Part shown: one piece after another, positions 1-64,000 of the stretch | Layout: every line of letters begins with the position of its first letter | How positions within the stretch are numbered: position 1 is the first letter of the stretch | Program-made: the position numbers and the translations under genes | Notes under the pieces: model-generated | The model's input: only the letters and a program-made list of their open reading frames with translations | Told to the model about the DNA's origin: nothing | Databases searched by the model: none | Origin: Microthyrium microscopicum | Taxonomy: Eukaryota | Direction: 5' to 3' | Assembly: GCA_010405405.1 (NCBI GenBank) | Contig: MU004236.1 | Coordinates: 322,576 to 386,575 of the forward strand | DNA length: 64,000 nt

Positions 1-2222
1 CCATGCCAGCTTTCAAGATGATGCTGCAGACTGGTTCATCCTATCTGATTCGCAGCTGATCCACACCAAATGCGGGCCCGCAGAGCTGAATGGGTCTGGA
101 GACTGTAGGAGGCGCGCGCACATAAGGTGGATGAGTAGCAGGCTACTTCGCTCTAGATTCAGATCTGAGATGGCGAGAGAGGGTATCCGAATCCGTCTGT
201 TTGAGTAGTGACTTATCGCAAGCAGAAGTTATTTGCTACATCAGCGCAGGCCAGTATCTAAAACTGAGTATGCACCAATATAGCTAGCTGTATGCAAAGG
301 CAATAACTGATCAAGCGACATCTTACTGTAATCTGCGGACTTCGACTGAACCAGAGGGGACCAAAAAAACTGGAACATACTCCAATACCAGCAAGCACTC
401 CCAATCCCTCAGCTCAGCCCTTTAGTTAAACCTGCAAAAAGCGAGACATTTCTCATATCCAAAAGACCCGAATACGATCCCAACCAAGCCGTATTTTCTC
501 ATCCTACGGAATCCTACACACCTGCAATCAGCCGTCCGAAAGAGGAAACCCAAGAGCAATAACGGGCGGCCCGCAGCGCGAATCCCGGGGCAGTGGGTAG
601 CACAAGAAATGTGTTGGTGGCACGGGAATCCTTGACGGGAACCATCTTGATTTTTCTGCTTGCGTAGGAGCAAAAAATAATAGGTGCGTAGTTGAATATG
701 CGGATTTTCATGCGAAATTGCGGTTGAAATGGACGGCAAAGGGAGTGTTTGGCTTAGGACTTGCGATGGTTGGTAGTGGGTGCATGAATGATCTGGCCAA
801 TCCAGAATCGTCATGTTACTTGCTTAATAGCTCGAAGACGAGAGGACACAGAACACTGCCCACCATTGCTTGTGTTGGTCTTCAAGAACAGCACGCGAAC
901 AAGGCATATAGGAGAGCATGAGGCAGAGAGCATAAAACGAGTAACTTTGTGTAATAGTGATTTGGCAACTTTGGTATGATGATCATCCCTACGATCTTGT
1001 TGCTAATGGATGCTAAATCTCCCCTTATAGAACAAAAAAAGGTCTGTTTGAAATCATGAATCATGGGAAAAGAGAATTTGGCAATCAGCAAACAGAAGCC
1101 AAAGGAAAAAAGGATTAATACATGAAGATATAAGACAAAAGAGGTAGAAGAGTAACCAAATTTGCAGACCTCAAAGACACAGTCTTAGTCGGCAATTTAG
1201 CGATCAGAATAGTTCGGAAAAAGTTGAGTACCAAAGGCAAGAAATACGTTTGTTGGTATCGTGCGAAATGGAAAAGCAGGTTAGTTGACCCGAAACGCCT
1301 TTTTCCATGTTTTTGAATGATCCGCCCAAGGACGAATAAAAATGAACTACCCCAGGACTTAAGCGAAGAATATTATGCAAATCCTGCTGCATGTTCCTTC
1401 CAAGATGCTCCGCGGCAGACGAAAGTGTTGGTATTACGGCAGGAGAAAAGAACGCAGGATCATATGAAAAGCAGTTTCCGTGACCGACAGCAAACACGGT
1501 ACCGGCACATGCAAAGATATGCAGCGACGAGCCAATTGATGCATGATGGAAGGGGGGTTACGCCACGAAAATCGAAAAGTTGTTTGTCGGCGGGTGATTT
1601 TTGATCCCAATTATCGCGGGCAAAAAAGTGTGGGAGGGCAGAAATTGTGTCGAAACAGGGTGGTGAAATGTGCCCCGCAATCTAGTCTGTACAATGCAAT
1701 GCAGCTAGGCACAGGGCGAGCATTTGGTCTGGGCGTCTTGGGCCAGGGTAGCTGGCTTCTTTATCCGAGTGGCTGTGAAAATGGGCCATGAGAAACGTAG
1801 AGCGGGAATTGCGTATATATTTGGAGAAAGCCGTGGCAAGTCATACTTGCTGATGGCGGTGAGCGGTAGCTAGAGACCGGAGAGTTCAAAATTCGGAGGG
1901 GTCGGGCCTATAGTAGTTTGCATGGCGGAGCGCCACGTTTAAGTTTGTCGAGAGAGACATGCATGGCGCCAGTATCGGATGTATTCGAGGTGATAATGTT
2001 GTGGATGAAACGGGTTGGAGAGAATTGATTAGGAGGGTTTTTGGGAGATCAAGACCAGGCGGGAGCTTTGACTGCGAGAATAAATCAAACCGTCAGGTAC
2101 CGGTATGCCTGTACCGATGGTCACGGGTGTCTTTGGAGAAAGGAAGGATATGTCCCTTGATGGTAGGACTATGTAGTGGCGTTATTAGCTCACAGATGGT
2201 TGAGGGAGACTGTGGTGTGCGA

Positions 2223-3920
2223 TCATAATGGTTTGCGCGCGGTGATGATATGACTTCCAAAAGTTAGCCAAGTCCATATCAAGGCTCATATCGGATTGAT
2301 ACTCACATGTTGTTGTATGCGTGGACTTTGTGGTTCGTCATCTCCTTCTTCACACGACCACAAAGAGGGAGGACATGCTCCGTAAAATCCCATCTGAAAA
2401 TCCTGGTGAAGGGCGCCGCACTCAACGCTTCCAACCCCTCGGATAGTCCGATGTAGTACCAACGGCCGATTTGCCTTTGGTGGGGGTCATTTGGCCATCC
2501 ATTTAACGGGGCGCGAATGATTTGTTCTCTTATGTCAATGAAACCGGCTGCTCGGAGTTGTTCCTTGGTGGCTGCATTGAAGGCTATGGGCCGATTTGCT
2601 CGGTTGGTGGCATCGTCGAGATAGTTGTACCACTCGTGCAAAGGAGAGTCGGGTAAAAGTGTGCCATCGTCACACCTTGGCTTTAAATCAATCTCCACTT
2701 GTTCAATGTAGCCTGAACCAGGTTTTAGATGACTTGATCATTGTTAGCATTTACACCCATATGAGCTAGAGAATGATGAGGACATACGCAAATGCCTTTT
2801 GGTAGAGCTCGGGCCATGAGGATATACTTCCACAGGCCTGCTGGATGTGGATCAAATCCCAGGATTCCTCACCAAATGTCCAGGGACCCTCATGATCAAT
2901 AGGAACTCGGAAGCGTAATTGAGGGGGAATCCTAGAGTTTTCGAGTCAGCGACGCCGTGTAACCCAGCTACTATCAAAGAGACTTACTTCTCAGGCTGTA
3001 TGTTGACTAGATCCAACCCTAATACCTATATTGCATGGTTAGCATGCGTCCTTTCATCAAGATCGGTTCCAAGTTCGCGGTTACCTCGGCGGTTGGGTAG
3101 CGACTAGAAAATCAGTTAATGTCAGCACAACCTGAAATGAAGTGGGGTCCATTGGATTCCCTAGGAGCGACTTACTCGGCGATGTCAATGGCCCAGATAC
3201 CAGTTCCACAGCCAACATCCATAATGCGGGCAGGCTCATTGTGAGAGCTGATTATTGGCGCTGTATGTAGCTGACCTCGTCGGGCTACTTCGAAGATCTT
3301 GTGGTATATATCCATTCGGTCTTTCTCGTCCTGTTATTGTGTGAGATCAACCGTGGTTGTGCATTGGCATGATGGACAGACAAACCTCGTCACATGGGTA
3401 AAGATACATGCCGCGTCGGAAGGCATGGTAATTTCTGGTATTCTCTTTGTAGTGTTGCGGGGCGCTGGCCGGAGTGGGCTGGCTGAAATTCATTATGTTA
3501 GCCATGAGGATTCAAGCAGGTGCTTGCGTTCTAGGGCGAAAGTCTGAAGGGGATGACCAGTGACGAATGAGCAAAGTATGACAGTGGTTATCCAAAAACA
3601 GCGATTTCCATCAAAATCGATGAGAGCTGAACACATGAACCATTTGAAATGGAAACAAATGTCTTGCTGGTTCGTGGAAAACTCAATCCGAAAATGGTGA
3701 ATGAGAGGTTGATAGCCGTCAGAGCACACGAGCGGATGGGAAAAGCTTTTTTGCCTGGCTTATGGATGATGTGAGGTGAAAGCCGGCTGTTTGCTCGAGA
3801 TTCGTGCATCAACTCGCTCGTCGAGGCGTTGGAGTATGCTCGGCCCGATACTTTGTTCGCTCGTTGACTGGAAGGGGATAAAAAGTGAGTAATGGAGACG
3901 ACTTACCCATTTGAAGACAT
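2223..3920 (-). CDS. laeA: LaeA/Lae1-type SAM-dependent methyltransferase (velvet-complex regulator of secondary metabolism), 8 exons
   Basis: Hand-spliced exons 3920-3907, 3482-3386, 3330-3176, 3103-3085, 3035-2988, 2931-2788, 2732-2307, 2253-2223 with GT/AG ends and matching phases. Translation includes [28 protein letters not shown], the SAM motif IMDVGCGTGIWAID, VLGLDLVNIQP, HLKPGSGYIEQVEIDLKPRCDDG and C-terminal HIITARKPL*. Confidence 0.88.
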
Positions 3921-4412
3921 TGTAGGCATCGAGCCGGAGTGCTCTTCAGGAAGGAGAACTGGCGACGTGCCTGAAGAAACAAAAGAAGAAGCAGACGGGA
4001 GTGAGGACGGGAGCGGGAGAGCTTATTTACTGGCCGCGTGGGGTCAGAGGACAGGCGTAGTGGGCTCCTCTGTAGGCTCTGGAGTCTGTGGGCACCAGGG
4101 AAGTGAATTAATTTAGTACGGATTAATTAATTTCGTATTAATATTAATTAAATTAATATTAATATGACTTTGCTATATTAATTTAATATTAATATAGGGT
4201 CTATACTAATTAAGTTAATTTAATTATACTAAGTATTAATTAAGAAATATTAAATTAATTAATCTATTTTTAGTTATATTTTTATTTCTAGTAAAGTTAT
4301 ATACTTTCCTATTCTGTTTTCTACGTAGAATTCAAATCTACTCTTATAATTTTTATAGCTACTATAGTTCTTAAGATATAAATAGATTTAGAAAATATTT
4401 AATAATTATTAT

Positions 4413-4574
4413 TGTTATGGGTTAGATAACGAAGAGACAAGTTATATTGTAAGCCTACTAAACAGGAAGGTAACTTAGAGAGAAAGAAGAGTCAAGAGAC
4501 TCTTCAATTAAGGTGTTTATATACAACAGGGGTAGCCCAAACAGGCATAGCTTTAGGAGGTTTAACCCCTAATA
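4413..4574 (-). repeat. LTR (3' LTR of the minus-strand element)
   Basis: Aligns without gaps to 11834-11995 with 16 differences in 162 bp, all transitions. Confidence 0.93.
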
Positions 4575-7500
4575 TTACCTCCCTCGTCCAAAAAATTCTA
4601 GCTAAAACACTAAGTCAATCATAAAATCCTAATCTTATCTAGCTATATCCAACGCTTACCATTCTTATAGTTTACAACGAAGCTTCTATTTACAACGTAC
4701 AGATCTATACGTTCACTTTTAAGTATAAAATATAAAGCTTAGGTTATTAACTATTAGTTCTATACTAGTATTTTACCTATTTTAGACTAAATTCTAGGTA
4801 TAAGACTTCTTTCTTAGCATATAATATTAATTCTTTTTAGTTATAATCCCATAAAGGTTACTTAATTAGCGAGTCATCTTATTTATACTTAGTTAAAGCT
4901 CTATTACGATATTAAGGAATAAGATTAGAAGAACGTAACTATAGTTAAGTCACTATGCTTCTATCTATACGTTTAGAGGGTATAAAGTAATGTCGTTCTA
5001 CAAAGTTAACTATTCTTCTTTTATTATACTTTAAATAAGCTTCTTCTCTTTTAATTAGTCCTTATTAAGTTTCTTCTTCCTTACCTAATTAATTAATTAA
5101 TTAATCAATCAATTAATCTATTAATTAATTAGGTAAGTCATTCATCATAGTAGTTATAGCCTTGCTAACTATATAGAGATAGCTACCCTAATTATTAACG
5201 CTTTTAATAATACTATTAGCTTTAATAGTCGTATCCTTATTACTATTGCCCCTCCTTATATATATATTACTAACCGCAATACTTCTTAACCTTATCTACC
5301 TACTACGCACGAGGTAGCTATACGTAAGGCCTACTAAAACAACATAAATAAGGGCCTTTACCTTCTTAACTAAGTCCTACTTCGTTACTAGAATAATATT
5401 ATTTATAACCTTTATTCCTATCTACTAACTACTCTTTAATATAAGAAAGTATACGTAGTTATTAACTACTACGATTTATAAAACTATATTTTATTTAAGG
5501 CACTTTATATTAACTAGATTATACGTACTTCTCTAGCCTTTCTTAATTTATACTAACGTATTTATAGAGTAAGGCCCTTTATACTATAGCTAATTATCTT
5601 TTTAACTCTTCTAATAAGCGTCTTAACTTATTAAACGCTTCTTCTAAGGAGTTTACTAATAATTCATAGCCTAACGTTCATAGTATTATAATTTATTAGA
5701 GCTCCTTTAGCATAATTTAGTTAACTAGTAGCTAGGCTAGTTATCTTAAAGCCTTAGGTATTTATTATATAAGTATCCTATAATTCTTTACTAAAAATAA
5801 GTAGAATAAGACTTATAAGGAGTAGCGTTATACTTATTACGTTAGCTATTTTAATTTAAAGAATTAGCTATAATATATAGGTTATATTTAGCTTCTAGGA
5901 TTTTATAATAATATATATTTAAACTACGTCTATAATAATAATATTAGCTTAGGTAAGAAGTATCCTTACGATAATAAGGAGGAGGTTACTAAGGAGGACA
6001 AGAATCCTTTACTATTAACTATCTACTTTAGTCCTCCTATGCCTTAGAGCACTACTTAAGTCTATTTTCCTTAGTAGTAAGAGTTTATTAGGTATGTCTT
6101 ATTTCTTTAGTTTTCTTGTATTTTTATAATTTTCTAGTTTTATTTAGTAGAAAAGAAGGTCTTAGTATAGATAAAAAAAAAGTATTTTTATATATAGATT
6201 ATAGATAGTACCTCTAATTATGTCTTTATAGAGTTAATTACTATAATAAGAGGGCTAGTTTTTAATCTTAGTTATACTTAAAGAATAGACTAATTTAGTA
6301 CTAATCTTCTATAATTATCTTATATATACTTTATTTTCTTTATCTACTTTACGTAGGCTTCTAACTATTTAATAAAGTTAATTAGTTCTTCTATTATGTC
6401 TAGATAACCTACCTATTTAATAACGTAAACTATATAGAGTTTACTCTTTGTTATTTTCTTATATTTTTTAGCTATAATCTCCTCTACTAGCTACTCCTCT
6501 TATTCCTCTCTATCTAAGTCCTTAACTAAGATTAGTAGTAGATAAGAATTATTAGCGTCTTAACTTAGGAATAAGTTATCTATTACTAGTCTAAGTAAGT
6601 TAACGTAGAATTTCTTAGTTCTCTATAGCATATTTAGTATAATTATATATAAGCTTACTACCTTTATAACTTAGAACTTAGAGTAATAGTAATTAAACTT
6701 CTTCTTTACTCATTTAGTCTTAGTATTCTTTAGGTCTAGCTAGACTTAATTATTAACTTTATACTTAGGCGTTTAGATCCTTATTTAGTTAGCTTATTCC
6801 TATATTCTTTCTTAGGTAAGAGTTATAGCATCTTAAGCCTATTCTATAGCTTTTAAAATTATATAAGCAACTTCCTTCCTTCTCTCTTTTAGAGTATTCT
6901 TCTACTTAGATAAGGGAGCTTATTTAGGGAAGTCTAGAAAGGTAGAGTTTTTAAAGCTATAGGATAAAAAGAAGGATAAGAGTTCTATTATAGATAAGCG
7001 CTATAAGTTAAGCATAAGTTAAAGTATTAGTATTAGTAAGAACTAGTTTAATTATATATAATTTATATATATTTATACTTTAGCTTTAATATTTAAGTTC
7101 CACTATTCTATAGAGCTATTTATCTAGGAATAAAATATAATTAATAGCTATAGCTTTATTTATAGTAGCGCGTAGAACTTTATCTAGAAGTCTTTTATAA
7201 ATACTAGGTTATAATTATAGATAATTATGTTAGGAATACTATAGAGGAAATAGATGCGTTATAAGAAAATAGCTATAACGTCTTTAGCTTCTCTTTAAGT
7301 AAAAGAGATTAGGATTACTCCTTTACTTAGCTAATTAGTAATAACTATTAAGATTGTGTATTTATTTAATAGAGAGAGGTTTATTATAAAATCTATAGAT
7401 AGTTCTTACTATTATTAGCTTAGGATAAGTAAAGGCTTTAGGAAGCCTCTTTTCTACTTATAATTAACCTTTAATTAGCTATATATACTATAATTTCTTA

Positions 7501-10500
7501 TGAAACGCCTTATATTAGCTATAATTCTAGGCTAGAAAAAGTATAGCTATAAAGCTTAGTAAGTACCTTTATAGCTAGGATAGCCTTAGGTTAAGGATAT
7601 ATAAGCTACTTATAGTATTACTATCTATAGAGATTCTAAATTTAGGATTTATAGTTATCCTCTCTAATAAAGGTAATCCTTACTATTAATTAAGTAGTTA
7701 GGAATAGAGATCTTAATACCTATAATTAATAGGGGAAACTTTTATCTACTAGCTTTAATCGTCTAATAAGCTACTTAATAGGTATTATTAGCCTATATTG
7801 CTTTATTCTACTAGGTTACTAATAGTTTAGAGACGTTTAGTATTAATAGTAGTAAACTAGGGATTAGAGCTTTATTAGCTAGTAGAGTCTCTACTAATTC
7901 GTCTTTAACTACTATAAGAAGGGTAGTAATATAAATAAATAAGGCTTATAGTAATTTAAGTAATTAATCCTTTTAGGTATAAAGTAGTTAGAAAGTTCTA
8001 GCCTAGATCCTCTTATTAGCTACGTTCTAGAGTATATTTTATTTATAATAAGAAAGACTATCTACTACGTTATTCTATAAGCTTAGTTAGTACTTAATTA
8101 TTATATTATACTTTATAAGTTTAATAGACTATTAGACGTGCCTTTTTATAAGCTTCTATAGTTTTATAAAATACTCTAGGTTCTTATAATTAGATATTAT
8201 TTTAAACTTCTCTACTACTTATAGCTCTAAGTCCTATTCTTTTAGAGCAAGTATAATTATAAGTATCTCTTTATTATAGATTAGGTAGTTACTTTAAGTA
8301 GAGTTATACTTTTTAGAGAAATAGGCTATTAGTTAAAACTTACCTATCTTATCCTTTTGTATTAGTATAGCTTCTAAAGAGTAACTAGAGGAGTTAGTAT
8401 AGATAAGAGTCTCTTTATTATAGTTAAATAGGGCTAGTATTTAGTTAGTAGTAAAGAGCTATTTTAGCTCTTTAAACGTAGCTCTCTCTAGGTCTTTAAA
8501 TAAGAAGGGAACGTTCTTCTAGGTAAGTTAAATAAGAGGTTCTATAATTATTCAAAAGTTTAGTATAAACCTATAATAGAAGTTAGCAAAGCTAAGAAAA
8601 GCTTAAACTCTATAAACGTTCTTAGGAGCCTCCTATTCTTAGATTGCTTTAACTTTAGCTAAGTCTATTAAGATTCCTTGTTTAGCCTTAATAATATAGC
8701 CTAGGTATATTATCTAAGTAGTTATAAATTTATACTTCTAGATATTAAAGTAGAGTCCTACTTTTTATAGCTACTTAAGGACTTTATAAACATAAGCTTT
8801 ATATTGCTTCCTAGTACCTAAGCTAAAGATTAAGACGTTATCTAAGTATATAGAAATATAGTTATCTAAGATATCTTAAAAGGCAAAGTTAATAAACCTC
8901 TAAAAGATGCTTAGAGTATTTAATAACCTAAATAATATTACTATCTATTTAAATAAGCTATATTATGTCTAAAAAGCTATCTTCTACTTATTACTCTTAT
9001 ATATCTAAATCTTATAGAATACTTAAGATACGTCTAGCTTAGTAAACTATTATGCCTTTCTTAAAGCGTTTAGTATCTTATAGATAAGTAGTAAGGAGTA
9101 ATAGTCCTTTATAGTTAACTTATTTAACGCGTAGTAGTTATAATAAAACTAAATTAATTTATTTACTTTGTAAATAAAGAGAACTAGTGCTCTAGTAGGC
9201 AAGTTACTTACTTAAATAAACCTACTTTCTAGTAGATTATTAAGAATTCTTTTAAGGGCTAGTAGTTCGTCCTAATTTATAAAGTATAATGCCTACTAAG
9301 GTAACTAAGGTTTCTTTCTATTAGCGTTTAGGATTAGATTAATCTTATAGTCTATAAAAAGGCCTTAGATAGGTAGCTATTTATTAGCTAGCTCTCTTTA
9401 AAAGAGGTTAAGGTAATCTAAATACTATTTAAAAAGCTTCCTATAAGGGTTAATATACTTCTTTAGAGTAAGGGCTTTTTATAAGTCGTAAAGACTTATA
9501 GTAAAGACTTATATAATTAATATTAAGCCTTTTTAAGACTATCTTGCCTACTTTCTAGCTTATTAAGTAAGTATCCTAAATGCTATAGCCTTAATTGCTA
9601 CGTAGTTATACTTTTTCTAAGGAGTCTTTAGACTTATAACTATATAACCTATTTCGTTAAAGACTAGCTTCTTAGGTTTTGTATAGAGAATAATATCTTA
9701 TTTCTTTATCTAAGGTAAGCTAAGGATTATATTATAGCCTAAGGTCTTTTTTACTATAAAGGCTTAAATAGTTTCTTTATAGCCTTTAATATTAATTTTT
9801 ATAATCGCTATTTTGTAGATTTCTTTAGCCTTATTGTTTATTTCTTTAATAGAAATCGCCTAAGGTAGTAGTATATATTTAAGTTTACGTCTTTAGGTAA
9901 AGTGAAGACTTATAAGGGAATAGGTTAAGTAGCTACTATTAATAAAGCCTATATATAAAGAAAGTTGATTTACTATTAAAGGTATTAAAAAGGGCTCTAT
10001 AACTATATCCTAAGTAAAGAACTTCTAATACTATCTTAAAATAATATTTTTATAATTTTCTAGCTTAGTATTACGTCTTTAATTTAAGCTTACTAGTTTT
10101 CTAATTCTATATTAGTAATATTATATAGATCGTTATAAAGGTTATTATTTCTTAGCTAAGTAGTAGTAGCCTTTATTAGCTAGCTACTCTAGGAAACGTC
10201 TAGAGCGTTAGTAGTACTAGCTTAGAATCTACTAGTATTATTTTATAGGCGTCTACCTTTAGTAGTGCCTTCTCTACCTTATTCTTATCTATAGCTAGCT
10301 TAGCTATAGGAGGAATTCTAACTTCTAAATAACGCTTAGGGCGCTTATTTATAATCCTAAATCCTATAATTAGCTAAGCTATAGTAAAAATAAAGGTTAT
10401 TTTACTTATAGTAGTTACGCTAGGCTTAGCTAGCTCTAACTTAGACGCCTTCTATCGCGTTTAGGTCTTAATTCCTAGATAGTTAACTCTACTAAGCACT

Positions 10501-11833
10501 TATTTTAGCGCTTAGGCTTCTTAAGCTATAATAGCTTATATAGGCTTAAACTATTTAATTCTAAGTTTCTAAAGCTTCTTAAGCAAAGGTATCTAAATTA
10601 TTAGGCTAGGAGTAAGTAATTAGAGCTATCCTAAGACTAGAGTCTATAGCGTTTTTTAAGAACTATATCTAGATAGAGGTAGCCTAAAATTATGCTTTAG
10701 TATGGATAAGATATTACTAAAACTTAGCCTAAAAGATTCTCTATTCTCTACCTCTTTGTTAGATCCCTTAGAGGTTTACTAAAGCTCTTATTTCTTTATA
10801 TAGATTATAAAAAAGAAAGTCTATTCGTTCTATAAACTTACTAAAACTTATAATGCTATAGCTAGTAGGATTCTAGATTTAGGGAAGGACTTATTAGGTA
10901 ATATCTTTTATAAACTAGCTAAATATATAGTAGATTTAGGCGTAGTTATTTACGTAAATCTATCTATTAATATGCAATTTTACTTTAATTATTTAGCAAA
11001 AACTAGGATAAAGGGTTAGGTCCTTATATAAATATTATTCTAAGTTTAGAAGAGCTAGTTAAAAATTTCGTGATAGTAGTTAAAGTAGCTTATATTAGGT
11101 AGCTAAAAGATTTATTAGAAGAGGTAGAGAAAAGGTTACTAATCTAGCTATCGTAATTAGAGTCTAAGAAGGATTAGCTTATAGAATTAGAGAAGGGTAG
11201 TAGCTATAGTTAGAGGTTTCTTTAGTAAAGAGTATAGCTAGTATTAAAGAAAGAGTTATACTAAGCGTTATAGATTCTTTCTAGAGTCGTTCCTATTCCT
11301 ATTACTATTACTAGGTTAGCGTCTTATAGGCAGTATTATTTACTTATTATATAAGGATCTTACTATTAGCGTAGATATTAGTAAGCTATTTATTCTAGTT
11401 ATTAACTTAGGCCTAGAGTTTAGCATAGACTACTACAATTTATTACGCATTCTTATTTAATTATATATAAATTTCGTTAGTTAACCTATTTAGTTATTAT
11501 AAGGCTTATTCGTAATTAGTAGTAGTTATACGTAATTATAAGATAGATAAATTAAACGTATCGTTAAGCAGTAAAATGCTATTTATTACTCATTATAAGC
11601 TATTATTAGTTACCTCTTAGGATACGTCTAAGTAGTTCTATAGCTTTGTTTATTATTAGTTAATATACGTAAAGTACGCTTCTATATTCTTACGAGTAAA
11701 GCCCTTAAAGGACGTTTCTCTATCTTATCTAGTAGTTATTAGGTAAGAGGGATCTTAGTCTACTATTCTAGCTATTTATTAACGGATAGAGAGGAAGTAA
11801 GTAAAAAGAAGGGTTAGTTTTAAAGTTATCTAA

Positions 11834-11995
11834 TATTATAAGTTAGATAACAAAGAGACAAGTTATATTATAAGCCTACTAAATAGGAAGGTAACTTAGA
11901 GAGAAAGAAGAGTTAAGAGACTCTTTAATTAAGGTATTTATATACAACAGGGGTAGCCTGAACGGGCATAGCTTCAGGGGGTTTAACCCCCAACA
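11834..11995 (-). repeat. LTR (5' LTR of the minus-strand element)
   Basis: Direct repeat of 4413-4574; ends in CA followed by the TSD ATTAT. Confidence 0.93.
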
Positions 11996-14275
11996 ATTAT
12001 TACTAAAACTAAAATATTTTACTAGTTATTCTAGTTATAAAAATAAAAATAGTATATCTAGATTCTTTATATTTTCTAGATATAAAATATATATAATAAA
12101 TTATATAAAATCTAAGTATACTATTAGTTATTAGCTTTAAGTAAAAAGTTAGTAAAGTTTATATACTTCTTAATTCTTTTAATTACTTAAAAATAAGATA
12201 TATAGCTATTATCCTAATTATAGCTAGAATATAATAAAAGTATATATTAAAATACTCGTTATAAATCTAGGAATACGAATATAGTAATAGTTTAGCTTAA
12301 TATTATATATTCGTTACGTAATTAAATTATTAAGAATTTTTAAATTAATTCTTTTTTTTAATATTAAGTTGAATTAGGATTTAGTAAGTATATATAATAA
12401 AAAATACTAAGTAATATCTTCTACTATTATAATTATATAGATATATTAACTTTAGAACTTATGTTACCTTAAATAAAACTATATATACTAAAAGATATAT
12501 TTTTTCTTTATATTTTTCTTTTTTTCTTTTTAATATATTTTAATAACTAGAGTTACTATACTAAAACTAATAGAAGAACTAAAACGAGCTTAATTAGACG
12601 AACAAAATAATATATTTTTCATAGCTTAAATACTATATTTCTATTTTTAGTAATATTAAATTAATTATTAATATTAATTAATATTAACGTTAATTAATTT
12701 AGTATTAATACGGTATAGGCATTAATTAATTAATTTTAGTATAAGCCTCCATTAATTAATATTATTATGGCGTTAATTAATTAAATTAAATTAATTCACA
12801 ACCCTGGTGGGCACTGAAATAATGAGGCGGCGTCTGCGAGTCGAGGCTTCGGAGCGCTTGGCACGGTTCAATTTGACTATGTACGGTCTTGCAACCGCTT
12901 CGTGGTCCCTGGAAATTGGCACAGACTGTGCTGCAGCACCCAAGATGCTTGGTAGCGCGGGTGGACAAGCACTTGCACAGTTGAAGGCCGCTTGATGACA
13001 CCCACAATTTGGCTGCGCAAGCTATCCGTAGATGCTGGGAGGAAAGAAGCGGATGACCGGCGGAATGCTGTGTCAAAAGGCTGGTCCGTAAATATTCAGG
13101 CAGTCTGAGGACGGTGCAGGGTCAATTCCGTAATTACCAGGTATGTGTGAAGGTGAATTGGAAAGGGAAAAAATATTGGGAAAATATCAGGATGCTGGGC
13201 AGGGTGAGAAACAGGCTACGCTCGCCAGCCGGGCAGCATGACAGGAGGTCCGTCCGCAAATTCCAGCAGTTTGGTAAAGTCTGGGTCCACTGGTCCACTG
13301 GCTCAACTGGATCCAGGGAGTGATCTGTCCGTGGTAGCTTTGCTTTGGGGGGGTTTTTCTGGGTCACTGGGATGAAAAGGGCCAGCTGCTGGCACCGTCG
13401 TTGGTCCGTATCTTTGTATGCTATTTCAAGAACAAGGCCAAATTTCAACCTCTTGAAACTTTATAACTAAACAGTATAATTTCAATCGCCTCTGGTATCT
13501 GGACAACTATGATTGTTGTCTGTCTAGATGCTCGTGAATGCAAGAAAAGGGGCCCGGAAGATGGGCGACAAGGGACAGGCGAATAGAGCCGGCAAGTGTT
13601 ACCGATCTGTGGATGGTGTTGGCAGCTGTGGTGGAGTTGGGACGGGAGGGAAAGAAAGCGCCTCTGTACAAAACTGCGCGTGGTTGAGCTGTAAGCCTGT
13701 GAGATTTGAAGTCTAGGGCAGGAGTGATAGCCTGGTAATCTGGTCGTTAAGATGTATGGGTACGTGTAACAGCAGCAGCGGGACACCTGAGAAGGAGAGA
13801 GGACGATGAGATTCAACCAAAACTGGAAAGCAAAAGCAGGCAACCTGGCAGTCTCTTATATTTTAAATACGAACTGTGTGTCTGGTAGGAATCACCCTGA
13901 GCGGCCGTGTATGGTCGGTCACTTTTGGACCTTTGGTGCAAGTTCAAGGCAATGGGCGTAGGCTGGCTGGCAAAAGACGGAGACTGCTCGATGCTGGGTG
14001 GTACGTTCGTCCTGTACTCTACCTTAAGGGGATGGCTTGGTCCTTAGGATGGATTTCTTCTGGTTCCAACCAAAGCGCCGGTGTTGGTTCTGTTTCTTTT
14101 TGGTTACAGCGCGAGCGCACAAAATGACAGCTAGCAAATCATGCTCAAGTTATCCAAGAGGCAGGCTTTTAGAGAGGCCGGATGCGATGAACCTGAGCCT
14201 TCGGCAGAGGACGGGCGAAAATGAAAAAGCAATATCTTGCGGGATCCACTTCGTTTTGGGCTACTGTGTTATATA

Positions 14276-14619
14276 CCGTAAAAAGCTAACAACATGTCCG
14301 CAAGCTCTTGGGCGTTAAAGAGGCTTTTTAGAGTAGTTATGTGGCGCATTTTTATTCTTTATAACTTCTTCTATTTCCTCTACTATTATCGTAGAAGAAC
14401 GCTTTAAATTTAGAGTACAGAATATTAATACTAAGCTTATAAGCCTTAACTTCTTACTACTTCAAAATATCTTAAGATTCTATAGTTCTAAGATCTTGAA
14501 CGTTGAGTCTATGAAAGTGCTCCACTTATGGCTTCCTAAACCTTGTAATTTTGACGCCAATAGGCTGTTTTGGCTGAATCGATTGGCTACCTTGCGGACA
14601 TGTTGTGAGAATCTTACGG
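14276..14619. mobile_element. MITE of Tc1/mariner-pogo type (344 bp)
   Basis: 29-bp TIRs at 14276-14304 and 14591-14619 (25/29 match, inner 16 bp ACAACATGTCCGCAAG perfect). Flanked by TA on both sides (14274-14275, 14620-14621). Interior is TpA-rich, as expected after RIP. Confidence 0.8.
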
Positions 14620-14621
14620 TA

Positions 14622-15703
14622 CCAAAGTAACTGTCTTTTCAAGTCCAGCCCTTAGAATAGGTACGAACTTGAACGTCGATTATACAAAATTCCTTGAGCA
14701 ACCTTTTTCCTGGGTCAATGACGAGAAATCAAGCCTCTTTCACGGTTGTACTGTTTCCGAGGCTTTGCACCAACCGGTTACCAAAGGCATTTCTATTCTT
14801 AGGGATTAACATCCATTACGTTGTTGAATTCAACATAGAAATTGGGAAAGCATATAATAATGTAGCGCAAAGGCGGTCCTCGTCTCCAAATAATCTATCT
14901 ATGTCAAAACTAATGCTTACGAAATGATCTTGCTCTACATGACCGTCGAAGATTATCTCAGCCTTTCCATAAAGATTTGGTACCAAATTGGCTACTACGC
15001 TTGGTTGATATTGGGCAGTTAAATTGATGTATCACAGCAATCGGTGGGACTATCATGATGAAATGAATTTGCTCCAAGTAGGAGATTCTGGTGTACGCAA
15101 TACAGTGAATGAGTACGATCTGAATTCCTGCAAGCTTCCAAGTCTTGAAAGCTGATCAGACATCTCATGATACTGCCTATAGTTGAATAAGACAAATAGG
15201 TATGAATCTGAACGCTTGAGTACCATATTTGCACTGAAGACATCGAGAGACAGGAAACGGATAGCGCATTTTTCATAAATGGAAAAAGAAGAAAGCTCGG
15301 ACGATGAGCGTGATGGTACAGGGACTTGGCGCCTGGGGTATCCTTGCTCCACATTGCCAAGGGATCCGGCAGCTTGGTTCAATTATTCTGGTCTGGAAAT
15401 AGTGTGATTGAGGGCGTCTTTGATTGGTCTATACTTCCACTAGTCCGACTACGGGTAAGCCCAGCCTGAGCTTTTGGAAACCGAGAATCCAAAAGCATCT
15501 TGTTCCTTTTGCTTCCGCTTCGTCTTCTTCTTTGTACTCACGGGATAGCCGTGACTCAGAGCCACCGCCGCAGGCGACTTCACCAGCCTCAGCATGATAG
15601 ACCTCCCTACAGGCCTTCTCCAAATTCTGTGATATACTGTACCCACAGCTGCCAACAACAAACACCCCCATCGTCGACAGTACTTGATCCCATTGCGCGG
15701 CAC
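14622..15703 (-). pseudogene. Possible decayed gene of unknown family
   Basis: ORFs 15449-15703 and 15053-15382 share one frame, which continues to the MITE with about 9 scattered stops in ~360 codons. No recognisable motif. Confidence 0.3.
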
Positions 15704-18691
15704 CAGATCTCATGCACACACATGGCATGGTCAAATTGCTTACGTATATTGACTGGATAGTCAGGCCGCTTCATGAACGACAACCTTCCCGCTCACACCG
15801 CTGTGTATGCGCCAGAAGAAATCATGATATCCCTTCATTTAAAATGGCCATTTGTAGGTGTTTCTGAGTCCTCGATCATCACGGTTCCTCAATTCATTGG
15901 CCACTTGTTCAGCCTCCCCGAGAACTCATCCGCTCCCTTGGGAACATGACCCAAAAGGACTGGAGATCTGGTCAGCCACAAGACTAATGGTATTCAATTC
16001 TATGACTACTCATTACTATTAGCGCCGACAGGAACTGCAATGTTGAATATCGTAGGATTCAAAAATGTGCTTCACTGGCCTTTTTGTAAGGCTCATGATG
16101 CTCAATTGTGATATATTTCAGCCAGGTCTGTTGTCAATGCTTCTTTTGTGTGGATCACTGACCCAGCTAGTTGGAATCCAACCGCTAATTGTCTCACCTG
16201 CTCACTTAGCCAACCATCGATCCAATATCAAAACAGATATCACCGCATCACTTAACTCTCAATTCCCTCGGACAAATACTCTCTGCTTTGAAAAACTGCA
16301 GTTCTTGTTTATGTTCCTACTTTCGGGGTCTAGGGAATTCGTTACCAATAGATTTGGCTTTTGATACAGACATCCACGGGAGCATTTGAGACACGAGTTC
16401 ATGTTCAGTTGACCAAACACCTTTCATTGAATCATTATTTCCAAGTCAACTCTCAAACCACGTATATCAGTTTAAGGCCACCATAATAGCACGATGTATT
16501 GAGAAGTCTCCATTCAAGAAGATAAGAACTAGTGCGATATCAAGCGACTAGTCCTGGTAGTTCGTCAACTCTTCATAATAATACAGAGTCTAGAGCACAG
16601 TTCTCCAAGCAGTTCATTGAGCTATTTCAAAGCGCATTAGCCGCCAACAATGAACATAAGCTAGCCAGACACGATATATCTGCATCAACGCAATCTACCA
16701 GTCATTATGAAGATCAGCAATCGACATGCTACTATAGTGTATTGGATGATAATAAGTGTGCATGCTGCATCGGAACCTTCCTTTAACAGTGGGTTCAAAG
16801 TGTGCCCATTCATGATCCAGCATCCATCTTGCATCTTGCAGCAACAGCGGAATGCAAGGTTTATACTTTTCAATTTTGCCCACTGCTACTAAAAACCCCA
16901 GGCTCTATTCCGTCGTTTGGTGTTTCTAGTCTGGGCTTGGCTGGGGGTCGTTCGGCCCTTTTTCTCCTAAATTGCCCCCTGTGCGTGTGGGAGATTTCGA
17001 AGTACACTACATGAGGCAAGTAATTTTCTTCTTTCCCTCTAAAGCATTTCGCGCACTTGAATCCGCCATGCCGGAAACTTTTTCTGCTTGGACAAGGAAG
17101 AGTCTGCAAGAAGAGGCAGACAAGGCTTAACGATACGTCCATACCAAACTATACCTAGCAAAGTTGACTGGGAAGTTTGGCTACGTTTGTCTGGGTTTGT
17201 ACACTTTGCGATCTTCTACAACACAAGCTTTTCCGAATCTGCATGAACCCGAATACCGATCTTGTGCCTCTTTCCCAAAATTTAATCGTGACGAACACGT
17301 CACTTGTACATTATTCAACGGGATGCGGTTTAAATCTAAGACAAGACGGCAAGTGTTATACTAGCACATAGCACCATATAACGCTTTATCCGCCTGGAGC
17401 CACGTTCGCAAAATTGAATGACAGCGGTTTTGACGGCTCCTTCACCGCTTCTTCATGAAGCAGATCGATCAGGGTTCAAAAGCCGACACTTTTCACATTT
17501 GTTTTTTTGCTTTTTTCATATGGCTGGTCCACTGCACTGGATCCCCAGCACTGGATTGAATCCAGGACTCTCCGATCCCTGCAGTACCCGTCTTCGCACT
17601 GTGACGAGAGAAAAAAGGTCGCTATACCAGGGACAGTGCTTAAACCCGCCCGGTTGGTCGGTCACATCGCTTCAGATTTAGGATGTTGTGCGAGCGCGGC
17701 TAATGCATGGAAGAGGGTTTGATCTGGTGGTTCAGAACGGGACTTCCTGAAACGATGGTTTTTGGCGAGCTTGATGGTGGTCGAAATTTAACGTGTGCAT
17801 TGAGAAATTCCGACTGTGTGGCACGCTCAAGGGGTAGACGGATTGCCTAGTGTGGTGATTCAATGCGTGAGTTTCGAGGGTACTCAACGTGCCTAGATGT
17901 TTACATATTGATATTGTGTTATGGCCTTCTTCTTTGCAATGTGAAAGTAAACCTTTCATCAGAACAAAGATACAAATTCTCAAAGACTGTCGTGGTACAT
18001 CAGTACTCCATGTCTCATTTATGATGTTCATATCGGAGCCGATATCAGCACTACTTTTTCAACTACTATGTATTTGGTCAATTACATTGATTAAACTACC
18101 AGAAAAGCTGCCTACATGACCAGCATTTTGCTTAGGCGAGAATCGTACCTGCCTTATCACAACAGTTTTTAAGCCAAACAGCGAGCGCTATGTGACCGGT
18201 CTCGACAATCATGTAAGGCTTTCAACTGCGGTGCACCAGGCCTCTCGCCTGTTCCGATCCAAACCTCTGGGTTTTCGCGTAGTCTAAGCGTACCAATAGA
18301 TTGCGTTTTGAGGATTGGAACGTGGAATTGTGGTACAACCTTGACTTGAGCAATTAATGTGGATATAGACCCAAATTGTACATTGTAAGCGCCAGGGGCC
18401 AAGCAAATGTTCAGATCATGGAACCGAAGAGGCGCATATCAATGAAGTTATGTCGTATAACATCTTTGCAAAAGCTTTCTAACACTCGCGATCAATAGTG
18501 GCAAAATCCATTACAATAATGGCAAATTACTTCAGGAATCGAATCAATGCATCATTGACTCTAAGACAGGGTTGCGTGACATGGATCACTTCCTCAACCT
18601 CCCCTCCTCTACGAAGTCTCGACCAAACTTTTTCGAATACAATAATGTTCCTACTTCCGCCGAGGAATAGTGCTTAGCTCTGGAAAACACC

Positions 18692-19696
18692 ATGGCGCTA
18701 AGTAAATCCAAAGATACATCTTCATCCCAGAACAATGACGAACAGAACGATAGCAGCCATCGCCGGCCTATACTGCATCACCTCAACGCAGACTCTTCCT
18801 GGCTTCTACAACTCCCACATCCACATTCTAAACCTGGGCAAAGGACTTTCTTCAACATTCTAATCGATCCCTGGCTCACGGGTCCTCAAAGCGACGTCGC
18901 CAGCTGGTTCAGCACTCAATGGCACTCTGAAAGCCCGGCCTACGCGAGCATTGCGGATGTTGAAGAACTCGCTTGGAAAACTGAATCCATTATTGATAAG
19001 AGTGCAACCAGGAACTCGCCAATAGATGTCGTCGCCATCAGCCATGAGTTCACCGACCACTGCCATCGCGAGACTCTGATGCAGCTCCCTGTAACAGTGC
19101 CAGTCCTCGCACCACCCAAGGCGGCTGGTGTGGTGAGTGCGTGGAAGCACTTTGACCACGTTTGCGAAATGCTGCCATTTCCGCAGCACTCCGGGGAGCT
19201 GGCTCTGCCGTATTGGGTGCGCGTCTCGAGAGTACAGGATGAGTCTGATGCGCTGTATTACCACTCGGCTGTCGTCGTAGCGTTCAAGTCTCGCGCAGAT
19301 GGCGAGGACGTGGAGGAATTCGTGATGTATACGCCCCATGGTGTTGGAGTGTCAGCGGTAGAGAAGATGAGAGAGACAGCTCCGAGTCTTCGACCGCTGT
19401 GCTTGATCCACGGTCTACATGATGTGAAGCTTTCGGTGGTGCAGCAGCTAAATCTGGGTGGACATCATGGGCTCAATGTGTATCGAGCATTGAAGTCAGA
19501 TTCGTGCTATTGGGTTGGGACGCATGATGAGCAGAAAAAGGGAGGCGGATTGGTTTCTTGGTTTCTACATAGGAACATGATTACGCTGGGTGATGCTTTG
19601 CGGCAGGAGAAGTTGTTGCGGATGAAGGCTGAGGATGAAGATATTAAGGTCTTATATGAGGAGATCGGCAATGGTGAACAGAAGATTCTAGTTTGA
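18692..19696 (+). CDS. Metallo-beta-lactamase-fold protein (conserved fungal hypothetical hydrolase)
   Basis: Intronless 334-aa ORF with HLNADSSWLL, ILIDPWL, a variant metal-binding motif SHEFTDHCH, and later HGLH and GTHDE motifs. Confidence 0.8.
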   Translation: MALSKSKDTSSSQNNDEQNDSSHRRPILHHLNADSSWLLQLPHPHSKPGQRTFFNILIDPWLTGPQSDVASWFSTQWHSESPAYASIADVEELAWKTESIIDKSATRNSPIDVVAISHEFTDHCHRETLMQLPVTVPVLAPPKAAGVVSAWKHFDHVCEMLPFPQHSGELALPYWVRVSRVQDESDALYYHSAVVVAFKSRADGEDVEEFVMYTPHGVGVSAVEKMRETAPSLRPLCLIHGLHDVKLSVVQQLNLGGHHGLNVYRALKSDSCYWVGTHDEQKKGGGLVSWFLHRNMITLGDALRQEKLLRMKAEDEDIKVLYEEIGNGEQKILV

Positions 19697-20012
19697 CTTT
19701 CTGCTCAAACCTTCTTGTCATTTCGCGCACTATGATACCCCCTTTTTTTGACACAACTGTACTTGCTTTCTACCTTCAATCGATATCAATTCGGAATAAC
19801 TCTCCCTGAAGTTGCAATCGCTGAGTTGATATTGGTTGTAAAAGCAAGGTTTGCGCCACCCTGTAGAGCACTAACCGCTACACCTTCAATACCTACTTGT
19901 GCATTTGACTTTTGGCTAAATGAGATTGAGAACTAAATTGTATGTAATGGTTCTTAGAAATTTGACCATCATGTGGTAGACGGAAAAAGATTCGGCTAAG
20001 GGCGGATATGGA

Positions 20013-23000
20013 TGAATTTCTTAGTTGATTTCTCTTTTGCGTAAGCAGAAGATAGGCTTTTTACTGAGGCCCTTATCTAAAGTAAGGCTACTATATGGGA
20101 TAGGACTTAAACCTTTATACCTAGTTACTTATATAAATAGAAGATCTATTTAGTTTATTTAGTTTTAGAGGCTTTAGGTGCTTTAAAGGGCCCCTAGCTC
20201 TTTACTATTCTTAGCTAGTAAAGCAAAATTAACTTATAGAATGTAATCTATGTTAGAATCTATTAAGTTTAAGGTTTTAATCCTTACTAACTCTAATTTA
20301 TTTAGGTACTTTAGACTCTATAGAATCTTTATATCTTTTAAGCATTCGCCTTAGTAAGTGAAGAACTTTTTAGGATTTAACTTAGAGCTTTAGTAATATA
20401 GCATTTATATAGCTATACGTTCTGCTATAATCTATCATTGTAAGTAGTTTAAAAAACTAGTTATAGTACTAGTCTTAGACTAGATTAGTTAAGGCTTTTT
20501 ATAATAGTAAGATAGGTAGCCTTTATATAGGTATTATGCTATAAATTAATATATAATTCTTATACTTTTATTTTTAGCCTTTAATATATAAGGAAAACCT
20601 ATAGTATAGAGTATAATTAGTTATAGTATTAATTCTAAGATAGATATATAGCTTCTCTTAAACCTAAGGTTTACTAAAATCTACTTAATTATTTCCTATA
20701 CCTTTATTACTACTATATAATTAATTTAGATATATTCTTTTATAAAGTTAATACTATAAATTAGATAGTTAAGCTTATTTAGATAGTTAGCCTAAGTAAC
20801 TTAGTAGCCTATCTAGATATATCTATATAGAAGCTTTTAAAGAAGATCTACTACCTTAGGAACTATTAGTTTATTATAGATAGCTTACTATATACGTTTT
20901 ATTATTACGTCTCTTTTAGTCCTTTGCTTATATATAGTAATAATATAGGTAACTTTCTTACTATAATTAACTATATCTTGTTTTTAGCTTAAGAAGAAGA
21001 GATAAAACTAGCAAAATATAGTTCTAGAGAACCTTATTTATTAGCCTATTTTATAATAGAGTTCCTCTTAGCGAACTTAGTTATAGGCTTAATTTATATT
21101 AGGAGATTATAGAGTAATCTACTACTAATATAGAAATAAGCTAACAAGTTATTAAATATTATTCTTTAGTCTTTAGGTTTTAACCCTATTATATAACGCA
21201 TAGGTAAATAAGTAAGGTTTTATTATAATAAGGTTATAAATAGAACTAAGGGTTTACTTTCCTAATCTCTAAAACTCTTTATACTTTTTATTATTTTATT
21301 ACTATATACTATGCTCTTTGCTTATCCTTATTATAGGATAATACTATAGGTTAGCCTTTAGGATATTAGATCTTTTTACTATAGGGTTCTATATTAAAGG
21401 GTACTTTATTTTAGTAAACTTATTAGTCTTATAGATATAACGGAAAGCCTTGAATATATAAGCTAGTCTAATTAGTAAGTCTTTATACTTTACCTTTTAG
21501 TATGTCGTCTAAATCTAAGGATTTGTTAGAGCTTTTATAAACGTATTATTTTACTTTATCTTCTATTAGAGTAAAGAGTTAGTAAGTTATACTTAATATA
21601 GGTTAAAATAACTCTAAGTTTAGGTAATAACTACGTAGATACTAGCATCTAAGATAGATTAGATATTCTAATAGCTAAAGCTACCTTTATTTTTATATTT
21701 ATACGCTCCTATTATAGTAATATACCTATTATTTAAATTATTTTATACTATCTTACTATACTTACTTATTAATATGTCTCTCTATAAGGTAGTAATTAGT
21801 AAGAATCTTATAGCATACCTTATTAGGAATAACGTTAATAAGTTAGTAATAAGGACGTAACCTTTTAATAAAAGGTATAGGGCTAGCTACTAAGATATAA
21901 TTAATAAGATCTTATCTATAAGTACTTCTTAGAACTTAGTAATAACCTCTTTTAGCTTTATTTTAATAGGGATACTAAAGTAGAGGTATTATACCTCTCT
22001 ACCTATAACTTATATATTAGGGATTATAAACTATTTAGGTTCTTTATAATAGTAAAGTAGATAGGACTTATTCTAGTTAACTTTTGCTATTAATACTAGC
22101 CTAAAGTTATAGAGTATTTCCTTAATAATATTTGCTTCTATCTAGTCCTTAATAAGGATCTAGGTATTGTTAGTATAGAGTATTGTCTTTAGTAAGTCTA
22201 AGCCTAGTATATAGTAACTAACTATTTTTTAATCCTATTATATTATTTAGGCTAAAGGCTTAATTACTATAAGGAAGAGTAGATAGCTAATTAGGTTGCC
22301 TTAGTAAACTCTTAAGTAAACTACTATTACGTAACTTTAAAAACTATTAATTTAGGCATAGAGATTTATATCCTTATAAAGGATTTTAAGCTAATCTATA
22401 AATTTATTAGGTATATTTATTTTAGCTATAGCTACCTATAGGAAGAGATAGTTTACCCTATTATATACCTTCTCTTAGTCTATAAAAAATAGGCTATGCT
22501 TCTTGCTATTTATAAGTAGATTACTAATAAGTATTTAAATCGTACGAATATTATTATTAATTAGCTAACTCTTTAAGAAGGCTATTTAATAAGGTCTAAT
22601 TACGTTACTAAGGACTTTATCTAGTTACTATTTTAAGATAGAGGTAAATAGTTTATAGTCTATATTTATAACTAAGAGTAGTTAATAGTTTAATAGTTAC
22701 TCTTTATTACTCTTCTTAAAGAGGATTACAAGATAATTATCTATTTAACCTTCTAGGTACTATCTAGTATCTATTACTTCTTAAAATACTATTTATAAGA
22801 GCTTTACGAAATATAAGAACTCTTTAGGTTATCTTATAATCTTTAGTTTAGTAGGGGCGAGAGCTTTATAAAACTTACTAATAAAGCTATTATAGCTAGG
22901 TAAAGTTCTAACCTTTATTAACTAGATTGCTTTTACTACCTCTTATTTCGTTACTCTATTTATTAGTAGAGTTTTATTAGGCTTAGATACCTTTTACTTA

Positions 23001-26000
23001 ATAGTAGAGATAAAGCATTTTAATTAATCTTAGTTGATATTTTTCTCTTTAAATAGCTTTAAGTAATACTCTTTAGCTCATTCTAAAATCTTATTATTAC
23101 GCTTTAGTATAGCACTATCTTAGCTCTTTAGTAATATTATTATACTATCTATCTTTTTCTTTATTTTATTAAAGAACTATTTAGTAGGACGTTTGTCTAA
23201 TATAGCTAATTTAGCTAGAGCGTTATAAGAGTAATTCTTATATTCTTATTATACTAGATATACCTCTTAGATAGTAATAGCTTCTAATTATCTATTAATA
23301 GAGGTTAGTAGACTTCTAGATCTTTATATATATAGCTTTTAATAATAATTCTTTAGAAACTATTTATGACTTCTTATAATGCATTTCTACTTAGTCTATT
23401 AAGCTTTTATAGACTCCCTTATCTTTGTTTTATAAGTATCTTAACTTTAGATTAGGTTAGTAAAGTTAAACTTAATTAGTTCTTCTATATAAAGTTTTAG
23501 AACCTTAAGATTCTTTACGTTATTAATCTTTAGTTATTATCGTCCTAAGCCTTTAGGGCGCCTTTCTAGGTTTACTTTAAGAGTAAATCTTATAGCTCTA
23601 TAGTCTTAGTTAGTTAGACTAGTTTATATTATGTCCTAATCCTTAGTACGCTAAAGCTAATCTTCTTTAATATAAATTCTATTAATATAAGAGGTTTCTT
23701 TATATAAGAATACTCTAATATCTAGCTACTAATAGCGCTAACTATTAATTATCTTGCCTTAGCTTATTAGTTAGATGCTATGTCTCTCTAAATTAGGGAT
23801 AAGTTAGTTTAGACATTTAAGTCTATAATAATTAATAGGTAGGAGTTTAGAATTTTAATCTCCTACTATAATATTATAGTTAAGGTTTTTAGCTATAATT
23901 AACTAGAGATATATTGCTTCTTATTATAACTTATTCTACTTTTCTCTTTTAGTTAGAGCATAAATTAAAGTAACTATTAAGGTTATATTCTTATAGCATA
24001 CTCTCTAGACTAAGAAATAACTACTATTTATAAGAATATAGCTAGACTTATAGTCCTAAGTCTTCTCTTTATCCTTTAGCTAATAACTAGTTTTTGTATT
24101 AATTAAAATCGTAACTCTAGCCCTCTTTTTAGTTTCTAGTTATACTATATTAAGATAGATTTAGGGATAAAGGGTAGTATATTTAAGCCTTATAGCCTTA
24201 TCTAATATCGTTTCCTATATTAGTAGAATATTAATAGAGTTAGCTATTACGTAGTAGTAGAGATCTTAGAAATGGGTAGTATTATTAAGTCTTTATATAT
24301 TATAAGAAACTATGTTTATTATATCTAATATAAGAATCTATAAAGGGGTAGTAAGTAAAGTTACTCTACGTAAAGGTACTTAAGTAGTAGATACTTAAAT
24401 GAGGTCTAAATATACTTAAACGTAATACTTTAAACTCTGCTTATTATAAATAATATACTCTGAGTCGTTTATTCTTACTACCTAAAAAGGAATAATGGTA
24501 CTAATATTCTAGCTCTAAGGCCTAATATTTATAAGGGTTAATTAGATATATTTATAAAAGATATTGGGTATTTTATTAAAGTATACTACTATACCCCTAA
24601 GTTATACTCTATAGTATTCTTAAGTCCTTATAGAGAAGCTTAACGCTTTACTCTATACGCTTAGAAGTTTAGCTATATTATAAATAATATTATTAGTACT
24701 TAGACTAGTAGAATAGGTAGTAATAAAAATTATAGGCTTTCTAGTAATAAAGATATAGAGCCTAATAGACTCTAAGCTAGGGATCTTGATTACTCCTTTA
24801 GTAGCCTTAGTAGCCTCCTTATTAGAGGGGTATTTAAATATATAGCTAAGAGACTTAATATTATAGATCCTAATAAGGTATTATATGCTAGTATTAATAA
24901 GCTTATCTATAAGTATTTTTTGCGTAGTAATTCTTATAATATAAGTACGTTTATTAAATAAGAGCTTATACGTAACGTGCTTACTATTTACGTATATAGA
25001 GTTATTTAGAGAGTAATTCTTAATTAAGCATAATTTTAGCCTCTTAACTAACTTATCTAGTAGGTTTAGTCTATCTAGAGTCTAGACTTACTTTATTTTA
25101 TTAGTATAGTTAATAGTATTTAATTTAGTTCTACTACGCTTCTTTATAGTAGTAAAGGGTATGCCTTTATACTTAGTTTTATTAGTAAACTAGCCCTAAG
25201 GATAGACGTTTATTAGGCGTAGAGGGGTTTAAATAGGGAGTGCTTAACTAATTTAAATTCTAATATAGGTAAGTAAGAAGAGTCTTTAGGGTACTTAGGG
25301 AGGAAGTTTTTATAGTAAGGAAAGCTTAGGGAGAGTTATATAGGCTTTTCTAGCTTTATTTAAGGGATTAGTTAGTTTCTCTATTACCTTATTTATCTTA
25401 ATAGGGCTAATAGGAGTACTCTTGCTTAAGGTTTTAACTAAGACGTTACTTTTTTTAAGGTTGACGTTATTATCTTTAACTATATTATATCTAGCGTTAG
25501 CTTTTTTAGCCTTCTCTATCTTTCTTATAGTATGTATCTTCTTTCTTACTTTATTCTTCTTATTTTTAGCTTTTGCCTTTTTTTTGAATTTTCTTTTCTT
25601 CTACCTTTCTTCTTCTTTATTTATAGATATCTTAGCCTCTTAGTTAGTCTTTTGCTACTTTTTAGTAAGCTAGCGATCTATTACCTTATTCTTTGCTGCT
25701 TTATTTATCTTTACCTAATTAACCTATTACTTAGTTAAACCTATATCTAGGTTAGGTATATCTAATATATTAAAATTAAGAGCTCTAAGCTTGTTATATA
25801 ATTCTCCTATAGTTATTCTATTAGCCTAATTCTTAAGTACTATATAACTTTTAGAAGAAGAGCGCGTACTTATGTTTAGAGAACTCTTTAACGCTTTAGA
25901 TTCTATAGAACTTATACTATTTATAGCTCCCTTAGGGGGAGCCTTTTCTAATGTATTAGGGACTATAGTCCTAAGGGGTAGGTTTAGAGTATAGCTTAGC

Positions 26001-26657
26001 CTTTTAACTTAGCCTTTATTATCCTATTTAGCTTATTAAGCTTTAGTAGAGGAAGAAGTTATAATAGAAGAAGACTATAAGCTATAGCTTTGCGTTTTAA
26101 TCTAAGATAAAGTTTTCTAAACTATTATCTAGAGCTAATTTTATAGGTAATAGTAAATCTTTAAGTAAAAATTTTGTAAGTATTTAAAAAAAGGTATATA
26201 GTAGCTTTAAAATAAAATTATTATTATTAAATAGGAGCTACTATACTTATGAATAGGTCTCTTTTATTTAGGTATAAAAACTTTAATTTATAGTATATAG
26301 CTCTTCTATATACTAAATTACTTAGAGGATAACTCTAAGTAAAGTAATGAGAGCGTATTATAGATTAAAGAATTTTCTCTAATTCTAGATTTGCTAAGGT
26401 ATAATCTTCTAGTTTTAGACTTAGTTACTAACGTATATAGCTTTATTCTAAGTCTATATTATATTTGCTTTTCTACTTATTTCTTAAGATGCTACGTAAA
26501 AGTAATTATGTATAATCTTTTAACGTATCGTATTAGCGTAGCGCGATGCGTATTGGCTGAAATAAAGTTATAGTTATACTGTAGGTTGGTCTAGAAGACC
26601 GAAATTGATGAAATAAATGATAAAACTTCAAAGGGTGTAACTTTGCTCCCGGCGGGA
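20013..26657 (-). mobile_element. Full-length non-LTR retrotransposon (LINE), L1/Tx1-like, RIP-degraded (~6.6 kb)
   Basis: 19-bp direct repeat GGCTAAGGGCGGATATGGA at 19994-20012 and 26658-26676 brackets the AT-rich block (TSD). Minus-strand motifs after mentally reversing RIP: endonuclease IIVGDxN (~23850-23880) and SDHRAV (~23600); RT ILFKKGD..NYRPLS..N.DYK (~22650-22730), DQEKAYDRV (~22452-22482), GVRQGDPISCLLF (~22275-22312), YADD as TAT-ACT-AAC-AAT (22166-22177); C-terminal CxxC..H..C (~20715-20770). A K/E-rich ORF1 relic lies at ~25450-25720. Confidence 0.85.
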
Positions 26658-26848
26658 GGCTAAGGGCGGATATGGAATGGTTCGTGATGTTTCGGCACCA
26701 GCCTCCACATTCAACTCCAACTTCTCTTCACATGCCACTCTCTCCTAACACACAAAACACTGAACCTTTTTCTTTTTGAATACTCTTTGCTGTAGCACAA
26801 AGATAATCTGCCCAACCTACAGCTATTCCGCCTCTCAAATCCTTCACA

Positions 26849-28329
26849 ATGGCTTCCCTTGCACGCGCCATTCGTCCCATCGCCTCCAAAGCCCCGCGAC
26901 GCTTAGTGCAATTACCCGCGAGACCGACCGAAATACCTTCAATTCTCACGCGACAAGCTACAAGATGCCTGTCGTCTACGCCCATCCGCCGCAATGAGAC
27001 CATTGACCTCACCGACCTGATCCCAACGCCTATTACACACTACTCCGAGACAGAGTCAATGATGGCTGAATCAGTCGCCAATTTCGCCACAAACGTGATT
27101 GGCCCCAAAGTGCGCGATATGGACGAGGCAGAAGCTATGGATCCGTCTGTAGTCGAACAACTGTTTGAGCAGGGCCTCATGGGCATCGAGATTCCAGAAG
27201 AATATGGCGGGGCTGGCATGAACTTTACAAGTGCCATCGTGGCCATTGAAGAGTTGGCAAAAGTGGATCCATCTGTGAGCGTGCTATGCGATGTGCACAA
27301 TACACTCGTCAACACTGCTTTCCTCAAATGGGGCACCGAAGCGCAGAAGAAGCAATATCTGCCTCGTCTAGCATCGAACACGGTGTCGAGTTTTTGTCTT
27401 TCTGAGCCGGGTAGTGGTTCAGATGCGTTTGCGTTGGCTACAAAGGCGGTGAAGGATGCGGATGGGTATACAATCAATGGTTCAAAATCCTGGATCACGA
27501 ACTCTGCAGAGGCTGGAATCTTCATCGTTTTTGCCACTCTTGATCCCTCAAAGGGGTATAAGGGGATAACAGCTTTTATCGTGGAGAAGGATACGCCTGG
27601 ATTTTCAATTGCGAAGAAGGAGAAGAAACTCGGCATCAAGGCCAGCAGCACATGTGTGCTAAACTTTGACGATGTCAAGGTTCCAAAGGAAAATCTTTTG
27701 GGCAAAGAGGGAGAGGGATATAAGCTTGCCATTGGTCTTCTCAATGAAGGTAGAATTGGTATAGCTGCACAGATGCTTGGACTTGCTCGTGGATGTAAGA
27801 ATAACCTCATTGGAACTCTGAAGATCACAGCTAACATCTTGCTACAGCATGGGAATATGCGGTCAAGTATTGCTGGAACGATCGCAAACAGTTTGGTTCA
27901 TTGATTGGAAACTTTCAAGGCATGCAATTTCAAATGTAAGTCATGACACCGCGAGGCTCAATACAAACTAACAAAGTTTATAGAGCTCAAGCATATACTG
28001 AAATAAGCGCCGCATCACATCTCATTTACAACGCCGCTCGGAAGAAGGAAGCTGGAGAGGACTTTATTATGGAAGCAGCCATGGTACGTAAACACGACAC
28101 ACTCTGAATACTCAAAAGCTAACATTTTTAGGCCAAACTCAAAGCCTCACAAGTCGCTGCAGATGTCAGCCGCAGTGCCGTCGAATGGTTGGGTGGTGTA
28201 GGCTATACACGGGAATTCCCTGTGGAGAAGTTTTACCGAGACAGCTTGATCGGCAGCATCTATGAAGGTTCAAGCAATATTCAGAAACAAACCATTGCTA
28301 AGCTTCTACAGAAGAAGTACACAACATAG
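26849..28329 (+). CDS. Mitochondrial short/branched-chain acyl-CoA dehydrogenase (ACADSB-like), 4 exons
   Basis: Exons 26849-27794, 27848-27935, 27984-28083, 28132-28329. Arg-rich presequence; motifs FCLSEPGSGSDAF, GSKSWITN, LNEGRIGIAAQMLG, RKQFG, IYEGSSNIQ. Confidence 0.93.
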
Positions 28330-28916
28330 GATTGAGCTTCTTCATGATTGTTATGTCTTGATGGTTGGTGTATATAGTAGAAATGTTACATTGCATTGCA
28401 TACTATCTACATGTCAGGCACAATGAAGAGGGCTCTGTCATAATTTGCCTGGATATAGTTGCTAGCGGTGTTCTGCTAGCAAGCTGGTTCACTGGATGAT
28501 CGCCATGATCTGGGTTCTTTAGGTGGCAGCCACTCTTAGGGACGACGGAAGGACTAGCTGAATCGGTCGCCAATTTTGTGAAGGTCCCTGTAGGAGAGAA
28601 GACTATCAAACATTCAATGATCATGGCAAGCTTGTCATTGTATCTCAAGACGAGGCTGCCATCGCCAGTCACTTCATCCATAAGCTGGCCATTCATCGTC
28701 CAGACTACTTCACCTCACGTATCTCACTTCAATCAGTGAAATCTTTGTTTACGTTCTTGGACCATATCTGGTCAAGCCACATGATGCCTCATGGGAATTT
28801 TCACTTCTTCCTAACATTGTTCTAAATTGAAATACTTATGAAGGCAATGCAGTCCTGAAACCTTCTACCCTCCTGCACATTCCACAAACCAACCATCTCC
28901 TGTATACTAAAACACT

Positions 28917-29922
28917 ATGCCGAAGCTATCCAGTGGTTATACGCTTAGGTAAGATTTTCCCGTGAGCAAAATCTCTGTGAGAATGCCGCAGTACTCGACG
29001 CCTCTGGCTTTGATATCGTGACCTGCTGCTGACAGTTTCAAGGGGCTATGAGATCAAATGGTACAACAGACAGACGCTTGAGATAACCTACGAAAACCAC
29101 TCAAGTACCCTTTTCCAATTACCAGCAGAGATTCGGCTAATGATTTATCAGTCACTGGTTGAAAAGTTTGACTTTCGTCAGTGGTCTGCAACGCTCGAAT
29201 CTCAGCCGCTTATCATGCTCGCTTCAACTTGCCGTTCTTTATACATCGAGTCACGACCGTTTTGTCTTTCGAAAACCATTATAGATGTCAAGGTACCAAT
29301 AAAACGGGCTGGAAGCAATCAGATGATTCAGAATCTTGACACCACGCTCAACCGAGTCAAGGCACTACGATTTGGCGCTGACTGTCATAATGCCATTAAC
29401 TATATGGCTGTTCGTATGACTTTACCAACCTTACCCAAAACATATCTGGGAGTCGGCTTGAAGAAAGTCAGTTTAGCATCAGGTCTGCTTTCTCGACCCA
29501 CAATTCCAGCTCTGTCGAAAGCTCGCTATCGACTTGATGCTAATAACCTAGCTTTTGGCATGTCGATGCTTGTGGCTACTATGATCTTTGACCTGCCCAA
29601 TCTTCGAGAACTCCTTCTTGTCCTGCCATTCAAGAAGCGCCGCCAAAGTTTAGATTCCCCGAACAATGTTTGCACCATGATTGCAATCGAATTGCTTTTT
29701 GGGCTTCAACCCCTTGCTGAGAGTAAGTATATGATTATTTCTTCCTCTCTAAGAGCCAGTAGCTCGCATCGCATTGGATGGCTCCATAGACTGTTGCATG
29801 GACTTCTCACGAAGAGTCTATTCAGTCGTTTCAGTCCATTCAGCCAGACACACTCTCTTCACAACTTTATACTAACATATTCTCAGAAGGGCGACACATT
29901 GCTGTTAGACTCTGCCGTGTAG
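28917..29922 (+). CDS. Hypothetical protein with an N-terminal F-box-like LPAEIRLMIY motif (3' end uncertain)
   Basis: Exon 28917-28948 and intron 28949-29042 join in frame to ORF 29140-29922, giving LFQLPAEIRLMIYQ. A GTAAGT donor near 29722 suggests further splicing. Confidence 0.55.
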
Positions 29923-31416
29923 TACACACACTTGTCCCCGAATATGCGGTGTTGTGCCTTATTAAAGGGCACTGCGAGATGCGATGTCGCCATGGAAGAC
30001 ACCTGGTGCGTCCAAGCAAGGTCGACAATCCAAGCCTCCTTACAATAACAGTCATTCCTGATACCAAACACAATGTTGGGTTTTGCCCATGGCTGGGGCA
30101 ATGAAGGTTTTTATCGCCCTTGTCTGGCTTGAGTTGGAGTACAGCTCGGGTCTAATTCAGTTAAACCTGAGATCGGCGCACTCAAGTGCCATCGATACAG
30201 AGCAACGGCTATAACCTAGACTACATTCCAACTTTGCTTTAATCAAAGATCAGATGGTTAATATATTAGTTAGATCACCCATCCATTGGCCAATGATAGT
30301 CTTATTCTTCGTCAATATGTGTCTTATCAGGATGACAGGTGAAGGGGTACTATTCAGCATTACAGCTCGCGCGAGTCTGAGAGAAGGTTGTGGAGGTTTG
30401 GCCGAATATCATAATTGTGAAAGGCTTATGTTATATTATGAATCACAATGAAAGACTAGCTGAATACCTACAATACAGCGAAGATCTTGTCATGCGTTCT
30501 TCTCCGACGGCTCGTTTTCAGCTTTTCGTCCACAGCGGTAATATGAACAGTCTCTGGCTAATCTGTACCTTCGAAATGACTTGCTTAGGTTGAATCAGTG
30601 TAGGATGTCAAAATGCTGGGAATAGAACATCTTTATTCTTAGAATTGTTCTAAGATTTTCGTACCCGGATTGCGTGGCCAATACACGCACGGAGCAAGTA
30701 GTATATGTTGGAGCTAAACCAGATATCAAATGAAACAAGCAGAAAACTTCTGAAGATCTATCTTATATATTAGTTTGAAGCATAATTAGCCGACGTCAAA
30801 GTGAAGTAATGGCTCTGTTATTAGGGCTGAGTGCCCAAATGACTACACTAGAGCTGACACTGGCAATTTACTTCAAAATCAGACTCCGTAACAACGGAAT
30901 TTGCTATTGAAGATCCACCTTGGCTAAACAGTATTCATTTAATGTCTAGTTTAACTGGCGGATCCCCCGGTTGCATCACATTATTATGGAACTTTACCAT
31001 CGCTTCGAACCGATAACACTCACGAATGGCCGCACAAAGTCACATTCCAGAACTCAAGTCACAATCTGGCCTGTTTCCCCTGAGCTTGGCATCTTAATCC
31101 CCTGGTATGATCATGACTTTGAGCCACTAAAGAACACGAGGGCCGTGAGCCGCCAGGCACGGTACTGGCACTATTACCGAAATTTTCCATCTGTCCTATT
31201 CTTCAAGCGATATGGTGCAAGTCCGAAGAGATGAAAACTTTATATCAACCATCAATATGTCGGGGATCAGCCTTTCGACGGAGGAAGCTTGTGGAGATAT
31301 ATATTATGTAGACGGCCATCTCATCTCAAATCCTCCGACGTGTTAGACCTTCAAGAAATATATAGGAGAGTCTACGGTGCCTATTGCACTTCCTCATATC
31401 CAATACATTTGCAAAT

Positions 31417-32112
31417 ATGGCCATCAAATCCATCCTTGTAGCGGCCATTGGCTTTGCTGCTGTCCTCAACGCCGCACCACTGCCAAATGAGGAGGCTGTT
31501 CAAATTAACAACAGTGAGGCTCAACCACCTCCTATCGTGGGCATTATCGGTGGCGCCGTAGCTTCTGGAGCCCAGGCTCTAGGGAATGCTGCAAGCTCAA
31601 TTGAGAAGGGGATAATTGGACTTCTAGGGGGAGGAAACAGCAAACCAAACAACAACAACAATAATAATCGACCGAACAACAACAACCGACCCAACAATAG
31701 CAACAACAACAACCGACCAAATAACAGCAACAACAATAACCGACCCAACAACAGTAATCAGCCACCTGCATGGCAACAAAGCGCACCTAAGCCTTCCACA
31801 TCCGCTCCATGGCAGCAAAGCCAGCCTCAGCAACCTCCTGCCTGGCAGCAAGCTCCACAATCTCAACCACCTGCGTGGCAACAAGCTCCTCAACAGGCGC
31901 CTCAACAGCCCGCGTGGCAACAGGCTCCTCAGCAGGCTCCTCAACAGCCTGCGTGGCAGCAAACTCCTCAACAAGCCCCCCAACAAGCTCCCCAACAAGG
32001 TCCCGCAGACTACGATTACCATAATGGACCACCACCACCATCGAATAGACCAGGCTCCGCTCCAAAAGCTGCGTCTGGCGGTGGAGCTCCTCGCCCACCA
32101 GGAGATGATTAG
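31417..32112 (+). CDS. Secreted low-complexity Asn/Gln/Pro-rich repeat protein (231 aa)
   Basis: Signal peptide MAIKSILVAAIGFAAVLNA-APLP, four NNRPNN units and six WQQ units. Synonymous codon variation between repeats indicates coding. TATA-like TATATA elements at ~31298 and 31359. Confidence 0.8.
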   Translation: MAIKSILVAAIGFAAVLNAAPLPNEEAVQINNSEAQPPPIVGIIGGAVASGAQALGNAASSIEKGIIGLLGGGNSKPNNNNNNNRPNNNNRPNNSNNNNRPNNSNNNNRPNNSNQPPAWQQSAPKPSTSAPWQQSQPQQPPAWQQAPQSQPPAWQQAPQQAPQQPAWQQAPQQAPQQPAWQQTPQQAPQQAPQQGPADYDYHNGPPPPSNRPGSAPKAASGGGAPRPPGDD

Positions 32113-32406
32113 ATCGTCAGGATATTACGTTGTATGCAAGAGAATTGAAAGCTTGAGGATAGATAAAGAGGCAGTCAGTCTCATCTGTATTGTAGCACCT
32201 GAAAGACATTGTATTCTATTTCTGAAACTGATCAGGATTCTGTGCATGCAATAAGGACTCAGAGACAGCTTTTATGGGGAAAATTTGAAAGCTGGGCGCT
32301 GGATGATTATGGTCCAGTGCATAATACTCCATTTTCATAACGTTTTCTATCATACAATTCAATCTAGTCATAATGATACATTTCATTCATGAGTTAACAA
32401 CATCCT

Positions 32407-33255
32407 CTACTTGCCCACATCAAAGAGCAAGAACTCTGCTGGCTTATCACCAACACTTTCAATCTCCAAACTTCCACTCGCACCCTTGATGAACGCTCCA
32501 TCGCCCTCTCCAATCACTGCATCGCCAATCTTGATGCGAGCACCGCCTTCACTCGGCTGTGTTTTGCCAGTCATGACCACATGCGCATACAGCTCCCGTT
32601 CGCCTGATCCAACAACTTCATGCGTAACAGTCTTTCCAGGGCTCAAAATACTCGCATCCATAGAAACATCACTCTCCGCCGGAATAGGATCATTCTCTCC
32701 CTTCTCACCACCATGCCTCTTCGTAGACTCAATAATCCGTACCAGCCGATCCTTCTTCAACTCATCCGGATAATTTCTCGTCACATAACTAGGCTTCAGC
32801 CCACTCTTATCCGGCTTCGCCCAAATCTGTAAAAAGTGATTATCGTTCGTCTTGTTGCGGTTGTATTCTGAGTGTCGTATGCCTGTGCCGGCAGATGTGA
32901 ATTGGACTTCTCCACGCTTGAGGATTTCGAGGTTGCCCATGGAGTCTTTGTGCTCGAGTTCGCCAGACACGATATAGCTCCAGATGAGAAATTCAGCATG
33001 TGAGTGTGTGCCAAAGCCAGTGCCTTTTTCCACGCGGTCTTCGTTGATGACTCTCAAGGGACCGACGCCCATGTATTTGGGGTCATAGTAGGAGGCAAAG
33101 TTGAAGGAATGGAAACTATAGAGCCAGCCGTGGTCTGCTTTGCCGCGGGCGTTCCAGGGGCGGGGGGTGACGGTAAGGCCAGTGGTCGTTGGAGCTGTTG
33201 TAGTCATGGTGCGGGAGATATTGCGTGTGAGTGTGTTTTTGAATTGATTCAACAT
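32407..33255 (-). CDS. Pirin-family bicupin (YhhW-like, possible quercetin dioxygenase)
   Basis: Intronless ORF with RGKADHGWLYSFHSFNFASYYDP, LRVINEDRV, GFGTHSH, EHKDSMGN, SAGTGIRHSEYN, FLQIW. Confidence 0.92.
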   Translation of the reverse strand: MLNQFKNTLTRNISRTMTTTAPTTTGLTVTPRPWNARGKADHGWLYSFHSFNFASYYDPKYMGVGPLRVINEDRVEKGTGFGTHSHAEFLIWSYIVSGELEHKDSMGNLEILKRGEVQFTSAGTGIRHSEYNRNKTNDNHFLQIWAKPDKSGLKPSYVTRNYPDELKKDRLVRIIESTKRHGGEKGENDPIPAESDVSMDASILSPGKTVTHEVVGSGERELYAHVVMTGKTQPSEGGARIKIGDAVIGEGDGAFIKGASGSLEIESVGDKPAEFLLFDVGK

Positions 33256-34173
33256 AGACGATGTGTCAAGTATGAGGGTGTCAGAAAGAGCTTTGAAGTG
33301 AGTTTGAGTGCTTGTGATTTTTGATGGAGAGAAGTTGGATGAGAGCGAAGGGTTGGAGCGTTTATATACACGATTTTGATGATTTGACTAGTATACAGGA
33401 GAAGGTTCTACGATTACGGGTATCTTTTGGTCAGAGTATAAATCAAATTCCGCGATAGATTCAATGGTGTTTTGTTTCAACAATCGTTTGTCACAGACAG
33501 TAAGCGATTGTAGCGGAAGCTTTCCGAAACATGTCGTCTGTGCGGAACGAGTCCGCGCTAGTGCTCTAGCCTCTTCCAAACTCCGTTTCATTTTGTAAGG
33601 AGCTTTTAACCATTACTACCCCATTGACTTTCTTCTAACCTGCCTCGCACTTTTTGATGCGAAATCTGTGTTGCTCGGTCATGACAAGGTTACGATATGA
33701 TACTGTTAGCTACGCGTCCGCGAGCTTACCACTGCGTTTGGCATGTATGATGTTGGAACTGTGCTGACTTTTGAAGCTTAGGTAGCATTGCGTTGTTGCG
33801 ATCCTATTATTCTTCCTTCCCTCAAACCCACAACCGAACTCGAACTTGAATCTACCCTCAAGCTGACACAATGTCAATGATGAAATGGGCTCAATTGTTA
33901 CAGCAAAGCTTAGAACGGTCAATAAATCGTCGATATTCTATGCTTCATCGATCACAGCAATGGCCTCGGTGACGATGAGTTCATTTGTTCAGCTCAACAC
34001 CGCGTTGCAGAACCTTACATATTTCACACCCATGCTATTCAAAAGAAATTCATTCGTTCATTGTCGCTGCATACACAGGGTATCCCAGCTGTTGAAAGCA
34101 CCATCCATGAAGACCAAAGATTTGTCGATCACTCCAAAATAACATGCAAACACAATTCCCGCTCTACCCCAAT

Positions 34174-35011
34174 CTACTTGTTCTTCGATTTGCCAATATG
34201 AGCCGCAATCTTGTTTACGACGAAAGGATCGAGGGTGTCGAGAACTTTTTGCATCGAGCTTGCGTATGGAAGGGCCTGTGACTTGAGCTTGGCTTCGTCC
34301 GCGCCTAGGAGTGGTATAAAGTCTTTGCGATATGGAACACCTTTGAGGAGAAGGCCGTAGGCGAACGACGCCTTGGCATCGTGCCACTTGCCTAGGGTGG
34401 CAGCGTACGCGGTCTGGAAGTTGTTGCTGAGGGTCTTATCTGGCTCGTTCATTGCGTTTATAACGGCTTGGACGCTGAATTCGAGGGCGCTATGAGTGAT
34501 TTCAATTAGTATGTGGATGACAAGTAGGGAGTGGATTTTATGTCATACCGAACTAGCCAAAATAGACCGGTATTGGCCTTTTCGTCTTCGCCAGTCAGGC
34601 CCATTGTCTGTTCCTTGAGGACGAGGTCTTGCAGAAATTCTCCTTCTATTGGGTTTGCAAGATAGGCAGTGCGGATTTTCTAATCTCATTAGCTTCAAGT
34701 CGTTCGTCCCAAGTAGCCAGGGAACTATGTACCTGGATATTGGCGGTCATGTCGTCTAGTACTCTGCCAAAGACCACACCATTGTTGACGTCTTGAAAGT
34801 GGTTAGCTGCATAGCGGTATTCCAAGGTTGATCACCTACTGAACATGGTGACATAGTCTTCTGAAGCTGCTAGAAACTTTTCTGTGGGGATCTTGTGGTC
34901 TGGAGCGGCACCGACAGGTACATCGTCAAAGGTGTGGTTCAAGGTGTCGAAGAACGTTTTGCCTTCTGGCACGACGAGCTTTGGTGGGGACTTCTTGCCG
35001 AAGCCAAACAT
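34174..35011 (-). CDS. Glycolipid transfer protein family (GLTP / HET-C2-like), divergent, 4 exons
   Basis: Exons 35011-34840, 34791-34733, 34679-34549, 34489-34174 splice in frame. Motifs IPTEKFLAASE, DDMTANIQKIR, GLFWLVRALEF, AYAATLGKWH and PYRKDF keep the D/N/K/W/H headgroup-binding set of GLTP folds. Confidence 0.82.
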
Positions 35012-35738
35012 GATTGTGTGAGTACTCGGGCAATTGTAGGTGTCTAGGGATAAGAAGTAGCCGATAGGAATCAATGGGGAGACTTGTAGGGAGAAGGATT
35101 GGTGGCGGTTGGTAGAGTATACGGGTGCCAGGGTGAGGGGCTTGGTTGATGAGAGGGGCTTCTCGAGACGTGGACGACCACCCGTCTGCCCATCGTCGTT
35201 TCCGCTCTCACACTCTCAAAGACGACCATGTTTCATCATAACATCAATCAATATGTATCTACATCAATTTACCGAGCTCCTGCTACTACCACCCTTCGAT
35301 TCAGCCTCTATACCTAGGCGCATCATTCGAAAGCATGTATCGGCATCTTGGTCGCCAGACAGACTTCGGAAATACTCCCAGTTTGATAGACCTTACACAT
35401 GGTATGGTATGGTATGGTATTGGTTTGTGTTGTCACCAAAGTCCTGCCTTTCGCCTTCTACTGTACTTCCTAGCCAACTATATGGCTATTATGCTCGCTG
35501 GCCCAGAAGCTCACTATCCCTAATGGGTAACCTCATGCAATATGAAGCGCCTGGATTTGGGCCTATTATAGGCGCATGAACACCTTTATGCAGCGTGGCG
35601 TTATCAAGCTGGGGAGGTTCAGCCCCATCCTCTGCACCTCAAAGCTGAAGGTGGCTGGCTCAAGGATTGAAAGCCGCGATACTCCACTTTCTCTTAACCT
35701 CAACAACAACAAATTAGGGCCATCAATATCACGCGTCA

Positions 35739-38481
35739 ATGGAACCTATCGCCATTCTCTCCACGATAGGCACATGCCTAAGTGTTACCAAGGTCACCGT
35801 GAGTGGCGTAAAATCAATATGGGAACTCAAGGGACGATATGGCCAGGCTGAAGGCAGCGTAGCTGGGATTTTGTCAAAGTTGCAATCAATAGAATTCTCA
35901 CTGTCGCTACTGGAAGCCTGGGCACAAAACGAACAACGTCGAGGTGATCCAAATGCCAATCTCTTACGACAGCTTGAATTATCGATACACTATTGTGCGA
36001 TAGTCATCTCTGGTATCAGTGCAAAAGCTAAAGAAGGGATACATACCGTCAAGGACAAACTAAAGTTTCTATGGAATGAAGATGCTGTGAGGGGCTTTGA
36101 AAGAGATCTTGACAGCCAGATACTTGCTCTCCAGCTTTTACTAATGACCACCCAATTGTAAGTCACGTTTCTCAATCTTTAGCTCACATAGCAATGTATG
36201 GAAATCAGTGAATATGGCGTACGATGAGAACGCATCGTTTTCTTCCGTTTATTATTGCCTCTGACATAGATTTAGCACGAATACATCCATACAGTGCGAG
36301 AGTTTAGAAAAGGCCGACGCACGAACAATTTTTAGTACGGCTAAAGATGTAGCGTCTATTTATGAGTTTGATGCCTTGACAATCTACGAAGGGAACGAGG
36401 ATATCGAATTTGACTTTGACAATGAGGTCGTTGACTCGGCGGCATATCGCGCAGCATTTAGAAAGCAGAGTGCACGTAATGCGGCAAGTAGAACAAGTCT
36501 CACAGCCTTATCGACAACAAGCCTTGGATCTCCTCAAGCACAGTCTTTGCCACCATCAGCTTGGAAAAGCTGGATGAATGAGCGCCGTCCCAATGAAGAG
36601 ACTGGACAGACAATGCTGCCACTTTCTCAACCCATCTCTGAAAGTCTTCAGCCCGCGAACAAGCGTATGAAAATGAAGCTCAGGCGGAAGGCCGTACCAG
36701 TATCCCAACCTGTCTCTGGTAATCAACTCAACAGCTTCAAGATGCTGCTGCAAAAGAAACTACAAGAGGACTTGTGCGCCGCCGCATCCAAGGGAGATCT
36801 AAATTTAGTAAAAGACCTAATCAGGCGTGGTGCAGATCCTACCTTGGACAAAACGAAATACGAACCACATTGCCTAAAAAATGCAATAACAGCTGGATCA
36901 GGCGAAGTTGTCAGCGTTCTTCTAGAAGCAGGCGTTGACCCGAATACTCCTTACTACAAGCCCGGGCTAGCTTGTCTTAGCACAGCATTAACACGACATC
37001 CCAACAATCTTGATTTACTCTCAACGCTTTTGAAATATGGAGCTCGTACAACAGAGTTAGATTCTGTGGGAGAAATTGAAGGCGATGTCTTTCAAGGCAA
37101 TATTCTTCACTTCCTCCCAAAAGTGGTTGAGAACATTTCTGATATCAGATCGACTGTCAATTATATACTGTTTTATAACAGTACTTTGCTCTCGGAATGT
37201 TCGTCCCGCTGCCATGGACTTTGTCTCACTCCGCTTCAATGGGCTGTTTACTGTGGGATTCATGGGTCACTACCAAACGACAAGCTGAAGGCGCTGATCA
37301 TCTCATATATCCAAAATAGCGCGGACATTCACGAACCGATTGATGATGCACAAGGGGGTCTGACTGACATATTTCTCAGGCTGTGTATGGCCACGGGTGA
37401 CAATCCGGATCTCATAGAGTTCCTCTTGGATCAAGGTGCCAATCCCAATCTACTCCTCACTAATAATGGATCGAAAACTCCGCTACACTGTGCCTGCGTG
37501 AGCGGCAATCTGTGGATTGCAAGAGTTTTGAGATCTGGCGGAGCTGTCATTGATACTCCAGATCAATTTGGCTATCAACCTATTCATTTCGCTGCTGGAT
37601 CCAGTAATGTGGGACTCGTCTCTTATCTCATAGAGCATCGAGCCGATGTAAATGCGAAAACAATAGCTGGGAAGACCCCGTTACATGTCGCATGCCGTTC
37701 TTTGACAGCACCACCGATTATTGTGGCACGGCTACTGAATACCTTTGCGGATTGTAACTCCTTAGATGCTTGCGGGGAAACTCCACTTCACTATGCCTGT
37801 GGTAAAGATGTAGATACCGTGGCAATGCTCCTGAAATACCGAGGTCTGACTATTGCTGATATTGAAGCCAAGTCGAAAATCCACGGTTACACTCCATTGC
37901 ATTATGCAATTGTACTCGAGAAAGGACCTCCAAATCCGATCTTACAGCTTCTGGTCACAAAAGTCAATTTAACAGCGATGGACAACTATGGCCGCAATCC
38001 TCTACACTTGGCCTGTGCTTTCGGCGCTGTCAAAGCTGTTCATATATTAGTTGAGAAAGGTCTGGATGTCAACGCCGCAGATCAATCACTGAATCGCTAC
38101 ACACCGTTGCATCATACGATATTAGGCTGGCACGGCGTGGATCATCTATCAAAGCCCAGCGTGGGGTTTGCAGAGGTACCTACGGAGTCTCGACAAGCAG
38201 AGAGATTGGAGATTGTTCGCTTTCTGCTAGAATCAAACGCCGACCCATCGATCAGGTGTAAGAGCTATGAAAGCTTGATTCAAATGGCCCAGGACAAGCA
38301 GTTGACTGGGTCAGAAGGACTGGAGGTGATAAGGTTGCTGAAGAAATCGCATAGTAGCAAACCGCAATTGATACGACTACTTGAGGAGAGTGCCAGAGCA
38401 CAGAGGCCGCAGCTCAACGCTATTGCACAGAGAGCTCGCCACAACAAACTAACGGCTTTGATACCTTGGAAGGACAAGTGA
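35739..38481 (+). CDS. Protein with a fungal STAND-type N-terminal helical domain (HeLo-like/SesA-like) and C-terminal ankyrin repeats (~874 aa)
   Basis: Exons 35739-36157 and 36276-38481 join in frame. N-terminus MEPIAILSTIG..ELKGRYGQAE..LEAW..KLKFLWNED..LQLLL, linker FDFDNEVVDSAAYRAAF, and many TPLHxA ankyrin repeats. No Walker A motif seen. Confidence 0.82.
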
Positions 38482-38626
38482 ACCGATTGGATGATATTGG
38501 GGTTTCCAAAGCGTGTAGTAGTCCACCTATGGGAATACCCAGCAAATATGTCATGCAGATAGTGATCAATAATAGTGACAGAACCACATAATAAACCTTA
38601 CGCTTTGATGAGAGGTAATTCATGGT

Positions 38627-39187
38627 TTAAGAATCTGTCTCTGCTAACAATGTGTAATAAAGTTCCATATGCTCTTTATGAACCCTAGTCGCCAGTCCAC
38701 TCAACCACAAATACCATACGATATAAAATGGCGCTGTGCCCCATACTGTTTCCGTTACTCGCACATGGCTCTCATCAACAACTTCCAGCACCCTCAGTTT
38801 CCATTCCTCAATGCCTGCCTTCGCCACTCTGGAGTGGAAATAGACGACATGTTCCGAGGGTTCGGCGATCTGTGCCCCCTCAACATAGGCACTGCCCATC
38901 TCATTGAAGGTGAAATGCGCCGCCTCGGGACTATCGTCGATAGACGGCCATGGCAGGTTGGCATCTCTGGGAAATTCTTGGGACGATAGAAGAGTTATGA
39001 GCTTCTCCTTGTCTATAGAAGTTTGCTTAGTGGCATTGCCATGACCGTCTGATTTGAGTACGCAGTTGGAGACGCTGGGAAGGATTTCCTGCAGACGTTG
39101 GATCCCGGAGGACGAGGCGAGGATATCCCAGGCAGTGTCAATCGAGCAATTATTGAGGATGACGGAGTGATGGAGCCGGAAAGACAT
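38627..39187 (-). CDS. Hypothetical protein, possibly START/SRPBCC-like fold
   Basis: Open 186-codon frame from ATG 39187. N-terminal strand plus AWDIL helix, beta strands (VRVTETVWG) and a C-terminal amphipathic helix resemble SRPBCC topology; the fold is an inference. Confidence 0.6.
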   Translation of the reverse strand: MSFRLHHSVILNNCSIDTAWDILASSSGIQRLQEILPSVSNCVLKSDGHGNATKQTSIDKEKLITLLSSQEFPRDANLPWPSIDDSPEAAHFTFNEMGSAYVEGAQIAEPSEHVVYFHSRVAKAGIEEWKLRVLEVVDESHVRVTETVWGTAPFYIVWYLWLSGLATRVHKEHMELYYTLLAETDS

Positions 39188-39858
39188 GTTGATGTTTGAG
39201 TTGAAGTTGTCGCCAAGCTTGAGGTTGAAGATTGCTGCATACAGCATCGGCTTTAGCCTTTTCAAGCCAATCAAAAAGGCTTGAGTTCCACGCCAATCGA
39301 TAGTAGTTGTGGCGTTTTTAGATGCACTTTACCAACCTCGAGGCGCTTGAAATTACGTCAATCATGAAAATCGGATGGTGTTGAGTTGGAAGCATGCCAT
39401 ACATAGGCGCGGTCATTCGCTGCTTCTGCCGTCTGCCTTCACAAACACCATTTCTACCGGCACCTCGATTGAACTTGTGATACGGATAATTACCAATATT
39501 TATGATGCTTTGGGTTCACTGATTATCAGACAAGTTGGCGGAATCATTCCACCTTCCACCTCCTTTGTTCGCTGGGTCCTCTTCAAAACCCCCTGCAATC
39601 GCCCATTGCCTCCGCAGAACCCACTGCGTGACTAGCACCACATCTTGATGCAACTATCCGCCACTAACGCTCTCTGTCATATTTTCTACTTATCCATATT
39701 CTTTCTGACAACATACACATTTTTTCATGAATCTACACCCTACAAGAAACATACACACAGCCAGATGAATCGGCGCATAAATCATCATTTTGCGACTCTA
39801 TCCGTTCTTAGCCGGCAATAACAACACTAGACGCGAGGGCAACCTCCCGGCTATCAAC

Positions 39859-42751
39859 ATGTCAAGCGACCCTTCCAACACAACAGAGTCTTCTACAAGC
39901 TCTTCCACTCCTTCGACCCGCTCTAATCGCCCTGCAGATGGTATCTGTCATGTAGATGAAGAAGATGATGAGGATATATCTCCCTCTACACCACCATCGC
40001 CGCGTTCCAGACCTGCGGATGCCAATCAAGAGGTACCTTCAAGTTCCAATGGCCAAGATACATCGAGTACTGCTCCTCTAGGTATATCGTGGAGCAAAAA
40101 CTTTTTGCAAAGTAATAATGCACCCGAAGAGACCAATGGAGCCTCAAATAGCAATAAGCTGGATCGTAGTGGTACAGCCACTTCGACTGCGAATACACGG
40201 CATTTTTGGAAATTTCATATGCGTGGATACGATGATGAAGATGATGTCGATTGGTGGTTTGCTTCCACTGCAGTACCGCTGCTGGCTGCAACTATCGCTC
40301 CGTTGGCGAATGTTTTGAGTATTGCGGCACTGGTGACTTCGTGGAGAATGAGTTTAAAGGATCCTGCAAATCCTGGTCAATTACTTCCAGAGTTTAGTGG
40401 GATAACTTACAAGGATCCGCGATGGTAAGTCAATTCTTTTCCAATTTCCCTTATGATGGTCTGTTATCTGGATCCTATCAAGGATCGCGTTGAGATTTCG
40501 CAAAAATGCCTAAGCATTCAAATAAAGAGCCAGGAGTACATGGACAATTGACGATAAGAAATCTATGGAATGACAAATCTAACATGAATTTCTACAGGTG
40601 TATCTCGCTCAATGTAGTATCATTGATATGCGGCTTCGTTGGCAACATATTTTTACTATTCAACTTTACGGGTAGAATCCGATACATCCTAGCTCTTCCT
40701 GCAACCATAGTCCTATGGTTTGTAGCTACAGGCGTTGTAAGTTCAATACATCCTGTCCATGATCCTATGTACTGACCAAGATAGCTCTTTGGCATCACAT
40801 ACGCCATGCATGTATACGTACCTCCGGAATTTCCAATAGAAACCTACTCTCAAGGATTTTGGTACGCGGTAATTGCCGCTGTGCTGTACTTTATATGTTC
40901 TGCATTGTTGATGTTCAACATGCTAGGCTACTTTTTGGGCCACTATCCACAAAGGTTTGAGCTTAATGATCATCAGCGGACTTTAATTTTACAGACTATG
41001 TTGTTCTTCATATGGTTGGCAGGCGGTGCGGCTATTTTCTCTAAGATAGAAAGTATGGATAATGATCAGGCTGACTGGGGCTTTGTCAATGGCGTAAGTG
41101 GTTGACTAGACTCCCTCTGGACTGAAAATGCTGATCATTGTGTATAGCTATATTTTTGCGATGTTACCATTCTTACAGTTGGATTCGGTAAATAATGTCG
41201 CTAATACATAGATCGGATACTAACATTATCTAGGCGATCTAGTCTTACACAATGATCTTGGGCGAGGTCTTGTATTTCCATATACTGTAGGAGGCATCGT
41301 TATGCTTGGTCTGGTCATTTCATCTATTAGCAAATTTGCCGCCGAAATCAGCGAGACCAACGTAGTCCAAAAGCATGTTGAAAAGGTCCGCCACCGTACT
41401 TTGGAGCGATCTACGACAGACCCACTGGAAGTCGAGCGACATGAAATTCTACGGAAGTTTAAAGGAGCTCACATAGGAAACATTTCCAGCCCGTTCAATG
41501 GCCATAGGATGAATAATACTCAACGTGAATCTAGAGGCTCGCGGTCAATCGGAAGGAACAGTTTGCCATCTTCCCAACGACGAGCTTCTGTTATACCACA
41601 AGTGCATAAACGCATCAATGTGCACGAAGTAGTAAAGTCACGACATCGCAAAGTCCGTCTATTACGCGAAGAGCGTGATCGATTCGACGAAATGCGACGC
41701 ATACAACGATCAACACAAAGCTTCAAGCGCTGGTGGGCTCTATCACTCTCCGTATTAGCCTTCGCCACCCTCTGGTGTCTCGGTGCCGTGGTCCTCTGGC
41801 AAACCGAGAAGGAAATTCAAGGCATGACATACTTCCAAGCTCTCTACTTCTGCTACGTCAGTTTGCTCACAATAGGATATGTAAGTCTCTCCCCTACCCC
41901 TCCTATTGCCACAAAACCTTTAACATACCCCCCAGGGCGACTTTGCACCACGCTCAAACGCCGGCCGCCCCTTCTTCGTCGTCTGGTCCCTCATCGCCGT
42001 CCCAACAATGACGCTTCTAATCAGCGACATGTCCTCCACCGTCATCGACTCCTTTAAGAAAACAACATTCTTCTTCGCAGACTTCACCCTCCTCCTGCGC
42101 AAAGGCGTCTGGGCCGACTTTCTCAAATCCCACCCACGTATCACCGCCTACCTCCGCCGTATCCGCGATTCCCGCGCGCGCCGAAAACGTTTGAGGGAAG
42201 GAATCCCCTTCCCCGAACCATCCCAACTTGAGAAAACACCAAACGCAGCCGAAACCCACGAAGACGAGGAGCGCCATCTAGCACATTTCGCAACGGAATT
42301 ACGCCACGATGAGCATAAGCCGCCTTCAGAGGCGAAGATGGCACGACGCTTGGCGCTGGCTATTCGTGCGGTTGCTAGTGATCTGAAAAGTGAAGGGGAG
42401 AGAACGTATAGCTTTGAAGAGTGGGCGGAACTTACGCGCCTCATACGCTTCACGAGCGAAGAGCCACGGCAGGCGCAGGCGGATGAGAACGCGGATGTCA
42501 TCGAGTGGGATTGGCTAGGCGAACACAGCCCCATGATGAGCGGTGTAACGGAAGCAGAGTTTGTGCTAGATCGGTTAGTGGAGAGTTTGGTCAGATATAT
42601 GGGGAAAGTGGAGAAGATCGTTAAGCAATCTAAGCGGACGAGTAAGAGTTTAGAATTTGGCAGAACAAATCTGGAGGATGAGAACGAAAGACCAGACGTG
42701 TCAAAGGAGAGACAGGAAGACGATGGCGAGATTGGGAGGGCGAGCAAGTGA
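39859..42751 (+). CDS. TOK1: TOK-family two-pore-domain outward-rectifying potassium channel, multi-exon
   Basis: WWFASTAVPLLAATIAPLANVLSI and multiple transmembrane segments. Two pore loops restored across introns: LYFCDVTILTVGFGD (~41150-41240) and LYFCYVSLLTIGY-GD (~41840-41940). Confidence 0.88.
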
Positions 42752-43604
42752 GGTTATGAACTGGCAATGTGTTTATGAGCGATGAATTTGTTGGTTGGTT
42801 TTAAAAGATACCCTAGATTCTTTTGAGAGGATCGTTTCCGTAATTCCTAAATAATTATCCCTATTATCCTCGAAGATTTGGTTTGTTGATTCTTAAAAAG
42901 GGGCAAGGCTGAGTCATGTGATTTAGCCTTGTCTGTGACATAAACTGAAGATGATGTATGAAATGGTCACCCGTTGCATGGTTTGGCTAATCTAAGAAGG
43001 ATTTGACCTTTGAGATATCAGCACGAGTTGCATTCAGATATTGCGTTGAAATGATATAGTGGTAAGCTGTGTAGTCAATGGAGCCTGGAAGGATGGGGAT
43101 ATTTCTATCTACTCCATTAGTGCCCAAGCCAAGGTTGCGACATGCACCCATGTAGCAAGTAGTTCTGCAGCGAGACACTTCATGGCGAGATCGCTGAAAC
43201 GCGATTATGAACTCCGTACCCATAAAGTCTCCAACAATCTGTGGCAGAAATCCCTGGGGCTGAGCTGCATGAGCTATTATCCACAATGTAACATTCAGCA
43301 GTCACATCACCATTGCCATAGGAAGGAATAAGTTGGAAGGATTCATTTGTATCAGTGAAACAAGTCGACAAGTCCGCTGGTAGTTGCGACTCCAATGACT
43401 GAATGTACACCCCAACTAAGATCCGCCACTCATTTCTTTTTCCCCCATCAGGTACCCACCCCCATAGAAAGCGAACCTGCATAAAGACGGCATGGCGCTA
43501 AAAACATGACTGGGATTGTCTATATATGTATATCATTCATTAGTTGGGCCTTTTAGTTGACTTTTCGGATCGTGTTCCTGACAAGCCAATCCACATCCTT
43601 AACA

Positions 43605-45889
43605 TCACAGATCCAGTACCATCTTGCTCGCAAAGTCTTTGCCCACGCATGCAACGAGTTCTGCAATGGTACCCTTCAATGAGCTAGGATTCCGGATATT
43701 ATCCGTTGGCCAGGAAGCTAGCATCTAGAGAGGATCAATGTCAGTAGCTTCGTTCTGATCGGTTTGTATTAGAGTTCGGTTTACCTTGCACTTATACATT
43801 CCACCACGAAGTTGAATGGGTAACTCGCCAAGGTTGATCTGTGCTTCCAGCTCTTCTGGAGTCATCATTCCTGCGAAATCTAGGTCGAATAGAGATACCT
43901 TGTCAGAATTGTGGGAGCGTAACATCTTGGCAACTGCGTCAGCACCAATCTCATCCTTTGTGGACTCTGCGGGATTTGAGCCATCCAAGGTTCCGTTTGC
44001 ATTCTGCTGCCGAAGTTGCGATAAGGAGAGATAGTGGTGAGTGTCCAGTAGCGACAAAGCCTCTTGATCCAAGGGATCCCACTGCTTCGTCTCCAAATCC
44101 AAAAAGTACTGGGGCTGATAGTCGTTTTTGTACTTCATCTTGCTGCAGGAGTGGATATAGTAGCCCATGTAGTAATACTGATACTCGCCCTCGAGCGCAA
44201 GACAAGCTTCCCGTAAGGCACTAAGTTTACCAAAGCTATACTTCTCATAGTCTTGATGGTAGACAAAGTATACGCCGCTAACGCAATGAGGAAGTAAATC
44301 AAGCACGCCAAATGCAATCAACCTACCGTCCAGCCAATAGCACTGGTGGAACGAACCCAGTGGCTGAGACTTGCCGTTTACTTGTCGTTCAGTATTCACC
44401 AACGGCGACTTGCAAAGAAATCGTTCAAAGTCGTCTGGCTGGCACTTTTCTGGCGGCTCCTTGTGCACTGCTTGCTGGTAATTTGAAAATAGTAGATGCT
44501 TTTCCTGCGTAAACGATGCTGGTTCCAACGTCACCACAAACTTGTGCGCTGGTTTGGGCTCCGCTGGCAACCGGTCAAACTCTGCCTCGTGTATCGTCTT
44601 GACGAGATCAAAGCCATTCCTGGAAGTAGCTTTTTCCGCCCTTGACTTGGGACGAAGTATGGCAGCCTTCTTTACGTAATCATCGCCTAGTACAAACTTG
44701 TTCCATCGGTTGCACGCGCTGCGCTGATCGCGCCTTGCTCTAAATTCCGAAACTGGTAGACTGCAGATACCCCAGTTGTATTAGTTGTGTTTGAATGGGA
44801 TGTTTGAGGCCTCCCCACGGCATGACACTCGCGTGAGCACTTACCGGATTGTGTAGTGTGGGCAGCAAGAATGGCGCATTTCTGGGCGGTAGAGCAGCGT
44901 CCCGGATCTAACCAAATGACGCGATCCATCAGCATAGACACAAACGACACATGGAAGTATTGTATGCAGGGCATGAGTGGGATGTCACACGAACCTTCTC
45001 CAACCAAGATCGATCAGTATTTGGTAAGAGTCACATTGTAACACTGATGCTCGTGCGTAGAGTGCTGCACCTGTACGGTTTGAACGAGGTTAGACACATC
45101 CTCAAGTGGGGTGCTGTTGTTGAGTCAGGGAATAGAATGATGTGGTGAGAGGAGTGGAATGATCATTGTCAACTGGTGGATCGAAAACATGACAGAGTGG
45201 GAGTGAGACATGGCGTGGAGTATATGTTTAGTGGTTCTGTGGGGCAGTTCGCGGTTTTGAAGCCATATTGGTAAGACCGAACCCTGACATCGCCACAATA
45301 CAGTCCGCCAGTCCCCTCTTGGGAAGGTGTTGACATTGCTTCAGGAGGCGAGGCTGATACAATGGTACAATGGTACCTCATACAAGTGGGCGGGCCGAGT
45401 CGGATCGGAAACGGCACCAACCGCCGCTTTAATCTAGCAATCCGGCCGACTAGCCTTATGCGATTAAAACGGCGGTAAGCCGGATCCATAACCGCAGACC
45501 GCCTCTTGAAGATATTGGAGGATTGGGAGATCGTGACAATGCGAATTCGGGCCAAACGCGCATCAGGGTCTGGGGGTAACAAAAGTACAAGGGTAGCGCT
45601 TTGAATCAATTGGAGACAACGCACGAGATTTGGTGGGTTTAGGCGAGGCTGACTGACTTGAATTATTATCATCATCGTCGTCTTCAGAATTGAGGTGCTC
45701 CTGCGGCAGAGGAGCTGCAGGGTCTTGGTGGGCTTGGTGGGCCTGTGTCTTGAGGTGCCTCTGGTTGGACTGGCAGTAGCCACATGAAGAATCGAATATA
45801 CCTAGCAGCTATAAGAACGTGCTACAAGCGCGCAATGGGATTGGGTTACCACAAGGTTCAACAAAAGAAAGCTCCCCAGCTTGTTCCAT
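43605..45889 (-). CDS. ATE1: Arginyl-tRNA--protein transferase, 6 exons
   Basis: Exons 45889-45850, 45801-45658, 45070-44995, 44907-44845, 44760-43785, 43724-43605 join in phase. Motifs SSCGYC, LGWRRSGTLLY, SCCPHYTIRL, GSFHQCYWLDG, SFGKLSALRE, YYYMGYYIHSCSKMKYK. Confidence 0.92.
45280..45570 (-). ncRNA. Candidate structured intronic RNA of unknown class in ATE1 intron 2
   Basis: 15-bp helix (45476-45462 with 45434-45420) inside a ~125-nt imperfect hairpin (45508-45383), plus a closing stem pairing 45570-45558 with 45293-45280. The non-Watson-Crick positions in both stems are G-U wobbles on the ATE1 sense strand only. Confidence 0.5.
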
Positions 45890-47911
45890 GGCGGTACGGA
45901 TTTTTCAACACGGATTTTCAGGCTGGCAAGAATTGGTTGGATGATACTGTCGTGGCCGTTTTCGCCGGAAGATGCGCTAAAGGCGAAATACTGCGCTTTG
46001 AGGACGATCCAGTTTTGATTGGAGTTTTTGCGATGGTTGAGGTTGTGCACTGAAAACTGTGAATGTTGAAGAGGGTTTACGGAATTGCTAGCATGCTGCC
46101 TCAAGCAACAAGGTTGACAAGGCTGCGGGACGAACTGGGTTGGTGTTGCCTTTCTGGCAGCTTACTGTTACTGAAGCTTAAGCTGTGACGTCCTACTTCC
46201 ACCCACTCGGTCTTTTCAGGGCGTTTGACCACACGCACTGTCGCGTGTCCCTTGAAATCAGGCACGAGATGAGGCTTGGTTTTCTATATCTTGATATCAA
46301 GTCCGACCTAGAATCCTGAATTAGGGAGTTCTTGTGTATCAATCTTCACCAATCCGTCGGCATCAAAGATCCGGACACTAGCTAGTCGTAACAGATGTTT
46401 GCTGGGATGAATGACCTGCGGCGTGCATGCAGTTGACTGGCGTGGGGTCTCTATGAAAGCGAGCTCTCGTCTGCCTCTTGGGCGGCATGAAGTTGGTGTA
46501 AATTCGCCCTGGGAAGGGTTGCTCTGGTGTAAGAGGTCAGCCGGTCACTGCACTCTTGGCCTGGGCGAGATGCTTCGTGGCAAGATGGAAACAAGGCGAC
46601 GCGCAAAATGAGGAGTAGATGATAGCTAAGTTTGCTCTCGGAGAATAGCGTAGAGCGGCCTCAATATCAAAAACAAGAAGTGGTGGGGAGGTTGCAAGCA
46701 TATGATCCTCATGAGAAATGATGGAAGGATCTACAATCTATAAGACAATGAGGACATTCAAACTTACCTGACAGGAGAACGCTAACATCAACAAGGACAG
46801 AATTGTAGGTTGATGCAGCTGACAAAGCAATCGTATAGAGTTAGATTCAGAAGGCTCATGTCTTCCAGAAGGCGATTTGAACATGGCGTAGTAATTTGCC
46901 GCTGTGTGGAGTTGGAAAATAAAAACAAGAAGCATTTGAATTACGACAGCGCATCAGTTGGGCGGCTCAGGCTGCCTAGAGGCTAGTGTTTAGTGCAGCA
47001 CGAATATCAAGTAACAGGCAGTGGCATAGGAATCGCTAGAATATTGGTTGTAACTTCCATCTTATTACGGGTTGAATTGGTGTGGCCCCTGGTCAATAAT
47101 CTGTAGCTTTGTCGGATTGAATACCTGTCTTATATGTACTAGTAGCCTAGAGAGGTCTGGACTAAGGAGTACTCAACCATTGTCTTGGTATTTCAATTTG
47201 GCGGTGCTTAGCGGGCGCTGAAGGTAGAGGCGCCAGTGAGAATTGCCGTTGATAGATCCCTAATGTTTCCCTAGGTTTCGTAATTTTGTATGGATTTGTA
47301 TGGATTTGTATGGTAGGGGAAAAGAGTCTAGGAAAAGTATGGACAAGCAGAAGCACAAACCTGCAGGTGGTCTTAGCGGCGCTATGCAGCAAAGAGCATC
47401 CATCCCCTCCAAGGCTCCAAATGTCACCCAGCACGCAGCTCTCGGATCTCTCCTTTGCTTTCCTTATTTTATTTTCATCAACCCCATTTTCCCATCACAT
47501 CTCTTCCTTTTCACCATGATCGCCTGCTTCAACCCACCCGACCATAAACCTCCTGGAGGTCCTTGACTCTTGCCTCCATCAACTATTACATCTCCCATCT
47601 CCCATCCCACGGTTGCTCCTGCCCACCCACTCTCAGTTCCTGACTATTTAGTCCATCGGTCCCCATCTTAGCAGGCACCCGCTACTTTCTCCTTTCCATC
47701 GCTCCTGCCTCAAGCTTCTTCCTTTCTACAAGTAGTAGTCGCGTGAACATCAATTTCAGTTGCTCCCTTCCCTGACCAGATCTCTACTCTACTCTAGAGT
47801 ACCGCCTGAACTCCCATCCCTTGATCAACTTCTTCACAACACCACTCTTCATTCAATTCCTTCAGCCTACTCGGTCTTTTCACCCTGGCGCACCTTGCAG
47901 TCAAGCTCCCC

Positions 47912-48429
47912 ATGGCTCAGCCAGCCGCACCTCGCGCCATGGAGTCGCGTACCGGACGGGTTAAGCAGAGTATGTCTCTCGTCTCTACAATTGACCCAAA
48001 GCTTACGTACCCTCCTTAGGATATGGTCCATCTGGAGAGCGTTTAGTGGCCGGAGTTGTAGCATTATCCGAAGACAAGTACTATGTCATGCTAGTACAGT
48101 CCAACAGCGGACGGAGTTGGGTGCTTCCAAAGGGCGGATGGGAAACCGACGAGGCCACGGCGCAAGAAGCTGCATGTCGCGAAGCCTGGGAAGAAGCCGG
48201 CATCGTTGTCACAGTCCAGTACGACCTCGGCACCATCGTGGAAAAGCGCGGCGCCACCATCAAATCGGAATACCATTTCTTTCAGGCGACGGTCGACCGG
48301 CTTGAAAACGAATGGCCAGAGATGAACAAGCGCACACGGAATTGGATGAGCTTCAAACAGGCAGAGGCCGTACTACAAGAACGGCCCGAGCTATTGGAAG
48401 CTCTCAATCGAAGTACAATGCATCGCTAG
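47912..48429 (+). CDS. Nudix hydrolase, diphosphoinositol-polyphosphate/diadenosine polyphosphate type (DDP1/Aps1-like), 2 exons
   Basis: Exons 47912-47969 and 48020-48429 give ESRTGRVKQRYGPSGERLVAGVV; Nudix box WVLPKGGWETDE..AACREAWEEAG; WPE..RTRNW. Confidence 0.9.
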
Positions 48430-49263
48430 AATCTGGAAATGTTCAAACGCGACCATTTTCACGATTACATTTCGGACGCGATACGACCCAATTTTTTCTT
48501 TTGTCTTTTTGCATCAGCATACGTTTTCGAAAACATTTCAGCATCCAATATCCAAGCCTCTCAGACTCGGCCTATCGAGACACTCTCGGACTGGACGCCT
48601 TTGCGATCATGGCTCTTGGAGTTCTACGGCTATTGCCTTGATATCCCGGCATGAACCGTGGGTCAGAGACATTCTTGGTCTGCTCGAACCCCAAGAGTAT
48701 TCATTCCATGTGTTCATTTTTGCACCTTGGGGGCTCTTTGCAAGCTACCTTGATGACAAGGCGACCTCAGATCCATAGTTGATCCGATTCTCAAAAGTAA
48801 TTTTCTAGTCAAATACGACTCTTAAGAGAAAGTCGCCCTCGTGAATCTTGAAAAGTCGTAGTAACCACCTAAGTGGGTTTCTCAAAGTGTAACCATTTCG
48901 TACCCTCGTATCAGTAAGCATAGATTTATCTTCATTCCATTATAGACTCTCATCTTATACATTAGATAGTGTGTATACCAATATCATTTTTTGTTTAACC
49001 TTGCAACATCGTGTTAATAGTCTCTTGTGCACCCATTTCTGACCACCAAGCGAAGTTAAGTTGAACTTGCCCAAACAAGCAATCCATTACGTAAGCACAG
49101 CGAAACATCAAGATGCGACTTCAAAGTCATCGTGGCGTTCTTACAAGTTCCATTATCCACTCTCCATCCCATTGGATTCTTCTCAACTCTGACGTGCTCA
49201 GATACATCGCGTGTCCCATTAAATAGAGCGGAACATGCCGCGTGAGGCCATCCCATCAATGTT

Positions 49264-51616
49264 ATGAACAACGTCCGCAACGACGCCGAAGCATCATCCG
49301 CATCCGAACCACCCGCTGATCTTGGCTCCTGTCGCTACTGCAAACACATCAATTTGGCCACTTTATCCAAACCAGGCGGCTACAAACATGCATCCAACCG
49401 CGCCTCTCTCGTGAGAAGTGCACAGAAATGTCGTCTATGCTCATTACTTTTCCGGCGTGATCGGACGAGACATAATAAGCCGTTATATCTCAGCGTGGAA
49501 CGTCTAAATCCAGAAAGCAGTCAATTATGCTTACGAATCACGCATGGCGATGATGAGGAAGAAAGTAATGATTTGACGTTTTTTCTGTATACGTCTCCTG
49601 GTTAGCATATCTACCTCCTCTCTGTCTTTCATGTGGGTGGGTGTTGATTTGGGTGATATAGGAGATCCGGCTGAAGCATTTGGTATTACGGCTAAACGGG
49701 AACTTTCGAGGACAGATTCGGAGGAGTCGTTTCAGACGGCGTTGAGATGGATTGAGAATTGTAAAGAGAATCATATCTGCTCGAAGAGGTTGGCGTTGAA
49801 GAGCAGGGAGTCGGAGTTTTTGCCTTGGCCGAGTCGGTTGATTGATGTTGAGGCGTTTGGGGAGGGTGATAGGGATGTTAGGTTGGTGGAGAATGATGGG
49901 TCTAAGGAGAGATATGTTTGTTTGAGTTATTGCTGGTAAGGAACCTGATTTATCGGCTTTTTGGATCAAGAGGATGAGTGACTGGCGTGCTCTAATTGAG
50001 AGGATGGCTGCCATCAGAGGCGATTTATCAATTAGTGGTTAAACACCACGAATCTACGCGAATGGGTAAGCCATCATTTATGGTAGGATATATAGTACGT
50101 GATTTGAGAAGCGACGGCGGCCTTCGTTGATGATAAGAGCACGCCAGTTCTTGATCTGGGTTTTCTTCGTTGCATTGTTTACAATACTGACGTTTAAAGG
50201 GGTCAAAGCAAAACATTCACAACCACATCTCGCTTTTTACGCCTGCGAAAGACCAGGATCAACTACAGCACACTTCCCCAAACCTTTCGCGATGTAGTCA
50301 CTATCACTCGCCGCCTCGGCGTCAGATATGTCTGGATCGACGCCCTCTGCATAATACAAGACGACCGCCTGGACTGGGAAAAGGAGTCTGTCAAAATGGG
50401 CGCAATCTACAGCATGGCATACATCACCATCGCCGCCGACTCAGGACGGGACTGCCACAGCGGCTGCTTCAACACCGCCAGCACCAGCCAGGAGCTCTCC
50501 TTCGACAACACCCCCTTTCCCTTACACTCCACCACGCCCTCTGGTGAAGCCAGCACCATCTACCTCTGGGATCCCACCCGCGGAACTACAAAGCCGACAC
50601 CTCCAGAAATCGACGGCTCTCCTCTCGCAGAGCGCGGCTGGGTCTGTCAAGAACGCATCCTCTCCCCCCGCATCCTGCACTACACCACCAGCCAACTATT
50701 CTGGGAATGCCGACAAACCCTCCTCGCCGAAGACAATCTACGCCCCTGGAGCATCTACGACTCTTCTTCCACCACCGTCTGTGGTCTAGCACGCAATCTC
50801 TACGGCACAACCCAAGATCCCGTCGGACGCGCCAATTTGCTACGGATCTGGTATAACCACGTGGTATCAGAAAGCTATTCACGCCGCAAATTGACGCGCG
50901 CAGACGACAAACTCACCGCCATCAGTGGGATCGCGCGTGCCTTTGGAAGACATTTCCAGAGTACGTACCTGGCTGGTTTGTGGGCGCTGGATTTGCCGTG
51001 GGGATTGAGTTGGCGGCGCAGGGGGCTGGTGAGTCGGCCGGTGGAGTATAGGGCGCCGGCGTTTAGTTGGGCGAGTCTGGATGCGATTGTGGAGTGGCCG
51101 GTGGTTTCGACAAAATCTGTGGCGAAGATTAAGGTTGTGGATGTGCATGTTGAATTGAGTAGTGGCGATCCTTTTGGGCGCGTGAGTGGGTGCTGGGTCA
51201 AGGTGGAAGGGTATGTTAGTCGGGCGAGGGTCACGGCGCGTAAGCGGTTGTTGGCTGGCGGTGTGAGTGTGGTGTGGGAGATGTTTGGGGAGATGGGACA
51301 GTTACCGCTGGGGACGGTGTTCATGGATGATGATGAGGTGGACTTAGCGGGCCAAGATGGAGAGAGACTTCGGTGGGTGGAGTATTTGGTACTTAGCCAT
51401 GATGAGGAGACAAGAAATTCGCAGGTACTCTTGATCAAGAGAGAGGAGGGGAGTGATCAGGCGGTCAGGATAGGAGCTGCTGAGCTTCTTGGGCTTGATG
51501 GGGACAAGAGCTCTGAGGTGAGATACAACGACACCAAGAGCACGAAAGCAAGCACAAAAGAAAACCATGCTAACATACCACAGGCCCGCATGTTGACCAC
51601 GATTACCTTGATATAG
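49264..51616 (+). CDS. HET-domain (PF06985-type) heterokaryon-incompatibility family protein, 3 exons
   Basis: Exons 49264-49600, 49662-49935, 50200-51616. Motifs PSRLIDV, YVCLSYCWG, LPQTFRD, YVWIDALCIIQDD, MGAIYSMAYITIAA, RGWVCQERILSPR, DKLTAISGIA, YLAGLW, APAFSWAS. Confidence 0.92.
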
Positions 51617-51903
51617 GTTGATGAAGTCTATTCGCTCAAGTCAAAGCGGATTCAGCTCTAGCGAGAATAGCGAGCTCACACGAAGCCTCTGGTCGTGGCT
51701 TCTTTTGATCAATAATGTTGAAAGGCAGTCCGAAGTATTTACAACACTTCGATTATGGCTCAATTATTCATAAAAGCTGGACATACACAAATACTACACA
51801 AACCGAAATGCATTGCTTGAATCAGAGCACTGTCAATTTACCCCTTTTCGCCAAACAGGCCTTTGAAGACCAGCCTGGAATCCGAAAACAGCTCCAACCA
51901 CTT

Positions 51904-52798
51904 CTACGTATCTCTCAACAACGATGGCTGAACCCGATATCGACTCGAATCATCAACCTCTTCGCCATTCAACGCCAACTGTCCATTCTCCAATTCATCC
52001 TGTCGCTCACTTTGCGGCTCATCATGATACTCTCCGTCCTCACTTACAAAGCCAATCCCCAGCCTTTGTCCATCGCCTCGACGTCCACCAAATGCCTGCT
52101 TCACCCACTCTCCGCCCATTTGGCCACGATAGACCACACATATCTGCCATAGGGTGATCAACACATTGACGGCAAGCAATAATGACGCTACAATCTTTTC
52201 CTCGCCACGCCAGCTATCGAGGCAGCTAGCGGTACGATCAAATGTCTCCTCACACCGGCGTGGGTCCGATGTTTTGCTCGGAAATGGCCAGGCCATATCA
52301 ACAGTATTGGCATAGCCACAGCAGTTGAAGCCATCCTGAATGGTGCGTATGTGTCCCTCATCTTTTGCACGGAAAAGTGACTGCCATCGAGTATGTAAAG
52401 AGCAATCCGTTCCCCCTAGCTGAGACGCCGACAAGGCAACGAGAACAGCTTGCAGGAAGAAGAGTAATTGGATTGATAGATTGGCCAGGCCAGAGGAGGT
52501 GGAGCGGGCAGCAAATGCCTTGGTGGCGAAGCCAGAAAGCGTTGGAAGGGCAGTAGTTAGAGCGGCGATGACGATGGGGATGGGAAGAGAGTATTTGATT
52601 ATCATCCCGAGAGCGTAACTATAGCTACGTTAGGAATTGATGGGGTAGAGGGGGTTATCTGGGAGATTCTACGCTGCAACGCCGGTCAGAATGACCAAGA
52701 GCTGTTGTATGGCGTTAGTACGAGGCCGTAACGCGACACGGTTTGTGGCTTACGATGATACTGGCCAGAATGATAAGACCTTCATATTTCTTCGGCAT
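51904..52798 (-). CDS. Fungal tetraspanin, Tsp3-like, 3 exons
   Basis: Exons 52798-52754, 52701-52673, 52624-51904. Four hydrophobic segments and a large loop WQSLFRAKD..IRTIQDGFNCCG..DMAWPFP..C..C..W. Confidence 0.78.
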
Positions 52799-53172
52799 GT
52801 TGAGAATTTGATTCCTAAGTTTGGAGCTGGTTTTAGCAAAAGAAGATGTTTGCATGTCAGTGGCAATGCCTGGAGATTTAATGTTTAAAAGGCGGCGGGG
52901 AAGGCTGTCCCAAACAACCCAGATTCAGATCAAACTGCAGCTATCCAGACTGGGGTGGGCGTTGTGATCGCGAAATGATTGGATTACAGTATCAAAGTCG
53001 CCGCGCGACCTGTCATTTCTCAAGTGGCAGGCAACCAGCGGTCAATACTGAAATGTATGCTGCGAATATGGCAATGATGTTCCATAAACCACACTAGACA
53101 ACAGGTTGAGTTAAAAGGTGGCTTATTATTTCTACATGTTACATTTATTAGTTCAGAAACTTTTCATCAGCC

Positions 53173-56100
53173 TCAAGTCCAACTTAATGTCCAATTCGAC
53201 TTCCAAGCTCCACCTTGAGTTGCTGCCTCCAATCCAGAGATGCTGAAAGCTTTGCTGGTTGCGTTAAAGGTAGCAACTCCACTATCAACACTTTGTCCGT
53301 TCAGAGTCACATTGCTTGGACTTCCGGTGATTCCAAGAATGGTGACATTCGCCAGAGCATTCATATCGACAAACGAACCAGCGATACTGGCTTTCAAGGT
53401 GCTTCCACTAGCGACTAGGCTAACCTGAGTAGTATCTTGGGGTACGAGGCTCTCGCCGTCGTCTAAATACAGGTCACCTTGCGCTTCGCCATTCTTGTCG
53501 AGCGCAACAAGAAGCGACCAAGTTCCATTGCGGCTTTCTGCAGTTGTATATCCAGGCTTTTGTTGCGGGATGATATACCCTCCTCGTACAAATACAGGAA
53601 TGTGACCAAGAGGTGCGTCAATAGTCACATTGGTCCCAGGCTTGACATCGACGACTTCGTTCTTGCTGTAATAACCATACCAGCGGGTACCACCGTTGAG
53701 ACCTGGGAACACCCCGTTGACAGATGTTGCGCCCGGATTGAGGACTGGGACAATCATCAATGCTGGTCCAAGGAGAAATTGGCGATCGGCACTTCGTAGT
53801 GACGGATCCGAAGAAAACTCCCACGCCAACGCACGCAGTACCGTATCACCATGGCTATGGGCCTTCCAGAAGAGCGTATAAATGTACGGTAAAATGCTAT
53901 ATCTGATGGCCATTGCGGTTTTGGTGGCGTCGATGACTGATGACCACACATATGGCTCCTGAGAAGCCGCTTTGATAACGTTGTGATTTCTGTAGAATGG
54001 GAAGAACGCGCTAAGTTGCATCCATCGGTTGCAGAGTTCTTCGTCAGAGTTCCCTGCAAAGCCGCAGGTATCAGGACCAAACATTGGGATGCCAAAAATA
54101 CTGAAGCTGAGAGCTTGTGGAATGGCGTAATACATATCAGACCACTTGGCGTTATTATCTCCTCCCCAATGACCTGGTTTTCGATTAGCAAATCTTCACA
54201 TAGGCGTCAGACTAGTCGAACAAAACTTACCGGCTAATGTTCCACTTCCAGCAAATGTTGATCTTCCGATAATATAAGGTCTTTTTCCTTTGAAAACATT
54301 CAACAGCGCATGATAAGTGGCGTTAAGAATCTGATGCCCAAACAAATTATGGACATCATATTCTAGAACGCCATCTGTATGGGTTGCATTTGGCGAGACA
54401 GCGTGTACAGAAAGATCTCCGTTAACATTGTTGATGGCATATGGTGGATGTTCAATATTGCGAACACCAGGGGTAGGTGTACTTCGATAATATGAAGTGC
54501 TAGTTGAAGAAGCCACAGCACTAGCGGAAGCTGTAGCTGTAGCGGAGGCCACAGAGGAGGATTGGCTTGCTGAAGCTGCTGCAGCAGAGGCAGCCTCAGT
54601 ACTGTTCGTGATATTGAAACCTTCTGGAAAGTTGTAGTCGATATTTCCTGGCTCTCCTGGAAGTAAAAACGGTGGATGTACTGGGTTTAAGCTGAGGTTG
54701 TGCGTACCACAGCTCCCAATACAGAATGAAGAGACCTCGGACATGTCTATCCAGATTCCGTCAAATGGTACGTCTTTATACCATGCTGTAAGTTCATCTG
54801 TCCACCACTGAACTGCTTTGTCCGAATGCCAGTCTGGAAAGACCGTGTAGCCAGGCCAGACAGTTCCAATATATTCGCTACCATCGGGATTCTTTAGGAA
54901 GAGATCCAAATCATGCCCCCGAGAGTATGTCGAATAGGCGTCCGAGGTGTTGTCAGGGTTGGGAATATAGATTGCCGAGTCTACAATAGGAATGTAATGT
55001 TGATTATTCGCATGAACCTGTGACAGTAACTCCTGGAACTCTGGCAGAGGGAACGTGTTTTCGTCGGTGGAAAAGTCACGGTATTGGCTCATGTAGTCGA
55101 TATCTGACCAAATAGTTTCCAATGGAATATCGAATTTCTTGAAGTTGTCGATGACGTCTTGTAGATCTGACACATTTGCGTAGCCCCAGCGGCATTGGTT
55201 GTATCCAAATGTCCAGTATTGTTGCAAGGCTGGAAATCCAGTAGCCACAGATTGGTAAGCTCTTATGGCTTCTGGTTGGGATGGTCCTTCAAAGAAAAAT
55301 AAATCAATGCTTCCACCCAGTAGTCTCCATGTGATACTCGAGGTATTCAGAACGACTTCTTGACCATGTGCATTCCGATTGTACACGGCGTGTGTGTAAG
55401 ATGTGTAGTTTCCTTCCGGATCACTTTCGTTTCCTGTGAAGTATGACCAGTCGCCACTGCTAGACTGTTCGAAGTATCTCGTGTCCAGATACACTGGATG
55501 AGTTCCATAGACGCCATAGTCCAGAGGTGTTCCAGCATCTGCAGCGTACGTCGTTGCAGTGAAGTCGTTACCCAGACGAAGTTGGTGAATTCTTTCTCCT
55601 AGGCCGTAGACATTGTAATCCTCCGGCATGGAAGTAACAAACTCAATGAACTGGTCTTCGTAGACAAGCTTGCTACCGGTCGTGTTGAAAAGTACATCAC
55701 CATTACTGCTTCTTGTCACTGCAAAGGAGAAGGTGGGATCATTGCTCCAAGTGATTTCGAAAGCACTGCTACTCAAGTTGCCGCCTTCGCTGGCGGGCCT
55801 AGGAACCAAGCCTTCTGGAAGAACGAAGTATGATGAGTTGGAAGAATCCAGGACAGCTGGTTCAATATGAATCGACACTCTTTCTGGGCTTTGGTAGTCG
55901 ATAGCCAACGTCAGATCTGACACATCTGTGCCGTAGACGTTACAGGCACTGCCTGCAAGTTTAAGATCTGCTGTGATACCACTTGAAGTGTTCTTCACAT
56001 TCGAGGCAAGGTACCCGGGACAAACGGTCTGAGCATTCACGGCCTAACTGTGGTTAGCTTCATACTTCTACTCCTGAGAAGAACTTCGCATACCTCTGGG

Positions 56101-56255
56101 TCCTGTGAGGTTGGTAATATAGGAAATCCGACATCTGCAGACGCCGGAACCGTAAATCGAGGAGGCAGTTCCGATGAGGATGTAGCCGCCAGACCCAACG
56201 CGATCTGAGGTATTGTGGCTAAAGACAAACAGGTCAAAAGAGATCTTTGAAGCAT
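53173..56255 (-). CDS. Secreted GH31 alpha-glucosidase (AgdA-like), 3 exons
   Basis: Exons 56255-56094, 56043-54231, 54173-53173. Signal peptide, IWSDIDYM, nucleophile motif GIWIDMSE, acid/base motif GHWGGDN restored across the intron, GPDTCGF, PFYRNHN. Confidence 0.94.
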
Positions 56256-57799
56256 GGTTTCAATGGTACCAAATCAATGGCTTCAATTGGACATTGACTT
56301 CATCTATGCTACCAGAAATTACTCCAGCATATATACTAAAGGAATATTTCTCTTACCTGATGTTATTTGAAAAAGTGGAATCAATGCCAACGCGACCAGC
56401 ATCAACTTGAACACCCGAAGGAAACGCGGACCCCGCACTATGGGTTGCAACCGTTGCATTATGTTGTGGTCGATGACGGTATCACGGGTGGAGAAGAACA
56501 TGACCTGAGATGCGAACCATTAAGTCGGACGCGACAACTCTGCTCGTGGCCTACTGCAGGTCAATTCATGCGGATCGTTCCCAAAAACAGGTAGAAGAGA
56601 GAATATCAAGATCCAATCGGCTGAATGGTTGTCTGCAGCATGGTAGATTGAAAGGACCAGGTTCGGATACGGGCCATCAATTTGGATGGAAGTTAGAGCC
56701 TCTTTCAAGTAGTTGGAGAAGCCGGAGGGAACTCCGTCTCCTATGAAGCACTGAGAACATCCGCGTTGTTTCGAGATCTAAGATGCTACCTGCTGAGGGT
56801 TCACAGTTTTACCCCAGAAAAACGCCCGTGCCAAGGATGCAGGCGTAAGTGGCGATCATATTAATGCCCAAAAGGGCAAGTCCTTCCTGTGCTTACTTCT
56901 TTCCTTCTTGTTGTTGAGTTTCTGGAATCTTATTCTTGCCTGTTGCACCACATTTACTTGAATCTAGAAACTGCTGATTGATCAAGACCCATCTCATGGC
57001 AAAACTCACTTGACCGCAGTCCCTACCAATTCCAGCTAGCAAATTTTGCCATGCTGCCATCGACGGCAATGGCTCCCCTCAACGCCTCAAAACAAAAGAC
57101 GCTAAATTTCTCATCGCATTTGATAAAATGTTTATAGGTTCGTTATCGTTAGAAACGTGCCACTTGGTGATAAAGCGTAGCAGATGGGAGTCATGTAAAT
57201 CGCAAGCCGCCGGCAGCATTTCAGGTCGCTATGAGCGCATTGATAATACTCTCCTCGCATGGGCAGCTCAATGTCCCGATAGGTTCACCGAAATTGACTG
57301 AAGCAACTCAGTATATACAATCAAGCAGCATTACTCATGCGAGAAATTGATGGGAATATAGCAGTTGACGCCGCTTTCTTGTCATCAAGACTATGCAAAC
57401 GCCTGCTATGGGCCTCAAAATAAGAACATTTGCTTTTATGTTGTACCTCAGTCAAACCCACATATTTTGGAGATATAGCGGTTGAGAAGATCTCAGGTAG
57501 TCGCGGTTTTGTGGGCTCCGCACCTCGCCTCAAAATGACACTGTTCACTGGGATTGCTACCTACCCGATCAGGGAGGCAGGAGGTGAACCCCCCATTTGC
57601 AAACGACTTACCGCTCAATCACCTCAGAGGTGTTGGGTAAGGTGTACTTGTGGACATGGTCTGAGCAGTCGACATCAATTGCAACCCGGTGACCGCATTC
57701 AGCAAAGGATCACGAGCATCATTTCTTCACCTCGCTTTTTTTGTAGAATTTACAAACTTGCTGAGCAAACATAGTTTACCAACTTCTTCCATCATTAGC

Positions 57800-59573
57800 A
57801 TGGCTGTCGGTATTTTCCAACTGCTTCATGAGAAAGCAGAGCTTCTCAAGACAAAGAACGGTAAATCAAAGCATACGATCAGTTGTGGTTACTTGAAATT
57901 GACAAGATCAACAACAGATCCACGCTATTTTACAGCTGCGCACTGGATGGTAGATGATGCCAAAGAACGCAAACGGCGGTTCGTCAACCTCGATTTCGAA
58001 AATTTGAAGCGCACTGTCATCTCTCTGTCTGAGAAAGCCACTGCAATTGTAAAGTGGGAGAGTCTTGACCGTGGTTTCAACCGAGTCTTCAAATTTGAAC
58101 TCGATAATGAAGAGACTTTGTACGCCAAATTTCCCACGAGTGTTGTCGGTCCTCGACAATATATCGTCAATAGTGAAGTTGCTACGATGAAGTATCGTAA
58201 GTCTGCCTATCCATAATCATGAACCTCACATTACTAAGTCTACATGCCTAGTTCAAAAGCACACGGCCCTACCAATCCCGCAAGTTTTAGATTGGGATGA
58301 TGCCTCAAACAACCCAATCAACGCGGAATACATCATTACAGCCGGCGCTGTTGGTATGCCGTTGGAGTGGCGATGGCAGAGTCAACCAAAAGAGTACCAT
58401 GAAGCCTTGATCAAAGACACTGCAAGCTTGTACGAATGTGAGTTCTCTTGACACTTACATCAATTCTGTGCTCAAACTGATTGGAGCAGGCTTTGATAAG
58501 CTTAATTTGCCAGGCTATGGCAGTATATACTTCAGCAAACTGTTACCGACCAACTGTCCTCGAATCAAAATTGACGAAGAGTTTTGTATCGGCCCAAGTG
58601 CCTTTGCTCTCTTTGAGCTGACTGGCAAAGATGTTGATTTCTTACATATAAAGAGCTTACAACGATATGTAGGACCGTGTAAGTGAATGCCCCTTACTCA
58701 AAATCAGCCACTAATTAGACATTAGGGAAAACATCCAAAGAATTTAGTCTAGCTGCTATTGACCGTGGTCGGAAAATTGCCGAGCTCTCTAAGATTCCTA
58801 AAGAGCGAGCAGCACACAAAGGCACCAAGCAGGAACTCTTTGCTTTACTAGATCGACTGCAAGCCTTGGTCGAAGAATTCTTCTCATCTCCAGCTGTACA
58901 ATTGCCCAGTCAGCCAATCTTGCTTCATCCAGACCTATCCCCATCGAACACTTTTGTGGGAAAAACTGGGGATTGGAACATCACTGGAATCATTGATTGG
59001 CAGTGGGCTTCCATCGAACCATCTTTCATTTGGCAATACAAAAAGCCCTTCTGGCTGACCGCATATGCTTCACAAGTACGCCAACTTCATTATCCGTCAT
59101 TGCTCGCATCCGCCGACGAACAAATTGCCGCAGCTTCACCAAAACTCTCATCAATAATTTCACACCCAGGGGAAGCCTTTTTACCTTTCTTTATCGTATG
59201 GGATGTATTGTCCATCGGGGTTACGCAATTCACAAAACACATCCTCGCAATGTGCGAATTCTGGGATACGGTCTCCGGCAAAACAGAGAAGTGTGTTTTT
59301 GAGCTGACCGACCAGGAGCTGAAGCTGCAAGCAGAAAGGGAGGAAGATATGATGGAAGAATTGGGTCTTCAGGCTCAGGTCTTAGACTATCTGGAAATCA
59401 GCCATGATGGTTGGGTTTCAACACATCGCTGGAAATCAGTCCAACTGAAATATCAAACGCTACTCAGATTCTTCAAAGAGAATTTGAAAAAGGATAGAGA
59501 ACAAGGAACGCGTCAAAAATGGACTAAGGAGTACACCCGGAGCATTTGGCCGTTTCCTGGACGGTACAATTGA
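57800..59573 (+). CDS. Aminoglycoside-phosphotransferase/kinase-like family protein (AIM9-like), multi-exon
   Basis: RGFNRVF, YAKFP, SEVATMKY, IPQVLDW..NPINAEYII, GYGSIY, FCIGP, catalytic loop LLHPDLSPSNTFV and ITGIIDWQ. Short GT-AG introns separate the ORF pieces. Confidence 0.8.
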
Positions 59574-59948
59574 TTCTGGTTGCGCGAAAGTCGGCGTTGC
59601 ATGAATGGCGATGGCTTGTGAACCAATTCGCTATATTACCCATGGGCCATCACACCCAGCGATCTGTTAAGACAATTGCACCAGTCTTCCAGCCGCTGAT
59701 ATGCTCATTTCAATATGAGATGCTGGGTCTTTAGGAAGTTGAAACATCCTTCATATCAAGTCCGGTCGATGTGAGGCTTGAGGTTTTCTCTGGGTCAGGC
59801 TAAGTTGTAGTTGACCAGAAATTGAAATTTCTGTTATGCAACGCAACAACTTTCCGTCTGAACTAACCTCTATTCTTCGTCTAATATATTCCTTTCGAAC
59901 AATCTTTCCTCGGCTTCACAATCATCGAACTGGTATTCACATTCCATA

Positions 59949-61912
59949 ATGCAATCTTCTGAGGTCGAGCCTAATGCAGAGGCTCAAAAGGCACTGGACC
60001 ATGGGGCAGATTCATCACTTCAGCGTCGTCTCGTCACATTACATGTGGTAATGGTGGCACTTGGAACTTCCATCGGAATGGGACTATGGCTTGGCTCAGG
60101 AAAGTGTCTCGCCACTGGAGGCCCAGCTTCCCTCTTCTTAGGATATTTTCTGGCTAGCACAATCGTTTGGGCATTATCACAATCCATTGGTGAAATGGCT
60201 GTCATTTACCCAATACCTTCTGCATTTGTGCAGTGGACCAACCATTTTGTAGACCCAGCTCTTGGTTTCACTTTGGGGTGGTCTTATTGGATGCTATATG
60301 CTACAGGTCTAGTCAATGGAGTTCAGGTATAGTCTCTTCTTCTTCACTGGATGAAGCCTATTGATCTAATGGAAAACAGGGTCTAGTAACTGTCTTGAGC
60401 TATTGGATTGATTCTGTTCCAGTCATTGCCGTTCTGGTCATGATGTTTGTTCTTTCACTCTTGGTCAACTTGGCTCCAGTAACTTTATTTGGCAATCTTG
60501 AGATCTTCTTTTCGTCTATCAAGTTTCTCTGGATATTCATAGTTATTATAACCTCAGTTGTCATAACATCTGGTGCCGCACCAGTAGGAGACAGTATTGG
60601 CTTTCGCTACTGGACCACATATGGATTCATCAATGGATTCAAAGGATTTCTATCTGTTCTTCCAACTACTATCTTTACGTTTGCAGGTTCGGAAAGTGCA
60701 GCTTTGACAGTATCCGAGCTTCGAAACCCGCGCAAGGCAGTCCCTAAAGCTGTGAGATCTATCTGGGTCCGCTTAGCAGTATTTTATATCCTAGGCTCAA
60801 TCGCTGTTACTATAACAGTTGACCCTGTAAGTGAAGGTTTGTTCGGCAATGAAGGATCTGGCGCATCACCATTCGTCATCGCATTTCAGAACGCGGGGTT
60901 GCCTGGTCTTTCTCACAGCATGAATTTCATCATATTAATTTCTGTGGTCAGTTGTTCCTTGATAGGAAGCTTCGGCGGTGCTCGCACAGGTAAGATTTCC
61001 CCGTGTGGTACCACACATCTCTTGGCGATATCCAATGAACCTATGCGATGGGTGTTTAGCAATCTTGCCACGAAAGACCATTTGGTCTTTCAGACGTGTT
61101 AGCTTCAATCGTAATCTTATACTGACAACTTTAGCTGTCGGACTGGCACAGATCGGTATGGCTCCAAAGATCTGCCAAAAAGCCGATTCAAAAGGTCGTC
61201 CATGGCCGAGCATCGCTCTCATCATGATTGTGGGAGGCAGTCTAACTTTCCTCAACCTCAATCATAGCGGGTTGGAGGTATTCGGATGGTTCTCCAACAT
61301 TGCTGCTCTCTTCACTCTTTTCGGCTGGGGAATGATATCGTTTTCTCACATCCGTTTCCGCCGTGCCTGGGCCACTCAGGGACGTACGGTAGAGGAACTA
61401 CCTTGGGCCTCTTCAACTTATCCATTCTGTGCATACTGGGCGCTCTTCTGGTGTATTGCTATCATAGCCGTGCAGTTTTACCTCTCTGTTTGGCCTTTGC
61501 ACGAAAAGTCTTCGGCGAAAACCTTCTTTGTCAACTTTGTATCGATTATCTTCGTGATCGTCTTGTACACTGGCGCAAAGTTATGGTTTCGGGGATCGTT
61601 TTTGGTCGACCTAAAGACTGTAGATTTGGACAAGTAAGTTTTCCTCGTTTCCACCCTGATAAGCTCGTTTGTTTGGTGTTATGCGGTAATGTTGTGTGGA
61701 AGTAGACAGAATGCGACCGCGGCATGTAGACAAACGTCGATAAGACAGTGAAATGCCATTGTGCTCTTTGCTAATAGTCTCTCAGAGAAAGGCGGTTCTA
61801 TGCAAGTACCAGTGATGAGACTGGTCAAAATAGCGGCGAGAAACCAAAATCAAGATTATTGGAGGCTTGCCTCCAATCATATAGGATAGCTTGTGGAGCT
61901 GTCAAAAGCTAG
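59949..61912 (+). CDS. Amino-acid permease (APC superfamily, YAT family), multi-exon
   Basis: LQRRL..HVVMVALGTSIGMGLWLGSG, GPASL, FVDPALGFTLGW, GFRYW, FAGSE, NPRKAVPKA, SPFVIA, SHIRFRRAW. Last exon 61786-61912 ends at TAG. Confidence 0.9.

Positions 61913-64000: not shown

What the first reader, a model, noticed from the sequence alone, without database searches (positions are those of the whole stretch)
45071..45657. Oversized ATE1 intron contains a ~290-nt multi-stem RNA structure
Seen: intron 2 is 587 nt versus 48-87 nt for the other ATE1 introns. On the sense strand ACCGCCGUUUUAAUC pairs with GAUUAAAGCGGCGGU (15 bp, one G-U), extending imperfectly to CAAG..GGCGG / CCGCC..CUUG. GACCCUGAUG-CGC pairs with GCG-A-UGUCAGGGUU about 280 nt away and closes the domain. 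The wobbles work only on the transcribed strand, which argues for selection on RNA folding over a DNA inverted repeat. I found no convincing box C/D, H/ACA, TPP riboswitch, SRP, RNase P/MRP or telomerase motifs. Known: animal Ate1 splicing is controlled by competing intronic RNA structures. Inference: an unclassified intronic ncRNA or cis-regulatory element controlling N-degron arginylation.
Basis: partly seen in the sequence, partly recalled or inferred. Interest (0 to 1): 0.7.

Follow-up and report, generated by a model that had tools for sequence, protein, structure and literature searches.

The report
Folded intron in fungal ATE1 gene
A long intron in a fungal protein-tagging gene folds into an unusually stable RNA shape next to two alternative splice sites and probably tunes splicing of its own message, but most of the fold was not found in distant relatives and it is not a known RNA.

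Summary
The fold is real. The 290-nt stretch is the most stable for its composition of 1352 windows scanned; shuffle z is -4.7 sense, -2.5 antisense. It has no Rfam match and no second copy was found.

Corrections: intron 2 has two used donors (587 and 554 nt), and the 554-nt one is the orthologous site. The core hairpin scores alike on both strands, so the wobble argument is weak.

The big fold was not found in 80 distant ATE1 loci; close relatives were unavailable. A 7-nt donor-complementary element aligns across 12 long Dothideomycete introns (88% paired, weak covariation), but donor occlusion does not beat shuffles.

Best reading (0.4): a lineage-grown cis structure that tunes intron-2 splicing. 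A neutral hairpin is nearly as likely (0.35). An independent ncRNA is unsupported.

The parts
45850..45889 (-). ATE1 coding exon 1 (ATG at 45889); the transcript contig runs on upstream past 46500
45658..45801 (-). Exon 2, encodes the CxxC (CGYC) motif and a 35-residue low-complexity insertion
45652..45657 (-). Donor 1 (GUCAGU): 587-nt intron form
   Evidence: joint skipping 587
45625..45657 (-). 33-nt alternative exon extension, adds 11 in-frame codons ending K-P-T-K-S-R, homologous to R-T-P-x-S-R of relatives
   Evidence: same plus/minus 7-residue isoform pair annotated in Verruconis
45619..45624 (-). Donor 2 (GUGCGU): 554-nt intron form, the orthologous donor
45556..45562 (-).
45277..45570 (-).
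45383..45508 (-). Core imperfect hairpin (45 bp), containing the 15-bp helix 45476-45462 / 45434-45420 and an AGUC tetraloop at 45451-45448
45384..45569 (-). Candidate (unproven) in-frame 186-nt cassette between an internal CAG (45570) and an internal GUAUGA donor (45383); the NCBI model P0003 uses that donor
   Evidence: internal acceptor has no CTRAY branch point
45207..45214 (-). Short motif GCCAUGUC shared with long orthologous introns, outside the fold
   Evidence: pattern set after seeing the alignment
45089..45093 (-). Branch point CUAAC, predicted mostly unpaired
44995..45070 (-). Exon 3 (acceptor CAG ends at 45071)

Best explanation
A cis-acting pre-mRNA structure in an enlarged, alternatively spliced ATE1 intron, not a separate RNA gene. 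It has two layers. (i) An older, short element about 45-60 nt after donor 2 is complementary to that donor and can form a local helix over it early in transcription. (ii) A younger, lineage-restricted hairpin and multibranch domain folds about half of the intron into a compact unit that holds the internal splice-like sites, and offers the anti-donor arm a second partner (closure A). The likely effect is to weaken donor 2 and so tune the balance among donor 1, donor 2 (plus or minus a basic 11-residue peptide next to the Fe-S-binding CxxC) and retention, which meets a stop about 30 codons into the intron. SHOWN: the two donors, an intron-spanning contig, the predicted stability, the aligned anti-donor. 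INFERRED: folding in vivo, any effect on splicing, any switch, any effect on arginylation.
For: Domain ranks 1 of 1352 windows, with sense -3.77 SD vs antisense -2.45. Both donors are bridged and one 610-nt contig spans the intron in one spliced run. Donor 2 pairs with 45566-45555 at P 0.91-0.98 in 4 of 5 folding contexts, including a nascent one cut at 45500. On an alignment not fitted to the structure, donor columns 1-7 pair with columns 65-71 in 88% of 84 cells across 12 long introns, with 2 pairs changed on both sides and covariation score reached by 3 of 500 shuffles. The two closures are 4.4 kcal/mol apart. Long stems and structure over cryptic sites are common in long yeast introns (PMC12350175, passages). 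Donor masking by an intronic fold is the NMT1/THI4 mechanism (PMC3597705, passages).
Against: Donor-2 opening energy is 6.9 kcal/mol vs 5.0+/-1.8 in shuffles (6 of 40 as high), and the 37 orthologous introns show no general excess. With exon 3 included, that particular helix drops to P 0.03 and donor 2 pairs elsewhere. In one search the two stricter counts are not significant (242/500, 221/500), the tool warns that 5-25% of unconstrained related alignments pass the looser ones, and I chose the helix after seeing the alignment. The donor is quasi-palindromic, so any CG-rich palindromic motif would look complementary; two U-G pairs are nearly invariant, which suits a sequence site better than a helix. 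Twin donors also occur in orthologues with 89-191-nt introns, so the big fold is not needed for them; most Pleosporales-type loci have the anti-donor but no upstream GTCAG donor. The big fold has no detectable homologue. It is not a zipper stem: about 185 nt lie between it and the branch point, against a 42-85-nt total linker.
Confidence: 0.4

Rival explanations
1. Neutral structure. A local inverted duplication or decayed insertion in an intron that is long in many Dothideomycetes for other reasons (short DNA or protein-binding motifs, perhaps an intronic promoter or enhancer). The fold does nothing selected.
For: Hairpin z is equal on both strands. Other window loci come close (-3.55, -3.46 vs -3.81). 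Nothing similar in 80 loci; 15 other introns of 268-445 nt reach best local z from -0.5 to -4.3 with unrelated folds. The shared intron motifs are short and one lies outside the fold. Local duplications are present: a 12-nt exact repeat and an 8-nt tandem.
Against: The full domain favours the transcribed strand. Its 5' end coincides with the aligned anti-donor. No second copy or terminal repeat with target-site duplication was seen.
Confidence: 0.35
2. RNase III (Rnt1/Pac1) decay signal. The hairpin is cut in unspliced or nascent pre-mRNA, limiting ATE1 output or clearing retained transcripts.
For: The genome encodes a single-domain RNase III with dsRBD whose best PDB hits are 5t16/4oog (that these are yeast Rnt1p is recalled). 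The hairpin has an AGUC tetraloop at P 0.97; most known Rnt1p substrates have AGNN loops and some intronic cuts are known (PMC4334505, passages). Pac1 needs stems of at least 20 nt and tolerates bulges (PMC8421224, passages).
Against: Only 4 bp flank the loop before a 3x4 internal loop, where Rnt1p needs the first 5. The hairpin after U2 copy L093 has a pentaloop, not AGNN; L094 has the same sequence pattern by eye but folded otherwise. An AGNN loop arises by chance about 1 time in 16. One contig spans the hairpin intact.
Confidence: 0.1
3. Independent intronic ncRNA or Dicer substrate (milRNA-like) released from the intron.
For: Stable sense-strand fold; two Dicer-like double-domain genes in the genome; H/ACA snoRNAs occur in Pezizomycotina introns (PMC8216456, passages).
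Against: No Rfam hit to E 10, no tRNA. Core RNAs lie elsewhere. No conservation at distances over which such RNAs are normally kept (the norm is established knowledge). The domain ends are not fixed in context. The longest uninterrupted helix is 15 bp.
Confidence: 0.08
4. Structured cassette exon. 45569-45384 is a rarely included in-frame exon (62 codons, Arg-rich) whose own fold keeps it skipped until a protein or condition opens it, like plant structured alternative exons.
For: 186 nt, in frame with exons 2 and 3. Its ends fall at the domain start and the hairpin base. The frame is open for 162 codons (72 of 2000 shuffles). The NCBI model uses the internal donor.
Against: The internal acceptor lacks a CTRAY branch point. 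The peptide has no relative other than that model among 510 longer candidates (weak) and no Pfam hit over cut-off. With 11 YAG and 5 donor-like sites in the intron such coincidences are easy after the fact.
Confidence: 0.07

Closest known systems
Structured long spliceosomal introns of S. cerevisiae (zipper stems, class-4 long stems; PMC12350175, passages)
   Same: [quoted passage not shown]
   Different: Fails the zipper-stem spacing; filamentous fungus; predicted only, not probed.
Fungal TPP riboswitch expression platform, NMT1/THI4 type (PMC3597705, passages)
   Same: Two 5' splice sites; an intronic segment with two possible partners, one of which covers a donor.
   Different: No TPP aptamer (no Rfam hit); no known ligand; both products stay in frame; the domain is not conserved.
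Mammalian ATE1 competing intronic structures R1-R5 (PMC7797038, start of abstract only)
   Same: Same gene family; competing intronic pairings linked to alternative splicing.
   Different: There they govern mutually exclusive exons 7a/7b; here tandem donors beside the CxxC exon. No homology is implied or tested.
Rnt1p/Pac1 substrate hairpins (PMC4334505, PMC8421224, passages)
   Same: Long bulged stem, AGNN loop, enzyme orthologue present.
   Different: Short helix next to the loop; AGNN use not supported in this genome; no cleavage data.
Conserved fungal intron motifs of Li and Breaker 2017 (PMC5640933) and Gao et al. 2021 (PMC8216456)
   Same: Pezizomycotina intronic structures proposed as cis regulators.
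   Different: Those rest on covariation across many species; neither main text mentions ATE1 or arginyl (supplements not read).

Membership tests
Any Rfam 15 family (snoRNA, riboswitch, ribozyme, snRNA) | Covariance-model match | tested here: not met
   0 at gathering over the window; 0 to E 10 over 44900-46000
SRP, RNase MRP, RNase P, U2, U3 | This locus is the genome's copy | tested here: not met
   Found on other contigs; RNase P hit is 27.3 bits, just under the 28 cut-off
Telomerase RNA, U5 | Model match here or elsewhere | tested here: inconclusive
   No match anywhere in the genome and controls silent; no local match
MITE or introner-like element | Multiple genomic copies | tested here: not met
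   Only the self match with 587-nt and 131-nt queries; the tool warns this does not prove rarity
MITE or introner-like element | Terminal inverted repeats with target-site duplication | tested here: not met
   Outer inverted repeat 20 nt at 70%; no flanking duplication seen by eye
Zipper stem | 42-85 nt linking stem, donor and branch point | tested here: not met
   About 74 nt plus 184 nt from coordinates; definition
NMT1-type splice switch | Two donors, both used | tested here: met
NMT1-type splice switch | Intronic segment pairs over one donor | tested here: inconclusive
   Predicted, aligned in 12 introns, not above shuffles
NMT1-type splice switch | Conserved ligand-binding aptamer | tested here: not met
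   No Rfam hit, no homologue
NMT1-type splice switch | Signal-dependent change in splicing | not testable with these tools
   One run, contigs only
Rnt1p G2-loop substrate | NGNN/AGNN tetraloop on a stem | tested here: met
   AGUC loop, P 0.97
Rnt1p G2-loop substrate | First 5 base pairs next to the loop | tested here: not met
   4 bp then a 3x4 internal loop; requirement
Rnt1p/Pac1 substrate | Cleavage by the enzyme | not testable with these tools
   Needs degradome or in vitro assay
Conserved structural RNA | Covariation of the core hairpin among homologues | not testable with these tools
   No alignable homologue; nearest loci <=62% protein identity

The most novel reading that the evidence does not exclude
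A two-state splicing switch in fungal ATE1. An anti-donor helix kept across Dothideomycetes covers the donor next to the CxxC exon. In this lineage a 290-nt domain has been added whose alternative closure pulls the anti-donor arm away, so that a ligand or protein (possibly ATE1 itself) sets donor choice and retention. This would be a non-TPP eukaryotic switch and a convergent counterpart of the competing structures in mammalian ATE1.
Probability: 0.1. Interest if true: 0.8.

Novelty: new member of a known kind. Interest (0 to 1): 0.33.

Why it matters
How fungi regulate arginyltransferase did not turn up in my searches. An old plus/minus basic-peptide isoform pair beside the Fe-S-binding CxxC (PMC9884297, passages), with a donor-complementary element in long introns, gives a small testable model of ATE1 control. 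If the two-state reading held, it would add to the few eukaryotic splice switches. If the hairpin is neutral, the finding is an ordinary structured intron.

Tried and rejected
Sequencing runs: no holder is on record as RNA; X1 proved spliced when laid, X2 gave one 259-nt unspliced piece. In X1 no joint uses the internal acceptor 45570 or internal donor 45383, and introns 1, 3, 4 and 5 have no cover; contigs drop rare forms and short bubbles, so neither blank is used as evidence. Contig depths (186.6, 143.5, 39.9 against 376.5 downstream) are given only as rough figures, not isoform shares.

A profile HMM from 9 Pleosporales-type introns gave no hit in the window intron (best other hits E 0.61 and 4.1). 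Rfam on 13 orthologous loci: 0. Phage blastn: none. ARAGORN: none. Bacterial promoter/terminator scan: uninformative. U5 and telomerase searches rang nowhere. The covariance model could be run only on held loci, so distant structural copies elsewhere in the genome remain untested. One search used wrong columns; one search is the valid count. An SRP-like GAAA hairpin on the plus strand was considered and dropped, as SRP lies elsewhere. The intronic ORF's Runt hit (E 0.005, 16.8 bits, cut-off 27) was treated as chance. Earlier findings: 3 look-ups, none returned. Rows dropped: of 80 loci, 37 distinct introns could be delimited; the rest were duplicates, spliced, truncated or missed by my patterns. 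The 11 relatives in the alignment were picked by eye as long introns.

Full report
GENE AND ORGANISM. The region is an ATE1 gene on the minus strand. Its largest exon gives a product identical to a protein that NCBI names from Microthyrium microscopicum, a Dothideomycete; the next relatives are 58% identical or less over nearly full length. Pfam finds ATE_N and ATE_C. One public run whose contigs are spliced bridges introns of 48, 87, 84 and 60 nt, and two forms of intron 2: 587 and 554 nt. That is one run from one study, held as contigs only.

IS THE FOLD REAL? Yes, as a prediction. The whole intron is unremarkable (z -1.79, 5 of 100 shuffles). The 293-nt piece gives z -4.67 (0 of 40) and the 135-nt hairpin -4.51 (0 of 100). 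Against composition-regressed windows of 38% GC or more, the domain ranks 1 of 1352 (-3.77 SD; next -3.02; grid anchored on the target) and the hairpin 1 of 3080 (-3.81; next locus -3.55). The 15-bp helix has P 0.99. It is the best in 64 kb, but a modest outlier.

First, a second donor at 45624 is used. blastn of the 'intron' against orthologous loci hits almost only positions 19-45, which turn out to encode K-P-T-K-S-R, the counterpart of R-T-P-x-S-R, followed by the orthologous donor. Third, the wobble argument is weak: the hairpin scores -4.5 sense and -4.8 antisense, and the domain's best folds hold 13 vs 12 G-U pairs. Only the full domain favours the sense strand.

KNOWN FAMILIES. Rfam gives nothing at gathering over the window or to E 10 locally. 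SRP, MRP, U2, U3 and a near-threshold RNase P lie on other contigs. U5 and telomerase searches were uninformative. DNA searches of the genome return only the self match.

CONSERVATION. A metagenome scan kept 80 of 372 ATE1 loci, none above 62% protein identity. In 37 distinct introns I could delimit, length runs from 74 to 445 nt, and 13 are 325 nt or longer. A long intron 2 is therefore common in this class, and this one is the longest seen. Neither blastn nor a covariance model of the hairpin finds the domain in them. Fifteen introns of 268 nt or more have best local z from -0.5 to -4.3 in unrelated folds. What is shared is short. An alignment of 11 long introns plus the window shows blocks, one of which, about 45-60 nt after the donor, aligns with 45562-45556 and is complementary to the donor: 88% of 84 cells pair, two pairs change on both sides, and 3 of 500 shuffles reach the covariation score. 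Against this, the stricter counts are not significant (242 and 221 of 500), the helix was chosen after viewing the data, donor opening energies do not exceed shuffles (window 6 of 40; the 11 aligned relatives 2 to 38 of 40), and the block could be a palindromic DNA site (resemblance to MCB or E-box sites is recalled, not tested). A second shared motif lies at 45214-45207, outside the fold.

TWIN DONORS ARE OLD. An in-frame A|GTCAG 21 nt before the main donor occurs in 8 of 37 loci, six of them with introns of 89-191 nt. Verruconis has annotated isoforms with and without NRTPNSR. Annotated linkers are 6 residues in 4 and 13 in 22 of 30 proteins matched. The choice of donor therefore predates, and does not need, the big fold.

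HOW IT MOST LIKELY WORKS. As the intron is transcribed, the anti-donor can pair over donor 2 within about 70 nt (nascent fold), favouring donor 1. The hairpin and outer helix then pack about 275 of 554 nt, with the internal AG paired and the internal GUAUGA partly paired. The alternative closure would release donor 2 from that helix. Unspliced RNA meets a stop about 30 codons in, leaving only the CxxC half of the cluster ligands (PMC9884297, passages), and would probably be degraded (inference). One contig spans the intron unspliced. I put this cis reading at 0.4, a neutral hairpin at 0.35, an RNase III decay signal at 0.1, a free ncRNA at 0.08 and a structured cassette exon at 0.07. Evidence on each is in the Rival explanations section.

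LITERATURE. Read as passages: PMC12350175, PMC3597705, PMC4334505, PMC8421224, PMC8216456, PMC5640933, PMC9884297. Seen as listing and start of abstract only: PMC7797038 and the plant structured-exon papers. Searches for ATE1 with fungal intron structure or retention listed no paper on this element, and the two fungal screens do not mention ATE1 in their main text. Their supplements were not read, and most subscription papers are outside the library.

VERDICT. It is a real, single-copy, so far unconserved fold in an alternatively spliced intron, with one small conserved donor-complementary element worth testing. Interest 0.33; the switch reading has probability 0.1 and would deserve 0.8.

Noticed in passing
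window 45657 and 45624; L051, L052, L055, L061, L067, L076, L078, L079; P0031/P0123: Old tandem in-frame donors give ATE1 isoforms with or without a basic R-T-P-x-S-R peptide beside the CxxC motif. Other loci show a second candidate donor 15 nt downstream (L007, L023, L032, L033).
   Followed up: partly
intron 2 of L019, L027, L048, L050, L063, L064, L065, L069, L071, L073, L074: Several short shared blocks in Pleosporales-type ATE1 intron 2 (about 45-60 nt after the donor, mid-intron, and 55-115 nt before the acceptor); no Rfam match. Possible intronic promoter or protein sites.
   Followed up: partly
P0003, P0022, P0036, P0040, P0042: Several public ATE1 models lack the CxxC exon and begin in unrelated sequence before exon 3; for P0003 that start lies in intron 2. 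Others join exon 1 to exon 3. Mis-annotation or alternative starts.
   Followed up: no
window 45172-45801 (-): A second frame is open for 210 codons over exon 2 and intron 2; the intronic part has p about 0.035 and no relatives.
   Followed up: partly
window 45641-45652 and 45346-45357; 45358-45375: Exact 12-nt repeat, one copy just after donor 1 and one inside the domain; an 8-nt tandem beside it. Possible duplication or excision relics.
   Followed up: no
window 45890-46500 (-): The ATE1 transcript contig runs more than 600 nt upstream of the ATG: a long 5' UTR or an overlapping transcript.
   Followed up: no
window 19081-19245, 17521-17655, 38765-39124, 54445-54944: Next most stable folding regions of the window.
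   Followed up: no
L093 and L094, just after U2: Both U2 copies are followed by a near-identical 45-nt stretch; in L093 it folds as a 19-bp pentaloop hairpin, a likely RNase III processing site.
   Followed up: partly
window 4000-13000 and 20000-26000: AT-rich blocks (25-29% GC) with AT palindromes, typical of RIP-decayed repeats (the RIP label is recalled).
   Followed up: no
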